Positions 1-64,000 of a stretch of 64,000 nucleotides of DNA are shown here, piece after piece. The translations under genes and the position numbers were made by a program. Position 1 is the stretch's first letter. The number at the start of each line of letters is the position of its first letter. The stretch is taken from assembly GCA_046542255.1 (NCBI GenBank), contig JBKHBT010000005.1, forward strand, positions 13,593 through 77,592, in the 5' to 3' direction. Under the pieces are notes generated by a model. That model saw nothing but the letters and a program-made list of their open reading frames with translations, was not told the DNA's origin and did no database searches. This DNA comes from Candidatus Zixiibacteriota bacterium. GTDB taxonomy: Bacteria > UBP14 > UBA6098 > JBKHBT01.

Positions 1-1890
1 TTCCAGGACGATATAATTACGATACGTAATGATAGATTCGTCCTGCCGGTGCGTGTCGAGGCTGGCGGCCGTTTCGAAGGCGTAGTTCACGACCGTTCTG
101 GTTCAGGACAGACGCTTTTTATGGAGCCGCTTTCTGTGATTCCAGATAATAATGAACTAAAGAACCTTAAAATTGAGAAAAAGCGCGAAATGGCAAGAAT
201 CCTGACATCGCTTTCCAGGCTGGTGAAAGATAAAGGCGATATTTTGCGTGCAAATCTCAATCTGCTTTTTACGCTGGACTATTATTTTGCCGCTGCAAAA
301 GTAGCCAGCCTTTTGGAATGCAATGTACCAGAGCTCGATACCGAAGATTTTGTGCTTCAGGAAGCATACAATCCGATATTGTTGATGGAGATCGAGCGCA
401 AAAAGACTGTTCCCCTGAATTTCCGTATGAATGGCGAGATTCGCGGCTTTTTGGTTACCGGCCCGAATATGGGCGGAAAGACAGTCGCTCTCAAGACTGC
501 CGGGCTTATAGCTGCTATGGCTTTGTCCGGGCTTCCTATTCCGGCCGAAAAGGGTACGAAGATACCGGTTTTCAAGTCTATATTTGCAGATATCGGCGAT
601 GAACAATCTATCGAATTCTCTTTATCCAGCTTCGCGGCACATGTCCGGCGATGGTCAGAAATTGCCGATGGCGCAGATAGTAATTCTTTGATACTATTAG
701 ACGAGCTCGGTGCTTCCACTGATCCTGTCGAAGGTGTTCCACTTGTTACTTCGCTTATTGAATTTGCACTTCAGAAGAAATCGCGGCTTTTTGTTACAAC
801 GCATCTTTCCGAGCTTCTTCCTTTTGCCGAAGAGCGAGAGGACATTGAAAATTGCTCGATGGCTTTCGATCAGGATGAGCTGAAATCGACATTTCGATTC
901 AGGCAGGGTATTCCAGAAAGAAGCTTTGCAATTCCGGTCGCCGAAAGGCTGGGCCTGAAAAAGAGCATTATCGATAGAAGCCGCGAGCTAGCTTCGGGAG
1001 AATCACTGAAATTGGATACATTGCTAGCTAATATATCAGACACACTCAAATCTGTCGAAGACAAAGAAGAAAAACTCACGCAGAAACTCGATGAAACAAA
1101 AGTCGAATACAAAAATTACAGCGACCTTGTCGATAAACAAAAACGGCTAACACGGGAACTTAGCGAAAAAAAGGTGGAGCTGGAGCGCGAGCATCAAGCA
1201 AGAATAGAGACCGAGCTTATGAAAATGCGCGAAGAACTCAATGAAGCCATCGAAGATATCCTTAGCCAGGAACCGGATTTTCCACAAATAGATAGTAAGC
1301 CCAGCGGGAAAATCGAAAAACGCAATATCATGCGCGAGGACAAAAGAGTTAAAAAGCTGAAAGAGATGCGCAAAGAAGCCGGCTCTAGAGCCAGAGATAT
1401 CCGCAAGAAACTGGTGATGAAAAAAGGCAGGCCAATCGATATCGACAAAAATGAGAGAGTATATATCAAAAGATTGCAGAAAGAAGGAATCACCACAACC
1501 TCGACAGATGAGAATGGCTATATCAAAGTAGCCGTTGGTGCTATGAAGCTCCGGCTTCATTCTTCCAGCCTCGAATTATTAGACAGCAAGCCAGAAAATA
1601 GAGAGCCAGAGAGGCAGTATATTGCCTATAAAGAGCCAGAAGTTGAGACTAAGATGGATGTCCGCGGCTATGTATTCTCGCAGGCCTGGGACAAACTGGA
1701 CAGATGGATCGGGGATGCCCATCGCGCCGGCCATGAAAGATTGCTGGTTATCCATGGGAAAGGAACAGGCGTGCTTGGAAGAAAAATCCATGCTCAACTC
1801 AGCACAGACAAAAAGCGTGTCAAATCATTCAAATATGCCGAAGTCGCAGAAGGTGGCATGGGAGCTACAGTTATAAAGCTGAAGCAATAA
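1..1890 (+). CDS. mutS2: Endonuclease MutS2, 5' truncated by window edge
   Basis: Frame 1 is open from base 1 (FQDDIITIRNDRFVLPV). Contains Walker A GPNMGGKT, DIGDEQSI, LLDELGASTDP, a coiled coil and a C-terminal Smr domain (DVRG...IHGKGTGVL). Confidence 0.95.
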   Translation, partial: FQDDIITIRNDRFVLPVRVEAGGRFEGVVHDRSGSGQTLFMEPLSVIPDNNELKNLKIEKKREMARILTSLSRLVKDKGDILRANLNLLFTLDYYFAAAKVASLLECNVPELDTEDFVLQEAYNPILLMEIERKKTVPLNFRMNGEIRGFLVTGPNMGGKTVALKTAGLIAAMALSGLPIPAEKGTKIPVFKSIFADIGDEQSIEFSLSSFAAHVRRWSEIADGADSNSLILLDELGASTDPVEGVPLVTSLIEFALQKKSRLFVTTHLSELLPFAEEREDIENCSMAFDQDELKSTFRFRQGIPERSFAIPVAERLGLKKSIIDRSRELASGESLKLDTLLANISDTLKSVEDKEEKLTQKLDETKVEYKNYSDLVDKQKRLTRELSEKKVELEREHQARIETELMKMREELNEAIEDILSQEPDFPQIDSKPSGKIEKRNIMREDKRVKKLKEMRKEAGSRARDIRKKLVMKKGRPIDIDKNERVYIKRLQKEGITTTSTDENGYIKVAVGAMKLRLHSSSLELLDSKPENREPERQYIAYKEPEVETKMDVRGYVFSQAWDKLDRWIGDAHRAGHERLLVIHGKGTGVLGRKIHAQLSTDKKRVKSFKYAEVAEGGMGATVIKLKQ

Positions 1891-1908
1891 GAGAGCGCAG
1901 AAAAAAGA

Positions 1909-3984
1909 ATGCCCGAAAAATCTATAAAAATAGAAAAGCTAATTAAATGGCTTCCATTGGGTGCCATTTTACTGGGCTTTTTCGGTATATACATTCAGGC
2001 GGCAATATTTAGAGAGCTTTCGGTCTTTTTAGGAAGCAATGAGCTGCTTATTGCTATTTTTCTGCTTCTCTGGCTTTTGGCTGCTGGCATGGGTAGTATA
2101 ATTTTTCGCAATAAGCGTTTTTGGTTGAATCTTCTTGTTTTTACTGCGTTTTCGGCTATATCTATACCGCTTTTTCGATTGATAGCTATTTCTATTTTGC
2201 CCGATGCCGGCATGATCTATGATGGTAGTTCGGTTTTTATCGTTTCTATGGTGGGGATTCTGCCGATTGCATTTTTCGATGGTGCCGCATTTGCGTCATT
2301 ATCCAAGCTATCGCATGAGCCGAGAAAAATATATGCTCTGGAAGGCTTTGGCGCATTTTTGGGCGGTATTGTTTCGCTTTTTGCAATCGGGAGATTCGAT
2401 ATTGCTCTCTCAGCAGTTATTTTTGGGATACTAATCTTTGCTTTATTGACTATCCCTTATCGTAAATGGATGCTTCTATTTCTATTTATACTTATTTTGG
2501 CGGGAATATCATTGCCTATTTATGAAAATCGTCTCTTTTCAAATCACTTTAATGATTCTGAGATTATTGAAATTCGTGATGCGAGAAGTGGACGAGTCTT
2601 TATAACATCCATCGATGATGAGAAATATTTCTATATCAATAGCAATCTCAAAGGGACAAGCAGCGACAGCCTGGATGCTGCGATGTGGCTTCATAGCTTT
2701 ATGATGGCAAATAATAATATAGAAAGCGCTTTGTTATTCGGAGGAGCACTTTCGGGTATAAATAAGCAAATGAATCTTTACGATATCTCAAATCTAATAT
2801 ATTATGAGCCTGATCCGGAAATAATCAAAATGCTTGAAAAGTATTTTCCTGCGAGGCTCGAAGGTGTATCATACCGAAGCGGCAATATTCGCAAAGCGTT
2901 AAAGGATAGGAGTTTTGATGCTATTTTATATGCTCCTTCAATGCCGGATGATCTATCATCGAATTCTTTTTATAGCTATGAGACTTTCGATTATATTGCA
3001 AATTCTCTTTCTGATGATGGAAAGCTTTGCATATTCCTATCGACTGGCCAGAATTACCTTACAGGCCGGGAGCTACAGCTAAGTGGATCACTCTGGCATA
3101 CAATAGATAGCGTATTTGCATATTCGGAAGCATTCTTTTTGGATGGAAATACAATGATAGTCGGCTATTCAGAAGAACCCAAAGAACCTTATCGAGATAG
3201 AATCGATATCACGAATGTTCCAGAAGGACTCTATTTTTCTCCTTCGGCGATAACAATGCAATTTAATAGCCTCAGGCAGGATAATTTCCGCGATCAGATT
3301 GGTGATATGGCTAACTATCCGATCAACCATGATCTAAAGCCGGTCGCATACTATTTTGGTTTTACACAGTTTGCATCTCTGAGTGGTTTTGCGATCCCGG
3401 ATTTTTTGAGAGAAAAGAAAAGATGGCCTGTTTTCTTGGGAATATTGATTTTAATAGTATTGTCTTTGATAGATAGATTTTTCTTCAGGAGAAAAGCTTT
3501 TCCGATTCGAGCGGCTTTTTTCGGTGGTATTTTCGGGCTTGGAGTACAGATAATATGGCTCCTTATGTTTCAAATTGCGCTCGGCAATATCTTCTGGGCA
3601 TTTGGATTGCTTTCCGGGATTTTTCTTATGGGAGCTTCGGCCGCTGCATGGATAGGAGCAAAGAAGCTCAGGACAGGAACGATATTTTCGGCAATGATAA
3701 TCATAATCATTTTGGGCTTTGTATCATTAAATTTTGCTAATAAGGCGTTCTATGCGCCTATTTCGATTCTTTTAATATTATCCAGTGGGCTTTTGGTAGG
3801 ATTTTTGTATAGCGATTTATTAACGAGAAGAATTTTCAGCTACTCGCCCGGACTTCTGTATGCATCGGATTTATTTGGTGCATGTATTTCTGCATTTCTA
3901 CCGACACTGATACTTACACCAATTTTCGGTATTGGCATAACCTTGATGATCATAGCAGTTATGTTAATAACAATATTTATATAA
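1909..3984 (+). CDS. Membrane protein, fused MFS-like / spermidine-synthase-like type
   Basis: N- and C-terminal multi-TM blocks (YALEGFGAFLGG, LYASDLFGA) flank a soluble SAM-fold-like domain (ALLFGGALSG, YYEPDPEII, NHDLKPVAYY). The glycine motif is degenerate. Confidence 0.7.
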   Translation: MPEKSIKIEKLIKWLPLGAILLGFFGIYIQAAIFRELSVFLGSNELLIAIFLLLWLLAAGMGSIIFRNKRFWLNLLVFTAFSAISIPLFRLIAISILPDAGMIYDGSSVFIVSMVGILPIAFFDGAAFASLSKLSHEPRKIYALEGFGAFLGGIVSLFAIGRFDIALSAVIFGILIFALLTIPYRKWMLLFLFILILAGISLPIYENRLFSNHFNDSEIIEIRDARSGRVFITSIDDEKYFYINSNLKGTSSDSLDAAMWLHSFMMANNNIESALLFGGALSGINKQMNLYDISNLIYYEPDPEIIKMLEKYFPARLEGVSYRSGNIRKALKDRSFDAILYAPSMPDDLSSNSFYSYETFDYIANSLSDDGKLCIFLSTGQNYLTGRELQLSGSLWHTIDSVFAYSEAFFLDGNTMIVGYSEEPKEPYRDRIDITNVPEGLYFSPSAITMQFNSLRQDNFRDQIGDMANYPINHDLKPVAYYFGFTQFASLSGFAIPDFLREKKRWPVFLGILILIVLSLIDRFFFRRKAFPIRAAFFGGIFGLGVQIIWLLMFQIALGNIFWAFGLLSGIFLMGASAAAWIGAKKLRTGTIFSAMIIIIILGFVSLNFANKAFYAPISILLILSSGLLVGFLYSDLLTRRIFSYSPGLLYASDLFGACISAFLPTLILTPIFGIGITLMIIAVMLITIFI

Positions 3985-4020
3985 AATTTTTGATAATGCT
4001 CGATCGTTTGGATGAAGAAA

Positions 4021-4323
4021 TTATTTGACCAGGTTTTTACTTCTAAGATAATGCCTGAGTGCTGTGGCTTTTTCTTCATCCTCTTTTATTGCATAGTAAA
4101 GGGAATGATGTGCGAGCTTTTTCTTTTTGATATCAACTTTTTCTTCTTTTTTATTAGTATCAAAAACATTGGAACCACTTAATTCTTTATCGGTTTCTGC
4201 TATGCTTCGCAAAAATTCCCGAATGGATTCTGCACGCTCATATTCATTAGCCATGGCATGATAAAGAGACTTTATCGCCAGTATTTTTCGATATTTACTA
4301 TCGAGTGTTTCTTCATTTTTCAT
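4021..4323 (-). CDS. Small hypothetical protein with two internal ~21-aa repeats
   Basis: 100-aa ORF with SLYHAMANEYERAESIREFLRS / SLYYAIKEDEEKATALRHYLRS; promoter-like motif upstream. Confidence 0.65.
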   Translation of the reverse strand: MKNEETLDSKYRKILAIKSLYHAMANEYERAESIREFLRSIAETDKELSGSNVFDTNKKEEKVDIKKKKLAHHSLYYAIKEDEEKATALRHYLRSKNLVK

Positions 4324-4430
4324 TTTTCACCAATAATTCTTCTCTTTTGAACTAACTCTTCTGTTTTTTCTCTTCTATCCCTTGTAGATAATAATTATCA
4401 GTACAGAGGATTAACTCTTTCGCTACATCT

Positions 4431-4458
4431 ATTATAACTATATAAACAGAAATTTCAA
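4431..4458 (-). promoter_or_regulatory. Sigma70-like promoter for the 4021-4323 ORF
   Basis: Minus strand TTGAAA-16 nt-TATAAT. Confidence 0.5.
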
Positions 4459-4498
4459 GTAATATTAAGAAAAATTTCTCTTTGAAGTAGTTAAATTA

Positions 4499-7234
4499 TC
4501 ATATAATAGCTGGAAGGTAAACAGAGAATTCTGTACCTTCGCCTTCATGGCTTTCAACTTTGATTTCGCCATTATGTCCTTTTATTATAGACCATACAAT
4601 TGCAAGCTCCAGGCCTGTGCCATCATGATTTAGGGCATTGCTTGTAAAGAAAGGCTCGAATATTTTTTCTGTGTTTTCCTTTTTGATACCGCCGCTTGTA
4701 TCTCGAATATTTATAACCACATATTCGCCCGGGTCGATCTGCCATGATAGGCTAAGTTGATTTTCGAATTTTCGATATAATGTAGAAAGATAGACATCGC
4801 CACCAAAGGGCATCGAATCAGCAGCAAATTTGACGAGATTTCTTATACATTTGAAAAGATGAGATTCGGAAACTTCGATTTTCGGAATATTCTTTCCCGG
4901 CCTAATCTTAAAATTGATATTTTTATGCTCATTTTTAATATTTGCGAATTCGACGGAATGTGAGAAATCATAAATAAGATCATTTGTTCGGATCGTCTTT
5001 TTTTCTGGCTTCTCCTGTTCGGACAATGCCAGAAGGTCCTGAATCATCCTTCGCGCTTTGGCCGAAGAGTCTTTGATTTTCTCGACATATTTTCTAAGCG
5101 AGCTGTCTTCGTTAAGTTTAAGCAGAATCAGGTCTGGATATGATATCATTCCGAATAGAATATCATTAAGATTTTGTGCGACTCCACCTGCGAGCCTAAC
5201 AAGCGACTCCATTTTTTCGACCTGCTTGAACTTCTCCTGGATGCGTTTTTTCTCTGTCAGGTCTATTTGTGTGCCGATTGCGCGGAGTGGGTCACCATTC
5301 TCATCTCGTTCTACGGCTCTGCCCTGTGAGAGTATCCATCGCCATTCGCCGCTTGCTGTAAGCATTCTATATTCGGTTTGATACTTTTCTGTTTCGCCTC
5401 TTAGATGGGCTTCGAGAGTTTCGATAACTCGCTCTTTATCATCGGGATGAAGAAGTTTTTCCCATGTATGATAGTGATTCGGTAATTCTTCCGGTTCATA
5501 TCCCAGCATTTGGCACCAGATATCGCTTAGATATGCTTCGCCAGTATCGATATTCCAATCCCATAGGCCTTCATTGGCTCCTTCGAGTGCAAGTTGCAAT
5601 CTTTGCCTCGATGTTCTTAGCTTTTCTGCCTGAGCTATCTGTTCTGTAATATCGACAACTATTCCGCGTATCCCGACATATTCACCATTGCGATTTATTG
5701 GGCTGGAAGAAATCATCACCGGAATAAGGCACCCATCACTATGTTTGATATGATACTGTTGAGGGCCAACAGTAGTACCTGAAAGAATCTTCTTTATCCG
5801 TTTTTTCAAAAGATCGTGTTCTTTATCATAAATGACTTCGGTTACATGAAGGCCATTGCGAAACTTTTCATAGCTGACTCCTGTAAGGTCGAAACCCTTT
5901 TCATTAAGAAAGCTAAAATAGCCGTCTTTATCCAATTCAAAAATTGTCTGTGGTAGAAGTTCTGTCAGTTCTCGATAGTTTTTCTCGCTTTCGCGATATT
6001 TCTCTTCAACTTTCTTCCTAATAGATATATCGATAAAAATGCCTATCAGGCCTTTTGTATTGCCATTTTTATATATAGGTGTGGAATAAATAAGTACAGG
6101 ATATTCTGTTCCATCTTTCTTTTTTGCGATGTATTCATTATCTTCGATAACCTCGCCCCTTAGAGCCTTATGGAAATTATTATGGACTCTTTCCTTTTCA
6201 GATTCTGCGAGAAAATCGTAGAAATTCAGATTCATTATTTCGTCTTTATTATAACCGGTCTTATCGATGGCGGTTTTGTTTACAAATATTAGATTCCCAT
6301 GTGTATCCATTTCGAATACAATCTGCGGAAGAAGGTTTACAAGTTCCTGGAATCGCTGTTCTGAATCATGCATTTTCTCGACAGCGAGCTTTCTTTCGGA
6401 TATATCACGTATCATGCCTTCCATGCCAACAAAATTATTGATATTGTCATAGATTGCCTGAGCGTTAACTTCGGCGAATACCTCATTACCATCTTTGGTT
6501 TTTAATATAACTTCAGAGTTTACTAATCTATTTTTTTCCTTGACAAGCTCGATTAGATCTTTGTGCGTAAATTCATTGTAGAAGAAATCCTTGGTGATAT
6601 TTTTACCCAGCATCTCGAATGTCGTTTCATAATTGAACAATCTAGTTCCAGAAGGGCTAACTAAAGTAAGATTGCCATTTTTGTCTGTACGGAAATAAAC
6701 ATCGATAATATGCTCGAACATACTACGATATTTTCCTTCTGCTTCTCGCAAAGCTTCTTCTGATAGATGTCTTTCAGTTACATCTCTCAATATTGCTATG
6801 AATTCGATAACTTTACCATCTCGTATTTTGATATCCGACATCTCTTCGATATAAACATAGCTGCCCTGTTTTTCGCGGAAACGGAATGTGGTTGGAAAAG
6901 TGATCTTATTCTTTATAGTATTTTGAAAATCGGCGAGCACTGACTGGATATCATCAGGATGGATAAATTCGGTGAAATCATGTCCGATCAGTTCATCTGC
7001 TTTATAACCATATTGTTCTATTTGTGGGCTTATATATTTTATTTTGCCATCTGGAGAATATCGACAAAAGACATCAAAGACATTTTCAACGATCTCTTTA
7101 TAGTTTTTATTATTATCTATGGAATTTTCGGAATGCTGTTTGGGCAGAAAATTCTCATCAGCATAATCTGCTATCGATTCTGCTTTATCTTTCGGAATAC
7201 CAAGATTTTTTAGATATTCTAAGAAATCATTCAT
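4499..7234 (-). CDS. Multi-PAS sensor with degenerate histidine kinase domain (pseudokinase)
   Basis: About five PAS/PAC repeats (RDVTERH, RDISERK, IDISIRK, VDITEQ, IDLTEKK), then HisKA/HATPase-like segments with H-box AGGVAQNLND (His replaced by Gln) and altered N, G1 and G2 boxes. Confidence 0.85.
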   Translation of the reverse strand: MNDFLEYLKNLGIPKDKAESIADYADENFLPKQHSENSIDNNKNYKEIVENVFDVFCRYSPDGKIKYISPQIEQYGYKADELIGHDFTEFIHPDDIQSVLADFQNTIKNKITFPTTFRFREKQGSYVYIEEMSDIKIRDGKVIEFIAILRDVTERHLSEEALREAEGKYRSMFEHIIDVYFRTDKNGNLTLVSPSGTRLFNYETTFEMLGKNITKDFFYNEFTHKDLIELVKEKNRLVNSEVILKTKDGNEVFAEVNAQAIYDNINNFVGMEGMIRDISERKLAVEKMHDSEQRFQELVNLLPQIVFEMDTHGNLIFVNKTAIDKTGYNKDEIMNLNFYDFLAESEKERVHNNFHKALRGEVIEDNEYIAKKKDGTEYPVLIYSTPIYKNGNTKGLIGIFIDISIRKKVEEKYRESEKNYRELTELLPQTIFELDKDGYFSFLNEKGFDLTGVSYEKFRNGLHVTEVIYDKEHDLLKKRIKKILSGTTVGPQQYHIKHSDGCLIPVMISSSPINRNGEYVGIRGIVVDITEQIAQAEKLRTSRQRLQLALEGANEGLWDWNIDTGEAYLSDIWCQMLGYEPEELPNHYHTWEKLLHPDDKERVIETLEAHLRGETEKYQTEYRMLTASGEWRWILSQGRAVERDENGDPLRAIGTQIDLTEKKRIQEKFKQVEKMESLVRLAGGVAQNLNDILFGMISYPDLILLKLNEDSSLRKYVEKIKDSSAKARRMIQDLLALSEQEKPEKKTIRTNDLIYDFSHSVEFANIKNEHKNINFKIRPGKNIPKIEVSESHLFKCIRNLVKFAADSMPFGGDVYLSTLYRKFENQLSLSWQIDPGEYVVINIRDTSGGIKKENTEKIFEPFFTSNALNHDGTGLELAIVWSIIKGHNGEIKVESHEGEGTEFSVYLPAII

Positions 7235-7331
7235 TATAAAAAAATATATAGCTATACCTAACTATAAACCCTACTTTTTTTGATTGTAAAAATTATGAAA
7301 GCCATAATACTTCTCTCCTGCTGCTATGTTA

Positions 7332-7360
7332 AAGATAACAGCTTCGCTTTTAGAATGCAA
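7332..7360 (-). promoter_or_regulatory. Sigma70-like promoter upstream of the PAS pseudokinase
   Basis: Minus strand TTGCAT-17 nt-TATCTT with an extended -10 TG. Confidence 0.45.
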
Positions 7361-7495
7361 TTAAAAATTTTATTGTTAAAATTCTAAATTTGTACTATCG
7401 ATTTTTTGTTATATCATCTCTTGCCTGAGAATAGAGAGAAGAAACAATATAATCAATTTCTTCCTGTTTGGCCTTTATCATATTTTGCAAGCCAT

Positions 7496-7937
7496 CTATT
7501 TCATCTTTGAAATAATCGAAAAGGTCGATAAGTTCGATTGTTTCGGAATTCTAGTGCGAACTTCCTGTTTTTCGAGTTCGGCAAGGATGTCTTTTACTCG
7601 GTGACGATAGAATTCTTGAAAGGTCTTAGTAAGTTTTTTGGGATTATAAAACTTATCTATGAATGCAACGAATTGCTGAATTTTGTCTGACAATTCTTGA
7701 TTGAGTTTTAATAGGTCTTCTTTCTTAAGGCCATATATAAATGCACATACATAACACATAATATATTTAAAGCAAAAGGCTTTACTGATGTTTTAGCCTG
7801 AGAAGTATGACAATGCGGAACATCGCATTGTCTGAAGCATTTTCTAATTTGCTTTTCAATTTGGACTTATCGATGTAAATATTGCCAGGCCTTATACGTA
7901 ATGAAATATCCTGACACTCGTTTTTATTGTTTAGCAT
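7496..7937 (-). pseudogene. Small hypothetical gene region interrupted by the ~107-bp element
   Basis: GGAG RBS plus ATG at 7937 encodes 34 aa (MLNNKNECQDIS...KLENA), runs into the element and stops at 7782. An open frame (KKEDLLKLNQEL...SKMK) resumes beyond the element to 7496. Whether the two halves were one gene is unproven. Confidence 0.4.
7727..7834 (-). repeat. ~107-bp hairpin element, copy A
   Basis: CAGACAATGCG-ATGTTC-CGCATTGTCATACTTCTCAGGCTAAAACATCAG...AT-rich...ATGGCCTT; homologous to 33281-33386 and 34126-34232. Confidence 0.85.
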
Positions 7938-8116
7938 ATTCTCCTTTATTTAAGAGAATATAAATACCAAACATCTCACCTGATAAAATATTCTACTACT
8001 CTTGTCCAATATACTTAATTACTCAGTCATGTCAAGTAAATAAAAATTATTGATGAATTGAAGTGTAACCCATATATTTGATACTGGATAATCCTAATTC
8101 GAAGAAAGGAAAACAG

Positions 8117-8419
8117 ATGATAAAACATGTAGTATTGTTCAATATGAAAGAAACCAAAGCAAAATCTCGTCAGGAAAATGCCGAAGAACTAAAAAGCCTT
8201 CTCGAGAAACTTCCAGGACTAATCGAAGAGATAAAAGAATATGAGGTGGGAATGAATATTAATACTAATAGCGACCTTGCCATGGATTTGATATTAATTT
8301 CAAGTTTTTCTGACGAGCAGGCATTGCAAAACTACCGCATTCACCCTGAGCATAAAAAGATCCTGAGCTTTATCAAAGAAAACTGCGAAGAGCTTCGTGT
8401 TATCGATTATTATATCTAG
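8117..8419 (+). CDS. Dabb family (stress-responsive A/B barrel) protein
   Basis: MIKHVVLF...YEVGMN...DLILISSFSDEQALQNYRIHPEH; AAGGA RBS before the ATG at 8117. Confidence 0.9.
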   Translation: MIKHVVLFNMKETKAKSRQENAEELKSLLEKLPGLIEEIKEYEVGMNINTNSDLAMDLILISSFSDEQALQNYRIHPEHKKILSFIKENCEELRVIDYYI

Positions 8420-8441
8420 TTTTTAAAAGATTTAGAACAAT

Positions 8442-8494
8442 TTATCACATACTTATCAATAGTTTATCAAAGACTTATCAAAAAGTTATCAACA
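8442..8494 (+). promoter_or_regulatory. Phased array of five DnaA-box-like 9-mers (11-bp period)
   Basis: TTATCA starts at 8442, 8453, 8464, 8475 and 8486 (TTATCACAT, TTATCAATA, TTATCAAAG, TTATCAAAA, TTATCAACA); the DnaA box consensus is TTATCCACA. Confidence 0.6.
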
Positions 8495-8574
8495 ATTTGA
8501 TAGGTATTTGTGTTTTGGGCTTGCCTTTTCAAGTTTTTGCATTTGATTATCTGCTAAGATAAATGCGAGGTTTG

Positions 8575-9492
8575 ATGGGCGAATATACCGGTGAAATTGC
8601 TGCTTTATCCACATCGATATTGTGGAGCCTGACATCGACTTTCTTCACAATCGCAGCCGTGAAAGTCGGAGCGGTTGTGCTAAATAGGATGCGGCTTATA
8701 ATCGCATTGGTATTTCTCTCTATTATGCATCTTATTCTTCAGGGAGCGATATTTCCTATTCAGGCAAGTAGCTATCAGCTTTGGATTCTCGCCATTTCAG
8801 GTATTGTGGGAATGGCGATAGGTGATGCTTCATTGTATCAATCTTTTATCATGATCGGAACACATCTTGGTATGCTTCTGATGTCTTTTGTTCCAATTAT
8901 TTCTACAATCATAGCATGGATATTCCTGAAAGAGAATCTATCACCGATTAAAATTATCGCCATTTTGATAACAGTTTCAGGTATCGCTATGGTTGTTTGG
9001 GGCAAAAGAAGGCATAGCCTACATATTCCTATTAAAAAGTATATCTTCGGTATTTTATTCGGCATAGGCGCCGCACTTGGCCAGGCTTCTGGGCTTGCGC
9101 TTTCTAAAATTGGTATAGTCGGGAAAAGTGGCAATATTCATCTTTCCGGAATCTCGGCTACTATTATTCGAGTGCTTTCTGCAAGCATTACAATATGGCT
9201 TTTCACTATTTTGGCCGGTAGATTCGAGCATACCAAAGATAAGCTCAAAGAAAATCCCAAATCGCTATGGGCGATTATTGCCGGCTCTTTTGTCGGGCCG
9301 TTTCTGGGCATGTGGTGCTCGATGATCGCTGTGAAATATGCATATATCGGTATAGCATCGACACTTATGGCTCTGCCGCCCGTGTTTTTATTACCGATTT
9401 CACATTATGTATTCAAAGAAAAAATTACAATAGTATCAATAGTTGGCACTTTGATAGCTATTTGCGGTGCCGCTATGATCTTTTTGCTATAA
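8575..9492 (+). CDS. DMT/EamA family transporter
   Basis: About 10 TM helices in two EamA repeats (GEIAALSTSILWS, GIVGMAIGD, FLKENLS, FVGPFLG, FKEKIT). Start 8575 chosen from the GAGG RBS. Confidence 0.9.
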   Translation: MGEYTGEIAALSTSILWSLTSTFFTIAAVKVGAVVLNRMRLIIALVFLSIMHLILQGAIFPIQASSYQLWILAISGIVGMAIGDASLYQSFIMIGTHLGMLLMSFVPIISTIIAWIFLKENLSPIKIIAILITVSGIAMVVWGKRRHSLHIPIKKYIFGILFGIGAALGQASGLALSKIGIVGKSGNIHLSGISATIIRVLSASITIWLFTILAGRFEHTKDKLKENPKSLWAIIAGSFVGPFLGMWCSMIAVKYAYIGIASTLMALPPVFLLPISHYVFKEKITIVSIVGTLIAICGAAMIFLL

Positions 9493-9544
9493 AATATGTT
9501 TGACTTTTCTAAGATTTTCATATTCTTTGTCTCAAAGGAGAACT

Positions 9545-10108
9545 ATGCTGGATAAAATATTACAATTAGATGCTGAGCTATTTCTTGCCATAAACCATGG
9601 CTGGGTTTGTAAATTCTTAGATTTTCTGATGCCGATTCTCACCGATAAAAGCGGTGCTTTAATTTTGATTGCGATCCTTGTGCTTTTCGCCATTTTCGGT
9701 GGTAAAAAGGGGCGTATTATGGCGATTTTTGCGCTTGTGGCTGTTGGTTTTGCCGATCTCATTTCGGCACAGTTTATGAAGCCATTTTTTGGAAGAATCA
9801 GGCCATGCCATGACCTTCCAGCAAGGATGCTCGCCAATTGCTCCAGCAGCAATTCATTTCCATCTTCACATGCTTCGAATATTTTCGCCTTTGCCATTTC
9901 GGTAGGTTATAGCTATCGATGGGCATTGATCGGGCTTTTGCCATTGGCTTTTGGAGTTGCATTATCAAGAGTTTATGTAGGAGTACATTACCCAATAGAT
10001 ATAACAGTTGGAGCACTTCTCGGCACATTCCTGGGGCTATTTTTCGGGTATATTGCCAAATTGATATATGGGCCTAAAAAGGTGAAAATCGATAAAGATA
10101 ACAACTAA
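9545..10108 (+). CDS. PAP2 family phosphatase
   Basis: Motifs KPFFGRIRP, SFPSSHA, SRVYVGVHYPIDI; AAGGAG RBS before ATG 9545. Confidence 0.92.
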   Translation: MLDKILQLDAELFLAINHGWVCKFLDFLMPILTDKSGALILIAILVLFAIFGGKKGRIMAIFALVAVGFADLISAQFMKPFFGRIRPCHDLPARMLANCSSSNSFPSSHASNIFAFAISVGYSYRWALIGLLPLAFGVALSRVYVGVHYPIDITVGALLGTFLGLFFGYIAKLIYGPKKVKIDKDNN

Positions 10109-10117
10109 TCTTTTGGA

Positions 10118-12973
10118 TTAGCGAACCAGCGTAATACTTCCCTCGCAAACCACTTCGCCATCTACGAGAATCATATAAAGATACTGCCCGGGCTTTTGCA
10201 TCTGTTTTCCTGTCGATAATCCATCCCAGGTGCGGCTTAAGTCGTATTCATTTATCGATGCTGGCACTGTCTTTCGGCAAATCTCAAAGCCTCTGAGATT
10301 ATAGATAACGATTTCAGCATCGTCCAAATCCTGGCCCGGGTATTCGAAATATATCCGGTCATTGTATGCATCGCTATTGGGCGTAAATGGATTGGGTACA
10401 GCAAGGCATGATCTGTCATGTTCCTGTCTGAAATACCAGGCCGAATCGCTGCAATTGGGTGTACAAATATCTGGCGCATCGCAAAGACGCATCGTGCGAA
10501 CCCAAACCGTATCACCGCTTATCAGCCTTAAACCCGATTCGGATAGGTCGATAAAGAAGCTGCCGGAGCTTCCATCGCCAGAGCTTTCGAATCTCATTGC
10601 AGGATGTGATATAGTGAAAACCGAGTCCAAAACAGATATGATTGTCGAATCAGCAAGTATCGGCGTTGTATCGTCTTCTACTTCAATCTCAATCTCTGGC
10701 TGTTGATGGCGAACTATCTGATCGACCGCTGGATATGCCATGAAAGCACCTGGAGGCATAAGATCGACAATAAAGCTATAAACAAGAGGTGAAGAAAGAG
10801 GATTATCCAGGCTGTCCTGAGCATTAACAAGGTCAACTTCGACAATTTGCCCATGAGTAAACATGGTAGAAGGCTCGAAAATTAGGGTGTCGCCGCTATA
10901 CGAAAGCTCAGGAGCAAAAATATCATATTCACTGCCAGCTACTGATAAAATAATACTATTCCAATTAATGCCATCAACATCTTCAATTATAATTCTAATC
11001 TCCTGATCATCGCAACTCGTATGCTCATCGCGATATGGCAGAATTTCATACGCTTCTGGGCCGCCGCTTGCAATCGAGAAAACCCAGCATGTATCACCAA
11101 GGTTCGGCGAGCAAAGATCCGGCGTATCGAAAGAATGGATGCAAACCTCGATATTATTTCCGCCAGAAAAATGAAGCCCGGCAAGTTCAGAATCAAAAAT
11201 AAAACTATCACCGCTGAATGTAAATAATGAAGATGTCGAATCCATTCGGATTTCTATCGTATCTTCGAAAATTATCGCAAAAGAATCCGGCAGTACAGAG
11301 CTAATCGAATCATCGATAGTACATGAAATCATAGGATGTGTAGTTGATACTATTTCGCCGGGAGCTGGCATGAGATTTTCATAAATAGGGCCTTCCAGAT
11401 CGATGAGGATATCGAAGCAATGTGGCAAATCAGTCGGTTCATTTTCCCATATATCATAAACGGATTCGATACAGATTTCATTAAGGCCGTGTTGCCATGC
11501 GAAATCTGGCGTAAAATATAGTGTGTCGTCCATAAAGCTCATCTGCGATGGATATGAATAGCTATTTCCGCCGGCAGAGACATCGATCGACATGGTATCG
11601 ATCTCGATATTGTCAGTAAGGCTAATCGCGACAGTCTGGTCATCGCAACTGGATATTATGGTATCATCCGGGAAGTGATGGCCTATTTCTGGCCTGATTG
11701 AATCACCGGTTATGAATGTCCAGCAAATCAAAGAATCATTGGATGTGCAAAGATAAATATCATCGTAAGCACTAATACAAACTTCGACAGAATCTCCCGG
11801 CCTAAGTGGCAATCCGATATCTTCCAAATCGACTCTGGCATAAGTGCCATCCCAATCGACTCTCGAATCCGAAAGGTAGAAATTGAAATAATTGATTTTG
11901 ACATTAGTTTGCTCGACATCGACGTCATGCCAAGTATCTACTATTCTGCAACTTACAGTCGGAGTGAAGTTGTAAATGGTGTCGCCTGCCGCAGGAGAAA
12001 ACTCAGACACAATAGGTGCCGTGAGATCGGTAATAAAGCTCCAGCAAGTATCCTCTACACGAGTATTTCCAACAATATCTTCGACATGAGTTAGGCAAAA
12101 TTCATGCATCTCGCCATCCAGCCACGCACCAGAAGGGTCATAGGTTAGTTCTCCACCTGCAAAGCTAACTCCCGGATATCCATATTCATATGGAACATCG
12201 TCTATAGTGAATTCGATAGACGGGGCATAAACGCCTTCTTCGTCTTCGAGTAGTATCGTAGCTGTTTCATTCATGCAGAGTTGTGTAGGCTCTGGAGGTT
12301 CGCATTCTGAGTAGTATAAGCTATCATATTCGAGATAGAAGCTATCGATTGCAGCATCGATTGTCTCGTGGCTCCCCTGATTTTGCACATGCATGGCCAG
12401 CCATGTTTTCTCCATGTGCATCTCGACAGAATCGATAATTGTCCAGCCACCCCAGAAAGATTCATAGTAATAGAAATGCCACCAATCACCGCTGTGCACC
12501 ATTCTGAGATAGCCTTCTCTCTCTGACGTTGTCCGTGAATCGAGGATTGTCCATACAGTATCGGCAGCTGTTGTGTCTATACTTTCGGCGCGATATGTGA
12601 ATCTTCCATGATGCGCCGCCCAGCTAACTGACAGCCTTTGCCGAACGCAGTCATTATTTGCCATTAGCATAAGAGGCGTGATATCGCCATCGCCAATATC
12701 GACTATATCGAATTTGATATATGCTTCGAAATCACCAATTATACACATCTTCATTCTTTTGGTAACGCTGCAAACACGAAGTCCTCCGCAACCGCCGGCA
12801 TTGACACGCATTCGGCATACGCCGCCAAATTCTGCGATATTTGTTCCTGGTGAAGATTGAATCGACCAGAAAGATGAATCTATTATTCCATCGTCAAAAT
12901 CATCTATAAAAACATCACCAAAAACAAAGCTTACAAAAACAGTAAATACCAAAATCAAATATTTATTTCTCAT
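10118..12973 (-). CDS. Secreted repeat protein with gliding-motility-associated (type B / CHU_C-like) C-terminal domain
   Basis: Signal peptide; repeated ~110-aa Ig-like units; C-terminal AVPNPFTPNSDAYND...IYNLRG...WDG...PGQYLYMI...GSITLVR. Confidence 0.8.
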   Translation of the reverse strand: MRNKYLILVFTVFVSFVFGDVFIDDFDDGIIDSSFWSIQSSPGTNIAEFGGVCRMRVNAGGCGGLRVCSVTKRMKMCIIGDFEAYIKFDIVDIGDGDITPLMLMANNDCVRQRLSVSWAAHHGRFTYRAESIDTTAADTVWTILDSRTTSEREGYLRMVHSGDWWHFYYYESFWGGWTIIDSVEMHMEKTWLAMHVQNQGSHETIDAAIDSFYLEYDSLYYSECEPPEPTQLCMNETATILLEDEEGVYAPSIEFTIDDVPYEYGYPGVSFAGGELTYDPSGAWLDGEMHEFCLTHVEDIVGNTRVEDTCWSFITDLTAPIVSEFSPAAGDTIYNFTPTVSCRIVDTWHDVDVEQTNVKINYFNFYLSDSRVDWDGTYARVDLEDIGLPLRPGDSVEVCISAYDDIYLCTSNDSLICWTFITGDSIRPEIGHHFPDDTIISSCDDQTVAISLTDNIEIDTMSIDVSAGGNSYSYPSQMSFMDDTLYFTPDFAWQHGLNEICIESVYDIWENEPTDLPHCFDILIDLEGPIYENLMPAPGEIVSTTHPMISCTIDDSISSVLPDSFAIIFEDTIEIRMDSTSSLFTFSGDSFIFDSELAGLHFSGGNNIEVCIHSFDTPDLCSPNLGDTCWVFSIASGGPEAYEILPYRDEHTSCDDQEIRIIIEDVDGINWNSIILSVAGSEYDIFAPELSYSGDTLIFEPSTMFTHGQIVEVDLVNAQDSLDNPLSSPLVYSFIVDLMPPGAFMAYPAVDQIVRHQQPEIEIEVEDDTTPILADSTIISVLDSVFTISHPAMRFESSGDGSSGSFFIDLSESGLRLISGDTVWVRTMRLCDAPDICTPNCSDSAWYFRQEHDRSCLAVPNPFTPNSDAYNDRIYFEYPGQDLDDAEIVIYNLRGFEICRKTVPASINEYDLSRTWDGLSTGKQMQKPGQYLYMILVDGEVVCEGSITLVR

Positions 12974-13101
12974 ATATTTCCCCCTTTATTATTCTTTAAT
13001 AATACAAATTAAATAGTTTATTAACAAGCATTTTCTATTTTTGTAAATGCTTTAAATCAAAATATTCCCTAAAGTATCAGAAATTTAAAGGTTTTTTGAA
13101 A

Positions 13102-15129
13102 TTACTTGATATAAGTAATTTTATGATACCTTTTCTGGCTATTATTATCAACCTCGATGATGTAAATTCCCGATTCAGCGCAATTTTCTAATTTCCAGGT
13201 AAAAGAGCCAGTATCATTTCTTTGATGAACCAGTTTGCCCGATGTATCGAAAATCCTGATATCGCTATTCGCGGGAATAGAGATAAAAGTTGAGCCATTG
13301 AAAGGATTCGGGAAGCTTGCAATTTCTAAATTCTCTGGTATTGGATTCCCCTCTGTTATCGCTTCCGGGTCGCGAATTCTAAAAGGAGAGTCATTCATAT
13401 CATAGATATGGTCATTAGCGCAGGATGTGATCTTTATAAATGAATTCGGCCTGTCTCCGCTATATACGGGTAATTCCCATCTTACGTAATTTGCGGTTAA
13501 GGAGTCTGCTATAAGGTTCCATGGCCCTTCTCGGCCGGTTGTTGAGAACTCGACTCTTACCATATCGATATATGGCTCACCGCCCTTGGTGAAATAGATA
13601 GAAACGCTCTCGCCACCGATTAATCTTTCGCCGCCAGTTGGATGAATCGTTTGGATAAAAGGACGCTCCGGCCCGGGCATTCTTTGGTAATAAAGATGAT
13701 AATTGCTATCCCAAACCGAATCAGCAGCACTAATCTCGGCATAATAAAGCCCATCTTCAGGAGGCTCGAACTGAATCTTGAAATTCCAAAGAGCCGCTCC
13801 AGTATCCGATACTGCTATCGATTCGCCATCTTCATTAAAAATTTCTACTCGAGTGTCGCGAGGCCCGCGAGTATAGAGCATATAAAGAGAATCGTAATCC
13901 GCATAAAATTTGTACATGTCGGTATCTGAAGATGATTCGATGCTGTTTAGGTATTCCTGTGATACATTGCTAAAATGAAGCAAAACCGCACCTGAAACAG
14001 TCGATGGCACATCCATTTTGGCAGGAGCAGTAATATTCAGGACGGTCCTTGTGATCCATCGATAGCCTTCGGGAAGTGATCCACCTGTGAGATTATACCA
14101 TCCATTTTCATAGCCACCCCATCCCATATTAAGATGGAAAAATCCATCTTCTCGCCAGCCATCATTCACAATAGAGTGGCCGCCCTCTTCCATACTCATC
14201 ATAGACATCTGAATAGGTTTGCCCTTCATGAGCGAAATAGCCATTCTATCCATGAATCGCGATGTCATAGGTGATGCGTCATAGGAGCCATAGAATCCCA
14301 GCCGGTCATTGTATGTATCACCGGAGATGTCTGCTGCTGTGGCGCTGGAAGAATAGGATGCCCTGTTTAAAATGCCTATAGCCAACATGACTCTTGCGAC
14401 CATGTCCATAGTTGGCACAGTGGCATTTGCCCTATTCCATATTATTTCGTCCAGGCTGGCTTCGGGGCCATCGAGATATATTCCCGGCGATGTCCTGCGT
14501 GATGTATAGCTATCATAATGGGTTAGGATAATCTCTTCGGGATGTTGCCAGTATTCGAGTATCATAGCGCAGGCCGTTTGCGTACAGCCAGTAATGCATC
14601 TTTCGCCGGTTTCAGGGTCGATTGGACAATGAGCATTATAAGGCTCGCCCTGGCTCCAATTAGTCTGTATCCAGGGGCCGAATTCCAGATAATCATCCAG
14701 CTCAGAAAGCAAATCGGCATCATTTGATAGATAACGGTTCCAGAGCTGGCGGTTTTCCGAGAGAAGTTCTTTGGGATATTTATCCACAAGGCCGTATTTA
14801 TGATAAAAGTCGGTCTTTATGATACTCTGCATTATATTCTGATCAGAAAATGGACGGTAAACACTTTTTTTAGAAAAGGCAATAATTGGATGGAATCTAT
14901 TGTCCGGCGCTATTGCGATATAGCCAGAAGGCGATAGATGAAAAATCCATGCAGCAGGCCTGCCATCATCCAAAATCAGCTTGAAGCCATTGCCTTTTAT
15001 GGAATAATTGTATTTATCAAAGCTTTTGATATGGAATTTGGCCACTTTTTCAGCACTGTCGTAATCGATATATTCAGCAAAGGCAAAACTTGCCAGTATC
15101 AAGATTGCTATTAGTAAATATTTTTTCAT
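13102..15129 (-). CDS. C10 family (streptopain-like) cysteine peptidase with T9SS type A-like C-terminal domain
   Basis: Signal peptide, Spi-like prodomain (GYIAIAPDNRFHPIIAFS), WSQGEPYNAHCP, TGCTQTA (catalytic Cys), GGHSIVNDG (His), FHLNMGWGG; C-terminal FPNPFN...SGIYII...KITYIK. Confidence 0.88.
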   Translation of the reverse strand: MKKYLLIAILILASFAFAEYIDYDSAEKVAKFHIKSFDKYNYSIKGNGFKLILDDGRPAAWIFHLSPSGYIAIAPDNRFHPIIAFSKKSVYRPFSDQNIMQSIIKTDFYHKYGLVDKYPKELLSENRQLWNRYLSNDADLLSELDDYLEFGPWIQTNWSQGEPYNAHCPIDPETGERCITGCTQTACAMILEYWQHPEEIILTHYDSYTSRRTSPGIYLDGPEASLDEIIWNRANATVPTMDMVARVMLAIGILNRASYSSSATAADISGDTYNDRLGFYGSYDASPMTSRFMDRMAISLMKGKPIQMSMMSMEEGGHSIVNDGWREDGFFHLNMGWGGYENGWYNLTGGSLPEGYRWITRTVLNITAPAKMDVPSTVSGAVLLHFSNVSQEYLNSIESSSDTDMYKFYADYDSLYMLYTRGPRDTRVEIFNEDGESIAVSDTGAALWNFKIQFEPPEDGLYYAEISAADSVWDSNYHLYYQRMPGPERPFIQTIHPTGGERLIGGESVSIYFTKGGEPYIDMVRVEFSTTGREGPWNLIADSLTANYVRWELPVYSGDRPNSFIKITSCANDHIYDMNDSPFRIRDPEAITEGNPIPENLEIASFPNPFNGSTFISIPANSDIRIFDTSGKLVHQRNDTGSFTWKLENCAESGIYIIEVDNNSQKRYHKITYIK

Positions 15130-15282
15130 ATCCCCGTCCTTATAGGTTTATTGTCGATTTACGTTTCATATAAACATAGCTCTCTATTTACAATATATGA
15201 AAATTCCATAAAAAAAGAAAGAATCCATTTATTTTTTCGAAATTGTTTAATTTCTTTGAAGCACTAGAAAATTTGCTACAGC

Positions 15283-16062
15283 TTACATCGGTTTATGATT
15301 GGGTGTAATAAAGAAATTCCAATGATTGTCGATTCTTTTTCGCATCATGGTTTGCTGGAATTTATGCGCCATTTTGAATGCCCTATCGGGCGGCAGGCCT
15401 TCTGCCAAAAATGATGCCATCGCAGTCGAGAAAACGCAGCCGGTGCCGTGGAAATCGCCGGGAAGCCTTCTGCTTCTAAGCTGCACAAAATGGCCGAGAT
15501 AATACAATACATCGACAGGGTCGCCATCTAAATGGCCGCCTTTTATAATGACTGCGGGGATATCAAATTCTTTTGAAATATATTCTGCAGTTTTTTGCAT
15601 ATCCTTTGGCGTAACGATAATCTTCCCGGATATCTTCTCGGCCTCGGATATATTTGGAGTTATTGCGAATATCTTCGGGAATAGCCTCTCTTTCATTGTC
15701 TTATAGGCTTTGGGAGTTGTCAATTCAAAATCTGTCGATGAGCGAATCAGTGGGTCTAAGACAATATTGGGAAGGCCGTATTTTATCAAAGTATCGACCA
15801 GGGCATCCACCATGCGAAACTGGCCGATCATACCGATTTTTACAGCATCGATAGTATGCTCTTCGACAATGGCGCTAATCTGGTCTTTGACAACTTCAGG
15901 TGAATTATGATAGTTCTTATAGAAATGTTCGGCATTTTGTACGGTATTATTTGTTATCACGCCTACTGGACGTAGACCGATTCTGGATGCAACCTGCAAA
16001 TCCGTAATAAAACCAGCACCAGCCGAAGGGTCGAGGCCGGATATGATCAGGATATTTTTCAA
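15283..16062 (-). CDS. thiD: Hydroxymethylpyrimidine/phosphomethylpyrimidine kinase
   Basis: ISGLDPSAGAGFITDL, AVKIGM, VLDP, ITPNISEA, IKGGH, HGTGCVFSTA. Confidence 0.85.
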   Translation of the reverse strand: MKNILIISGLDPSAGAGFITDLQVASRIGLRPVGVITNNTVQNAEHFYKNYHNSPEVVKDQISAIVEEHTIDAVKIGMIGQFRMVDALVDTLIKYGLPNIVLDPLIRSSTDFELTTPKAYKTMKERLFPKIFAITPNISEAEKISGKIIVTPKDMQKTAEYISKEFDIPAVIIKGGHLDGDPVDVLYYLGHFVQLRSRRLPGDFHGTGCVFSTAMASFLAEGLPPDRAFKMAHKFQQTMMRKRIDNHWNFFITPNHKPM

Positions 16063-17444
16063 GTATCGCTCTCTGTTTCTTTAAGGACGAGCCTTGTAAC
16101 CGTCTCGACATGATAAGTATGCGGAAACATATCGACTGCACGAACCTTTTCAAGGCGATACATATCAGATATATAATTAATATCACGCGATAAGCTAACA
16201 GGATTGCATGAAACATATACAATCTCTGGCGGGGCTTCGCGCATTATGGCACGCAAAGCCTTCTTGCCGATACCACTTCTCGGTGGATCGAAAACAAGCA
16301 CATCAGGATTGGAGATTTCTCTGAGCTGGTGAAGGCCTTTACGAAGCGTATTAGCAATATACATGACATCCTTAATGCCATTTCTTTTGGCATTTGCCAT
16401 AGCATCTTCGACAGCCTCTTCTACAATCTCGATTCCATAGATTAGCTCGAATTTATGAGCCAGTGGAAGCGATAATGTCCCGATACCCGAGAAAAGGTCC
16501 CAAAGTGTTTTACCGGGATTGGTAAAACGGTCAACCTGCTTCACAAGAAGCGGTGTCGCATAAATATTTGTCTGGAAAAAACTCACCGGTGATACACGAA
16601 ATGTAACATCACCAGCATCCTGCTCGAGATAATCTATGCCATAGAGAGTTTCCATATCCCCGGTTGCAGTTCCGCCTGAGCCTTCATTGATAAATACTCC
16701 GGCGCCTTTCATTGTAGAAAATTTCGCAGACAGATTCTGAAAAATCGGCTCGAATATCATTTTGGAATCTCGATCGTTTATAGTGATATAGGCAAGAAAT
16801 TCATCTTTTGTATTGAAGCGGAGAGTCAAATAGCGAAGGTCGCCTGATTTGGTATGGGCATCATAGGCCGTTAATCCGGTTTGGGCGATCTCTTCGAGAA
16901 GGCCGCGCATAAAATCATTGGAAAGTTCAGGTAAAAGCAAGCAATCATCAGCTTTTATGACACTGGCAAAGTCGCCGGGCTTTCTAAGGCCGAGAATAAC
17001 ATTGCCTTTATCACCTGTTCCGAATGCAAATTCCATTTTGTTTCGATGGCGGAATTTTCTTGGCGAAGGTACGATTGTTTCAAAATCGACAGTGGATAGG
17101 TCGATTTCGCCGATTCTTTCAAGAGCATCTTTGATAAGCTCCTCTTTGAAATCCAACCTTGTTTGATATTCAATATCCAGGAAACGGCAGCCGCCACATA
17201 TTCCAAAGTGAGGGCATTCCGGTTCTTTTCTTTTGGGATGTTTTTCGCCGATTATCTCGAGTGTTTTGGCTTCCAGATAGCTTTTCTTCTTTTTATAGAC
17301 TTCGACTTTTGCTTTTTCGCCAGGATATGCGCCATTTACAAAAACAATAATCCCATCCTCGCTTCTTCCCAATCCAAGGCCTTCCGGAACCATCTTCTCT
17401 ACTTTAACCTCTAAAATATCGCCTTTTCTTATAGTTTTGCCCAT
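16059..17444 (-). CDS. rlmD: 23S rRNA (uracil-5)-methyltransferase RlmD/RumA
   Basis: TRAM domain, CPHFGICGGC Fe-S motif, SFFQTN, DLFSGIG, DPPRSG, YVSCNP, DMFPHTYHVE. Confidence 0.93.
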   Translation of the reverse strand: MGKTIRKGDILEVKVEKMVPEGLGLGRSEDGIIVFVNGAYPGEKAKVEVYKKKKSYLEAKTLEIIGEKHPKRKEPECPHFGICGGCRFLDIEYQTRLDFKEELIKDALERIGEIDLSTVDFETIVPSPRKFRHRNKMEFAFGTGDKGNVILGLRKPGDFASVIKADDCLLLPELSNDFMRGLLEEIAQTGLTAYDAHTKSGDLRYLTLRFNTKDEFLAYITINDRDSKMIFEPIFQNLSAKFSTMKGAGVFINEGSGGTATGDMETLYGIDYLEQDAGDVTFRVSPVSFFQTNIYATPLLVKQVDRFTNPGKTLWDLFSGIGTLSLPLAHKFELIYGIEIVEEAVEDAMANAKRNGIKDVMYIANTLRKGLHQLREISNPDVLVFDPPRSGIGKKALRAIMREAPPEIVYVSCNPVSLSRDINYISDMYRLEKVRAVDMFPHTYHVETVTRLVLKETESDT

Positions 17445-17496
17445 AGACTCCCTAATTTATTTAATAAAATTGGCTACTTCATTGTTTTGATAAAAT

Positions 17497-18228
17497 CTAT
17501 TTGCTCTTTTTTTCCCAGGCTGCCACTGTTCTGATTGTTTCATAATATGCATCGATGGAACCGCCGGCATCTGCCCAAAAGCCCGAAAGAACTGAATATT
17601 TTAGATTGCCTTCTTTGAGATAGGCATTATTAACATCGGTGATTTCCATTTCGCCTCGGTCAGATGGCTTCAAGGACTTGATCTTGTCGAAGACGGTATT
17701 GTCATAGAGGTATATGCCTACAACAGCATAATTGCTTGGCGGTATCTTCGGTTTTTCAATAATTTCAACGACCTCATCATCCTTGAATTTTGCGACTCCA
17801 TAGTCAGTAGGATCTTCGACCTCTTTCAATAATATGCGGCCGCCAGAGTCCTGCTTTTCAAAATCTTGAACAGCCTTTTTCAGATTGGTCTCGACAATAT
17901 TATCACCGAGATAAACCACCACTTTATCATCATCGACAAAATGTTCGCAAAGCCCAAGAGCTTCGGCAATTCCGCCTTCGCCACTCTGATATGTATAGTT
18001 TATATGCTTCAGGCCAAATTCTGCTCCATTTCCAAGAAGCCGCAGGAATTCTCCAGCATGATTTCCGCCGCAAACTATCATAATATCATCTACTCCAGCC
18101 TCAACAAGTGCCTGAATAGGGAAATAGATCATCGGTTTATTGTAAACGGGCAGAAGATGTTTATTGGTAATATTTGTCAAAGGCCTGAGCCTCGTACCAA
18201 GTCCACCTGCCAGTACTACGCCTTTCAT
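17497..18228 (-). CDS. Glucose-1-phosphate thymidylyltransferase-like nucleotidyltransferase (RfbA/SpsI type)
   Basis: GVVLAGGLGTRLRPLT, NKHLLPVYNKPMIY, LGDN, EKP, RGEMEITDVN. Confidence 0.9.
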   Translation of the reverse strand: MKGVVLAGGLGTRLRPLTNITNKHLLPVYNKPMIYFPIQALVEAGVDDIMIVCGGNHAGEFLRLLGNGAEFGLKHINYTYQSGEGGIAEALGLCEHFVDDDKVVVYLGDNIVETNLKKAVQDFEKQDSGGRILLKEVEDPTDYGVAKFKDDEVVEIIEKPKIPPSNYAVVGIYLYDNTVFDKIKSLKPSDRGEMEITDVNNAYLKEGNLKYSVLSGFWADAGGSIDAYYETIRTVAAWEKKSK

Positions 18229-18251
18229 TTAGTCTCCTTTATTAATAATTA

Positions 18252-20579
18252 TTATTCATTATTTCTTTTTTTGATATCGAAGATCTCTTCTAAAACCCTA
18301 TCAGCCGATTTGCATAGCCTGATATCGAGGCCTTTTTTGATTTTTTCATCGACTTCTTCGAGGTTTTCGCTATTGGCATATGGCAAATAGACTCTTGTAG
18401 CCTCGTACATTTTCGCAGCTATAAGCTTTTCGGGCAAACCACCGACAGGGAGTATTCTTCCCGAAAGCGTAATTTCTCCGGTTATCGATGTATTTCTCGG
18501 AAAGATTTTGCCAGAAAATGCGCTGAATATAGCCATTGCAAGAGTAACGCCAGCCGAAGGCCCATCTTTGGGAACGGCTCCGCCTGGTATATGGATATGC
18601 ACATTATTCTCTGAAAATTTTTCATTATCGATATCCAATTCAACGGCGCGAGATTTTATGAAGCTGAACGCAGCTTTAGCACTCTCCTGCATCACATCGC
18701 CCAATTGTCCGGTCAGCGTGAGTTTGCCACTTCCCGGCGATAGAGCGGTTTCGACCAGTATAGCATCGCCGCCGGATGGCGTCCATGCCAGGCCGATAGA
18801 TGCGCCTGGTGCGAGTTTTTCGGGGATAGCATCTCTTGTGCTTTTGGCGACTCCGAGTATATCGCGAAGCATTTTTTCGGATATGCGCTTGAATGGTGCT
18901 TTGCCTTTCTTTATCTTGTTATAGACGTATTCACGCATGATCTTCTTTAGCTCACGCTCCAATTGACGAACTCCAGCCTCGCGTGTATATTCCTGTATGA
19001 TTTTACGAATTATTGGAGATGTAAACTGAATATCGTCTGGTTTTATGCCGTGCTCTTTGGCAGCTTTCTTAATGAGAAAGCCCTGTGTAATTTTCTCTTT
19101 TTCGATTTCGGTATAGCCAGGAATCCGAAGCATTTCCATTCTATCCATGAGTGGTTCGGGAATGCCATAGGTTGTATTGGCAGTGGTAACAAAAAGTACT
19201 TGAGACAGGTCATATTCGATTTCCATATAATTGTCCATGAATGTATTATTCTGTTCCGGGTCGAGAACTTCGAGAAGTGCGCTGGCTGGGTCTCCATGGA
19301 TAGATTTTCCAAGCTTATCGACCTCATCGAGCAGGAAAATCGGATTGACCGTGCCAGCCTTTTTCATCGACTGGATTATCTTGCCGGGTAGAGCGCCAAT
19401 ATATGTCCGCCTATGGCCGCGAATTTCCGATTCATCATCGATGCCGCCAAGAGAGATGCGGACAAATTTCCTGCCCATAGCTCTTGCAATGCTTTTACCC
19501 AGAGATGTCTTACCGACTCCCGGAGGCCCGACAAGACAAAGGATAGGCCCACGAATTACGCCCGTATGTTGAACAAGGGCGATGTGTTCTAAGATTCGCT
19601 TCTTTACATCGACAAGATTGTAATGGTCTTCATCGAGAATCTTTTTTGCCTTTTCGATATCTGTTTGGTCTTTTGATTTTTTGCTCCATGGAATATCGAG
19701 AATCCATTCGATATATGTCCTTGCAACGCTGGCTTCTGCTGATACTGGATGCATCTTGGAAAGCCTTTTTATTTGCCTTTCAACGACCTCGACAGCGGTT
19801 TTTGGAAGCTTCTTTTTCTTAAGCTTCGCACGATATTCATTGACCTCTTGCTGAAACTCGCTTTTGTCACCAAGTTCTTCTTGGAGGGCTTGCATTTTCT
19901 GCCTGAGCAGGAATTGTTTTTGATTATCTGCGATTTTATCCTGAACCTTATCCTCAATTTCATTGGAATATTTCTGTACTTCCAGCTCTACCATAAGAAA
20001 CTCGATGGCTTCCTTTAGCATTTCTGCTATTGTGTCCTTTTCGAGAATTTCCTGAATATCATGATAATCGAGATTTACATGTGCGAGAATGAGATTAACA
20101 AGTTCGATAGCCGGAGGCTGCCTGAGCAGAATACCACGGGCTATCTCATCGGGAATAGTATCATCGAGAGCTATGAATTCTTCAAAGGCATCTATAACGC
20201 GCCTATAAAGTGCTTTTTCGGTCTCTGGCTTCGTTGATATAATCGGTGCAATCTCGCATGTTGCTTCAACGAAATTGGGATTTGTCGAAAACCGAATCAC
20301 CTTTCCGCGATCGATTGGGCTTATGACTACCTTGAGAATACCATTTGGCATTCGAATGACCTGCTGAATCTCGCCGATTGTGCCTGTTCTATACAAATTG
20401 GATGCTTCTGCATCGCCTTCGGTAATTTTCTGAGCTACAAGAAAGACTTTATTATTTGTCTCAGACGCATGGTCCACGGCCTTGATAGTCTTATCTCGAC
20501 CAACGATGACGGGCATAGTGCCGCCGGGGAAAAACACAAGATTCCTAAGTGCGATTACGGGTAAGCTTTCTATATTCAA
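18252..20579 (-). CDS. lon: ATP-dependent protease La
   Basis: LON N-domain, GPPGVGKTS, RGHRRTYIGALPG, LLDEVDK, PKDGPSAG (catalytic Ser), VGGLPEK (Lys). Confidence 0.97.
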   Translation of the reverse strand: MNIESLPVIALRNLVFFPGGTMPVIVGRDKTIKAVDHASETNNKVFLVAQKITEGDAEASNLYRTGTIGEIQQVIRMPNGILKVVISPIDRGKVIRFSTNPNFVEATCEIAPIISTKPETEKALYRRVIDAFEEFIALDDTIPDEIARGILLRQPPAIELVNLILAHVNLDYHDIQEILEKDTIAEMLKEAIEFLMVELEVQKYSNEIEDKVQDKIADNQKQFLLRQKMQALQEELGDKSEFQQEVNEYRAKLKKKKLPKTAVEVVERQIKRLSKMHPVSAEASVARTYIEWILDIPWSKKSKDQTDIEKAKKILDEDHYNLVDVKKRILEHIALVQHTGVIRGPILCLVGPPGVGKTSLGKSIARAMGRKFVRISLGGIDDESEIRGHRRTYIGALPGKIIQSMKKAGTVNPIFLLDEVDKLGKSIHGDPASALLEVLDPEQNNTFMDNYMEIEYDLSQVLFVTTANTTYGIPEPLMDRMEMLRIPGYTEIEKEKITQGFLIKKAAKEHGIKPDDIQFTSPIIRKIIQEYTREAGVRQLERELKKIMREYVYNKIKKGKAPFKRISEKMLRDILGVAKSTRDAIPEKLAPGASIGLAWTPSGGDAILVETALSPGSGKLTLTGQLGDVMQESAKAAFSFIKSRAVELDIDNEKFSENNVHIHIPGGAVPKDGPSAGVTLAMAIFSAFSGKIFPRNTSITGEITLSGRILPVGGLPEKLIAAKMYEATRVYLPYANSENLEEVDEKIKKGLDIRLCKSADRVLEEIFDIKKRNNE

Positions 20580-20599
20580 AATATTAACTCCTTGTTAAG

Positions 20600-21847
20600 C
20601 TAAAATTTATACATCACGCCGATTAGCATATTGGTCCCGGCGCTGGAACCAGCTAAATTGGGCTTGATATTTAAATCTATTAATAAATTATTAAAATGTA
20701 GCATTATACCGATATCGATTCCAAAACCTGCCAGAAATTCCTGAGTGAATTCATAATCGCCAGCATCCAGCTTAAGGCGGCCGATATCGACTCCAGCCCC
20801 GGCATAGAGCAGAATAGGATCGATATAGAAGAAATTGTAATCGGCCTGGACAGCCAGTAGCAAAGTCTTTGCGCTTTTTACCTTGGCGGGGTTTTCAATA
20901 ACTTCGAAGGTATCACGTATTGCCCTATGGACTGTATCGACAACAAATTGTTTATTGATTCCGGTGCTTCCAATAAGAAGCCCACCACGAAAGAGCCATT
21001 TATCGTTAAGATAACCACCAGTTAGTTGGAAACTATTAAGTGATGCAACCTGGAATTTTTCCAGAGATAGCACCGAGTCCATTACATACGCAGAACCATC
21101 GTAATTGAATTCAAATTTATTTCGCGGATTGAATGAAACAAAATGAAAACCGGCCATTCTTTTGCGCGAGACCCTGAAATCCTTGCGAGACTGCTCGATT
21201 TCCATCTGTCTTTCCATCTCGAGGCGTTTTAATTCCACCTGCTTGCTTGCAATCCGCTTTTTAGATTCTTCCTTTTCGAGCATGATATTCAGCTCATTCT
21301 TTGCACCCTCTGCCTGCGATTCGAAAACACCACCGGGATTTTTGCTAAGGTATTGCTCAAGGTATTCTACGCCCTGTCTCGCAAGGTCTTTATCATCATT
21401 TTCCAGGGCTTTGTCTCGATAGAGTAGGCCGAGATTAGCATAATATTGTGGCCTGACTTCGACAAGTTCTTTCCATATTGGCAAAAATTCATAATTATCC
21501 ATCACTTCCAGGGCTTTTTGCCATGTCTGGGCAGCGAGATCTTCATCGCCCAGTTTTTTTGCGACTCTTCCGGCATATAGAATAATCCAGGGGCTTTCGG
21601 GCTTTAGTTCCATCGCTTCGACAAGATAGCCCTGTGCGCTTTCGTATTCACCATTTTCATAGAGAGCTTTGCCGAGATTGTATAAGAACACGGCATCATC
21701 TTTTCTACTCGGATATTCTTTGATTAGGGCATCTGAGGTTTTGCCAAGCGATCTTGGCTCATCAGGAATATTAAAATGCTCCTGAGAAAAACTTGATATT
21801 ACAAGTAATAACAAAAAAACGACTAATAATCCATCTCTGATCTTCAT
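20600..21847 (-). CDS. Exported TPR protein with C-terminal outer-membrane beta-barrel-like domain
   Basis: Signal peptide, TPR motifs (LYNLGKALYENGEYESA...), charged coiled coil, alternating hydrophobic strands ending in terminal ...GVMYKF. Confidence 0.6.
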   Translation of the reverse strand: MKIRDGLLVVFLLLLVISSFSQEHFNIPDEPRSLGKTSDALIKEYPSRKDDAVFLYNLGKALYENGEYESAQGYLVEAMELKPESPWIILYAGRVAKKLGDEDLAAQTWQKALEVMDNYEFLPIWKELVEVRPQYYANLGLLYRDKALENDDKDLARQGVEYLEQYLSKNPGGVFESQAEGAKNELNIMLEKEESKKRIASKQVELKRLEMERQMEIEQSRKDFRVSRKRMAGFHFVSFNPRNKFEFNYDGSAYVMDSVLSLEKFQVASLNSFQLTGGYLNDKWLFRGGLLIGSTGINKQFVVDTVHRAIRDTFEVIENPAKVKSAKTLLLAVQADYNFFYIDPILLYAGAGVDIGRLKLDAGDYEFTQEFLAGFGIDIGIMLHFNNLLIDLNIKPNLAGSSAGTNMLIGVMYKF

Positions 21848-21859
21848 CGAAAACCTCTT

Positions 21860-23335
21860 TTATTCTTTGATTTGTTTTATTTCATAATCTAGAACTTCTA
21901 CATCGAATTTGCCCAGGCTGCCATCGACTTTTGCCAGGCCTTCCCAGAGCGTAATATGTACTGCAGAAAAGAATTCGGCTTCGCCCGTTGAGGGGTCTAT
22001 TGGTAGCCATGTTTTCTTATCTACGAGTACTTCTGCCCAATGATGTGTGGAAAAATGCTTGCTGGTATAGATAATCCCACCAACGAGTCTTGCTGGAATG
22101 CCGAGCGAGCGAAGCATGGTTACTGCGATTTGGGCCTGTGTAAGGGCATTGCCTTCCTTTTTGATGAATCCGCGTCGAGTGCCATTTTCTTCTATGACAT
22201 ATTCAATCGAATCTGCAACATAATCCACAATCGATTTGGCTGCTTCCCAGCTATTACCATTTTCACCAGCTATTCTTATTGCGGTTTTTGAGATTGCTGT
22301 ATCGCCTGTTGGATATGATGATGTTGCCATGAAATATTGCGATAGGTCATCCAAAAAGTCAGTATATGGATAGTCCATAGCCTTTTTGCTTTTGAATCTT
22401 TTGGCTTCGATTTTGAATTCACCGGATATAGTATTATTCTCTATATCGCCTTTGAATTTTTGATTCCATGTATCGACATAGATTTTGGGTTCATTTTGAT
22501 TTTTTTTGTCGAAAGAAATCGGGACAGAGACATTGGCCTCCATCTCTTCGACCAGATAGGGATGTTCAAATGTGACATTTGATTTGGCAAATTTAGTCAT
22601 TTCTCCATATACTTCGGAATATTCTGCTTTTTTTAGCTGGAGAGTATCCAGCTCATCTGTTGCATGAAGGCTTATCTCTTCGGAAGGAATTTCAAAATTT
22701 AGTACTTTTCTTGTATTTTTATCGATTATTGCATTTGCAGAATTGCCCATAAATTTAAACTGAAGCCTCTGAGCATCGTGGCCTTTATAATCGAGTTCAG
22801 AGCCGGAAATAACATTGAGAAAGCCTTTTTGAAACACCTGTGGCATATAAATCGCAAATTCTGTACTACTTTTTTTGAGATTTAATATCTTTGCGATTAT
22901 AAAGAAATGGTCAAATACCGAACTGTCAATGATATAAGTGTCTGGATTCAAGAAGAAAGAAGTCGTCTTTGGCTCGCCCTCCTGAATAATTCTGACACCA
23001 ACAGAATCGGCAGCAAAGGAACAGAACATCTCACGAGATTTGTCATTGAGTGAGAGTTCGAGGTGGTAGTCGATTGGCTTGTGATGGATATCCAGAATGG
23101 TTTTTGTGATCATCGAGCTTTTGGCATTTTGGCCTTTATAGTTTAGCTTCATAAAGATGCGGCTATTTAGGACATATTGCGAGTCCTTTCTTTCGATACT
23201 ATGTTTCATGAATCCGGCTGGATTATTTGCCACATCTATACGATAAAAAGCATCTTCAGCAGAAAATACCGAAAAGACGGCAATGAAAATTGCGGCCAAT
23301 ATAAAAGTTTTTATATCTAATATCCTTATTCTCAC
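21860..23335 (-). CDS. Exported transglutaminase-like domain protein, catalytic Cys absent
   Basis: EGNALTQAQIAVTMLRSLGIPARLVGG, HHWAEV and WLPIDPS match the TGase core, but the GxC Cys position is Ala. Confidence 0.8.
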   Translation of the reverse strand: MRIRILDIKTFILAAIFIAVFSVFSAEDAFYRIDVANNPAGFMKHSIERKDSQYVLNSRIFMKLNYKGQNAKSSMITKTILDIHHKPIDYHLELSLNDKSREMFCSFAADSVGVRIIQEGEPKTTSFFLNPDTYIIDSSVFDHFFIIAKILNLKKSSTEFAIYMPQVFQKGFLNVISGSELDYKGHDAQRLQFKFMGNSANAIIDKNTRKVLNFEIPSEEISLHATDELDTLQLKKAEYSEVYGEMTKFAKSNVTFEHPYLVEEMEANVSVPISFDKKNQNEPKIYVDTWNQKFKGDIENNTISGEFKIEAKRFKSKKAMDYPYTDFLDDLSQYFMATSSYPTGDTAISKTAIRIAGENGNSWEAAKSIVDYVADSIEYVIEENGTRRGFIKKEGNALTQAQIAVTMLRSLGIPARLVGGIIYTSKHFSTHHWAEVLVDKKTWLPIDPSTGEAEFFSAVHITLWEGLAKVDGSLGKFDVEVLDYEIKQIKE

Positions 23336-23503
23336 TTTATTCCTCCCAATTTATTCAATGATCTTGAGCATACTAATTTACTAAAATAAGTATTATTAAT
23401 GTATTTTGTCAAGCATGATGCAAATATACTATCAATCAAAATAGATTTTTGGTTCGAAAATTCTTCCTTATCTCAGCTACTGATGTCACCGATGCTTATT
23501 TAT

Positions 23504-23532
23504 TTGCACTTAGTAATTGATATTGCTATATT
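23504..23532 (+). promoter_or_regulatory. Sigma70-like promoter
   Basis: TTGCAC-17 nt-TATATT with an extended -10 TG, ~40 nt before the GGAGG RBS and GTG start at 23575. Confidence 0.5.
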
Positions 23533-23574
23533 TAATGTTATATGATGAAGTTGGATAAATACTGCGGAGGCATA

Positions 23575-26500
23575 GTGAAGCGTTTTTTTTTATTTTTGAT
23601 ATTCATCGGCCTTTGTTTTGGTTGGACTGGCGGGCCGGATGATTTTGGGCATATTTTTGCCGATGTCGATGAGCCAGAGGTCAGCTACTTATGGTTTCCG
23701 ACAGATAGTGCAGAAGTTATATCTGGTTGGATCGGCCTTCCATCAGAAGGTACTGCTACAAGGGTATTTACCCCATTTCCAATTACTTTCTATGGTAATA
23801 GCTATGATTCTTTTATGGTCAGTACAAATGGTTTTATTACATTTAGTTCGGGGTATCCAGAATCATCGACAAATGTCGAATTGCCAACTGTTTACACGCC
23901 TAATAATCTTGTTGCGGCCTACTGGGACAAGCTTGCATTCGGCGATGATACAAGAGTTTTCTACGAAACCGTTGGAACAGCACCAAATCGTAAATTCATT
24001 ATAACATGGAAGAATATATATATTTTTCGAGAATTCTATGTTCATGGCGATTATTTGACTCCAAATACATTTCAGATAATTTTCTTCGAAAAGCCGGGTG
24101 AGACGAATATAAAAATTCAATATCAGGAGATGGGAAGTCTCGAAAACCCTCATGGCACAAGCGCAACAGTTGGCATAGAAAATGTCGATGGTACCGATGG
24201 ACTCACTTATTGCCATGAAGATTCGATAATATTTTCTGAACATGCTGTCTATTTCACGACCGGTTTCTACGATAATGATATCGAAGTATTATCAATTTAT
24301 TTTCCTGATACTCTTTTGACTTCTGATGCTATTATTCCATTTGTGGAGCTGGGAAATACGGGTTTTGAAACAGCAAGGGATATATGGACTGATTTGATTA
24401 TTTTTGATTCAGAAAGAGATACTGTCTATACCGATTCATTCTATTTGGATTCTTTGCCTACTGGAAGAGCCGATACATTAGAATTTGGCGGCTGGGAACC
24501 AACACTCGAGATGCATCCCGGTGAATGCATTATTAGTGCCAGGGCAAATATGCCTGCCGATGAAAATCCATGGAATGACTCTTTATCAAATAGCTTTTTT
24601 CTTTTGGCATATGATTTAGAAGTCAAAGAGATTCTTGTGAATTCTGTTGTTTTCCCGGGTTCTTTTGTCGATATTGCCGCTATTGTTCGTAATAATGGTG
24701 GTGAAGATGCCAGTTTCGAATTTTTCGGTGAAATATTAAAAGACAGCATAATTATCTTCAGGGATTCGCTTTCTTTCGAGCTATCTTCAGAAGAGATAGG
24801 TACTCTTTCTTTAGGAAGCTGGATACCCGATACCGGCTCATATCAACTTGAATTCAATGTGAATACGTCAAATGACCAGGTAAGAGAAAACGATACCCTC
24901 AGAAAGACAATTGCCTCCTATGAACATTTCGGCCACGGCGGCCCGGATGCTTATGGCTATGAATGGTTCGATAGCTGGTATGACCCGGCTTTTGCATATA
25001 CACCAATCGATATTTCCGATGCTACTATCATTGGTACATTTGAAGGTTATGAAATAACAACGTCTATCGCGCTTCCTTTTGAATTCCCATTTTATGGCGA
25101 TGAATACACAACGGTTTATCTTAGCAGCAATGGCTTTTTGTCCTTTTCGCCACTCATATATGGCGCACATACAAGAAATCAAGAAATTCCCAATCCCGGT
25201 ATGCCCGATGGTATTATTGCTGCTCTCTGGGATGGCCTTTATATCTATGACCCTTATGGAACTTTTGGCGTATATACGAAATCCGAAGAGGATAGATTCC
25301 ATATCATTTTTAGTAATGTAACATTTTTCAGTACTCCCGAGTATTATATTACCTTCGAGATTGTACTCTATCAATCTGGCGATATTGTCTTAAATTACGA
25401 AGATATCGAAACTCCAGATACTTACCATACAATGGGAAGAAGTGCTACTGTCGGTATAGAAAATGAGGATGGCGATACAGGCCTGCAATATCTTTACAAT
25501 GGCTCTCCTCCGGGCAATTCTATTATGAATCATACTTCGATAACATTTACAAGAACCGGTGCGCCACCGGATACATTGCCACCTGTTATATTACCATTTG
25601 TTACTGCTGATGAAATCTATCTTTTTGATGATTCCAGCTCGATTAATCTATCAGCACGAATATATGATATTAGGTCGGAAGTAGCCAGCGAATCCCTATA
25701 TTATAGCTTCGATGGCGAAGATTTCAGCAAAGGTGCAGATAGCTTCGAAGAGCCTGATATCTATAATTTCTTAATCGATGGCCTCGACACCAATGGAACC
25801 CTTTCTGGAGAATATTATGCAAGAGATACCGAAGGTAATATTGCCAGGCAAACTTTTGAAATCGAGATAATTCATCCAATCGAAGATACCGAGCCGCCAA
25901 ATATCTATGCCAGTATCGATGATACATTATGGCTTATCCCCGGCTCCGATGGCTTTACTTATGTCAATGCCGAAATAACAGATACTATGGGACTAATCGA
26001 ATATGATTCTCTCTATGCCATAACAGCTGATTCGACTTCAGTATTCACGAATGATTCTATTGTAGATGGAAGGTTTTATCACTATAGCATAGGGCCTTTC
26101 GAAGCTGGTGAAATGGTAGGGCTTCAATTTGTTGCTATCGATACTGCTGGCAATATTACCGAGTTTCCTCATGCTGGCCATCTGGATTTTGTGGCGTGGG
26201 AGCAGCATCTTTTCGGGCCACTCAGCAGCGATTTTGCTCAATACTGGATGCTCGATGATCTCTATCAACCGGATGACGATTCAATTATGTCCGTTGTTCC
26301 GGAATATGTATGGATAGAAATCGACCCTGACTCTGGTGGAAGAGGAGTAGTCATCGAAGAAGCTCATACAGACTGGCTATCCGAGCCAATAGAATTCGCG
26401 AGCCTGAATTTCCCTTATTTTGATGAGTCTGAGCCGAGGAAAAGAAATATCCGCATATCATCCAATGGCTTTATTACTTTTGATACATTATATGATGGAA

Positions 26501-27204
26501 CGATGCCAGCGCCGGAGCCTTTACCGTCGGGAGCTTATCCGGCCTATACGATGGCGCTATATCATGCAGATTTCGAAATGGATGAGCAAAGCAGAATCAT
26601 TTTCCAGGAGGATGTTATCGAGCAGAGGATCATTGTTCAATGGCAAAATCTGGCATTTGACACTGGAGACACAATAATTCATAGCACATTCCAGGCAGTT
26701 TTGAAATGCAGTGAACCAGTTATCGGGGGATTTTACAATAATATCATTTATAATTACAAGAGAATTCATCCGCAGATTATTGAAAATATATCGATAGGTT
26801 TCCAGGATAGCTCTGGCTCGAAGGGAATAGCTTATCCAACTTCGCAAAATCCATTAGCGGCCAGAATGCCAGTGTCGGAAAGCTCGATTAGGATATTTAA
26901 TTCATCGTATGAGGAAATTCACGAAGCAAAACCGGTTTTGCCGAATCATTTCTATATTGCCGGCGCATACCCGAATCCATTTAATAGCACTACTAATATC
27001 GAAGTTTATTTGCCAGATGCAAATGTGATACATCTCGATATCATATCTACCGATGGAAAGTCTATTGAAAATATGGAATTAGAAGGCAGAAAAGGCAAAA
27101 ATACCATAAGTTGGCAGGCCAGTGGTATAGAGAGTGGTATCTATTTCGCCATGATCACTACCAATAAAAAAACAGAGAGTATTAAATTGCTATTTGTTAA
27201 ATAG
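23575..27204 (+). CDS. Large secreted protein with three nidogen(NIDO)-like modules, CARDB-like domains and T9SS type A-like C-terminal domain
   Basis: GTG start with GGAGG RBS, signal peptide; repeats GGPDxxG...PF.FYG..Y...VSTNGF.TF...GIEN.DG..GL; C-terminal YPNPFN...SGIYFA...KLLFVK. Confidence 0.75.
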   Translation: MKRFFLFLIFIGLCFGWTGGPDDFGHIFADVDEPEVSYLWFPTDSAEVISGWIGLPSEGTATRVFTPFPITFYGNSYDSFMVSTNGFITFSSGYPESSTNVELPTVYTPNNLVAAYWDKLAFGDDTRVFYETVGTAPNRKFIITWKNIYIFREFYVHGDYLTPNTFQIIFFEKPGETNIKIQYQEMGSLENPHGTSATVGIENVDGTDGLTYCHEDSIIFSEHAVYFTTGFYDNDIEVLSIYFPDTLLTSDAIIPFVELGNTGFETARDIWTDLIIFDSERDTVYTDSFYLDSLPTGRADTLEFGGWEPTLEMHPGECIISARANMPADENPWNDSLSNSFFLLAYDLEVKEILVNSVVFPGSFVDIAAIVRNNGGEDASFEFFGEILKDSIIIFRDSLSFELSSEEIGTLSLGSWIPDTGSYQLEFNVNTSNDQVRENDTLRKTIASYEHFGHGGPDAYGYEWFDSWYDPAFAYTPIDISDATIIGTFEGYEITTSIALPFEFPFYGDEYTTVYLSSNGFLSFSPLIYGAHTRNQEIPNPGMPDGIIAALWDGLYIYDPYGTFGVYTKSEEDRFHIIFSNVTFFSTPEYYITFEIVLYQSGDIVLNYEDIETPDTYHTMGRSATVGIENEDGDTGLQYLYNGSPPGNSIMNHTSITFTRTGAPPDTLPPVILPFVTADEIYLFDDSSSINLSARIYDIRSEVASESLYYSFDGEDFSKGADSFEEPDIYNFLIDGLDTNGTLSGEYYARDTEGNIARQTFEIEIIHPIEDTEPPNIYASIDDTLWLIPGSDGFTYVNAEITDTMGLIEYDSLYAITADSTSVFTNDSIVDGRFYHYSIGPFEAGEMVGLQFVAIDTAGNITEFPHAGHLDFVAWEQHLFGPLSSDFAQYWMLDDLYQPDDDSIMSVVPEYVWIEIDPDSGGRGVVIEEAHTDWLSEPIEFASLNFPYFDESEPRKRNIRISSNGFITFDTLYDGTMPAPEPLPSGAYPAYTMALYHADFEMDEQSRIIFQEDVIEQRIIVQWQNLAFDTGDTIIHSTFQAVLKCSEPVIGGFYNNIIYNYKRIHPQIIENISIGFQDSSGSKGIAYPTSQNPLAARMPVSESSIRIFNSSYEEIHEAKPVLPNHFYIAGAYPNPFNSTTNIEVYLPDANVIHLDIISTDGKSIENMELEGRKGKNTISWQASGIESGIYFAMITTNKKTESIKLLFVK

Positions 27205-27304
27205 CTAATAGTGAAATTTTCCCAAGCTGTGATTCGATTCTTTCTCTTCTATACTCAGGTTCAGTGTTAAATTTTGTGTAAAGTGAAAAATCTGGCAATA
27301 TTAT

Positions 27305-27335
27305 CTTCGTTGAGAAGCTCTGCTTCTCAACGAAG
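27305..27335. repeat. Perfect 14-bp-stem palindrome between convergent genes (REP-like or bidirectional terminator)
   Basis: CTTCGTTGAGAAGC-TCT-GCTTCTCAACGAAG. Confidence 0.7.
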
Positions 27336-27368
27336 GGAAACTTAATCTTTGAGCCAGCCTCGTTTCTA

Positions 27369-28394
27369 TTATCTATCTTTTTCTTTTGATTTTTGCTGCA
27401 TCATATCCAGTTGCCGCTCTATGATACGACCAAAATACTCGACACCATCTTTGTTTAGATGTGAGCGGTCCTTGAAGTACTTATTTGGATAATAGAAACC
27501 GCCGAATATAACTTTGTTCGGGAAAAGGCCATATATAGTATCGCGATATTTGACATAATATTCATGCTCCGGTTTCATTGATTTTCGCGGCACTGGTAAT
27601 ATGATAAAGATATATGCGATATCATTTGCATCGCAGATGGCCTTGATTTTTCCGAGATATTCCACATTTATTGTCGAAGATGGAATGCCTGTTTTTTCAA
27701 ATTCATATTCGATTGTTTCGATTTCGCAAGAGTCGATATTTGCCATAGATTCATCTTCGGAAAAATCGGTATATCCATGGGTAAATTGCCTTCTCATCTT
27801 TCGGCCATGCATGATATTATCCGAAATATTTATCAAGCCAAATTTGATAAATTCATAAAAATCCTGCACTCTGGTAGCGATATGGAGGTCATTAGTTATA
27901 TGATAGGCCTTGACAAACCAATCGAAACCGGCAAGCTCATATGCATCCACCTGATAATTGGGATCGGTATTATCGGTAAAGACATTGTCAACATATGCCC
28001 GATCTACGAAATTATAGTAAACTGTTCTTGTAAAAAAGCAATCCTGATGATCCAGATGAATGGGTGCATAAGAAATATATAGCGTATCGATTTGGCTTTT
28101 CTCCAGTATTAATTTCAACTGATAGTAGCCTTCGACAGGTGTCGTTCCGCCGGTTGAGAGATTGATGGCATTTAGAGTCTTTGCATTTATCCCGTGCTGC
28201 GCCCTGGAATCACCGATTACTATATTATAGCTTTTACCAGCTTCTATGTTATTTTCGATATAGTCGAAAATTGCTTTCCATGCACCATACTCCAGTGATT
28301 GATAGAGCGACTTTGGCATCGCAATATAGATAGCTATAGTCACGACTATAAACATTAAAGAGAATTTGCCTATGTCCTTAAAAAATCTTTTCAT
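27369..28394 (-). CDS. Membrane-anchored SGNH-like / DltD-AlgJ-type partner of MBOAT acyltransferase
   Basis: N-terminal TM, IGDSRAQHGI (GDS block), NLSTGGTTP, FKDRSHLNKDG (DxxH block); directly downstream of the MBOAT gene. Start 28394 removes the overlap. Confidence 0.65.
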   Translation of the reverse strand: MKRFFKDIGKFSLMFIVVTIAIYIAMPKSLYQSLEYGAWKAIFDYIENNIEAGKSYNIVIGDSRAQHGINAKTLNAINLSTGGTTPVEGYYQLKLILEKSQIDTLYISYAPIHLDHQDCFFTRTVYYNFVDRAYVDNVFTDNTDPNYQVDAYELAGFDWFVKAYHITNDLHIATRVQDFYEFIKFGLINISDNIMHGRKMRRQFTHGYTDFSEDESMANIDSCEIETIEYEFEKTGIPSSTINVEYLGKIKAICDANDIAYIFIILPVPRKSMKPEHEYYVKYRDTIYGLFPNKVIFGGFYYPNKYFKDRSHLNKDGVEYFGRIIERQLDMMQQKSKEKDR

Positions 28395-28395
28395 A

Positions 28396-29835
28396 TTAGA
28401 ATTGGAAATAGATAAATTGTTGTTTGTCGCCGCCATTTATTATTATTAGCAGTATTAAAAAGTAATAGAAACCCCATCGAACATATCTCGGCGCACCAAT
28501 CAGCACCTCCGAAAGCGGGAATTTGCTTCTTCGCCCGAACCATTCAATAACTATCAGAAAGACGATTCCGAGTAAAAGAGAATAAGGCATATTAGGCGGA
28601 AAAGTAAATAGCTCAGCCGTAAAAATACTGCTAATATAGGTAATGGCATGAGAAACACTCTCTGCCCGGAAGAAAATCCATGCCAAACAGGTCAAAGCAA
28701 AAGTTACGATAACGCCAAGGATTTCACCGATAGATGGGAATTTCTTTTTATATCCGATAATCTCGATATTTCTTCTATTTTTGCCGAAAATCATAAGTGG
28801 CAAAAAGTAAAGAGCATTTAGCGCACCCCATGCAATAAATGTCCAGTTTGCGCCATGCCAGAAGCCGCTGACAAGAAATATTATAAATGTATTTCGGATT
28901 TTCATCCATAAGCCTCCGCGGCTTCCACCAAGTGGTATATAGAGATAATCTCTGAACCATGTCGATAGCGAAATATGCCATCTCCGCCAGAATTCAGCAA
29001 TATCTCTTGAAAAGTAGGGATAGGCAAAGTTCGTCATCAAATTGAATCCAAATAAACGAGCTGTACCTATTGCGATATCAGAATATCCAGAAAAGTCGCC
29101 ATAAATTTGGAATGCAAAAAGCACGGCCCCAAGAACAAGTGTGCTTCCGGAGAACTGACTTGAATTGCTAAATATCGTATCTACGAACTTAGCGCATGTA
29201 TCAGCTATTACAATTTTTTTGAATAATCCCCAGAGTATCTGGCGCATACCATCGGTTGCCTTTGCATAATCAAATGATCTTTTTTTGAAAAACTGTGGCA
29301 GAAGATGAGTCGCTCTTTCGATTGGCCCGGCCACAAGCTGCGGGAAAAAGCTTACATATGCAGCGAAAGAGATGAAATCCTTTGTCGGCTTCATCTTTTT
29401 CTTATAGACATCGAGTGTATAGGAAAGAGTTTGGAAGGTATAGAAACTTATTCCAACTGGAAGGATCACATTCAGGCTTCTGCCCTGAAGCTCCACGCCA
29501 AAGAATGAAAATGCCGTAATGAAATTATCCAGGAAGAAATTATAATATTTGAAAAATCCCAGCAAGCCAAGGTTTACAGCAATACTGATAGCAAGAAGCA
29601 AACGCCTTGGGACTAACGAGTGCTTTTTACCGAGCTGGATTCCTACCAGAAAATCGACCATAGTGCTTACAAAGATTAGCGAAAGAAAACGCCAATCCCA
29701 ATAGCCATAAAAGAAATAGCTGGCAATAACTATCAGCATATTTTGCATCTTGATATTTTCTTTGCCAAAAACAAACCAGTAAAGTATGAAAACAATCGGC
29801 AAGAATATGGCAAAATCGATCGAATTAAAAAGCAT
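28396..29835 (-). CDS. MBOAT family O-acyltransferase (AlgI/DltB-like)
   Basis: MLFNS, LPVGISFYTFQTLSY, FFPQLVAGPIER, DFSGYSDIAIG, FWRRWHISLSTWFRDYLYIPLGGSR, SGFWHGANWTF, FIYFQF. Confidence 0.95.
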   Translation of the reverse strand: MLFNSIDFAIFLPIVFILYWFVFGKENIKMQNMLIVIASYFFYGYWDWRFLSLIFVSTMVDFLVGIQLGKKHSLVPRRLLLAISIAVNLGLLGFFKYYNFFLDNFITAFSFFGVELQGRSLNVILPVGISFYTFQTLSYTLDVYKKKMKPTKDFISFAAYVSFFPQLVAGPIERATHLLPQFFKKRSFDYAKATDGMRQILWGLFKKIVIADTCAKFVDTIFSNSSQFSGSTLVLGAVLFAFQIYGDFSGYSDIAIGTARLFGFNLMTNFAYPYFSRDIAEFWRRWHISLSTWFRDYLYIPLGGSRGGLWMKIRNTFIIFLVSGFWHGANWTFIAWGALNALYFLPLMIFGKNRRNIEIIGYKKKFPSIGEILGVIVTFALTCLAWIFFRAESVSHAITYISSIFTAELFTFPPNMPYSLLLGIVFLIVIEWFGRRSKFPLSEVLIGAPRYVRWGFYYFLILLIIINGGDKQQFIYFQF

Positions 29836-30061
29836 CTATAACCTCTTATGCAGGTTCAAATATCAAAGGCTTAAGATATCTATTTTGAAGGCATTTTTGC
29901 AAGAGGAATATTTCTTGTTTCACCTATGATAAGTAATAGAAATTACTTATATGAAAAAGAAAAATTGGATATGCCTATGAAATTGCTAAATTTATCACTT
30001 TAATCTATCGATATAAAAGAATGTGTTGTCGAAAGGGAAACTCTTTATTATCTTTAGAGCT

Positions 30062-30595
30062 ATGAATTTTTTAGGAACTACAATTTTAGGAATTCGTCTG
30101 GATGATGATATTGCAATTGGCGGCGATGGGCAAATTACCCTCGGTGATATGGCAATGAAGCACACTACTCAAAAAGTGCAAAAGCTCTATCATGGCAAAG
30201 TGCTGGCCGGATTTGCAGGAAGCGCAGCCGATTCGATGACTCTTCTTACACGCTTTGAGAAAAAGCTCGAAGAATATTCCGGCAATCTTTCTAGATCTGC
30301 TGTAGAGTTGGCCAAAGATTGGCGAATGGATAAATACCTTCGAAATCTCGAAGCCCTGCTTTTGGTGATGGATAAAACAAGGACGCTCATTATCTCTGGA
30401 AATGGCGAGATAATTGAGCCGGATGACCAGGTCGCATCGATTGGTTCGGGTAGTGGCTATGCACTCGCTGCAGCCAAAGCCTACATCGATGCCGAGAAGA
30501 AACCGAAAGCCGATGAAATGGTCAGCAAATCATTGAAAATCGCAGCAAATATCTGCATCTATACAAATAGCAATATCACCGTTCTTACATTATAA
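30062..30595 (+). CDS. hslV: ATP-dependent protease subunit HslV
   Basis: GTTILG (N-terminal Thr nucleophile), GDGQIT, GFAGSAAD, WRMDKYLRNLEA, IGSGSGYA, CIYTN. Confidence 0.96.
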   Translation: MNFLGTTILGIRLDDDIAIGGDGQITLGDMAMKHTTQKVQKLYHGKVLAGFAGSAADSMTLLTRFEKKLEEYSGNLSRSAVELAKDWRMDKYLRNLEALLLVMDKTRTLIISGNGEIIEPDDQVASIGSGSGYALAAAKAYIDAEKKPKADEMVSKSLKIAANICIYTNSNITVLTL

Positions 30596-30612
30596 ATACC
30601 AAGAGGTGAATC

Positions 30613-31941
30613 GTGGACGAATATTGGGAACTTTCTCCGAGACGAATAGTCAAGGAGTTATCGAGATATATTATTGGGCAGGATGATGCCAAACGAGCTG
30701 TTGCAATAGCAGTTCGCAATAGATGGCGCAGAAGTCAGGTCGAAGGAGATATTAGCGATGATATTATACCAGACAATATTCTGCTTGTCGGCCCTACAGG
30801 CGTTGGAAAGACCGAAATCGCAAGAAGGCTGGCTAATCTAACAAATGCACCGTTTATAAAGGTCGAAGCATCGAAATTTACCGAAGTCGGCTATGTTGGC
30901 CGAGATGTAGAATCCATTGCAAGAGACCTTTTGGATACGGCTGTTTACATGGTACGCAGCGAAATGGCCGATCAGGTCGAGGAAAAGGCCAAGAAAAGAG
31001 CCATTGAAAGGGTTCTCGACCACCTGATACCTCCTGTGGATAAAGATCAAAAAGAAAAGATGAAGGCTACTCGCGAGAAGTATTTCAAATTAATAGAACA
31101 GGGCAAACTCGATGAGAAATCTGTCGAGATCGAGACATCTGAGTCTTCATTCCCAATGGTAGAAGTATTCTCACCCGGCGGAATGGAAGAGGTGGGATTC
31201 AATTTCCGTGAAATGTTCGAGGATATGCTTCCACGTAAAAAGAAAAAGCGTGAAGTCAAAATCGAAGAGGCGCTCAGGATTTTTACCGCCGAAGAGATCG
31301 ACTCGCTATTGGATATGGATGAGATTATCGAAATTGCAAAAGAGAGAACAGAGCAATCTGGGCTTGTTTTTGTCGATGAAATCGATAAATTGATCGGTTC
31401 TGATGGCGATCATGGCCCAAATGTCTCGCGTTCTGGCGTGCAACGCGACCTTCTGCCGCTCGTGGAAGGCTGCAATGTTCCGACAAAGCATGGGATAATA
31501 TCGACCGAACATATTCTTTTTATCGCCGCTGGTGCATTCCACACCGGCAAACCTTCCGACCTAATTCCGGAATTTCAGGGGCGTTTCCCTATCCGTGCAG
31601 AGCTGGATTCTCTTAGCGAAGATGATTTCCACAGAATTCTGACCGAGCCAGAGAATGCTCTTACCAAACAATATCAGGCACTTCTGATGACAGAAGAGAT
31701 AGATCTGAATTTCACCCGTGGTGCGCTGAAGGAATTGGCCAAGATCGCATATGAGGTCAATATGAGTACCGAGAATATCGGTGCAAGGCGACTTCAAACT
31801 GTTATGAGTAATCTTTTGGGCGACTTGATGTTCGAAGCGCCGGATATTGCTCCCGAGGCTGTCAAGATTACAAAGCGTGATGTCGAAAAGAAATTTTCCC
31901 AAATCATTGAAGACAAAGATCTTTCACGCTTCATACTATAA
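30613..31941 (+). CDS. hslU: ATP-dependent protease ATPase subunit HslU
   Basis: GQDDAKRAVAIA, GPTGVGKTEIARRLA, KFTEVGYVGRDVE, DEIDK, GVQRDLLPLVEG, NIGARRL, DLSRFIL. Confidence 0.97.
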   Translation: MDEYWELSPRRIVKELSRYIIGQDDAKRAVAIAVRNRWRRSQVEGDISDDIIPDNILLVGPTGVGKTEIARRLANLTNAPFIKVEASKFTEVGYVGRDVESIARDLLDTAVYMVRSEMADQVEEKAKKRAIERVLDHLIPPVDKDQKEKMKATREKYFKLIEQGKLDEKSVEIETSESSFPMVEVFSPGGMEEVGFNFREMFEDMLPRKKKKREVKIEEALRIFTAEEIDSLLDMDEIIEIAKERTEQSGLVFVDEIDKLIGSDGDHGPNVSRSGVQRDLLPLVEGCNVPTKHGIISTEHILFIAAGAFHTGKPSDLIPEFQGRFPIRAELDSLSEDDFHRILTEPENALTKQYQALLMTEEIDLNFTRGALKELAKIAYEVNMSTENIGARRLQTVMSNLLGDLMFEAPDIAPEAVKITKRDVEKKFSQIIEDKDLSRFIL

Positions 31942-31947
31942 ATTATA

Positions 31948-32478
31948 ATGTCAGCAAAAAAAGCGATATATCCCGGCACATTCGACCCGGTTACTTTGGG
32001 CCATCTCGATATTATCAAAAGAGCATGTAAATTATTCGATTATCTTTATATTGCGCTGGGCGATAATCCTTCAAAAACTCCATTATTTACAAAAAAGGAG
32101 CGGAAAGAGCTTCTTATAAAATCCGTGGCAACATTGCCGAATACTCGAGTTATAGAATTTAGCGGCCTGCTTGTTGATACCTATAAAAAACTCGAATGCG
32201 ATGCTATTGTCCGCGGCCTTCGCGCATTATCCGATTTCGAGTATGAATTCCAATTCGGCCTTACCAATCGAAGGCTTTATGAAGATGCGGAGCTGGTTTT
32301 TCTGATTCCGAGTGCTAATTTCATCTATCTGGACTCATCGGTCGTAAGGACAATATCGATGAATAATGGCGATGTTTCTCAGTTTGTTAATCCAATAGTC
32401 GAGAAGGCCTTAAAAGAAAAATACATCAGAAATGCCGACAAGATACCCGGTGATTTCAATCTGCAGAGAGAGCAATAA
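31948..32478 (+). CDS. coaD: Pantetheine-phosphate adenylyltransferase
   Basis: IYPGTFDPVTLGHLDII, RGLRALSDFEYEFQ, SSVVR. Confidence 0.96.
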   Translation: MSAKKAIYPGTFDPVTLGHLDIIKRACKLFDYLYIALGDNPSKTPLFTKKERKELLIKSVATLPNTRVIEFSGLLVDTYKKLECDAIVRGLRALSDFEYEFQFGLTNRRLYEDAELVFLIPSANFIYLDSSVVRTISMNNGDVSQFVNPIVEKALKEKYIRNADKIPGDFNLQREQ

Positions 32479-32510
32479 TTTTAGCATTTGATATGTTTAA
32501 TTACCAGAAC

Positions 32511-33280
32511 CTATCTTGGGCATAAAGATATCGTTTCGGGTTCAATTTCCATTATAGAAAATTCTGTATCGATGGCTTCTGCTGTAAACTCACCAATTGA
32601 TATCTCCACCGGGAAAGTTTCAATTTCTAAATCATCCACATGAAATTCTGATTCTCGTCCACAGCATGAATTGCCAAATTCATCTGTTTTGATCGCGTAG
32701 ATACTTTTCTTTATCCCATAATTTGCTTTACTGCCTGTTATTCCGTATCCGCTTTCCTGAATCGATACCGAGAATGATTTTTCATAGTCATTTTCAGATA
32801 TAAAATCACTATTATAGGTTTTGGAAAAGCCTAATGTTCCCGAACTATCGAAACTTGCCAGGAAAATGTCTCCATAAGTATCTCCCAAAATTAAGAAGTT
32901 TTCATCATCGATAATTTCGATTTTATTCGATGAATAAATTCTCTCGATATCAGAGTATTTACTCCACATTGGATCCAATGTATTGGAAAATTTCATGAGT
33001 ATAATATTAATAATAGTATCCGCTGCGACAGATGGATTAGATTGGCCTGCGGCAATAATTGCGTTTTCATTTAATAGGCCGATATCTAGTATCTGGATTT
33101 CTGGCAAATGGCCAATTCCGATGTTATTTAGCAAGGTGAATTCAGAATCGAATTTACTAATAAGCATTCTACTAGACTCGAGATCGGAAATAATCTTTCC
33201 CAAAATATATATATTCCCATCAGCATCCATTTCCATATCGATACCCTTAAAATTCAGTTCAAAAGCATCGATAATATCAC
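32511..33280 (-). pseudogene. 3' remnant of a beta-propeller-like secreted protein gene, 5' end replaced by the hairpin element
   Basis: Propeller-type repeats (DADGNIYILG, KFSNTLDPMWSKY, FLASFDSSGTLGFSKTY, YAIKTDEFGN). The only ATG start (33308) lies inside repeat copy B. Confidence 0.6.
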
Positions 33281-33386
33281 CAGACAATGCGCTGTTCCGC
33301 ATTGTCATACTTCTTAGGCTAAAACACCCTTAAAGCTGTTGGCTTAAATGGATTCTGCATTATTTATTGATGTCCTTTTCGGCCAA
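33281..33386 (+). repeat. ~107-bp hairpin element, copy B
   Basis: CAGACAATGCG-CTGTTC-CGCATTGTCATACTTCTTAGGCTAAAACACCCTTAAAGC...TCGGCCAA. The right boundary is approximate. Confidence 0.8.
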
Positions 33387-34314
33387 AATGCTCGATTGAA
33401 CATGGAGAAGTTCATTTCTCAGACGCTCGAAGCTCATTGGCATAGTTTTCTGTACAGAAAGATGGTAAAATCCTTGTATGATAAGGGTATAGGCGATAAA
33501 GCAAATCGAGATATGTGCTCTAATGCGCTCTTCTGTCCAGTGATAAATCGGACGCATTCGAAGGTCGTGTTTGCTGACTCGAAAGGCTTCTTCGATCTGC
33601 CACAGCGAGCGATATCGCGATAATAAATCTTCCGGTTTTTCGGCCATATTATTGGTGATTATGCCGTGAAGTCCGTCCCAGGCTGCTCTCAAGAATCTGT
33701 TTTTCATGCCTTTACGAACTGTTTTTAGTTTTGCGGCTACAATAAAATTGAAGTCGTGATGCTCCATTTTTTGAAGACTATTCTCGGTAAACATCGCGCG
33801 ATCAGCCACTATTGTTACTTTTGCGACATTGTAGCTCTGCTTCAATTCGCCGACCATATCCAGCAAAGTGTGGCCTTCATAAATATTGCCAGGTAAAACC
33901 CTGTAACTTATTGGCATTCCACAGTTTGTGGTAATAAGCGCCAGCATGATCTGGGTCTCATTGACTTTGTTATCCTTGCTGAATCCGGATTTCCATTGTT
34001 CGTCTTTTCGAGTTTCTTCGATGATTTCATCGAATTCAGCAATAATAGCATTTGCAAGATTAACGAGCACCTCGGTTTCACTATCAGAAACGCCCAGTCC
34101 GACATGTCTGACGATCTTCTCTTTCAAGGCCGTATGTTTTTATAATATTTGTATTTTAATATATACAATACAATGACTTTTCTGATGTTTTAGCCAGGAA
34201 GTATGACAATGCATAAACATAAGCATTGTCTGACTGACCTTGTCGCCCCTTCGATAGGATTCGACAATCTGCACCGATGTTTTACCCATCTTTCTTTTTC
34301 TTTCGCACAAACAT
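33360..34314 (-). pseudogene. IS1634-family transposase remnant (frameshift, insertion, internal deletions, truncated C-terminus)
   Basis: MFVRKKKK / GKTSVQIVESYRRGDKV / KEKIVRHVG, GFSKDNK...QIMLAL...GMPISYRVLPGNIYEGHTL, VADRAM, DGLHGIITN, YRSLWQIEEAFRVSKHDLRMRPIYHWTEERIRAHISICF. A possible native left end is near 34435-34448 (tentative). Confidence 0.88.
34126..34232 (-). repeat. ~107-bp hairpin element, copy C, inserted in the transposase 5' region
   Basis: CAGACAATGC-TTATGTTTAT-GCATTGTCATACTTCCTGGCTAAAACATCAG...ACGGCCTT lies between codons for ...RRGDKVS and KEKIVRHVG. Confidence 0.85.
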
Positions 34315-34576
34315 GGCATAAATATAATACATAAATTCAGTCCGCCAAGTATAACCATGCACGTGGCACTGCATTTTGACCCATTTTTTCAAACCCGCAT
34401 GGTTGAGGGGGCTTTATTTTAGGAAAGGGGGATAGTGTCGAAGTCGAGTAAAATATAATTTATATGTTTACAATTGGCAAAGAATATATAAAAATTAGAT
34501 TTAGTTACTGTAAAGATGAGTTGATGTTAAGGTAATGGTAACTTAAATAAAAACAAATGGGGGGATTGTTATTCAT

Positions 34577-34607
34577 AAAAAAAGCGGCCTTTTTAGGGGC
34601 CGCTTTT
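34577..34607 (-). terminator. Intrinsic terminator (possibly bidirectional) after the 875-aa gene
   Basis: GCGGCC-loop-GGCCGC followed by T7 on the minus strand and T4 on the plus strand. Confidence 0.8.
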
Positions 34608-34640
34608 GAAAAATTTAAGTATTTAATAAACTATTTTAGA

Positions 34641-37268
34641 TTATAGCTTTTCAATTGTTACGCTGCCGTGACCAGTATTAACTCCTGAAGTATTGGATTG
34701 GCTGGTTCCGCTATTATAAGAACCGCCGCCTCCGGCTATGGGTAGATTTGAATCATTACCATAGGAAGAGCCACCACCAGAGTATCCACCGCCACCACCA
34801 GCACCATGATATGATGTTGAATTTCTAGAAGATGAGCCGCCACCACCAAAACCGCCAACAGCAGAAGGTGTAGCCCAGGAGTTTGATCCGCCTTCTCCTC
34901 CATCAACAAATGCTTGAGGAGCTGGGGATGGATTTCCCGAGCCACCGTCCGTTAATAAGCCAGCACCTCCATCTGTAGTCTGGTTACTGTAACTTCCGCC
35001 ATTTCCTGATGTACCTCCTGTTCCATTATAACCGTAGCTACCCGTACCATCATGACCTGATGTTCCAGTTTGTCCATTGCTACCTGCTCCAGAAATTTCT
35101 GCACCGCCACCACCACCTGCTATTATTAATGGATTATTACTAATATCAGTAACAAAACTACCGCCTCCTCCAGAAAAGTCATATCTTGAACTTGTAAGTG
35201 CTGTTCCTTCCTGTCCGACTAGAATCTTTAATATTTCGCCTTCAGTTAAACTAAAATCACCGATTATTTCAGCTCCGAGACCACTACTACTGCCACCGCC
35301 TTGTGCACCAAGTACAGTAATTCTATAAGTTCCATCTGCCGGGACTGTCCACTCCTGAATGCCAGTTGTTGACATATTGAAATATGCATCGTCTTCGTCC
35401 CAGCTCGTAGTATATTCACTCCTGCATTGGGAAAGTGAAGGGCCCGTTCTACCAGTTGCGCCACAATTTGTAAAAGTATGAGATTCAAAATCATATAAAC
35501 CTGCGTTCACTGTCAATGTAGCCGCTGCTGATGTATCAGCTGGTGAACATGTGCCTGTAACTATGCATCGATATCGATAACCATCCATAGATTCTGTTGT
35601 ACTACCTGTGGTATAACTGCTTCCTCCAGTGCCGATATTGCTCCAACTCGAGCCTCCATCTGTGCTTTGTCGCCATTGATATGTGAGTCCATCGCCAGTT
35701 GCTGTAACACTGAAACTTGCTGCATCGCCTTCATCGACAGTAGCATCAGAAGGATTTGCTGTTATGCTAGGCGAATAGAGAATATTTACACTAAGACATC
35801 TATCCGCAGATGTTCCGCAGATACTGCTTGCATTAACACAAACATCACCGCTGGATGACCCGAAATCGACATCTATCGTATTTGTTCCATCACCAGAAAC
35901 AATTGTAGCGCCTGATGGTACCGACCATGTATAATCTGTTGCTTCAGAAACCTCTGATATAGAATATGTAACTCCAGTTGCGCCAGAGCAAACATCGCTC
36001 AAGCCTGAGATTGTACCCGGAGTCGATGGCGTAGCTGTCATTTCCACAGCAAGGCATTCTGGGTCAGAGATTCCGCATGAATTTTCGGTACGAACACAAA
36101 CCTCACCTGGTGAAGTTGCGAAATTTACTGTAATCGTTGGTGTAGATGAGCCTGAAACGATAGACGCTCCCGGTGGTACTGTCCAGGAATAATCAGTAGC
36201 ATCCGGTACAGTTGCTATATTATATGAAATGCCAGTTTCATCTTCACAAACAAGAGTAGGGCCTGAAATTGAGCCGGGAGAAGTCGGCCGGTTTATTGTT
36301 ACTGCTTTACAAAAACTTGAAGATTCACCACATTCATTTAAGGCTGATACGCAAACATCACCATCGGTATTACCAAAAATAATATGTATAGAATTAGTTC
36401 CGCTACCGGTGAGAATGCTCGAACCAGATGGAAATGTCCATCTATAATAAGTTGCATTAGAAATAGGTAAGGTAGAATATGAAGTTCCTGGTTCACCTGA
36501 GCAAGCGAGAGAATTTCCATCTATAAAAGAAGGAGCATCGGGGGGAGATGAACATCCACTGCCGCAATCACCTGTGAATCTAACAACAATCAATCCGGTA
36601 TCGCCTTCCATAGTTTCGGTGATTTCTGTACCGGAACCCGGTTCCAAACGGATTCTGCCCACCATTGCACTATCTCTGTCAGAACCTTCGATAGATACTA
36701 TACCACCAGAACCACCATCATCTACACTTAAAATCTCGCTCGTGCCGTCATCACGAATATAATAAAGCTCATTATCAGTGTCATTTACAAAAATCTTGCC
36801 GTATCCTGTTGAAGATGTCGGTGGAGAGACTTGTTTCTCCATGCTCATAGCCCCCTCGACAGTCACCGTTTCATTAGGATCGCCGGCGCCGACAACCATT
36901 CTATCAGAACGGACAGCAATATCATTGCCAGTCTCGCCGATTATAAGGCCCATATCCATCTCATCCATTGGCTCGGATTCACGGCGGAGACTTGTCGATA
37001 CAGCGATACGTCCAGAACCATATCTGTCGCCATCGAGAAATATCTCGACATAGACAATTTCCTCTTCAAAACTATGTCTGCGCACTAATTGAAGAGGGTC
37101 TGGAACTATACTTCCGTCAACTACTGTAACTTCGGTTGTATGGCTCCAAAGAAGGCTACCACCTGTTTCAGAATCATAGACCTTAATATCCATTGCTTCA
37201 AAATCTGCAGATATCAAAACAGATATTAAAACCAAACTTAGGATTAAAATATTATTTTTCCTTTTCAT
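34641..37268 (-). CDS. Secreted fibre-like protein: tail-fibre-type N-terminus, 3 PKD-like repeats, Ig-like domain, C-terminal ALK/LTK-like glycine-rich domain
   Basis: Signal peptide; VYDSETGGSLLWS head; three C-x...YxWxxPxG...GxVCV...CG repeats; FSVTATGDGLTYQW...YRYRCIVT Ig; FTNCGATGRTGP...GIQEWTVPADGTYRI...ILVGQEG...PLIIAGGGGG...GHGSVTIEKL. Confidence 0.85.
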   Translation of the reverse strand: MKRKNNILILSLVLISVLISADFEAMDIKVYDSETGGSLLWSHTTEVTVVDGSIVPDPLQLVRRHSFEEEIVYVEIFLDGDRYGSGRIAVSTSLRRESEPMDEMDMGLIIGETGNDIAVRSDRMVVGAGDPNETVTVEGAMSMEKQVSPPTSSTGYGKIFVNDTDNELYYIRDDGTSEILSVDDGGSGGIVSIEGSDRDSAMVGRIRLEPGSGTEITETMEGDTGLIVVRFTGDCGSGCSSPPDAPSFIDGNSLACSGEPGTSYSTLPISNATYYRWTFPSGSSILTGSGTNSIHIIFGNTDGDVCVSALNECGESSSFCKAVTINRPTSPGSISGPTLVCEDETGISYNIATVPDATDYSWTVPPGASIVSGSSTPTITVNFATSPGEVCVRTENSCGISDPECLAVEMTATPSTPGTISGLSDVCSGATGVTYSISEVSEATDYTWSVPSGATIVSGDGTNTIDVDFGSSSGDVCVNASSICGTSADRCLSVNILYSPSITANPSDATVDEGDAASFSVTATGDGLTYQWRQSTDGGSSWSNIGTGGSSYTTGSTTESMDGYRYRCIVTGTCSPADTSAAATLTVNAGLYDFESHTFTNCGATGRTGPSLSQCRSEYTTSWDEDDAYFNMSTTGIQEWTVPADGTYRITVLGAQGGGSSSGLGAEIIGDFSLTEGEILKILVGQEGTALTSSRYDFSGGGGSFVTDISNNPLIIAGGGGGAEISGAGSNGQTGTSGHDGTGSYGYNGTGGTSGNGGSYSNQTTDGGAGLLTDGGSGNPSPAPQAFVDGGEGGSNSWATPSAVGGFGGGGSSSRNSTSYHGAGGGGGYSGGGSSYGNDSNLPIAGGGGSYNSGTSQSNTSGVNTGHGSVTIEKL

Positions 37269-37433
37269 CCTTCTCCTTTATTTTTCATCATTCAACTCGA
37301 AATTAATTAAAATAATTAAATAATCAAGTAAATATATATTTTTAAGCAAACTTAATAGAATCTTAAATTTCAACAAGTACAAACAAGACGTTATTACAGG
37401 AGCCATACTGCAAGACAATAGATTTCATACAAT

Positions 37434-37459
37434 AAAAAAGGCGGCCAAAAGGCCGCCTT
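37434..37459 (-). terminator. Intrinsic terminator after the 1907-aa gene
   Basis: Minus strand GGCGGCC-TTTT-GGCCGCC followed by T6. Confidence 0.8.
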
Positions 37460-37506
37460 AAATATTTTTAATAGGCTTTTACACGATATTTAGGTCAATC
37501 ATGCTT

Positions 37507-40500
37507 CTATTTTAGATTGCCTTTTCTATCATATTTATCAAGATCGATGAAGTGATCTGTTGGCTTTTCAGGCCTATTAATTTCGTCGGGTGATTTCTGG
37601 GCTTCGTCAAGTCGTTTCCCTGAGAGCCTGAAGCTAAACCGGGCATCCTGCTTGCCCTGGATTGCTTTAACAGTTAGAAGCGAACCATCGACATTTGCCA
37701 TGAGGATAGCTTCATCCTGTGCAGTTACCAATGGTATAACTGTGCCTTCAGCAACACTGCGCCAGAATATCCATAGGTCAGAGCCTTCTGGCTGCTGAGC
37801 AAGATCGACAGTAAATTTGCCATTTTCGAGCTGGCCCTCGCTGATAATATCTATCCAGAAGCCGATATTTTCGGCCATCCATGTAACATAGAGCTGGCCA
37901 TCGATTTGCATAGTTGGGTCAACTTTATTGGCATGGACAACATCGACATATAAATCATAACTACCCAGATTAACATCTTCAGTTGCGCCAGTGTATGGGA
38001 CATAATTGCCTGTTAGTGTACTCGATTCAGCATATCTGCCATCTAAATCCACAGCTACGTCACCACCGACATCCTGTTGCAGCGTAAGAACACCACTACC
38101 TGTATTGAAAATTAAATCTGTAACTGTTTCATTGCCAATGACATGGTCTGCATCATTAACCTCGTCTGTGAATGAAGTGCCGGAGCCACCATCTGAGATT
38201 TCAATTGAAACGGTGCTTCCTGAGCGAGATGATGAAAGGTTCTGAATTTCATTTGCTGGATCTGCATCTGCATCATTAACATTGTCAGTTCCAGGAGCCC
38301 ATGATGAACCATTGTATTTTAATACTTGATTACTTGCTGGTCCAGTAGATGATACCGTGACACCCTGCAAGCCATCGACTGTCGGGTTTGGATATGTGCC
38401 ATTTAAGTCGCCGCCTGCTGTCCCAGTTGGCGGTGCGCCGATTACAGAGAGATTATCGGAACCGTCTATTGTTATCGAAGTCCCATCGACGTTTACATCG
38501 ATGTGGTTTGTCTCAACGCTAATTCCTTCGCCATCGCCAATCTCTAAGTTTGCAGAAAAGCCATTACCTAAAGCATCATCAGATATACCACCAGTTAATC
38601 CATTACCCGCAGTGATTGTTGCGGTCTCATTTCCTTGCACGGCCGTACCGGCTGTAATGCCATAGTTTACATTAACGCCAGAACCATCAACTGTAATACC
38701 AGTGCCTGCATCGACAGAAACAGAGGCTGCCGAAGAGCCATCATATGTGAAATCATTAATACCATTGCCATCTGTGAGGTTGGATAAGCTGGCAGATTCA
38801 AGGCTGGAAATCGCTGTAGCATTGGCCTCTATCTGAGCATCCAATTCATCCAGGCCTGTATGAACATTGCCTGCACTAATATAAGTAAAATCTGTTACCG
38901 TTGTTAATGGAACTTCAGTATCAACCTGGTCATCATGATCAGAATCTGCTGCATTAACCCATTCGGTTCCATCATATTTAAGAACATGGCCTGAAGCTAA
39001 ACCGCCAATTGTAACATCATTTAAATCTCCGAGATTATCATTGGTAATGTCATCTTCTTGAACCGGAATAACTACATCATAACTTGAAGAGCCTTCAGTA
39101 ATTCTGAGAGTATTTGGTTCTCCAGAAGGTTCCCATGTAAGTGTTGATATTGCTTCATTAGTTGTACTATTATCTATATTGAATGTATTCCAATCAGAAG
39201 AAGTAAGGTAACCATCATTAGAACCATCAGCAGCAATCATTGTGATTTCAACATCGCCAGTAGTCGGTGAGATTGTTAGAGGCGTTGTTCCAGTTTCAGA
39301 AACCGAAGTTACTCCGCCGATTGCACTTGCATCGACCAATGTCCAACTGGAGCCATTCCATTGCCATATTTCTCCAGATGTTGAACCATCGGCAAGTTCT
39401 GCTGCGCCAACGGCACCTGCTACAATATCGCCGGAAGCAGTAAGATCATTGGCATCGCTAAAATCATTTATATTTCCCGATGCATCGAGGGCATTGGCTG
39501 CGCCCCAATTAACCGAAAGAGCGGACCCAGCACCAGCGCCATCACCATCGAGGCTTCCATCGGTTTCTACAACCTGTGTTCCCCAGTTATCGCCGACTCC
39601 GCCAGATGAGAAATCTGCATCGACTAAAGTCCATGCACTTCCATCCCATCCATAAACTTTACTAACTCCAGATGGGCCATCTGAAAGACCAAGAGGAGAT
39701 GATGATGAACCATCGCCTTCAATTTCTGACTGAGTTGAAATCGATGTCAAATAACCTTCATCGGCATGATTCCCCCAGCCAGCTACTGTTGTAAAAGTAT
39801 AATGATCGTCTGAAGAAAGATAGCCATCGTTACTATTTGTGGCTTCTGGAATTGTTACCGGAGAGCCGGATGAGCCATCGCCAGTTATAGGAGCTGCTGT
39901 ATTGACTGAGGAAGAAATTGCTGAACCATCGACTGTAACCTGTCCGGAAGCATCGACAGATACACTGATGTCGCCGGAGCCTGTAAATGTAATCTCATCC
40001 GTACTGGATGATGCATTATAGGTAGTTGAACCATCCGTAATAGAAGAAAAGATATCCTGGATTTCATTAGTAGGGTCGGCATCGTCATCATCGACATCGA
40101 TAATTACAGTGCCGCCACCATCGCTAAGTGTGATTTCATGTCCAGTTCCATCGATTGATAGTGTCTGAAGTTCATTTGAAGGGTCAGCATCGTCATCATC
40201 GACTAATGCTGAAAGATCGACATCTTGATTGGAGCCATCTTCGATACCGATTGTTAAGGTTGTTCCCGTAAGGCCAGAGCCCTGAATATTTTGGTCATCA
40301 GTTCCAGCATTATCGAGCACAGAGAGATCGACTGTTTCGCTTGTACCGTCTTCAATACCAATTGTCAATGTATTTGTTCCGCTATCGAATCCCGAACCAG
40401 AGATATTCTGGTCATCCGTATTATCCATAAAAGGTGATAAATCGACACCAGACCCATCAGTTATATTTAGTGTATTACCAGAAAGGGAAAGGTCTTGTTC

Positions 40501-43230
40501 ATCCGTATTGACTTCAGAAATATCGATTGTTCCACCATCTTCAATTGTAATTTCATTTGTAGTAGCATTGTAAGAAATTATCTGGTCATCTGTACCAACG
40601 GCATCGGGTGCTATCCATTCGAAATTACTACCGGTGCTAGCAAGTATATTGCCAGCGGTTCCACCTTCATTAAGATTATTCTGAAGCTGTCCATAGATCT
40701 TTGTATTTCCATTTTCTCTTACAGTGAAAATTTCATCTGCCGTAGCATCGTGTTTGATATTGAATGTGCTACCAGTTCCAGAGCCATCCGAGTCGATAAT
40801 TATATCGATACCGCTTGTTCCGCTAATATCGAAATTATTATCTGCACTAAATGTTCTGCCATCACCAGTAAGTGTGAGATTGCCATCGAATACACCATTG
40901 CCATCTGCCCAAAGGTTGCCGCCTTCAGTTACATTGAAGACTTCTGTGTTGTGCCCATTGTGAATACGGAAACTTGCAGAACCGCTGTTGTCATTATCCA
41001 GTCGAACTTTAAGATCATGCGTGCTACTAAGTTGTAACATCGAGCTTGTTCCTGGGTTACCATAAATGGTGCCAGAAGCAACCTCAAGATCTGAAGCTAT
41101 ATTAAGAATTCCATCACCATCGGTGATCGATGTACCACCAGCATCATTGCCGGATGTTAGAACTTCGGCAAGAGTTTGATCATCTGTTCCAGCATTATCC
41201 AATTCAGCGAGGTCGATATCCCAAATAGTGCCGGCTTCGGTAATGCTGAGTGTATGTGTACCATGTGTATAGCTTGCAGCAGTAATTATTTCATTATCAT
41301 CTGCCATATCACCGTCTGCAGCGATATGTTCATCTATTGCGGCCTGGACATTTGTTGCAGTTAGGTCAGATGTTGTATTATCGTATGGTACATCTGCGGC
41401 ATCGACCTGATCGGCTCCAGAACCCCAGTCTATATCGGAAGCTTGAACCGCGTCGTCTGTAATTGTTGGGTTTGGATATGTTCCAGTAAGGTCTCCGCCT
41501 GCTGCCTCACCATCATCGATGTAATTTGTGCTTACCCAGGCAGCATCTACTGCTATATCATCACTATTGACTGTAATACCAGTTCCTGCGCCGATATCTA
41601 AACTGATATCTGTATCGGCACCAGGAAGTATATCATCTGCGCCACCTGTTAAACCATCACCTGCGACCAGATCGCCATTTTGTGTTAGAGAAACATCCAC
41701 GGTACCAGTAGTCGGTGATACGACAATTGGTGCAGTTCCCGTAACTTCATTGACTCCACCGATAACTGATGGACTAGTCCACTCAAAGCCTCCGGATGCA
41801 TTGTCATAACTCAAAACATAATTATCTTCGGATGCTGTTCCATGAGATAGCATCTTAAGATCGATCTCTTCGATAGTTCCATCTAAGATTTCAGTAGATT
41901 CTATTGTTTGGCCGAGAACAGAGATTTCACCATTTGAATTTGGCAAGGTATATTCGACATCGGTCGCGAAAGAAGCATTCTGGAAAGTTGCGAATGTAGA
42001 TGCACCAGTAGGAATTCTAATACTTCCATCATCATCGATGCGTAGATTTTCATTTGCTACCCACGCACTTGTTCCACTGTCCCAATGTAGGGCAGCTCCG
42101 TCATTGGTAGCCGAAGGTAATACATCGCCATAGGCTTCATCGATTTCGCCTATTGCTTCATAGACATTGTCGATACCACCAACAATATTGTAACCATCAC
42201 CACCGGGATCGGGGAATGTTGTGGGTGCAGTTGCACCAACAGCCTCAGATAAACTAACAAGGCCCCAGGGCGAAGCACCTAAACCAATTTGGTAATCACC
42301 GCTAGCTTCAACGGCTACTTCTGCATTCTCTCCAACACGAAATATACCATTGTCATCACCATCATGAATCATAAAATTCTCTATTGCAGCATCCGTGTCT
42401 CTGTCTAATTGTATATGAACACCTTGATTAGAGTAAATCCTGGCATCGCTATTAATCCATAAGTCGCCTTCGCTTCGTATTGCAGGGCCGGCTCCAGCAT
42501 TTTCTGCATGTATAGCAGCGAAATTATCCGGGTCTTGCTGATTCACATATAGCCCTCTATAGCCTGTTCCAGAAGATTCATCATTTGGTATGGTAATAGT
42601 AACAGGGCCTGAATCATCGATATTTATTGTTTCACCAGCATTATAGGCATCATTCAATGATATCGATGATGACACTGTCGTTATTGCAGCATCGAGATCG
42701 GCTAAGGCATCATGTACATTTTCTGATTCTGTGTCAATATATGAAGATGATACAAACTCGGTGAGTGGAACTTCTGTATCATTGGGGTCTCCACCACCGC
42801 CGCCTGTGTGGACATTGATCAGAACCTTGAATTCTGAGCCTCCTGAATTCTCTAATGCTGTACCTAAAACGAATCCATCGGGATTATTGTCTAAATCTGT
42901 GACTTTGCCCAAAGGCGCAGTAACGATTTTATCGCCGGGTGCAATTGCAATAGACCCATATTCATCAGAAGGCCTTACCGTAACAATACCACTTGCTGCG
43001 ACAAGATATCTATCCGATGCACCATCTACCGAAGAGACAGAAATAATAATTCCAACAGGAATATCATCTGCGCCACAAGTATCGATAACAAATGCACTTT
43101 CCAGTTTGACAACCGCACCGAGGTCTAAATCATAAGTATCGCTTCCGGTAAAAGGATTTCGCATTATCTGGCCAAATGCTAAAGAGGCCAGAAGTATCAA
43201 AATAAATATAATTACTCTTGAATTCTTCAT
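37507..43230 (-). CDS. Giant secreted acidic tail-fibre-like repeat protein (putative trimeric adhesin/filament)
   Basis: Signal peptide; D/G/T/S-rich; repeats GGDLxGTYPNPT (x2), DADPxNE[LI]Q (x3), DDQ[NT][IL] (x4), W.W.GS.WTLVDA (x2); distinct N- and C-terminal globular domains. Confidence 0.8.
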   Translation of the reverse strand: MKNSRVIIFILILLASLAFGQIMRNPFTGSDTYDLDLGAVVKLESAFVIDTCGADDIPVGIIISVSSVDGASDRYLVAASGIVTVRPSDEYGSIAIAPGDKIVTAPLGKVTDLDNNPDGFVLGTALENSGGSEFKVLINVHTGGGGGDPNDTEVPLTEFVSSSYIDTESENVHDALADLDAAITTVSSSISLNDAYNAGETINIDDSGPVTITIPNDESSGTGYRGLYVNQQDPDNFAAIHAENAGAGPAIRSEGDLWINSDARIYSNQGVHIQLDRDTDAAIENFMIHDGDDNGIFRVGENAEVAVEASGDYQIGLGASPWGLVSLSEAVGATAPTTFPDPGGDGYNIVGGIDNVYEAIGEIDEAYGDVLPSATNDGAALHWDSGTSAWVANENLRIDDDGSIRIPTGASTFATFQNASFATDVEYTLPNSNGEISVLGQTIESTEILDGTIEEIDLKMLSHGTASEDNYVLSYDNASGGFEWTSPSVIGGVNEVTGTAPIVVSPTTGTVDVSLTQNGDLVAGDGLTGGADDILPGADTDISLDIGAGTGITVNSDDIAVDAAWVSTNYIDDGEAAGGDLTGTYPNPTITDDAVQASDIDWGSGADQVDAADVPYDNTTSDLTATNVQAAIDEHIAADGDMADDNEIITAASYTHGTHTLSITEAGTIWDIDLAELDNAGTDDQTLAEVLTSGNDAGGTSITDGDGILNIASDLEVASGTIYGNPGTSSMLQLSSTHDLKVRLDNDNSGSASFRIHNGHNTEVFNVTEGGNLWADGNGVFDGNLTLTGDGRTFSADNNFDISGTSGIDIIIDSDGSGTGSTFNIKHDATADEIFTVRENGNTKIYGQLQNNLNEGGTAGNILASTGSNFEWIAPDAVGTDDQIISYNATTNEITIEDGGTIDISEVNTDEQDLSLSGNTLNITDGSGVDLSPFMDNTDDQNISGSGFDSGTNTLTIGIEDGTSETVDLSVLDNAGTDDQNIQGSGLTGTTLTIGIEDGSNQDVDLSALVDDDDADPSNELQTLSIDGTGHEITLSDGGGTVIIDVDDDDADPTNEIQDIFSSITDGSTTYNASSSTDEITFTGSGDISVSVDASGQVTVDGSAISSSVNTAAPITGDGSSGSPVTIPEATNSNDGYLSSDDHYTFTTVAGWGNHADEGYLTSISTQSEIEGDGSSSSPLGLSDGPSGVSKVYGWDGSAWTLVDADFSSGGVGDNWGTQVVETDGSLDGDGAGAGSALSVNWGAANALDASGNINDFSDANDLTASGDIVAGAVGAAELADGSTSGEIWQWNGSSWTLVDASAIGGVTSVSETGTTPLTISPTTGDVEITMIAADGSNDGYLTSSDWNTFNIDNSTTNEAISTLTWEPSGEPNTLRITEGSSSYDVVIPVQEDDITNDNLGDLNDVTIGGLASGHVLKYDGTEWVNAADSDHDDQVDTEVPLTTVTDFTYISAGNVHTGLDELDAQIEANATAISSLESASLSNLTDGNGINDFTYDGSSAASVSVDAGTGITVDGSGVNVNYGITAGTAVQGNETATITAGNGLTGGISDDALGNGFSANLEIGDGEGISVETNHIDVNVDGTSITIDGSDNLSVIGAPPTGTAGGDLNGTYPNPTVDGLQGVTVSSTGPASNQVLKYNGSSWAPGTDNVNDADADPANEIQNLSSSRSGSTVSIEISDGGSGTSFTDEVNDADHVIGNETVTDLIFNTGSGVLTLQQDVGGDVAVDLDGRYAESSTLTGNYVPYTGATEDVNLGSYDLYVDVVHANKVDPTMQIDGQLYVTWMAENIGFWIDIISEGQLENGKFTVDLAQQPEGSDLWIFWRSVAEGTVIPLVTAQDEAILMANVDGSLLTVKAIQGKQDARFSFRLSGKRLDEAQKSPDEINRPEKPTDHFIDLDKYDRKGNLK
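40071..40520 (-). repeat. Intragenic tandem peptide repeats (DDQNISGSG / DDDDADPxNE[LI]Q)
   Basis: Near-duplicate DNA, e.g. gggtcggcatcgtcatcatcgac (~40072) and gggtcagcatcgtcatcatcgac (~40181). Confidence 0.7.
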
Positions 43231-43880
43231 TTCTTGCTCCCTGTATTATTGATTTCTATTATCTGAAGATTTCTTTCATTAACCAAAGCCCTGTAACTCG
43301 AAGCATCGATGCGATATTCTATCGAGTATTGGTGAGATCCTTCGGTGGGTGTATCGGTATAGTTAAGCGCAATTGTCATATCATGATAAAATGCAGTATT
43401 AGTCTGAAGATTTACAGTACGAGAAGTAAGTTTTTTATCATCTCTGACAAGGCGAATAGTAACTTCAGGCCCTAAATAACCCGGTACCTTGTCAGATATA
43501 TTGCAACTAAAATTGATAAAAATAATACTATTGTTATCAGAATTTTGATCGATTGTAATTTCCATGTCATTTAATTTTGTCCATGAAGTTTCCGAAAGAA
43601 TCACATCGTCATCTGCATTTACCCAATCTGCAAAGCCAGTAAATAGATTTTGAAGATTTCTGGTATTATCGAATGTCATGTCGATTGTTTCTTTCGATGT
43701 AGAAATCGGTGAATCCTCGAATCGCAAATCTCGATTGAATTCATTTTGGGAAGTACCAATTTCAATATTATTCAATTGTGTGGCATAACTTGCCAAAACA
43801 ATCAATAAGATTAAGACATTTAGATATTTAGTTCTCAATTTAACCACCTTTTTATACAATTCAGAAAGTTTCTTTTTCAT
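43227..43880 (-). CDS. Hypothetical exported protein with beta-sandwich-like C-terminus, translationally coupled to the giant fibre gene
   Basis: Hydrophobic N-terminal segment (LNVLILLIVLASYA); its stop overlaps the next start (ATGA at 43227-43230). Confidence 0.7.
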   Translation of the reverse strand: MKKKLSELYKKVVKLRTKYLNVLILLIVLASYATQLNNIEIGTSQNEFNRDLRFEDSPISTSKETIDMTFDNTRNLQNLFTGFADWVNADDDVILSETSWTKLNDMEITIDQNSDNNSIIFINFSCNISDKVPGYLGPEVTIRLVRDDKKLTSRTVNLQTNTAFYHDMTIALNYTDTPTEGSHQYSIEYRIDASSYRALVNERNLQIIEINNTGSKK

Positions 43881-44256
43881 TATATATATTACAGTAAGAT
43901 TTCTAATTGTCGAGTTTTTTTTTCATTTTAATCACTATTAAGAAAAGCAATTTAAGCAGGAAAAATAAGATTAAATGTACATTAATACCATTCCAATATC
44001 CTTATCAGCATTGGTCTTATTTAAAAAAAGAATTTTAAAACTAATAAAACCTGGTTTCTTGCTTTAAATTGCCAGATCTTTTTCCAATGTGTAGATTATA
44101 GCTAATTATTGTTATTAAGTCAAGCTAAAATCAGTCAGTATATTGGTTTTTTTCTCTTTCAGGTTAATATTAATTAAGTTGTAATTATTTATTTTTTTAT
44201 CCTTTTTCTAATCAAATATTCTATTATATTTTTCTTTTGGCTAAAAAGGAGGAAAT

Positions 44257-45915
44257 ATGCTGAGCAAACATATGCCATTAGAGACAAAAGCGTGGAAAAA
44301 ATTAGAAGAAATTCACGAAAAGAAGTTGACTATCCACATGAAAGATCTTTTCAGTAAAGATGGAAGTCGGTTTGAAAAATTTTCGATAGAATTCGAAAAT
44401 ATTTTTATCGATTACTCCAAGAATATTATAGATAAGGAAGTTCTGGATGCGCTTTTCGACCTTGCAGAGGAAATGAATTTGAAGGACTCTATCGAAAAGA
44501 TGTTTACTGGCGACAAAATCAATGAAACCGAGGGCCGTGCAGTACTTCATACCGCACTTCGCAATTTCTCTGGGAATCCCGTATATGTCGATGGCGAGAA
44601 TATCATGCCGAATGTGAAAAAAGTCAATAAACAAATGAAAGAGTTTACTGATAATCTTCATTCAGGAGCATGGAAAGGCTATACTGGCAAGAAAATAACC
44701 GATATAATAAATATCGGAATAGGCGGCTCCGACCTTGGGCCTTACATGGTTACAGAAGCTCTGAAGCCATATCAAAAAGAAGATATCGATGTCCATTTTG
44801 TGTCGAATGTAGATGGTACACACATTGCCGAGACATTGAAAAAAATCAACCCGGAGACTTCGCTTTTTCTAATTGCATCTAAATCCTTCACAACACAGGA
44901 AACAATGACCAATGCCAATACTGCAAGACAATGGTTTCTCGATTCTGCCAAAGATAAAAAATTTATTGCAAAGCATTTCATAGCGATTTCTACGAATGAA
45001 AAAGGCGTGGCTGAATTCGGAATCGACACCGACAATATGTTCGTGTTTTGGGATTGGGTCGGTGGAAGATATTCACTATGGTCGGCTATTGGCCTTTCGA
45101 TTTCCCTTGCAATCGGCTATGATAATTTCGAAAAACTATTAAAGGGTGCATATAAAATGGATATGCATTTCAGATCGCAGCCTTTTGAAAATAATATCCC
45201 CATTATACTAGCTTTGATTGGAATATGGTATAATAATTTCTTCGATGCCGAGTCACATGCAATTTTGCCTTATGATCAATATATGCACCGTTTCGCTGCC
45301 TATTTCCAGCAGGGTGATATGGAATCCAATGGCAAATCCATCGGCCGAGATGGCGAAATAATAGATTATCAAACTGGCCCAATAATCTGGGGAGAACCCG
45401 GAACCAATGGACAACATGCATTCTACCAGCTAATCCATCAGGGCACAAAGCTAATCCCATGTGATTTCCTTGCGCCGGCAATTAGCCATAACCCAATTGG
45501 CGACCATCATAAAAAATTGCTATCGAATTTCTTCGCACAGACCGAAGCTCTTATGAATGGCAAAGAAAAATGCGAAGTAATAGAAGAAATGAAAACCGAA
45601 GGCAAAAGCAAAAAACAAATCGAAATGCTTGCTTCATATAGAACTTTCGAAGGAAACAGGCCGACAAATTCGGTTTTATTTGAGAAACTCACGCCAGAGA
45701 CACTCGGCAGCCTTATTGCCATGTATGAACACAAGATTTTCGTACAGGGCGTGATTTGGAATATCTTCAGCTTCGACCAATGGGGAGTCGAGCTTGGGAA
45801 AAAACTCGCCAGAGCAATTCTACCCGAGCTGGAAAAATCCCAAAAAATCGAAAGCCACGATAGTTCGACCAATGGACTTATTAATAAGTACTTTCTATAT
45901 CGCAAAAATTCATGA
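44257..45915 (+). CDS. pgi: Glucose-6-phosphate isomerase
   Basis: [85 protein letters not shown]. Confidence 0.98.
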
Positions 45916-46014
45916 TCACCATGGTGTCTGAGCGAAGTCGAAGCCATAAAAAAATTGCAGCAAAAATAATCCATTTAGATATTTCGAGTAAAAGCAAAGA
46001 TTTTTTCAAAAGCC

Positions 46015-49000
46015 TCATTTGATATAAAGCGCCCGTGAAATTATATGCTTCTTTCCATCATTTGCAGATATAATATAGACCCCCGAAGGAAGGTTCTTAT
46101 CAGGATTCCAGACAATGCTGCTTGATTTTCCAGTATTTAGTTCTGTAACTATCCTACCATTGTGATCACGGATTTGGATATTTGCTGAAATGCCGGTTTC
46201 TATGCTAATAGCAGAATTGAATGGATTCGGTGATGTTATCAATAACAGTTGTTCTGGTTTTTCTGCTTTGGCTTCTTGGACTGCTTCGCCTGGATTCCAA
46301 TTTACGCCCCAGTCATATAGATTCGGTTCTTCTTCTCCATCTGCAAAGATATCGGCTCTAAGCCTGATTGTATCGATTTCTGTGGGTAATAAAGCGAGAT
46401 TAATTATTCCTGTTTCACCATCGGTAGTCGCACTTGCAAAGTCGCCCCAGACGCCGCCAGTTTTCACCTGGACAGTTATTATGATCGAATCACCAGCTTC
46501 CTGTGTCCAAAAGGCTCTGTCGAAACCATCGCCTTCTGGATTATCGCTCGATATAATCGGATTTGAAACGATGTATCCATAGTTATCGCCGCTTGTGCCG
46601 ACTTTATAATCATCGTAGAATGTCTGGCAGTAGAATGGGTCTGTCCAGCCGAGATTGAATGTGCCAATTCGAAGCTCTTCGATATTCTCTGGTGCTCCAC
46701 CTGTAAATGGATACGGGCCAAAAACATCTGTTCCATCGATTGTGCAATATATCTCATCTGCCTCACAGTCGAAATCGAGGCGATAGTGATGCCATTCAGC
46801 CGGGTCTATCTCGACAAGATTATGCCTTGATACGCCATCCCACAGAGCCACATAGCCCTCGCGATTGTAAACCTGGCTTTTTCTTTCATCATCTTTGTAC
46901 AATGTGATAATAAATGACTGATCATCTGAATCGGATGTGAGGGACCAACCTTCGATATATCCTGCTTCAAGTGGCTCGAAATTGATATTTACCCATGACA
47001 TTTCTCTCCAGCTATCATCATGTATAAATAAAGACTGATTAGCGGAATGATAGATATCGCGGCTTAGTGAGTAGAATTCTCCCCATGTAGTCCAGAATGA
47101 TTCAAATTCTTCTACAGAATCATATCTCTCGAAATCCTCATCGATAAGTATCATTTCGGCACGAAGAGTCATCTGGTCATGGTCTTCTACGGCATCATAA
47201 TCTTCCGCATTTGTAAATTGCTGGCCAGTAGTCTGATACCATGAAGCTACCGAGTCATCGCTGCCTATCGTAAAGCTCCTTGGATGAGTCCAATTGCTAT
47301 ATGTAATACCGTCATAGGCTCTAACCCGCCACCAGTATGTGCCATCTTCCAGCGGTGTTTCGAAATTGAAAGATATCGCCTCGCCAGTTCCTTCTTCGAC
47401 CGGGAAAGCGCCGCCAGTGAAACCAATAGCACTTTCATCGGTTCTAAAGATAGCGATCGGATCGCCAAAATCGGCGCTATCATCATATTCTAAGACGAAA
47501 TGCAAATCATGGCCATCGCCATCTTCTGGAACCTGCCAGATTAATTCAGGTTGTGGATCGTCTATTCTGGCATTGTCGAAAAGCCAGTTGGAATATATCG
47601 GCGCTTCCGGCCTGTCATTTGGGATTCCTTCGGAAATATCGCCCGACATTACAAGTGCAAATCTCTGTGGGCTATGAGCAATTCTGGAAGCTTCGACAGT
47701 AACCACAATCAATGCGCCCGGGACAGGATCGAGCCAAACCACCTCATCACGGTTTATTCTATCGGCCGAACCTCCAGTAATTGACCTTGCACCCGATGAA
47801 GCAAATACATTGCCTCGATAGACATTGTCTTCGATAGACACAATAAGATCCAGGTCATTTACGCCGGGTGTTCCCGCTGCCGGAGAACCGGGATAATCGC
47901 TATATGAGAGTACAATTTTGATTGGCTGGGTTTCGGATTCACCGCATTGGACATAGAAATCACGTATATCTCCAGTAGAATTGAAACCTGTTATCTCATC
48001 ATGTACCATTAGCTTTCTTTCATCGGTGCCATAATCATCATCGAAATACATGCAATCATCGAGGACAACTCTTCCCCAGCCCTGGCCATTCGAAGGAGCA
48101 TGTTGCACTCCGTCATCGCCAATTTCGCTTATTGTGTATCTTCCTGTCATATTTCTTGTGCCATTTATAAGCATAGCCTTCATGAGCGCGCCAGAAGGAA
48201 ACATTCTATTTTCGATTTGTGGGCTTCCTGTCGGATAGTAGCCTTCCATGAAATATTGTCTTATAAGGGCAGTTAATCCTGCGGCTGTTGGGCAAGCCAT
48301 CGAAGTACCGCCCATTTTGCGAATGCTCGTATGTCCGCCTGAGCCGCCATCGACATTGTCTGCGCTCCAGATATTCCATCCACCAGGAACCGAGATATTT
48401 GGTTTGAGCAAACCTTCATCGGTTGGGCCATGTGAAGAAAATGGAGCCATATTTTCTGGGTCTGCACCATCACCGGAGCCATGTGCGCTCCAATCGCTGC
48501 CACCACTTCCAAAACCAGTCTCGGTAGCTCCCACAGAGACTATATTCTTGGAGCAATTGTATGTAGCAACACGCGCAGGCGATGAGCCATTATTATCATT
48601 TCCAGCAGCAAATAAAATGATGAAATCCTGGTAGAAATACATAAATTCATCGCATTCTTGAGCATTGGAATTATAATAGTTTGGCCGCGAACTACCATAG
48701 GAATTAGAATGAATAAAAGCGCCACAATTTCTAGCATATTGGAACATTGTATTCATATCGGTCGGCGTATAGATTCCCGATGTACCATCAGCACCATCGG
48801 TGACAACCAGTCGGCATAAAGGTGCCATTCCATCGGCGGCATCATATATACCGTCCATTGGGTCATTGGCGTAATTGTTTCCACCTATCGATCCACCAAC
48901 GTGGGTTCCGTGGCCATGCATTTCTTCATCGATATCATCGAAATCGCCCATATCGATTCCGCCGTAATTATAGGCTCTAATTTTGCGATGGTAAGTATCT

Positions 49001-50085
49001 CCAGGCGTGGACCATCCAACCTGTTTGGGAACCTCGACTCCAGCATCGTAGAAAAAAGCAGAATTAGTATCCAGGCCGCTATCGCAGAATCCTACAATCT
49101 GATCCTGGCCATAAATTCCTCTTCGATAAACCGGCACATGTTCATAATCGACAACCATCTGGGCAGAAAGATCGGCGCCGCCGATACCATGACGCATTCC
49201 CTCGAAATTATAGGATTGTGTAATCCACCTCGACCAGTCATTAACGGGATAATCGGGATAGTAGCGTTCCACCCATTCTGTACCTTCGTAATTGGCGGCA
49301 GTGATAGCAATTTCATTGGCCATTTTCGGTTGAATACGCAGTTTTATAAATTCGTGATGAGCTCCTTTTGTCGAGTCTATTATTATTGCGCCTTGCTGCG
49401 AAAGCAACTCGGCAAGAGCTTGATAATCATCATCCTGGAATACCTGTATTTTAATGCCGATAAGGCCATCGTCTTCATCGCTTTCTTGTTTGTTTTGGGC
49501 AAGAGCTGGCAGAACTCTCAATGATGGTACAAGCGGCCCAGTCCATACCACTTGCTCCAAAGACTCGACATCTTCGAGTGATTTTTTAGGAAGCCTATAA
49601 ATCCAGGCATCATTGGGGACATAGTAAAATCGCGCAGGATAAAAATCACCGGAGACTCTGGAAGCAATATCGAGAATTTCATCCAAATCTTCCTGAGCAT
49701 ATCCGGGAGCCAGCTTAACTATATAGTAACCGAAATCTCTTTCAAAGCCATTGTATCCTAGTTCATCTATGAAAGTAGGGTCGAATAGCTTATTTTGTTC
49801 TTTTATATTGTATGCACCAGCACGGAACCAGATAATATTATCATCAGAAAGCATTTGATTGGTAATATTTACTGTCTTTGGATTTGCCAGATCTTTTATA
49901 TTGCCAAAAGATAATTTTGCGATTAATATCATGGCAATACCAAGCACGATAATAAGGACGTGGCGAAGGCTGTAACCATAAATATTTTCTATTATTTTTG
50001 CGTGAGAAATATAACGTTTCCCACCATTTGAATAGCTTTTTTCTTTTGAAGATAAAATTGCATTTTGATCGAAATCCTGCTTCAT
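46015..50085 (-). CDS. Secreted S8 subtilase (KP-43/TagC-like) with T9SS type A-like C-terminal domain
   Basis: Triad GFCDSG (Asp), HGHGTHVGG (His), GGTSMACP (Ser); FAAGND; QGWGRV; beta-sandwich tail; TSPNPFN...SGVYII...ALYIK. The true start may be downstream of 50085. Confidence 0.9.
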   Translation of the reverse strand: MKQDFDQNAILSSKEKSYSNGGKRYISHAKIIENIYGYSLRHVLIIVLGIAMILIAKLSFGNIKDLANPKTVNITNQMLSDDNIIWFRAGAYNIKEQNKLFDPTFIDELGYNGFERDFGYYIVKLAPGYAQEDLDEILDIASRVSGDFYPARFYYVPNDAWIYRLPKKSLEDVESLEQVVWTGPLVPSLRVLPALAQNKQESDEDDGLIGIKIQVFQDDDYQALAELLSQQGAIIIDSTKGAHHEFIKLRIQPKMANEIAITAANYEGTEWVERYYPDYPVNDWSRWITQSYNFEGMRHGIGGADLSAQMVVDYEHVPVYRRGIYGQDQIVGFCDSGLDTNSAFFYDAGVEVPKQVGWSTPGDTYHRKIRAYNYGGIDMGDFDDIDEEMHGHGTHVGGSIGGNNYANDPMDGIYDAADGMAPLCRLVVTDGADGTSGIYTPTDMNTMFQYARNCGAFIHSNSYGSSRPNYYNSNAQECDEFMYFYQDFIILFAAGNDNNGSSPARVATYNCSKNIVSVGATETGFGSGGSDWSAHGSGDGADPENMAPFSSHGPTDEGLLKPNISVPGGWNIWSADNVDGGSGGHTSIRKMGGTSMACPTAAGLTALIRQYFMEGYYPTGSPQIENRMFPSGALMKAMLINGTRNMTGRYTISEIGDDGVQHAPSNGQGWGRVVLDDCMYFDDDYGTDERKLMVHDEITGFNSTGDIRDFYVQCGESETQPIKIVLSYSDYPGSPAAGTPGVNDLDLIVSIEDNVYRGNVFASSGARSITGGSADRINRDEVVWLDPVPGALIVVTVEASRIAHSPQRFALVMSGDISEGIPNDRPEAPIYSNWLFDNARIDDPQPELIWQVPEDGDGHDLHFVLEYDDSADFGDPIAIFRTDESAIGFTGGAFPVEEGTGEAISFNFETPLEDGTYWWRVRAYDGITYSNWTHPRSFTIGSDDSVASWYQTTGQQFTNAEDYDAVEDHDQMTLRAEMILIDEDFERYDSVEEFESFWTTWGEFYSLSRDIYHSANQSLFIHDDSWREMSWVNINFEPLEAGYIEGWSLTSDSDDQSFIITLYKDDERKSQVYNREGYVALWDGVSRHNLVEIDPAEWHHYRLDFDCEADEIYCTIDGTDVFGPYPFTGGAPENIEELRIGTFNLGWTDPFYCQTFYDDYKVGTSGDNYGYIVSNPIISSDNPEGDGFDRAFWTQEAGDSIIITVQVKTGGVWGDFASATTDGETGIINLALLPTEIDTIRLRADIFADGEEEPNLYDWGVNWNPGEAVQEAKAEKPEQLLLITSPNPFNSAISIETGISANIQIRDHNGRIVTELNTGKSSSIVWNPDKNLPSGVYIISANDGKKHIISRALYIK

Positions 50086-50293
50086 ATTTTTCCTTTCGGC
50101 ATTTAGCCACTGAATAATAAAACAAATCGATCAAAATAACCTATAGAATTCTCCTTGCCGGTACCATTCTAATTTCATCACCCATTACAATTTAGTAAAA
50201 ATTTCAAATTTAAGAAAGTAAAACTTTTTAAATATCAATCTTTTCTACCATATAACTTAGAATCGACCAATTGTTTATTCCCTATCGGCATTT

Positions 50294-50357
50294 TGTTGAT
50301 AACTTGTTGAAAAACTATTGATAACATATTGAAAAGCGTTTAATAATCTGTGGTTAA
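50294..50357 (-). promoter_or_regulatory. Phased array of six DnaA-box-like 9-mers (11-bp period)
   Basis: Plus strand TGTTGATAA (50294), TGTTGAAAA (50305), TATTGATAA (50316), TATTGAAAA (50327), GTTTAATAA (50338), TGTGGTTAA (50349); the consensus reverse DnaA box is TGTGGATAA. Confidence 0.62.
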
Positions 50358-50516
50358 TTTGAAATTATAATCTCAATAAAGTAAAAATAAAGTAAAAACG
50401 AATCAGTGAAAACGATATTGATATTTACTTTTGAAAAAATTATGCAAATCTTAAGAGAATCGAATTAATACCGATAATTATTTTGGATATTCTTCTGTTT
50501 AGAAGAGGTAATTAAA

Positions 50517-50744
50517 ATGAAAGTTATTCAAGAGAAGAATTTAAAAGGCATGATTTGCCCATATATTATTTTGGAGGTACTGAAAGAAATCTCATTACTC
50601 AAATCTTCCCAATGTATAAAGTTTCATGTGGATGATAGGATGGCACCGGCTGAAATCGAAGAAGAAATAGGTAATGATGATAGTTATAAAATTGAAATAG
50701 TGGAAAAATTCGATACTTGGGAGATTGTGATTTGTTCTCTTTGA
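50517..50744 (+). CDS. TusA/SirA-like sulfurtransferase family protein
   Basis: 75 aa; NLKGMICPY (D-x-x-G-x-x-C-P-type motif), VDD, typical length; GAGG RBS. Confidence 0.7.
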   Translation: MKVIQEKNLKGMICPYIILEVLKEISLLKSSQCIKFHVDDRMAPAEIEEEIGNDDSYKIEIVEKFDTWEIVICSL

Positions 50745-50798
50745 CATGGATGATCAATAAGTTAGATATTAATATAGAATTAGTTATTAAAGGATAAG

Positions 50799-52925
50799 AT
50801 GAGCATAGAGGACTTAAAAAAAGAATTAAATGCAGAAAGACAGGCAATCGCCGTTTTCAAAAAACGTTTCGAAGGCTTCAGGGTACTCTATAATACAGTA
50901 TTCGAAATAGAAGGAGCATCAGATGAAAAGACATATGACATTTTATGCAAAAATCTGATGAAACTCACGATGGCCAAAGCCGTTGCGATTGCATCTTGCG
51001 ATAATCTCTCAAGAAGCCTGACACTCGAAAGCTATTGCGCCTTGATGGATAATGGCGAATTTCTGAAATCATCTTGCGAAATTGCAGCTGGGGTACATGA
51101 GCACTATATAGAAAACATTATCGAAGAATACAAAAATGATGAACCCCTAATGAATAGGCTATTTACGATTATTTGTTCCGCCCTGCCTTCCAAATATTAT
51201 AGAGTTTCCATAGTTAGAGAAGGTAAACTGCTGGCCATAGGATTAATTAGATTGCAGGAAGATCAGAATCTTGAGATGAAAGACCTTATCGATACCTTTC
51301 TTAGCCTGGCCGGAACGATACTAGAAAGATTGAATTCATCTCGAGAGCTGCAAAAAAATAATAACTGGCTCTCCACGACTTTGCAAAGCATCGGCGATGC
51401 TATTATAACCACCGATACCGATGGATATATCACCTTCATGAATAAAATGGCGGAAAAGCTAACTGGATGGTCTCGCCAGGAAGCCATCTCATGGCCAATA
51501 GAAGTGATTTTTGAAATTTACAGAGAAAATGGCGAACAAAATGTGAAAAATCCGGTACAGGAGATCTTAGAAAGCAAAGAAGTCGGAAGTGTCATCAATC
51601 TGACTTCCATAGTCTCCAAAGATGGAACAGTGATACCCATAACAGAAAGCGCAGCACCTATAAGAAATGATAATAAAGAAATTACTGGCATTGTACTTGT
51701 TTTCCATGATAATAGCGTGATTCGAGAATCTGAGCAAAGGCATAAAGAATCGACAAGGTTCTTGAGTCTCATAATAGAAAATCTGCCCAGCATTCTCTAT
51801 GTCAAAGATGCTGATGAACAGAGGTTTCTGAGGATCAATAAGGCCGGAGAAGAACTTTTCGGTTTCAATAGGCATGAATTTCTCGGAAAAAGAAATGAAG
51901 ATATCTTCCCGGATAAAATTGCCAAAAAATTCAACGAAACCGATCAGGAAGCTATCGAATATGGCATGATGATAGATATCGAAGAAGAAAAAATCGAAAC
52001 CTGGCATAAAGGATATCGCCTATTGCATACAAGGAAAATCCCGATTATGAATGATGATGGCATTCCCGAATTTCTACTATGCATATCAGAAGATATCACA
52101 GAGAAGAGAAGAGGCGCGCTTGAAGTAGCAAGGGCACATTCAGAACTAAGGCAATTGCTCGATGCGACAACACCGCTTTGTGTCATAGACAATGAATCGA
52201 ATCTTATAAAGGTAAATGAAAATTTTTGTAGACTTTTCGACCTAAAATCGGATGATATTATTGGCCGGAAATGCTATGAAATTTGGCAAGACAATAAAGA
52301 AACCTGCAATAGTTCTTGCCCTCTCCATAAGATAGAAAATGGAGCAAAAAAAGTTGTAACTGAAAGAGTCAAAAAATCGATCAGTGGAAAAGAAATCCCG
52401 GTTATTATGTCATCTTATCCATATAGAGATGTAGATGGAAATATCTCTGGTGTCGTAATGAGTTACATAGATGCCTCAAGACTTAGAAAGACCGAAAATG
52501 CATTAATACAAAGCGAAATCAGTCTTAAACAGGTTATTGAGAATTGCCATGAAGCTATTGGGGTTGTTGTCGATGGAAAAGTTGTTTTTGCAAATAAAGC
52601 CACAGAAGAAATTACAGGACAAAAAGTAGAAGAAATCCTGGGAACTGATTTCGGTCATTTTGTACATCCTGAAGATTTGGAGAGTGTATTAAAACACTAT
52701 AAAGAGCTTTATTCTGGACAAAAAGACAATGTTTTGATACGATGCCGCATAATATCGAAGGATAAAAGTGTTAGATGGATTGAAGCCACTGCAATTATAA
52801 CAGATTGGAACGATAAATCTGCCATTTTGAGTTTCTTGAATAATATTACGGGTAATTTAGGTAAAGAAGAGAGAATCAAAGAACTGGAAATGGAATTGGA
52901 TTCATTGCGACGAAAAAGTACATAA
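50799..52925 (+). CDS. GAF-like + multi-PAS sensor protein without output domain
   Basis: STTLQSIGDAIITTD, VLVFHD, SEDITEKR, SYIDAS and FLNNIT PAS/PAC units; ends in a short coiled coil with no kinase, GGDEF or receiver. Confidence 0.8.
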   Translation: MSIEDLKKELNAERQAIAVFKKRFEGFRVLYNTVFEIEGASDEKTYDILCKNLMKLTMAKAVAIASCDNLSRSLTLESYCALMDNGEFLKSSCEIAAGVHEHYIENIIEEYKNDEPLMNRLFTIICSALPSKYYRVSIVREGKLLAIGLIRLQEDQNLEMKDLIDTFLSLAGTILERLNSSRELQKNNNWLSTTLQSIGDAIITTDTDGYITFMNKMAEKLTGWSRQEAISWPIEVIFEIYRENGEQNVKNPVQEILESKEVGSVINLTSIVSKDGTVIPITESAAPIRNDNKEITGIVLVFHDNSVIRESEQRHKESTRFLSLIIENLPSILYVKDADEQRFLRINKAGEELFGFNRHEFLGKRNEDIFPDKIAKKFNETDQEAIEYGMMIDIEEEKIETWHKGYRLLHTRKIPIMNDDGIPEFLLCISEDITEKRRGALEVARAHSELRQLLDATTPLCVIDNESNLIKVNENFCRLFDLKSDDIIGRKCYEIWQDNKETCNSSCPLHKIENGAKKVVTERVKKSISGKEIPVIMSSYPYRDVDGNISGVVMSYIDASRLRKTENALIQSEISLKQVIENCHEAIGVVVDGKVVFANKATEEITGQKVEEILGTDFGHFVHPEDLESVLKHYKELYSGQKDNVLIRCRIISKDKSVRWIEATAIITDWNDKSAILSFLNNITGNLGKEERIKELEMELDSLRRKST

Positions 52926-53156
52926 CTAGTTAAGAAAATACCATATCATAAGGCTGACAGCTCCTGTAACCATAAGTGAGAACAGAAATTGTCTGATAAA
53001 TCGGTCTTCTTTTTTTATGGCGGCATGGCGACTCCAAAAATAGGTAAAAATAAAAGCAATTACTGCCACCAAACCCCACCAAACGCGACGTTGAACAGCT
53101 TCATATACAAGAATTGGTGCAAAAAATAATACCAGAATTTGGATCAAAGTCTTCAT
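52926..53156 (-). CDS. Small membrane protein (about 3 TM)
   Basis: 76 aa hydrophobic ORF immediately downstream of the bactofilin gene. Confidence 0.65.
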   Translation of the reverse strand: MKTLIQILVLFFAPILVYEAVQRRVWWGLVAVIAFIFTYFWSRHAAIKKEDRFIRQFLFSLMVTGAVSLMIWYFLN

Positions 53157-53167
53157 GGTTTGTTTCC

Positions 53168-53566
53168 TTATTTGGCTTTGTCATTTTCCATGCTGGATGA
53201 GCCATTGAAGACTGCGCCCTGTTCTACTATCAGAACATCGGTTTTGATGCTGCCGGTGAAATGGGCAGTGCTTTCTAGTTTGACGAGTTGCTTCGCAGTA
53301 AGCTGTGCTTTTACCTTGCCGCCAATAATCGCAGCAGAAGCTTCTATCGATTCGGAGTTTAGGACACCATCCTTGCCGATAGAAAGCTTACCAGATGCGG
53401 ATATCTTTCCATCGAAATTTCCATCGATGCGAAGGCCACCATCTACTTCGATATCGCCGTTGAATTTGCTTCCTGCGCCCAAAATTGTATTTATATGGTC
53501 ATTACTGGCCGATGTTTTCTTCTGTTTCACTTTCTGTTTCTCCTTCCGGTTCTTCTTCATCTCCAA
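53168..53566 (-). CDS. Bactofilin (polymer-forming cytoskeletal protein, CcmA-like)
   Basis: NTILGAGSKFNGDI...GLRIDGNFDGKI...IIGGKVKA...GSIKTDVLIVEQGAVFNG. Confidence 0.92.
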   Translation of the reverse strand: MEMKKNRKEKQKVKQKKTSASNDHINTILGAGSKFNGDIEVDGGLRIDGNFDGKISASGKLSIGKDGVLNSESIEASAAIIGGKVKAQLTAKQLVKLESTAHFTGSIKTDVLIVEQGAVFNGSSSMENDKAK

Positions 53567-54329
53567 GAGGATTTATATTTTTTCCATCTTTAAGAACCTC
53601 GTAATGTATATGTGAACCAATCGATTTTCCTGTTGAGCCTGAAAATCCGATGATTGTATTCCTATCTATGAAATCATCCTTTTCGACAGTGGTCTTTTGA
53701 AGATGGCCGTATCTTGTTGTATAGCCATTTGTATGGTCTATTACAATAAGATAGCCCAGGTCCCTTGTATAATCTGCAAATATTACTTTACCGGCTGCCG
53801 TTGAATAGACTGCTTTGCCTTCGGGAAGAGCGATATCGATTCCCTCATGTTTTCTCTTATACAAAGGGTTTTTATAATTATATGTAGTTGTTATAGCACC
53901 GCTCTGCGGCAAGCCCTGCGGAATATAACGAGATCTCTTGAGTACATGGCTTATTTTATTTGCATCAAAATCGATTTTGGCAATTTCCAAAGCCTTTTTC
54001 TCATCGATTACTTCGGTCTTGTCCTCTTGATTCTCATCGAGAATTCGCCTGAGATATTGTTCCATTTCGGTGATTTTGGCAAGTTTATATTCTATGCGTT
54101 CAACTTTGGAAAGCTGTTTTCGAAGATTTTCATTTTCAGCCAAAAGTGTATTTTTTTCTACCAAAAGGGCGATATACTTCCCGCCCATGAAAACGCCGAT
54201 AAAAAAAACAATCGTCAATAATACAAAAAAACCAATAAGCCACCAAAAAAGCTTCATACTCATTCTAAGCTTCCAAGGTTCCTGCCTATTCTCCGGTACG
54301 ACCATAAATGTTATATGCTCTCTGTGCAT
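53502..54329 (-). CDS. M23 family peptidoglycan endopeptidase
   Basis: N-terminal TM and coiled coil; HEGIDIA (HxxxD), VYSTAAG, YGHL, GSTGKSIGSHIHYEV. Confidence 0.93.
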   Translation of the reverse strand: MHREHITFMVVPENRQEPWKLRMSMKLFWWLIGFFVLLTIVFFIGVFMGGKYIALLVEKNTLLAENENLRKQLSKVERIEYKLAKITEMEQYLRRILDENQEDKTEVIDEKKALEIAKIDFDANKISHVLKRSRYIPQGLPQSGAITTTYNYKNPLYKRKHEGIDIALPEGKAVYSTAAGKVIFADYTRDLGYLIVIDHTNGYTTRYGHLQKTTVEKDDFIDRNTIIGFSGSTGKSIGSHIHYEVLKDGKNINPLGDEEEPEGETESETEENIGQ

Positions 54330-54491
54330 AACCTCACAATATAAACAAATAATCCAATTTAGACAATAATTTTGAAATTAAACAATCGATATAACCATCA
54401 CATAAATTAGAAGAAAATTCAGAAAATCTGTTTTTTAAAAAAGCAAACTTAATTGAATTTCTATAATTGACGGCTAATCGAAAGAGTATAT

Positions 54492-55349
54492 TTATTCTTT
54501 TTCTCCAAGTCTTCTCGCAATCGAATAAAGCTCATCATTATCGTAGAATTCAATAACAAGCTTCCCTTTCTTCTTACCTTTGGAAATCTCGACCTTTGTT
54601 GCGAGTGATTCTTGAAGCTCATCTGCAAGAGCTGCCAATTCTGGGTCGAGCTTTTTGGATGCCTTTTTCCTGGGCTTTGTCGGGTCATTGGCCGCAATTT
54701 GCGATAGACGTTCGACCGAAAGGCCTTTGCGCACAGTCAAAAGCGCAAGGCGAAGCTGCCTATGTGGATCATCGATAGAAAGCAGTATGCGAGTGTGGCC
54801 GGCGGAAAGCAATCCATCCCGAACCATTTCCTGGATTTTCTCCGGAAGGCTTAATATACGAAGGGTATTGGCAATAACCGGCCTGGAACGGCCAACCGAT
54901 TCTGCAATTTGTTCCTGTGTCATATTGTATTTATCTCTCAAGGCTTTATAGGCATGAGCTTCTTCTATGACATTCAGGTTCTCTCTCTGGATATTTTCCA
55001 CGAGGCCAATCAGAGAAAGCTTCTGCGGATCATCGATATCGACTATTATTGCCGGTATTTCATCTATATCTGCAATTTTCGATGCTCGCCATCTTCTTTC
55101 CCCGGCTATTATTTCATATTTGCCATCTTTGAGATGAAGCAAAATTGGCTCGAGAACGCCCTGTTCTTTTATCGACTGCGCAAGGCTCTCGAGGCCTTTA
55201 TCATCGAAATGTGTCCTAACCTGATGCTCGCCCGGAATAATGTCCGAAAGCGGAATCATGCTGATTGAAAGTTGGTTTATATCATCCTGCCACTGGTCGC
55301 CCAAAATGGCGCCGAGTCCTCGGTCTAATGCTTTTTTCTTAGCGGCCAT
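54492..55349 (-). CDS. parB: Chromosome partitioning protein ParB/Spo0J
   Basis: KKKALDRGLGAIL, QVRTHFD, GVLEPI, IIAGERRWRAS, ENIQRENLN, HTH (QEQIAESVGRSRPVIANTLR). Confidence 0.96.
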   Translation of the reverse strand: MAAKKKALDRGLGAILGDQWQDDINQLSISMIPLSDIIPGEHQVRTHFDDKGLESLAQSIKEQGVLEPILLHLKDGKYEIIAGERRWRASKIADIDEIPAIIVDIDDPQKLSLIGLVENIQRENLNVIEEAHAYKALRDKYNMTQEQIAESVGRSRPVIANTLRILSLPEKIQEMVRDGLLSAGHTRILLSIDDPHRQLRLALLTVRKGLSVERLSQIAANDPTKPRKKASKKLDPELAALADELQESLATKVEISKGKKKGKLVIEFYDNDELYSIARRLGEKE

Positions 55350-56097
55350 CTATTATTTCCTCTGCTAATTCGATATAATTTACTGCTCCACGGGATTTAG
55401 AATCGTACATAATAACCGGTTTATCAAAACTGGGCGATTCTGCAAGCCTAACATTTCGATGAATCATTGTATCAAAAACCCGCTTGCCGAAATAGCTCTT
55501 GACCTCTTTGAGTACCTGATTGGAAAGATTCAACCTGGCATCGTACATCGTCATCAAAACCCCCAAAAGCCTGAGGCCGGGGTTACAAGTCTTTTGAATC
55601 CTGGCGAGAGTAACAAGAGCCTGTCCAAGGCCTTCGAGGGCATAGTACTCACACTGTATCGGGATTATGACTTTATCGGCAGCAGCGAGCGCATTAAGAG
55701 TCAGAAGCCCGAGAGAAGGTGGGCAATCGATGAGAACATATTCATAATTGCTGGCGATATCTGCAAGTTTGCTTCGAAGATGGCGGTGGCTGTCGCCATT
55801 TCCATCCAGTTCCACAATTACACGGGCCAGATTGCGAAATGCCGGCAGCAAGTTCAGTTCCGGAAGGTCTTGAATATGGACTACGGTTTCTTTGAAAGTT
55901 TTTTTGCCGGTAAGGTAGTCATATATGGTTGGCTCTTTCTCAGTAAAACGAATACCGAGTCCGCTGGAGGCATTAGCCTGTGGGTCAAAATCGACCAGTA
56001 AGGTCTTTTTACCGGCTGCGGCAAGTGAAGCGGAAAGATTTACGGCGGTAGTGGTTTTACCAACGCCGCCTTTCTGATTTGCAATAGCTATTATCAA
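55339..56097 (-). CDS. parA: Chromosome partitioning ATPase ParA/Soj
   Basis: ANQKGGVGKTTT, DFDPQANAS, IDCPPSLG, QCEYYALEG, RNVRLAESPS; TTG start with AAGGA RBS. Confidence 0.96.
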   Translation of the reverse strand: MIIAIANQKGGVGKTTTAVNLSASLAAAGKKTLLVDFDPQANASSGLGIRFTEKEPTIYDYLTGKKTFKETVVHIQDLPELNLLPAFRNLARVIVELDGNGDSHRHLRSKLADIASNYEYVLIDCPPSLGLLTLNALAAADKVIIPIQCEYYALEGLGQALVTLARIQKTCNPGLRLLGVLMTMYDARLNLSNQVLKEVKSYFGKRVFDTMIHRNVRLAESPSFDKPVIMYDSKSRGAVNYIELAEEIIDGR

Positions 56098-56401
56098 TTC
56101 GTATCCTTAGTTTTTCATTTCTAGGCAAAGAATATATTTTTAATTTCGCATATTATCAAGTAAATTCCAAATTTTTATTTGCCAAAAATAAACAAAATTA
56201 TGATAAAAAAATCACTATTTCACAAGTTACTATAATCTAACAATTTCGAAAATTTCACAAAAAATCCCTTATTGTTAATAATTACAGTTTCTAAATAAAA
56301 TTGAGCAAAAAAACTTTTTTACTTTTATACTTGTCATTATAAGTGTCCCAAAATAAGAAATTTATAAAAATATTATAAATGTGATGCTGAAGAGGATATT
56401 T

Positions 56402-59400
56402 TTATTCTTCTTCTTTAATCTCAGAAATTCCGATAACAAGAGCGACACCGCCACCCACGCGAATTAATATATTTTTGAATTTATAGTCATGAAAGCTATC
56501 GAAAATGCTAAGAAGTTCAGAGCGAGATTCGGAGAAATTGTTTTTCAATACTTTTGTATAGTGTCTTAGTTCATCATCGCTGACATATTCGAAGAGTTCC
56601 TTTATTTTTTTTAGCTTCTCCTGCTTGGTTAAAACTCGAAGAATGCTGTCATTTTCATCATAATTAGCAAAATCCCATATATTAACAGAATTACTCACAA
56701 CTTTCTGAATTCTTTCCTGGTCTAATCTTGTATTTGCAATTATGACTACAGCTTTAAGCAATATCGTCTGGTCATTTTCGATTCTCCAGGGAAGAATGGG
56801 GCCTTTTTGTTCACTTGCAGTGTCTTCTTCGAAGATATTAAGATTTTCGGGATTTATTTTTATCTCTATTTCCTGGTCTTTCATCGAAGGATGCCGCCAT
56901 GTTCCTTTATATTCATCAGCAATGGATTTTCTTGTCGGCTGGAATTGGTTTTGCGGCAGTATTTCAGTATTCTCTTCTTTTTTTTCGGAATCGAGAATTT
57001 CGATTGCAGCATCACCGGTCTTGCTTATAGGCTCGGAAGGCGGTTCGGTTTCAACTTCCTCTTTGGGAATATCGGTTTTGATATTTTTATCTATCCATTC
57101 ATGATATTTTTCTTCGAATTCTACTCTTTGCTTTTGTATCTTATTGATTGTTTTGCGGCCTATCATATTGAATTCATATATCCTTCGCGGCCAATCCCAT
57201 GATAGTGTATCGAATAATGGTTTTCTTTCGAATAATGACTTTGTAGCAATTTCTGGGTTTGCAGTAAGTTCCATCTGGAAATCCTCCGGAAAAATGCTGA
57301 TTGGTATTCGGCATACCTTACCACAACTGGAACATTTGAAAGATGCATATCCATTTTCGGCGCATTTTTTCGCAATCTTCTCGATTGGCTTGTTTTTCAT
57401 TGCACAATCTCCACAAAGAGGGCAATCCATGTAAAAATAGCGGTATTTGCCTATATATTCCCATGGCTCTTTTGTCGACTTCATGCCGTTTTCATCCGAA
57501 AGATAGTATTCGCCCAAATCACTCGATGCCACAATCGAATTTATGATTATCGATAATATCTTATAGATTCGGCTTCGCAGATTTTCATCGTCCGTATCCA
57601 AGTATGGTGCAATATAGTCGATTCCTTTTTCGCCCATCGATGCAAGAGCATGAGATGCCAGGTCGAAATAGCTGTCATCCACAAGACGCTGTATAATATA
57701 GGGTATCGCCTCTTCTGACAATTCCGATAATTTTTTTCTATTTCCAGTAAGAAGGAAATAGTCTATCTTCTCTGGCAAATTCTCGGGTTGATATCCGATT
57801 TTCTTGAAAAGCAAAGCAGCTCTTTTTCGAATATCGATATCACCCTCTGAGAACAGAGCACGAAGGTGTTTTTGAAGGATTTCTTTATCGAATAAAAGCA
57901 GGGCCTGTGAAGCTGCTTTTCGTACTTTTGGAGAATCATCGGTCAAGTATTGCGATACGATTGATATTGTATTCGAAAGATGTAATTTACCCAGAACATC
58001 TATAACGGTTTTTCTGATAAGCGGATCATCGCTTCCGAGCATCGCGACAATATCCTTGAGCACATCGGTCCTACCGAGCTTTTTGGCGATATTGCCAAGG
58101 GCGATTATTGCGGCGATACGCACTGGTTTATTAACATCCAAAAGCAGAACTCGCAAAATTTCGATCGTATTTTCATCGGCTACCACACCCATAATTACCG
58201 TCGCATTTAGACGATATTCGCTCGAAGACTCATCCAAACCCTCGAGAACCTTTTCAATGGCTTTATTCCCGAAAGAAATTAGCGCGCTTCTTGCAATATA
58301 AGCATGTTCCTTATCATCGAGCAAACTAATGAATGTATCGATTGCTCTTTCATCGCCAATTTTGACGAGTGTTTTTATGACATTGGTTTTCTCATCGAAA
58401 TTCTTAAGAGCATACAAAAGATGCTTTGTCGTGGGTTTTCCTATTTTCGCAAGCCTTTCCCAGGCACCCTTTGCAATCAGAAAATAGGTCTTCTCGATAT
58501 CGGTTTTTGGTTCCCAGTCATTTGCTTCGAGAATCTGCGATGCCAATACCCTAATCTGTCCATCTGGGTTTTTGAGATGTGGGAGAACAATCGGTACTGC
58601 GCGAGGGCCAAATTTTTTGAGAGCATTCGCTGCGAAATTACGAATAAAGAAATCATCACTCTGAAGAGCAATTTCTAACCTTTTTAGTGCAATATTACCC
58701 ATCTGTGCTAATGCACTGAAGGCATTTTCGCGAAATTGATTATCCCTTTCCTCTGTAGATAATATAAATCGATCAACAGCAGCAGTGCCCATCGAATAGA
58801 TAAGCTCGGTTACTTCTTTATTGGATTTATCATTATATTGGAAAGTATCAATTAGCGGGCCAAGCGCAGGCATTCCGATATTTTTCAAAACATCCCATTC
58901 GCCTCTTGCGATAAGATAGTTTATTTTTTCCCCAAGTGTTTCGGGCGACCAGCCAAGTCTTTCCAAAGCCAGAACAGCATAACGCCGGGAATTATAGTCG
59001 GATTTGAGGAGTTCTACTAAATATTCGATGGTCTCGGGACTATCGAAATTCGCCAGAACATCCATGATAAGCCGCTGTGTCGAACCATCTGCTCTTTCGA
59101 ACAATTGCAGTAATGGCTGAACAGCACGCTGCTCAGATAAATCCCCAAGAACCTGAATAACCTGTTTTTGGACATCATGCTTATTCGTGTTTAGCATAGT
59201 CAGCAATATTTTTCTTGCTCTTTCATTGCCAATTTTGCCCAATGCACGAACGGCATAAACCCGGACTCCCTTTTCGGTATCATCTGTTGCTCTTATTATG
59301 TATTCCAGTCCTCTTAGGTCCCCGATTTCCCCCAGAGCATATACTGCCTGCGCCCTGATACCAGAATTTTCATCACGACATGCATTAAATATTGCAAAAA

Positions 59401-59584
59401 GCACGTCTTCACTAAGTTTTTCCGGATATCTTGAACAAAGTTTTCCAAGCGTTTCGATTGCTTGCCGACGTATCTGGTCGTCGCTGTCATATTCGGTAGC
59501 CCGAATCAAGCCGGCGAAATCTTTGCGCTGTTTGAGCTTGTTTATATTAGGTTTAAATAAAGCCACTATTTTTCCTTTTGCCAA
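56402..59584 (-). CDS. Large HEAT-repeat protein with internal Cys-rich (putative Zn-binding) segment
   Basis: Many VR..A..ALG.IG repeats; CPLCGDC...C...CSSCGKVC; acidic linker and unknown C-terminal domain. Confidence 0.85.
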   Translation of the reverse strand: MAKGKIVALFKPNINKLKQRKDFAGLIRATEYDSDDQIRRQAIETLGKLCSRYPEKLSEDVLFAIFNACRDENSGIRAQAVYALGEIGDLRGLEYIIRATDDTEKGVRVYAVRALGKIGNERARKILLTMLNTNKHDVQKQVIQVLGDLSEQRAVQPLLQLFERADGSTQRLIMDVLANFDSPETIEYLVELLKSDYNSRRYAVLALERLGWSPETLGEKINYLIARGEWDVLKNIGMPALGPLIDTFQYNDKSNKEVTELIYSMGTAAVDRFILSTEERDNQFRENAFSALAQMGNIALKRLEIALQSDDFFIRNFAANALKKFGPRAVPIVLPHLKNPDGQIRVLASQILEANDWEPKTDIEKTYFLIAKGAWERLAKIGKPTTKHLLYALKNFDEKTNVIKTLVKIGDERAIDTFISLLDDKEHAYIARSALISFGNKAIEKVLEGLDESSSEYRLNATVIMGVVADENTIEILRVLLLDVNKPVRIAAIIALGNIAKKLGRTDVLKDIVAMLGSDDPLIRKTVIDVLGKLHLSNTISIVSQYLTDDSPKVRKAASQALLLFDKEILQKHLRALFSEGDIDIRKRAALLFKKIGYQPENLPEKIDYFLLTGNRKKLSELSEEAIPYIIQRLVDDSYFDLASHALASMGEKGIDYIAPYLDTDDENLRSRIYKILSIIINSIVASSDLGEYYLSDENGMKSTKEPWEYIGKYRYFYMDCPLCGDCAMKNKPIEKIAKKCAENGYASFKCSSCGKVCRIPISIFPEDFQMELTANPEIATKSLFERKPLFDTLSWDWPRRIYEFNMIGRKTINKIQKQRVEFEEKYHEWIDKNIKTDIPKEEVETEPPSEPISKTGDAAIEILDSEKKEENTEILPQNQFQPTRKSIADEYKGTWRHPSMKDQEIEIKINPENLNIFEEDTASEQKGPILPWRIENDQTILLKAVVIIANTRLDQERIQKVVSNSVNIWDFANYDENDSILRVLTKQEKLKKIKELFEYVSDDELRHYTKVLKNNFSESRSELLSIFDSFHDYKFKNILIRVGGGVALVIGISEIKEEE

Positions 59585-59658
59585 ATAAATCTTTTATCTA
59601 ATCGTATTAGATTTTACTAAATAATATGTATAAAGTCAAATGTTTTGACCTAAAAAAC

Positions 59659-61041
59659 TTAATCTATCAAAATAATTTCATCATGATGTCCTAGGTTTTG
59701 AATGTCGAGTATCATTTTGGCATATTTTATTGCCTGTTTTGCTGTTTTTACCTTTATAAATGTCTTTGATTCTGATAGATTTATTTTTCTTTGATGGTTT
59801 TTTACTATAATTTTATCTATGCTTTCTTCGTTCTTATTCCCTTTAAGGAATGCATTGATGTTTTTTGCGGCGTTTTTACCGGAAGTCGCAGCATAAATAT
59901 ATCCACTGCTAGAGTTTACACACTCGCCACCAGCATATATTCCATCTATACCAGTTGAATAGTTCTTATCGATTTGGATAAAATTATGTTTAGTAGTTTT
60001 GATATCATCACCGAAGACTTTCTTGGTATATGGATATCTTCCATTTGCAAGTACCAGTAATTCTGCATCGATTTCGTAAATATGGCCGCCTTCATGTTGG
60101 AATTTCTCATTTCCATCGGTCTCTGGAGATAATCTCTCTGTTTCTATAGTTTTTATCTGGCCATTCTGGCTAAGAATCCTAAGTGGCATATGTTTGAAGA
60201 GAAATTCGACCCCAGAATTAATTGCTTCAGCGATATTTTTCCTATCGGCTGTCATATTGTCTAATTTCTTAAGATGCATAAGTCCGACTGATTTCTTAAG
60301 TTTTGCCATGGCAATCGCTGCAGAAACGGCATCGTTGCCATCCCCGAGAACAATAGCATTTTTGACCAAAGGAAATCTATCACGGTTTTTTAGCCTTTCG
60401 AATAATTCTATAACCGATATGACATTGTCAGTATCGATACCAGGTAAATTGACTCTTCGAACCTTCTGAGCACCAAAGGCGAGAAAGACAGCATCATATC
60501 TTTTTCTTATGTCTCTAAGATTGAACTTTGCACCTTTTGCAACAGTAGTCAGCATCTGGAAATCTGCTCCGAGCTTATTGAGTATATCAAGTTCAGAAAA
60601 TAATATATGCCTCGGCAAACGGCTAGGCAATATAGCGAGGTTCAACATTCCGCCCGGCCTTTCCAGGCGGTCATAGATGGTAACTTTATGGCCTGATCTA
60701 AGAAGCTCAAAAGCGGCAAAAATACCGGCTGGCCCTGCGCCTACGATGGCTACTTTGTATTTGCTTTTGGACGATATATCAGGTTCCCAACTACGGTATC
60801 CAATATTTTCAAGCTCATATTCATAAAGAAAATGCTCAAATTCTGAAATCATAGGGATATTATTGGCAATCCCTCTTGAACATGGGCTTTTGCACATGCA
60901 TCCGGTAATACCCGGATATGGTATATACTTTCTGACCAATTCGATTGCTCCTGCGAAATCTTCTGCTATTATCAGCTCCAGCATTTCATTTATGGGCAAT
61001 CCTAATGGACAGGGTTTTAATTTAACTACATTATTCATCAA
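59659..61041 (-). CDS. GltD/PreT-like FAD/NAD(P)-dependent oxidoreductase
   Basis: CPLG, PYPGITGCMCKSPC, VAIVGAGPAG, PGGMLNLAI, AVFLAFGA, VLGDGN, IYAGGECV; GAGGAG RBS. Confidence 0.85.
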   Translation of the reverse strand: MMNNVVKLKPCPLGLPINEMLELIIAEDFAGAIELVRKYIPYPGITGCMCKSPCSRGIANNIPMISEFEHFLYEYELENIGYRSWEPDISSKSKYKVAIVGAGPAGIFAAFELLRSGHKVTIYDRLERPGGMLNLAILPSRLPRHILFSELDILNKLGADFQMLTTVAKGAKFNLRDIRKRYDAVFLAFGAQKVRRVNLPGIDTDNVISVIELFERLKNRDRFPLVKNAIVLGDGNDAVSAAIAMAKLKKSVGLMHLKKLDNMTADRKNIAEAINSGVEFLFKHMPLRILSQNGQIKTIETERLSPETDGNEKFQHEGGHIYEIDAELLVLANGRYPYTKKVFGDDIKTTKHNFIQIDKNYSTGIDGIYAGGECVNSSSGYIYAATSGKNAAKNINAFLKGNKNEESIDKIIVKNHQRKINLSESKTFIKVKTAKQAIKYAKMILDIQNLGHHDEIILID

Positions 61042-61320
61042 ATCTCCTCATATATCAATATAAAATGGGGAAGGCAAATTATCAATCACAAACTAAAAAA
61101 GAAAGCCCTTTGAATAGTAGATATTCACTACAACAAGCATGAATAACAATGTTGCAAAAATCTAATAAGTTGTTTATTACAAAAATAGAAATTTAAGTTT
61201 TAAGGAAAAATTTGTTAGATAGCATTAAATATTGATTTTTTCCTGATAATGACTTTTTAATGCTATCTTGCGCTTTAGCCCTTTACTAATGAATTACTAA
61301 TGTGTATATTTATGTATATT

Positions 61321-62112
61321 ATGATGAATGCACTTAATAAGACGCTTCACGGGTTTAAGAAATTTTCAATCGATGTTTATGATTTCTTTGAATTGAGTTT
61401 CAAGGCTTTCATTGGCCTTTTTTTTAAGCCCTTATATTTCAAAGATATACTCTATCAGATGCAATTTATTGGAGTTGGCTCTTTGCCGATTGTTGCACTT
61501 ACCTCGTTTTTTACGGGTATGATTCTTGCTTTGCAAAGTGGCGTGGCTATGGCGGTTTTTGGCGCTAAGATGTATGTTGGTACCGTTGTTTCGCTTTCTA
61601 TCGTTCTCGAGCTTGGGCCTATGCTCACGGCAATTGTAGTCGCTGGAAGGGTAGGAGCATCGATTGCTGCTGAGCTTGGCTCGATGAAGGTTACCGAGCA
61701 AATCGATGCAATGCGCGCTATGGCAACAGACCCAATCAAAAAACTTGTAACGACAAGATTGATCGCCGGGCTTATTATGATTCCAGCCTTGACATTTATT
61801 GGAGATTTTCTCGGAATTATGGGCGGAGCTTTTGTCGCTATCAATCAACTGGGGCTAATTTACAATACGTACATCAAAACGGTTTTCGACATGCTAAGCA
61901 TGGATTTCCTATTTATTGGTTTTGTCAAACCGTTCTTTTTCTCTACTATAATTATTCTTGTTGCAAGCTACACAGGTTTGAATACAAAAGGCGGGACTGA
62001 AGGCGTAGGAAAATCCACGACAAATTCTGTGGTTATATCATCCATACTAATACTTGTCAGCGATTATTTCTTAAATATTTTCCTATTTTGGATTCTGGGA
62101 GTATCCTATTAA
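61321..62112 (+). CDS. mlaE: MlaE family ABC transporter permease
   Basis: IGVGSLPIV, ELGPMLTAIVVAGRVGASIAAELGSMKVTEQIDAM, GGTEGVGKSTT. Confidence 0.93.
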   Translation: MMNALNKTLHGFKKFSIDVYDFFELSFKAFIGLFFKPLYFKDILYQMQFIGVGSLPIVALTSFFTGMILALQSGVAMAVFGAKMYVGTVVSLSIVLELGPMLTAIVVAGRVGASIAAELGSMKVTEQIDAMRAMATDPIKKLVTTRLIAGLIMIPALTFIGDFLGIMGGAFVAINQLGLIYNTYIKTVFDMLSMDFLFIGFVKPFFFSTIIILVASYTGLNTKGGTEGVGKSTTNSVVISSILILVSDYFLNIFLFWILGVSY

Positions 62113-62858
62113 TGTTAAAGCTCGAGAATATATCCAAATCGTTCGATGGTACCAGTGTTTTAAAGGGTATAGACCTTGAAATCGCTGATGGTGAAACAAT
62201 AATTATACTTGGAAGATCCGGTAGCGGTAAAAGCGTTACACTGAAATTGATCCTCCGTCTGCTTTTGCCTGATGAAGGCAGAATTTTTGTAGATGGCGAG
62301 GATACTACCGAATATTCTGAAAGCCAGATGATGCGTATCCGAAAAAAAATTGGAATGCTTTTCCAGGGTTCTGCCTTATTCGATTCGATGTCTGTATGGG
62401 AAAACCTGGCATTTCCGCTTCGTGAGCACACGAAGTTGACACTTCATGAAATGGATGAAAGAATCGAAGAGCTTTTATACTATGTCGATATGTCCGGGAC
62501 AGAGAATAAATCGCCCGCAGAATTATCCGGCGGTATGAAAAAGAGGATCGCACTCGCAAGAGCAATGATAATGAAGCCTAAATATATTTTCTACGATGAG
62601 CCTACAACCGGCCTAGACCCGATTACTGCCATGACTATCAATGACCTTATCGTCAAAACAAGTAAAGAACACGGTATAACATCGGTAGTTGTTACACATG
62701 ATATGGTATCGGCATTCTATGTAGGCGATCGCTTCTCTTTTTTGCATGATGGTGATATAATTTTTAATGGCTCGGCCGAAGAGATTCGAAAATCTGATAA
62801 ACCTGCAATTCAAAAATTCCTTAAGGAAGCAAAATGGAAGAAAAAGTCAAACGAATAA
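62112..62858 (+). CDS. mlaF: MlaF family ABC transporter ATP-binding protein
   Basis: GRSGSGKS, LFQGSALFDSM, LSGGMKKRIALARA, YDEPTTGLDP, VTHD; the start overlaps the mlaE stop (TAATG). Confidence 0.93.
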   Translation: MLKLENISKSFDGTSVLKGIDLEIADGETIIILGRSGSGKSVTLKLILRLLLPDEGRIFVDGEDTTEYSESQMMRIRKKIGMLFQGSALFDSMSVWENLAFPLREHTKLTLHEMDERIEELLYYVDMSGTENKSPAELSGGMKKRIALARAMIMKPKYIFYDEPTTGLDPITAMTINDLIVKTSKEHGITSVVVTHDMVSAFYVGDRFSFLHDGDIIFNGSAEEIRKSDKPAIQKFLKEAKWKKKSNE

Positions 62859-63820
62859 ACCTAAGAGAAACCAAAAAAGTCGCTATTGGGACTGTGATAA
62901 TTTTCGCAATTTTGGTTGTTCTTGTAACAATCTATTTAGTAGGAAGAGACCAGGGGGTTTTGAGTAGGCGATATGAACTTCGCACTCGGATGAATTCAAC
63001 CGGCGGCCTTGAAGAAGGAGCACCGATTCATCTGGCGGGAGTTCGCGTAGGCTCTGTTTCCGATGTCTTCTTCGTTACAACAGAAGCAGGCTTGACAAGA
63101 GTAGAGGTAGTAATGTCTCTTAGTCCAAAATACCGAAACAGAATTAAATCCGATGCCAGGGCATATATCGGGACACTCGGTCTTTTGGGTGATAAATACC
63201 TCGGCCTAACTACTGGACAACCCAATTCTCAACCAGCTAAACCGGGTACATATTTGCAATCTGATGCTCCTGTAGATTTCGAGAGAGTGATTCAAAACTC
63301 TATTGGTGTTATCGACGATTTCAAAGAGGGGGCCAAAAGCCTTCGAAATATCGCCACAAAGATCGATTCTGGAAAAGGTACTCTCGGTATGCTGGTGAAT
63401 AATTCAGATATGTATGTGGATATGAATGGCCTTGTTAAGATGCTTCATGGGGTAGGACGGAAGGTCGAAAATAATAAAGGCACAATTGGAAGGCTTTTTA
63501 ATGATCCCGAGCTTTATACATCGCTGGATAATGCACTCAAGGATATTTCGGCAACTCTCGATACTTTCCAGCAATCGCAGGGCACGCTCAAGCTACTTAT
63601 GACAGATAGAGAAGCCTATGACAACATGATTGCGACGCTGGCAAGAGCCGATAGCCTGCTCTACCAGATAGAAAAGGGAGATGGAACGGCTGGCCAGTTT
63701 ATTTCCAATCGTGAATTATACGATAAGCTAAATGGCACGGTCGATGACATGAATATCTTTCTCGAGGACTTCATGGATAATCCACGGAAATATATCGATT
63801 TGAAGGTCAGTATTTTTTAG
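62834..63820 (+). CDS. mlaD: MlaD/MCE family protein with helical extension
   Basis: N-terminal TM, GLEEGAPIHLAGVRVGSV, GLLGDKYL, repeated GTLGMLVN/GTIGRLFN/GTAGQFIS, NPRKYI. Confidence 0.9.
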   Translation: MEEKVKRINLRETKKVAIGTVIIFAILVVLVTIYLVGRDQGVLSRRYELRTRMNSTGGLEEGAPIHLAGVRVGSVSDVFFVTTEAGLTRVEVVMSLSPKYRNRIKSDARAYIGTLGLLGDKYLGLTTGQPNSQPAKPGTYLQSDAPVDFERVIQNSIGVIDDFKEGAKSLRNIATKIDSGKGTLGMLVNNSDMYVDMNGLVKMLHGVGRKVENNKGTIGRLFNDPELYTSLDNALKDISATLDTFQQSQGTLKLLMTDREAYDNMIATLARADSLLYQIEKGDGTAGQFISNRELYDKLNGTVDDMNIFLEDFMDNPRKYIDLKVSIF

Positions 63821-63837
63821 CTTTGAAGAATTTTATC

Positions 63838-63999
63838 CTACGATTTCAGAATCTGTTGAAGTCTTGATTCTAGGAGTTTTTCTTTGCAAACTCCAGCTAT
63901 ATTTATTTCGTTTTGCGATTTGATTTTAGGAGTATATTTTGTAAACAATCTCTTGATTTGTACAGAAAAGCCGACTGTACTGCCACACAAAGCACAAAA
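63838..63999 (-). CDS. C-terminal fragment of a gene entering from the window edge (has CxxC)
   Basis: Open frame FCALCGSTVGFSVQIKRLF...RLQQILKS* converging on mlaD. Confidence 0.45.
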   Translation of the reverse strand, partial: FCALCGSTVGFSVQIKRLFTKYTPKIKSQNEINIAGVCKEKLLESRLQQILKS

Positions 64000-64000
64000 G

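Follow-up and report, generated by a model that had tools for sequence, protein, structure and literature searches.

Results

Three copies of a repeat in the window

The window, the whole 64,000-nt stretch analysed here from the genome of an uncultured member of the Zixibacteria, holds three copies (A, B, and C) of a hairpin-bearing repeat. These and the genes around them are as follows.

7496..7937, minus strand: small open reading frame (ORF) split by copy A into an N-terminal part at 7835-7937 (...KLENAS) and a C-terminal part at 7496-7719 (EDLLKLNQ...)
7720..7834, minus strand: copy A, full length, 115 nt including the flanking CAG, 3' end GGCCTTAAGAAAG
32511..33280, minus strand: gene without a 5' end adjoining the CAG end of copy B; the apparent start codon of the ORF lies inside the hairpin
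33281..33368, plus strand: copy B, truncated, element positions 1-88 only (nhmmer profile and blastn)
33369..34118, minus strand: body of an IS1634-family transposase remnant (KIVRHVG...QSSILAEKDI; NF033559, DDE_Tnp_1; paralogs on C164 and C32)
34119..34232, minus strand: copy C, full length, 114 nt including CAG (empty paralog C164:1589-1348)
34233..34293, minus strand: first 20 codons of the IS1634 transposase (MGKTSVQIVESYRRGDKVSQ), cut off from the remainder by copy C

An initial annotation, made from the letters of the window, had described three copies at or near these coordinates, each starting with CAGACAATGC and carrying an inverted repeat GACAATGC...GCATTGTC followed by ATACTTC(N)GGCTAAAACA. 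All of this was recovered, and the likeness among the copies is far beyond chance (A and B share 68 nt at 87%). The hairpins and ends were revised. Copies A (hairpin at 7805-7832) and B (33283-33310) had been assigned an 11-6-11 layout; the stem is in fact 9 bp with a 6-nt loop, as the outer CA is not paired with the following AT. For copy C, the proposed 8-nt spacer gives way to a variant hairpin with an 8-bp stem and a 10-nt loop. The 3' end had been set at GGCC, and the alignment of 146 flanked copies moves it about 7 nt further in A and C. Copy A is matched by our covariance model at C46:21312-21426 with 123 bits. Copy B, of the same subfamily as C26:93-208, had been drawn to about 33386, yet its match to the family ends at position ~88, so that the 3' 25 nt are missing, and the GGCC found there is coding sequence of the IS1634 transposase, as seen in the paralog on C32.

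Removing copy A together with one AG restores a single frame of 108 codons, which has no family match; this copy does interrupt an ORF, as first proposed. Copy C does split the IS1634 transposase, at codon ~21; the break lies at KVSQ|KIVRHVG rather than at KVS|KEKIVRHVG, and excision restores the frame exactly. The remnant matches NCBIfam NF033559 (188 bits in two stretches) and Pfam DDE_Tnp_1; it carries an internal deletion, and ~30 codons at the C terminus are missing together with the IS end. At its 3' part, a deletion at a 9-nt microhomology, AATAAATAA, has fused it to the truncated copy B. Since B is truncated and deletion-fused and C is a simple insertion, the two do not bracket the remnant as a unit, and the arrangement is not a composite element. 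The gene at 32511..33280, on the other side of copy B, has no family match.

A high-copy family with sharp ends

The genome holds about 250 copies of a non-coding element of ~113 nt, and the three hairpins of the window are members of this family; the count of three was thus a large underestimate. An nhmmer profile of the element gave 257 matches in the 3.57-Mb genome, 162 of them full length, and blastn, nhmmer, and the covariance model place it at 236 to 257 sites, the best covariance-model matches genome-wide reaching E = 1e-20. The unit reads CAG-ACAATGCG(loop)CGCATTGTC-ATACTT...GGCTAAAACATCAGTAAAGCC...(AT-rich)...GGCTTTAAAAGAG, its length of ~113 nt corresponding to 111 nt plus a shared AG. 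Among the 146 aligned copies the 3' end is AAAAGAG (...GGCTTTAAAAGAG), and conservation in the flank logos drops sharply beyond CAG at one end and GAG at the other. The two ends, AGACAATGC and CTCTTTTAAAG, are unrelated, so that terminal inverted repeats (TIRs) are absent. Full copies are variable in the middle, and no two are identical. In truncated copies, the breakpoints are mostly internal deletions in the AT-rich part and do not look like enzyme cuts.

The element lands mostly between genes and also within them: copies were found inside an ORF and in IS1634, IS110, and IS3/IS481-like transposase genes. With crude ORF calls that put the genome at ~89% coding, 130 of the 146 copies with flanks fall outside ORFs of 100 codons or more, a count in which a gene-splitting copy also scores as outside. 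The family as a whole is therefore not always at gene breaks, as had been suggested from the three copies in the window. Orientation showed no preference relative to neighbouring genes (108 versus 85, p = 0.11). Relative to local GC skew the counts were 98 versus 94, a weak test, given that skew largely follows the direction of genes (r = 0.82) and that the assembly comprises 170 contigs.

In no other genome did we find the element. The exact core is absent from the 185,579 species genomes scanned; blastn against 40 relatives, the covariance model run on all 25 other genomes of the class, and a search of PLSDB plasmids found no element; and in Rfam neither the locus nor a consensus copy matched a family, the only hits being at chance level. 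Two matches in IMG/VR were rejected as chance, lying inside a phage gene. In JGI metagenomes, it turned up on a single 1.2-kb contig, where it lies within the IS family seen in the window.

The initial annotation had raised the possibility of an orphan transposon end. The element instead has two defined ends and inserts as a whole unit into single-copy and paralogous sequences, and we found no longer element in the assembly with the same ends. Three divergent sites (C169:15568, C100:25805, and C46:5760) were considered as autonomous elements and rejected; they share the common 5' half only and represent a sister subfamily in gene-3' regions.

Insertion at AG dinucleotides

We compared filled sites with empty counterparts elsewhere in the genome. 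Precise insertion was seen at C3:217 (versus C23, C159, and C8), at C8:38100 (versus C109), at C22:18645 (versus C34), and in copy C, whose empty paralog is given above. On C119, an element copy splits an IS110 gene at LQTIP|GVG, and the reading frame is exactly restored without it. In five filled/empty comparisons, the empty site reads ...C-AG-N... and the filled site ...C-AG-[element]-AG-N..., AG (CT on the other strand) being the sole dinucleotide common to the empty site and both junctions. A scan for target-site duplications (TSDs; k = 2 to 8, any offset) stayed at background level and found none, and duplication of the base after AG showed no association. The earlier statement that the element has neither TSD nor TIR thus holds, with the qualification that one AG is common to target and element; with neither feature, it is not a classic miniature inverted-repeat transposable element (MITE), as had been recognised. 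The target logo, W-H-C-AG-A-W-A-W (W-T-W-T-CT-G when read on the opposite strand), is similar to the end of the element itself, TTGTCT|G, and agrees at 6 to 7 of 9 positions with the right-end/left-end junction, AAG-AG-ACAA.

Such junctions almost certainly record whole-unit integration at (C)AG|A sites by a lineage-specific, high-copy, non-autonomous mobile DNA element. We considered whether the copies might not be mobile at all, being either a structural or regulatory repeat (a terminator-like hairpin with an AT-rich, promoter-like tail) spread by recombination or duplication, or ordinary IS-end scars. The mostly intergenic location would suit a regulatory repeat, as would the resemblance of the hairpin followed by ATACTTTTC to a weak terminator. 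This explanation is nonetheless extremely unlikely: it is already contradicted by precise whole-unit insertions in coding sequences and in IS paralogs that also exist empty, and the lack of preferred orientation relative to genes speaks against it. As for scars, both ends occur together in no longer element, and neither the ends of the IS1634 paralogs (…TGTAGTGCCCCG…) nor the 14-bp TIR of an unbinned IS (CCCAACTTCCACAA) is related to them. A match of the core to the TIR of a known intact IS, named initially as the refuting outcome, was not found, and no plasmid, viral contig, or Rfam family matched it.

Misassembly is another concern, because chimeric joins at a repeat could create the junctions of the three window copies, and the repeat does break the assembly: 52 of 340 contig ends (15%) lie within a copy. 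The chance that this accounts for the copies in the window is nevertheless negligible. The unit is shorter than a read, its variable middle sets full copies apart, taking out A, C, or the IS110 insertion gives back an exact reading frame, and the JGI contig is an independent occurrence. The fusion between copy B and the transposase shares 9 nt only, too short for an assembler to join.

Tandem arrays and aberrant junctions

Head-to-tail arrays with a period of 109-110 nt and AAAAG-AG-ACAATGC junctions occur on C62, C28, C125, C155, C26, and C52, neighbouring units sharing a single AG. Units are 98-99% alike within one array versus ~88% between arrays, which indicates that arrays grow by local duplication, a behaviour that a non-mobile repeat would also show.

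Other junctions are odd. At C148:13220, element positions 1-49 ending in CATCAG are followed by a full copy; at L043, a full copy ending in GAG is followed by a 3' half that begins directly after the internal CAG; and between C129 and C104, 57 nt between two CAGs are lost beside the element. In each, one xAG| is followed directly by the base that comes after another xAG| of the same strand. Element copies also serve as deletion breakpoints, as at copy B.

Six "solo" sites elsewhere in the genome are true 11-6-11 palindromes, CAGACAATGCG-CTGTTC-CGCATTGTCTG. One of them, C148:30, and the full copy C129:189 have the same left flank and a diagnostic base change in common. The solo sites bear on a proposal, akin to the tyrosine-recombinase-type site suggested initially, that the palindrome is a core site for Xer or another tyrosine recombinase (dif- or pdif-like), which would spread or rearrange the copies so that inverted pairs such as B and C, head-out around the IS remnant, bound movable modules. 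The perfect palindromes fit such a site, and the genome encodes four or five tyrosine recombinases. We consider this proposal very unlikely. Tyrosine recombinases cut in the spacer, whereas every insertion junction lies at the outer edge of the left arm, 8-11 nt away from the 6-nt spacer; there is no half-site at the element's other end; normal copies are 9-6-9 only; and copy B is a microhomology-deletion fusion and forms no module boundary. The solo palindromes are explained by deletion between two head-out copies, and none of the tyrosine recombinase genes forms a unit with the element. On C81, an element copy lies between two integrase genes, as an intergenic insertion only.

A predicted hairpin near each end of the complementary strand

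When folded as single-stranded DNA, the complementary strand is predicted to form a hairpin near each end (z = -4.1), the terminal hairpin alone having a predicted energy of -9.4 kcal/mol (z = -5.6). On this strand, the four bases ahead of the 9-bp/6-nt hairpin (GACAATGCG stem) are GTAT in at least 128 copies and GTAG in 3; TAT is conserved at 90% or more, and the G less so. The centroid fold of this strand has a second stem, TAAAGCC/GGCTTTA, with pairing in 90% of cells and covariation no greater than in shuffles. The pairs of the hairpin are kept in 92% of cells, again without exceeding shuffled controls; covariation speaks neither for nor against these hand-set structures. RNAalifold returned no consensus structure. 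The junctions lie at TNTCT| on the complementary strand.

These features recall REPs, which are 20-50-nt palindromes after a conserved tetranucleotide, mostly GTAG (PMC8266576). Group 3 REPs are short perfect palindromes, BIMEs occur in tandem, and TnpAREP cleaves at CT, 5' or 3' of the REP (PMC8266576). It is quite possible, although somewhat short of probable, that the element is mobilised in trans by an HUH single-strand transposase (Y1, RAYT/IS200-type). The enzyme would act on the strand complementary to the one first annotated, which would read 5'-CT|CTTT-[hairpin TAAAGCC...AT-rich...GGCTTTA]-...-GTAT-[GACAATGCG-GAACAG-CGCATTGTC]T|G-3', with a hairpin near each end and a REP-like module (4-nt tag plus perfect palindrome) at the 3' end. 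At both junctions, the enzyme would cut 3' of a TNTCT-like site, releasing a single strand that would then be inserted 3' of a comparable CT site at another location. Among the three mechanisms offered initially, a single-strand HUH/REP/PATE-like element fits best, given the GTAT tag and perfect hairpin, the junctions at CT, and the predicted hairpin near each end of the complementary strand (compare PMC8266576).

Some observations count against this reading. In the guide model, CT is selected by the final two bases of the tag, AG (PMC8266576), and AT would not do so; a GTAT tag instead of GTAG is thus unfavourable. IS200/IS605 elements are strand-biased, and the absence of an orientation bias here also counts against an HUH enzyme, if weakly, because skew tracks gene direction.

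Candidate mobilisers

As annotated initially, the element is non-autonomous and no mobiliser is encoded in the window. In the assembly, two RAYT genes are candidate mobilisers, though with different REPs of their own: C71:4353-4883 (NF047646, 87 bits, above the cut-off) and C137:14220-14708 (72.6 bits). GC-rich GTAG REPs, a family of ~25 copies, flank the C71 gene on both sides, and one of them lies on the 3' side of the C137 gene, whereas neither gene is flanked by the element, the nearest copy being more than 8 kb away. Since cognate flanking repeats are the defining feature of REPtrons, this indicates a different cognate repeat for these RAYTs. No record of the C137 RAYT protein turned up among public contigs. 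The assembly has no TnpB. No Y2/IS91 or Rep-helicase gene was detected, a result that is uninformative for Y2 as the search control found nothing anywhere. The bin leaves out contigs below 2.56 kb, so that absence of a mobiliser from it is not proof, and the true enzyme partner may be absent from the bin.

Target preferences on both sides, like those of the joined right and left ends, would also suit a double-strand site-specific recombinase. The element would then form a double-stranded circle, with strand exchange at a 2-bp AG/CT core, carried out either by a DEDD enzyme of the IS110 type using a bridge RNA or by a serine recombinase of the IS607 type, at targets that resemble the circle junction. 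CT is the usual core of IS110 (IS621/IS110 work). Such an enzyme would account for the single AG/CT of empty sites and its presence at either side of the element in filled ones, the lack of TIR and TSD, the match between the target logo and the right-end/left-end junction, and the single core common to tandem units; the odd junctions would be explained equally well by recombination involving the left and right junctions and the internal CAG. We nonetheless regard it as unlikely. The genome has no serine recombinase (PF00239), and its sole IS110-family gene is the one split by the element and has ends unrelated to it. In addition, IS110 targets are long and specific (11-14 nt), the element's sites share ~7-8 bits only, and a bridge RNA does not fit in so short an element.

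Discussion

The element has much in common with REPs, BIMEs, and REPINs and their RAYTs (REPtrons): short copies that number in the hundreds and lie mostly outside genes, a short and perfect palindrome after a conserved 4-nt tag (GTAT versus the GTAG of REPs), a tandem arrangement like that of BIMEs, and two RAYT genes in the same genome. At the sequence level, its junctions fall at the CT dinucleotide where TnpAREP cleaves (PMC8266576). In contrast to REPs of 20-50 nt, however, it measures 113 nt, with one terminal hairpin and an 85-nt tail. Unlike REPINs and BIMEs, it has a single hairpin per unit and head-to-tail arrays, with no inverted REP doublet. Its clean whole-unit insertions into genes are unusual for REPs, and the REPs beside the RAYT genes of this genome belong to another, GC-rich GTAG family.

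IS200/IS605 elements and PATEs also lack TIRs and TSDs, have a hairpin near each end of one strand (predicted for our element), and insert directly 3' of a short conserved target that is kept at one flank, the other end closing with a similar short motif. Yet the assembly has no IS200/IS605 copy bearing these ends and no TnpB, and its Y1 genes are of the RAYT type with other flanks. The terminal hairpin of the element lies 0-2 nt from the proposed cleavage site, as opposed to 10-19 nt in IS608. Self-targeting that yields tandem arrays is a further difference from IS200/IS605, as is the lack of a detectable strand bias, a weak test when skew tracks gene direction.

Like IS110, the element has no TIR, no TSD, and a CT core dinucleotide common to donor and target, but its targets carry far too little information, the unit cannot accommodate a bridge RNA, and the only IS110 gene is its victim. 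Classic MITEs (Correia, ERIC, RUP, and MITEAba12) are likewise ~100-150 nt long, non-coding, high in copy number, and gene-splitting, but have TIRs and fixed TSDs from DDE transposases. Rolling-circle elements (IS91/ISCR and Helitrons) share a hairpin beside one terminus, a short target motif, head-to-tail arrays, and the lack of a TSD; in contrast, no Y2 or Rep-helicase gene was detected here (the Y2 search control being empty), and the element's arrays look like local duplications.

It is conceivable, if rather doubtful, that the element represents an undescribed class of "tailed REP", in which a REP-like hairpin with a ~85-nt tail carrying a second end transposes as a defined unit via a RAYT-type HUH enzyme, or that its mobiliser lies outside the known transposase families. 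If the tailed-REP reading is true, this would be the first sequence-level record of RAYT-type insertion, 3' of TNTCT and without duplication. The element offers what REPs rarely do, namely, sharp ends, many recent copies, and exact filled/empty pairs, and its aberrant junctions all follow one rule, joining 3' of AG/CT. A concrete mechanism can thereby be tested with oligonucleotides and the two RAYT proteins. Annotators of Zixibacteria metagenome-assembled genomes (MAGs) should mask the element, with the caveat that one MAG and one short metagenome contig are its only known occurrences. Overall, it inactivates genes, including other transposases, seeds deletions, and breaks the assembly at 15% of contig ends.

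Genome-wide occurrence and boundaries of the hairpin element

The initial annotation described a hairpin element of about 107 bp in three copies within the window, all of which are present: A (minus strand, end 7834), B (plus strand, start 33281), and C (minus strand, end 34232). As reported, they share the start CAGACAATGC, and each carries the inverted repeat GACAATGC...GCATTGTC, followed by ATACTTC..GGCTAAAACA. In a repeat search of the window, A and B matched at 87% across 68 nt. Chance does not account for this likeness: matches to the sequence occur all over the genome, with covariance-model E values down to 1e-20. In the assembly (3.57 Mb, 170 contigs, 40% G+C, 93% complete), where the window is positions 13593-77592 of contig C46, blastn located the element at 236 places, and a profile built from 86 non-redundant copies gave 257 hits; 162 of these are full length, and many of the others are cut by a contig end. 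The summed hits amount to 24 kb, or 0.67% of the genome. Contig ends fall inside a copy in 52 of 340 cases and within 150 nt of one in 80 of 340.

We set the boundaries of the unit from an alignment of 146 copies with their flanks. The left boundary is C-A-G (C in 119 copies, A in 142, G in 141), and the right boundary is ...T-G-G-C-T-T-T-A-A-A-A-G-A-G (final G in 137, A in 143, G in 135); outside both, the flanks are unrelated. The 3' end originally placed at GGCC(TT/AA) is therefore about 7 nt too short, and the spans of two window copies are corrected as follows.

7720-7834, minus strand: copy A, from the 146-copy boundaries
34119-34232, minus strand: copy C, from the 146-copy boundaries

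The majority consensus is CAGACAATGCGCTGTTCCGCATTGTCATACTTTTCAGGCTAAAACATCAGTAAAGCCTTTTGGGTATATATATTAAGTATTATATATATGTTATATATATGGCTTTAAAAGAG. The 62-nt core matches the consensus exactly in 28 copies and with one mismatch in 24. The AT-rich middle varies like a microsatellite, so that every full copy is unique.

Insertion at a single AG

Empty sites were taken from paralogous sequences in the same genome (C-numbers denote its contigs).

C3:217 filled; C23, C159, and C8 empty: ...ACAATC-AG-AAGTATCC...
C8:38100 filled; C109 empty: ...CATTACC-AG-CTATGC...
C22:18645 filled; C34 empty: ...TAAGC-AG-ATAAGG...
Copy C filled; C164 empty: 70%-identical IS1634 paralog

In each pair, a lone AG at the empty site corresponds to C-AG-ACAATGC...AAAAG-AG-N at the filled site. 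Copy C is a simple insertion into a transposase gene of the IS1634 family (NF033559, 188 bits), after codon 20; removing it with one AG gives ...GDKVSQ/KIVRHVG... (slashes mark junctions), colinear with KVNQRIVRHVG of the paralog. The only IS110-family (DEDD) transposase gene in the genome (C119:7822-8917) obeys the same rule: a minus-strand copy at C119:8426-8537 splits it at LQTIP/GVG, turning CCAG/GAATAG into CCAG-element-GAG-GAATAG. Copy A does interrupt a small minus-strand open reading frame (ORF), as had been noted; its excision restores ...KLENAS/EDLLKLNQ... in an ORF of 108 codons, which matches no family.

The target supplies the base before the left AG: C in 81% of copies, G within arrays, and T or A in the remainder. 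No duplication of the base after the AG was found, and the target logo is weak (W-H-C-AG/A-W-A-W). The reported absence of target-site duplications (TSDs) and terminal inverted repeats (TIRs) holds: a scan of 2 to 8 nt at every boundary offset gave background, and the two ends are not inverted repeats of each other. Our results show a non-autonomous element whose insertion is precise, involves the whole unit, and occurs at a short motif; it has no TIR and leaves no TSD. Against an assembly artefact, frames are restored exactly across insertions, the unit is shorter than a read and has a unique middle, and an independent contig carries the element. The latter is a 1.2-kb JGI contig (L043, Ga0102934_1126825), and no other public contig from outside this genome has the element; there it lies inside an IS1634 gene (L043:825-999 and 1-72), with a full copy, an abutting 3' half copy, and one further, inverted copy at the end of the contig.

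Copy B had been taken as a complete copy of about 107 bp, but its subfamily match ends at position 88 (window 33368). Just past it, GATGTCCTTTTCGGCC belongs to the transposase reading frame, which in the C32 paralog continues for another 38 codons (...QSSILIEKTTKNK...), and copy B and the remnant are joined at a 9-nt microhomology, AATAAATAA. The 25 nt missing from copy B, the lost IS end, and the lost 5' part of the gene at 32511-33280 are all explained by one deletion. Copies B and C are thus independent of each other, with B having become the endpoint of a deletion, and they do not enclose the IS1634 remnant as one unit.

Arrays, odd junctions, and solo palindromes

Head-to-tail arrays with a period of 109 to 110 nt occur in C62, C28, C125, C155, C26, C52, C71, and C150, with a single AG common to adjacent units. 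Units are 98 to 99% alike within an array versus about 88% between arrays, indicating that arrays grow locally. At three odd junctions, the base after one xAG is linked to the 3' side of another on the same strand.

C148:13220: element positions 1-49, ending at the internal CATCAG, then directly a full copy
L043: full copy ending in GAG, then a half copy starting exactly after this same internal CAG
C129 versus C104: loss of 57 nt between two element-adjoining CAGs

Six further sites are solo, perfect 28-bp palindromes (11-6-11) formed by the hairpin of the element, CAGACAATGCG-CTGTTC-CGCATTGTCTG, with CAG on both strands: C102:10043-10070, C64:11316-11343, C5:5718-5745, C148:30-57, C12:8961-8990, and C169:42222. 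The solo site at C148:30 matches the full copy at C129:189 in its left flank and in one diagnostic base change; its right flank is unrelated. Solo palindromes are probably footprints of deletion between two head-out copies. Other truncated copies mostly have internal deletions in the AT-rich part and keep both ends.

Several other arrangements were observed elsewhere in the genome. Another dispersed repeat, rep2 (ATACCCAGATTCAGTGTTAAATTTATG...CGAAGCGGAGCTTCGG; about 110 nt), lies at C139:8877-8987 and some 40 further places (e.g., C41:17266-17372, C156:12410-12519, and C94:9695-9806), often adjoining hairpin-element copies. C81:1500-4620 looks like an integrated element: along with a large replication-like ORF, it has a pair of tyrosine-integrase genes, one of them broken, and a 5' partial copy of the hairpin element between them. 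At C169:15400-15568, downstream of a sigma-factor gene, a divergent relative is followed by at least four tandem 24-nt units, GCGCACTTCGGCATGCTCAGCACA.

Similarity to single-strand transposition systems

The complementary strand reads 5'-CT/CTTT-TAAAGCC...(AT-rich)...GGCTTTA-CTGATGTTTTAGCCTGAAAA-GTAT-GACAATGCG-GAACAG-CGCATTGTC-T/G. As single-stranded DNA, it is predicted to form a hairpin near each end (z = -4.1), and the centroid retains both stems. Its 3' module is a 4-nt tag followed by a perfect short palindrome; GTAT precedes the stem in at least 128 copies, and both junctions read T-N-T-C-T/. Targets prefer A at positions +1 and +3 on the strand as first annotated, which equals the element's own TTGTCT end. 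REPs are palindromes of 20 to 50 nt after a conserved tetranucleotide, mostly GTAG; TnpAREP cuts at a CT on either the 5' or the 3' side of the REP, this CT being selected in the guide model by the final two bases of the tag, and tandem arrangement is common in BIMEs (PMC8266576). The hairpin element likewise has a 4-nt tag with a palindrome, CT junctions, and tandem copies, although its tag is GTAT rather than GTAG. As with IS200/IS605 elements, insertion is 3' of a short target that does not become duplicated. HUH chemistry, acting on one strand through a 5'-phosphotyrosine and a free 3'-OH, would yield all of the odd junction types seen.

A live alternative is a double-strand recombinase that uses AG/CT as a 2-bp core: on either side of this core, targets look like the element's joined ends. 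Besides the GTAT tag, further observations count against single-strand transposition. Orientation is unbiased relative to GC skew (98:94) and gene direction (108:85), a weak test, since GC skew in this fragmented assembly largely reflects the direction of genes (r = 0.82). Hairpin pairing holds in 92% of cells; covariation does not exceed shuffles because the family is too young.

Candidate mobilisers

For the single-strand reading, the genome encodes two candidate HUH genes: a RAYT at C71:4353-4883 (87 bits to the NCBIfam REP-associated tyrosine transposase; cut-off, 80) and a RAYT-type gene at C137:14220-14708 (L031:1306-1797; 72.6 bits), which passes Pfam Y1_Tnp. The repeat that flanks these two genes is of another kind, a canonical GC-rich GTAG REP (e.g., GTAGGGCGCGGGTCCATGACCCGCCC) with about 25 genome copies; the hairpin element flanks neither gene. 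The C71 gene, with GTAG plus GGGCG..CGCCC hairpin REPs on both sides, is a textbook REPtron in a Zixibacteria genome. At C137, the REP on the 3' side falls exactly at the contig end, and the first 27 nt of rep2 also lie directly upstream of the start codon. The genome contains neither TnpB nor a serine recombinase, and its only IS110 gene is itself a victim of the element.

The contig-length floor of the bin is 2.56 kb. Five contig ends (C56:27657, C94:20551, C125:15671, C148:13371, and C166:43085) carry the 14-bp TIR, CCCAACTTCCACAA, of a second multicopy IS whose interior the bin lacks; in three of these cases, the insertion is at GGCT(TT)AAA/ within a copy of the hairpin element. A mobiliser gene flanked by hairpin-element repeats could have been lost from the bin in the same way.

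Distribution and classification

The element was absent from 40 relatives by blastn and from the 25 other genomes of the class by covariance model, and its exact core was absent from 185,579 species representatives. It matched no plasmid and no Rfam family, and viral contigs gave only two chance matches within a phage gene. It differs from REPINs and REPtrons in lacking cognate RAYT flanks and an inverted doublet, and from PATEs in lacking a parent IS. We class it as a hairpin-ended element without TIR or TSD in the sphere of REP/RAYT and IS200/IS605 systems, filed in neither family.

Follow-up and report, generated by a model that had tools for sequence, protein, structure and literature searches.

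Cell-surface fibres made from phage parts are, to our knowledge, so far understood only in Bdellovibrio. The locus examined here, in a window (the whole stretch of DNA that was analysed) of 64,000 nucleotides from an uncultured candidate-phylum bacterium, raises the question of whether three neighbouring genes for exported, apparently phage-related proteins form such a system, where their modules come from, and which of the three belong together. The genes are co-oriented on the minus strand and encode a 217-aa protein (P0001, 43227..43880), a 1907-aa exported fibre with a net charge of −270 (P0002, 37507..43230) and an 875-aa protein (P0003, 34641..37268), exactly at the positions and sizes given in the initial annotation. 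The signals of expression and export that it described were likewise recovered. The proposed translational coupling of P0001 and P0002 through ATGA corresponds to a 4-nt overlap (AAG AAA TGA / ATG AAG), and upstream of P0001 a consensus scan returned a candidate sigma-70-like promoter (TTGACT-17-TATAAT, 44095..44123, minus strand; 11/12 matches, a pattern match only). Each large gene is followed on the same strand by an intrinsic terminator with the GCGGCC stem that had been claimed: after P0002 a 9-bp stem, AAGGCGGCC-TTTT-GGCCGCCTT, then a T-run (37438..37459), and after P0003 a AAAGCGGCC...GGCCGCTTT stem, read from the sequence, again with a T-run (about 34577..34607). The former is a strong terminator within the 238-nt spacer between P0002 and P0003. 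Sec-type signal peptides were recognized by eye at all three N-termini, ending as MKNSRVIIFILILLASLAFG/Q in P0002 and ...VLISVLISA/D in P0003; in that of P0001 the n-region is long and charged, and a start at the TTG at codon 15 would yield a more typical one.

The reported lack of phage genes around the three holds for the entire window. No capsid, terminase, sheath or tube gene was found in the 64 kb, whose remaining genes are housekeeping ones (MutS2, Lon, HslVU, PGI, ParAB, MlaEFD), and the assembly contains no HK97-type capsid gene. A tip-switching invertible segment or shufflon was also considered and was rejected, there being no meaningful inverted or direct repeats.

Comparison between loci revealed that the conserved unit is the pair of P0001 and P0002 and not the three-gene cluster initially proposed, the third gene varying from locus to locus. 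P0001 consists of a signal peptide, an unconserved linker of ~50 aa and a standalone domain, tipA2, and such a standalone tipA2 protein is encoded immediately upstream of a fibre with the N-terminal domain of P0002 (Ndom_a) in 4/4 loci that have the small gene, namely the window (ATGA overlap), L006 (14-nt gap), L033 (3-nt gap) and L032. In L006 the place of P0003 is taken by an unrelated 4445-aa MAM/Ig_7 protein, and at other loci various T9SS cargo proteins are found there; P0003 is a neighbour with its own terminator-bounded unit, and no conserved partner of P0001 or P0002. The orthologues of P0001 in L006, L032 and L033 measure 171-193 aa and are only 32-36% identical to it, and an exhaustive search of the representatives with P0001 found 5 relatives and no more. 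Two further loci, L040 and L045, encode fibres with both Ndom_a and the C-terminal domain of P0002 (CtermA1) and no small tipA2 gene at all, so that the small partner is not obligatory. Word-based homologue searches with P0055, a relative described below, and with the first 310 aa of P0002 returned the query alone.

The same two domains also occur fused. P0055, a 302-aa protein on contig C22 of this genome, combines Ndom_a with tipA2; P0064 and a 592-aa protein of L006, both of which adjoin the pair, consist of Ndom_a, a stalk and tipA2; and a single 538-aa open reading frame in a related genome (G023:C24) joins Ndom_a, a GxT collagen-like stalk and tipA2. Together with the adjacency at all four loci, the fused version bears out the earlier view that the small protein is linked to the big fibre. 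As an argument for contact between P0001 and P0002 the fusion is weak, since modular fibres have base and tip at opposite ends. An unrelated small family, small_b, is encoded standalone directly upstream of a fibre at 5 further loci and also forms the C-terminal domain of 6 large proteins; this repetition of the upstream-tip layout suggests a functional pairing rule.

Ndom_a, the base of P0002 (residues 21-148; 42787..43170, minus strand), described from a paralogue model and profiles as cement- or head-fibre-base-like, is a 128-aa domain that directly follows the signal peptide and is conserved in at least 6 proteins. In the AF2 model of P0055 it is all-beta with a pLDDT of about 90, and Foldseek matched it to the N-terminal base of phi29 gp8.5 (6qyy; E 5e-4, TM 0.63) and to the Pam3 and HFTV1 decoration proteins, the cement and head-fibre matches spanning E 4e-4 to 1e-3 and TM 0.52-0.69. 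Among the BFVD viral models it retrieved DUF2190, with 75 matches at E <= 1e-3. At the level of profiles, Ndom_a reached 6qyy in the PDB at E 0.007 and aligned with the phage cement protein P0068 (hhalign probability 94.5%), whose gene precedes a major capsid gene and which scores 23.3 bits against PF09956 (cut-off 24). Phage_cement_2 (PF09956) itself matched neither P0002 nor P0055 and was absent from a six-frame genome search at E <= 1. On these models and profiles, the N-terminal domain of P0002 is a homologue of the cement proteins of phage capsids, with a likeness to the base of the phi29 head fibre.

Beyond the base lies the stalk (residues 149-1724; 38059..42786, minus strand), which is rich in G, D, T and S, has almost no K or R, and contains TDDQ/NELQ repeats, W-x-GS-x-W, two GDL-x-GTYPNP and three NV(H/Q)xA(L/I) motifs; its repeats are common to 'beta strand repeat-containing proteins' of Flavobacteriaceae. 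The protein closes with CtermA1, a beta-sandwich end domain with a charged tail (residues 1725-1907; 37510..38058, minus strand), which was found in 15/26 genomes of the phylum and is invariably C-terminal. Between P0002 and P0014 the identity is 42% in the base, 29% in the stalk and 78% in CtermA1. The high conservation of CtermA1 runs against the usual logic of a variable tip, so that either end of P0002 may be the attached one. The AF2 model of CtermA1 has low confidence (pLDDT 54), and Foldseek on this model gave weak matches to tailspike C-terminal sandwiches, none reaching E 1e-3; PDB sequence searches with P0002 and with A1 retrieved nothing, and A1 was not found in IMG/VR. The idea of a beta-sandwich shared by CtermA1, the 'FLIDHP...' end of P0054 and the small protein P0065 (encoded downstream of P0055) was dropped at hhalign probabilities <1%. 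An invariant Asp-Pro lies just N-terminal to the CtermA1 sandwich and, speculatively, recalls self-cleaving modules, with no supporting match.

The tipA2 domain of P0001 (about residues 95-212; 43245..43598, minus strand) shares homology with the C-terminal domain of P0055 (E 5e-5), and its homologues form the C-terminal tips of fibres in 16/26 genomes of the phylum. P0001 itself duplicates a tip domain that sister fibres carry covalently. A PDB sequence search with tipA2 of P0001 gave no match, and its fold assignment rests on the AF2 model of the paralogue P0055 (pLDDT 78.6), whose tip was matched by Foldseek to TNF-alpha, RANKL, EDA and TL1A (E 6e-3 to 2e-2, TM about 0.45); tipA2 of P0001 is thus probably a TNF/C1q-like jelly roll. 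Here too a phage protein is related, the TNF-like small protein P0067 (hhalign 95.4%), and P0067 and P0068 are separate small proteins of a single phage head module. Neither carries a Sec signal peptide, unlike the cellular members. The linker of P0001 is unconserved among orthologues and presents no obvious docking peptide, and the protein may act as a cap or adaptor of the fibre.

P0003 has a different make-up. Behind its signal peptide follow a partial segment similar to another N-domain, Ndom_b (hhalign 73%), three PKD_6 domains (about residues 240-494; 35787..36551, minus strand; Pfam PF19408, E 3e-67), an Ig region and, by phmmer against the PDB, an ALK/LTK-like TNFL plus glycine-rich domain (about residues 597-875; 34644..35480, minus strand). 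The tip matched ALK structures (7mzy, 7nwz, 7lrz; E about 1e-13) and LTK (7nx0; E 6e-9), and the same domain matched phrog_22713 (E 5e-37). A relationship of Ndom_a to Ndom_b was rejected (hhalign 0.3%). The initial view of P0002 and P0003 as related stalks with alternative tips does not survive, their N-domains being unrelated and an acidic repeat fibre standing against a PKD/Ig rod.

All three proteins are members of a modular exported family that counts at least 30 proteins in this genome. The repertoire comprises about 27 Ndom_b proteins, 2 Ndom_a proteins, 3 CtermA1 domains and 8 glycine-rich tips, and its N-domains combine with CtermA1, tipA2, 'FLIDHP'-type and other ends. In at least 12 genomes of the phylum its members form multi-copy arrays with chromosomal surroundings, and relatives terminated by S74 are also present in the phylum. 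On contig C97 a glycine-rich-tip protein adjoins another CtermA1 fibre.

The genome encodes at least 150 type A T9SS tails (Por_Secre_tail) together with SprA, and the window alone holds the four tailed secreted proteins that had been reported, one with the type B tail CHU_C (10118-12973) and three with Por_Secre_tail (13102-15129, 23542-27204 and 46015-50085). C-terminal domains of type A and of type B are both absent from P0001, P0002 and P0003, as had been claimed, and 0 of the at least 150 type A tails in the genome falls in an open reading frame of the fibre family. CtermA1 was considered as a variant T9SS tail and rejected (hhalign 0.45% against the genome's own tails). Since the fibres lack this tail in a T9SS-rich genome, another route or a helper would be needed.

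Description of the proteins as phage-tail-fibre-like was not upheld, their phage relatives being head parts. P0001 and P0002 had no Pfam, NCBIfam or significant PHROG match and belonged to no tail-fibre, S74 or Tfa/gp38 family, and tblastn of both against 50,697 phage genomes found nothing; in P0003 the Ig region alone touches a 'tail protein' PHROG (E 1e-8). What stands of the proposed surface system of domesticated modules is that it is cellular, exported and fibre-like, with phage-related modules in a non-phage context; what falls is their origin from tail fibres.

Among known systems, the mosaic adhesive trimer (MAT) fibres of Bdellovibrio bacteriovorus come closest in architecture. These form a chromosomal, multi-copy, phage-like family built of a signal peptide, a conserved ~130-aa beta-rich N-domain reported to lack a structural homologue in the PDB, a long fibre, and swappable C-terminal tips, among them TNF-like lectin domains and new beta-sandwich folds (Caulton et al. 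2024, PMC10769870). The present proteins share the signal peptide followed by a conserved beta-rich N-domain of about 130 aa, a likeness of architecture only, as well as the chromosomal multi-copy family and the swappable C-terminal tips, TNF-like ones among them. They differ in having at least 2 unrelated N-domain types, a fibre whose partner, a tip-like protein, has its own gene, the net charge of −270 in P0002, and an uncultured T9SS-bearing candidate-phylum host. Ndom_a matches phage cement proteins whereas the MAT N-domain is reported to have no PDB homologue, which argues against common descent. An intertwined homotrimeric stalk of the MAT kind, a beta-helix or beta-prism, may be present as well, with indirect support from fold classes that are trimeric at both ends and from the collagen-like stalk of a sister protein. 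By analogy, the proteins are best read as MAT-like surface fibres.

With the phage cement proteins (PF09956 Phage_cement_2, formerly DUF2190) Ndom_a has base fold and profile homology in common, and with phi29 gp8.5 (PDB 6QYY, 6QVK) P0002 shares the order of base, fibre and distal domain; however, the gp8.5 stalk has about 170 aa as compared to about 1,600 aa in P0002, and P0002, unlike cement and head-fibre proteins, has a signal peptide and lies in a cellular housekeeping locus of an assembly lacking an HK97-type capsid. P0001 resembles gp38 of the T2/S16 type and lambda Tfa as a small protein encoded beside a fibre gene and expected to act on the fibre, but it is encoded upstream and not downstream, carries a signal peptide, matches neither family, and copies a domain that other fibres carry covalently. 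Bacillus BclA is a collagen-stalked, C1q/TNF-headed bacterial surface protein, and the sister protein with the GxT collagen-like stalk ending in tipA2 is of this type by architecture alone; P0001 has no stalk, and P0002 no collagen repeats. Lastly, the final ~280 aa of P0003 match the TNFL and glycine-rich region of ALK/LTK by sequence, yet this predicted domain caps a bacterial PKD/Ig rod and is 1 of 8 such tips in the genome.

The explanation that we favour, at somewhat better than even confidence, is a two-gene operon for an exported fibre and a free copy of a tip, with P0001 docking on P0002 and P0003 standing apart. P0002, encoded in this conserved, translationally coupled operon, would be exported by Sec to form a fibre, probably a homotrimer, outside the cell or on its surface. 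The trimeric state is inferred from the trimeric nature of cement proteins and TNF domains and from the collagen-like stalk of the sister protein. The 128-aa base of P0002, with the fold of the phi29 head-fibre base, would descend from phage capsid cement or decoration proteins and would be followed by a strongly acidic repeat stalk of about 1,580 aa and a strongly conserved beta-sandwich end. P0001 would consist of signal peptide, loose linker and a head that is probably a TNF/C1q-like jelly roll, the same head that appears in sister proteins fused to Ndom_a directly (P0055) or through a stalk, once a collagen-like one. A trimer of P0001 may bind the fibre without a covalent bond, the cement-like trimer of bases being the likeliest site, and would thereby supply a second, fast-evolving binding head. 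The separately transcribed P0003, a PKD/Ig rod with an ALK/LTK-like tip, would come from the same adhesin-like repertoire, and proteins of the P0002 and P0003 types may function as adhesins. A bolder extension, which we regard as unlikely, holds that the P0001 trimer on the P0002 base re-creates a contact of the phage head (P0067 and P0068 may make the same contact on a capsid), that the base was re-targeted from a capsid lattice to an envelope lattice or receptor, and that a tip-like gene upstream, a layout counted there for two unrelated small families at 6 loci, is a rule for two-headed or branched fibres.

P0001 might instead be secreted as a trimeric, lectin-like head in its own right, a 'stalk-less fibre' that is co-expressed with P0002 and never touches it; as a soluble factor it might bind the same ligand or a different one, or it might compete with tip-bearing fibres. 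Its own signal peptide, the unconserved linker without an obvious docking peptide, the role of tipA2 elsewhere as an ordinary C-terminal tip and the Ndom_a/CtermA1 fibres without a small partner would all agree with this; the tight ATGA coupling, the strict adjacency at 4/4 loci and the repetition of the layout by small_b at 5 more loci speak against it, and we consider it a serious but rather unlikely alternative. A role as periplasmic chaperone or carrier, helping the fibre to or across the outer membrane, would, by analogy to the assembly proteins of phage tail fibres, suit a protein translated in step with P0002 and would account for tail-less fibres in a genome that encodes SprA and at least 150 type A tails. 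P0001, however, lacks a T9SS tail too; a TNF-like jelly roll serves for binding and is no known chaperone fold, the chaperones of phage fibres are encoded downstream and not upstream, and sister fibres carry tipA2 permanently at the C-terminus, all of which make such a helper improbable.

That all three genes form one filament system, in which the 217-aa protein would serve as cap or adaptor for both large proteins and these would be alternative tips on related stalks, could be argued from their adjacency and common orientation, from the shared broad repertoire and partial Ndom_b-like N-terminus of P0003, and from the glycine-rich-tip protein beside a CtermA1 fibre on contig C97. Given the strong terminator and spacer between P0002 and P0003, the different proteins in the place of P0003 at L006 and the other loci, and the unrelated N-domains and stalks, we hold it to be very improbable. 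Least credible is a degraded prophage, tailocin or gene-transfer-agent-like element whose proteins decorate a particle instead of the cell. Both the base domain and the small protein do have homologues in a phage head module, and the 75 Foldseek matches to viral models point the same way, but every cellular member carries a Sec signal peptide that P0067 and P0068 lack, the 64 kb contain zero structural phage genes and the assembly no HK97-type capsid gene, P0001 and P0002 were unmatched by tblastn in the 50,697 phage genomes, and the family forms multi-copy chromosomal arrays in at least 12 genomes.

Under the favoured reading of a fibre with a free tip copy, dozens of modular fibres are present in a candidate phylum that is uncultured and rich in T9SS, and the anchoring base of one lineage of them would have come from the phage head, from cement as in head fibres, and not from the tail. 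A pairing of fibre genes with a tip-like protein that has its own gene recurs in this phylum. The family also raises the question of how at least 30 large, tail-less proteins are exported and retained at the surface of a cell that tags at least 150 others for T9SS.

The three genes lie on the minus strand exactly where the initial annotation had placed them: P0001 (217 aa) at 43227-43880, P0002 (1907 aa) at 37507-43230 and P0003 (875 aa) at 34641-37268. The ATGA overlap that couples P0001 to P0002 is present, as are the terminators claimed for both large genes, a 9-bp GCGGCC stem after P0002 (37438-37459) and a similar one after P0003 (~34577-34607). Each protein begins with a Sec-type signal peptide, assigned by eye from the sequence, with an alternative TTG start at codon 15 of P0001 yielding a more typical one. 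No T9SS tail was found by Pfam on any of the three, and four other proteins in the window do carry one, namely a CHU_C protein (10118-12973) and three Por_Secre_tail proteins (13102-15129, 23542-27204 and 46015-50085). The remaining genes are housekeeping ones (MutS2, Lon, HslVU, PGI, ParAB, MlaEFD) together with an IS remnant, and no phage structural gene is found within the 64-kb window. What the initial annotation had observed was thus confirmed, and its "tail-fibre-like" label was an interpretation. Between a cytidylyltransferase gene and the IS remnant lies a 265-aa ORF (32511-33308, minus strand) with neither a Pfam match nor a signal peptide.

P0001 and P0002 form a coupled, conserved two-gene operon. 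Only five relatives of P0001 were found among 1.8 billion representative proteins. In three further loci (L006, L032 and L033), standalone orthologues of 171-193 aa sit directly 5' of a fibre gene that encodes Ndom_a, the N-terminal base domain of P0002 (residues 21-148); the pair is therefore conserved in all four loci including the window. Within P0001 the C-terminal domain (tipA2) is conserved and the linker is not. Elsewhere in the phylum tipA2 occurs without exception at the C-terminus of larger proteins and closes with VEIKR-like strands. Just 5' of the pair, L006 and L032 encode a mid-size protein that joins Ndom_a through a stalk to a C-terminal tipA2. Its counterpart in the assembly containing the window is P0055 (302 aa), in which almost nothing separates Ndom_a from tipA2; in one 538-aa ORF (G023:C24) the two are linked by a GxT collagen-like stalk. 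P0001 is a free copy of a tip domain, and P0055 a paralogue with base and tip fused.

P0055 is encoded on another contig (C22, L009:8501-9409, minus strand) and its product is exported; on the 5' side there is a divergent ECF sigma/anti-sigma pair, and on the 3' side a 172-aa secreted protein of unknown family followed by a sugar-transferase gene. The first residue past the predicted signal-peptide cleavage site is Gln in all Ndom_a proteins (P0002, P0014, P0055, P0062, P0063 and P0064; AFG/Q, LFA/Q, AYC/Q and the like). Such a start would fit the "Q-rule" of Bacteroidetes, in which the mature N-terminus is a pyroglutamate.

P0002 itself retrieved no match in Pfam, NCBIfam and PDB sequence searches, and none of significance among PHROGs. 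The protein is extremely acidic (net charge −270), with a stalk nearly devoid of Lys and Arg, rich in G, D, T and S, and bearing TDDQ/NELQ-type repeats, W-x-GS-x-W, two GDLxGTYPNP and three NV(H/Q)xA(L/I) motifs. Its repeats score highly against Flavobacteriaceae "beta strand repeat-containing proteins" of 2,000-3,000 aa, the ends of which differ. The giant Flavobacteriaceae proteins sharing the TDDQ/NELQ repeats (P0004-P0012, P0027, P0042 and P0050) keep conserved ends of their own (N-terminal TTVTLEDQCNCEVLSGTAV..., C-terminal ...YNSLINVVFVVK), so that the stalk repeats seem to be exchanged among fibre families with no other relationship.

The single true orthologue of P0002 is P0014 (1901 aa, GCA_015657875.1), with 42% identity in the base, 29% in the stalk and 78% in the last 183 aa (residues 1725-1907, CtermA1). 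CtermA1 is present in 15 of the 26 genomes of the phylum, at one to three copies per genome (three in the assembly containing the window), and is invariably C-terminal in long ORFs, with observed lengths of 127 to 2,240 aa, contig ends truncating many of them. Its structure model is poor (pLDDT 54), with a beta-sandwich core that gives weak Foldseek matches to the C-terminal sandwiches of phage tailspikes. A T9SS tail was ruled out for this domain by hhalign (probability 0.45% against the genome's own tails). A conserved Asp-Pro precedes CtermA1 and is a speculative cleavage site. Given the high conservation of CtermA1, either end of the fibre may be the one attached to the cell.

Structure prediction for P0055, based on a 25-row alignment, gave a model with an overall pLDDT of 78.6 (~90 in the base, ~80 in the tip). 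The base matched phage capsid cement or decoration proteins in the PDB (Pam3, HFTV1, Sf11 and T1), as well as the N base of the phi29 head fibre gp8.5 (6QYY; E 5e-4, TM 0.63), which the Ndom_a profile independently recovered among PDB sequences (E 0.007). The tip matched TNF-alpha, RANKL, EDA and TL1A (E 6e-3 to 2e-2, TM ~0.45). Against viral models there were 75 matches at E ≤ 1e-3, including DUF2190 proteins as well as phage proteins whose alignments exceed 280 columns and would cover both domains of P0055. P0002 is thus an exported fibre whose base resembles phage cement proteins and whose end domain is conserved.

Scanning metagenomes with the P0001 family turned up a phage contig, L141, that is also present in IMG/VR as three genomes (L145, L146 and L148). 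The head module of L141 reads terminase, two small ORFs, P0067, portal, two ORFs, P0068 and major capsid protein. P0067 (3764-4270, 168 aa), between terminase and portal, is tipA2-like, has no signal peptide and aligns with the P0001 family by hhalign (95.4%, E 2e-8); P0068 (7045-7473, 142 aa), before the major capsid gene, aligns with Ndom_a (94.5%, E 8e-8) and scores 23.3 bits against Pfam Phage_cement_2 (cut-off 24). Both modules are thus relatives of phage head proteins and not, as the initial annotation had it, of tail fibres, and they coexist as separate proteins in a phage, as seen in a single phage lineage. A phage remnant is nonetheless a very unlikely reading of the bacterial locus. 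The bacterial Ndom_a proteins have no match to the Pfam cement model (P0002, P0055 and a six-frame search of the assembly), the capsid models PF05065 and PF25209 have none in the assembly (93% complete), and tblastn of P0001 and P0002 found none in 50,697 phage genomes.

With moderate confidence, we arrive at the following overall reading of the pair, a coupled operon for an exported fibre and a free copy of a fibre tip domain. P0002 would be a homotrimer, because trimeric fold classes are found at both ends and a sister protein has a collagen-like stalk; the fibre would be displayed outside the cell and bind something there, and a trimer of P0001 would dock on it. Docking specifically on the base of P0002 is less likely. 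Against docking in general, fibres with both Ndom_a and CtermA1 exist without the small gene, and the argument from fusion is weak for modular fibres. Less probably, P0001, with its own signal peptide, may be an independent secreted head or, with lower probability still, an export or assembly helper; its domain recurs as the tip of sister fibres.

The initial annotation had proposed a three-gene system including P0003, which is co-oriented and exported. Behind its signal peptide, P0003 matches part of another kind of N-domain, Ndom_b (hhalign, 73%), and continues with three PKD_6 domains, an Ig domain and a C-terminal domain matching the TNF-like and glycine-rich region of ALK/LTK by sequence (E 1e-13) and phrog_22713 (E 5e-37). 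The equivalent position in L006 is occupied by a 4445-aa MAM/Ig_7 protein, and what follows at other CtermA1 loci is T9SS cargo of several kinds or a further fibre, so P0003 is a neighbour and not a conserved partner.

The two-gene operon belongs to a wider set of fibres. By home-made profiles built on few sequences, the assembly encodes ~27 Ndom_b proteins (motif INYQGKLTD...YD..GG..W), two with Ndom_a, three with CtermA1 and eight with glycine-rich tips. A relationship between Ndom_a and Ndom_b was ruled out by hhalign. A second small-protein family, small_b (~220-250 aa, secreted), stands alone directly 5' of an Ndom_b fibre gene at five loci (contigs C105, C65, C67, C8 and C97; for example L008:7537-8211 and L007:7643-8332) and closes six large proteins as their C-terminal domain, repeating the "split tip" layout of tipA2 with unrelated sequence. 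Ndom_b is widespread: the records that carry it are labelled Zixibacteria, Omnitrophota, Planctomycetia, WOR-3 or Patescibacteria, and MAGs with an archaeal label have it too.

In another genome, the L045 array (G024:C33:1-16632) holds six co-oriented fibre genes in tandem, five of them with Ndom_a, though one of these five matches it weakly. Transcription would begin with a 274-aa mini-fibre gene of Ndom_b + tipA2 and end with the gene that bears CtermA1. Small gene pairs of toxin-antitoxin-like appearance, resembling HicAB and nucleotidyltransferase/HEPN, fill gaps within such arrays of related genomes (L040:1131-2190 and L045:4080-5183), and the upstream protein in L040 closes with an S74-like SDGRFK chaperone domain. 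SprA is likewise encoded in the assembly containing the window, along with no fewer than 150 T9SS tails of type A (Por_Secre_tail) in 3.57 Mb, a very large proportion for T9SS cargo; by coordinates, none of these tails falls inside a fibre-family ORF.

The closest known system is that of the Bdellovibrio MAT fibres, in which a signal peptide is followed by an N-domain of ~130 aa that does not vary, then by a trimeric fibre whose tips, glycan-binding TNF-like domains among them, can be swapped (PMC10769870). The pair is of the same build in architecture and is at most a candidate member of that family. The MAT N-domain is said to have no PDB homologues (PMC10769870), whereas Ndom_a does have them. 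In fold and in profile homology the base is akin to cement proteins of phages and to the head fibre of phi29, but it falls outside both the Pfam cement model and the capsid context of cement proteins.
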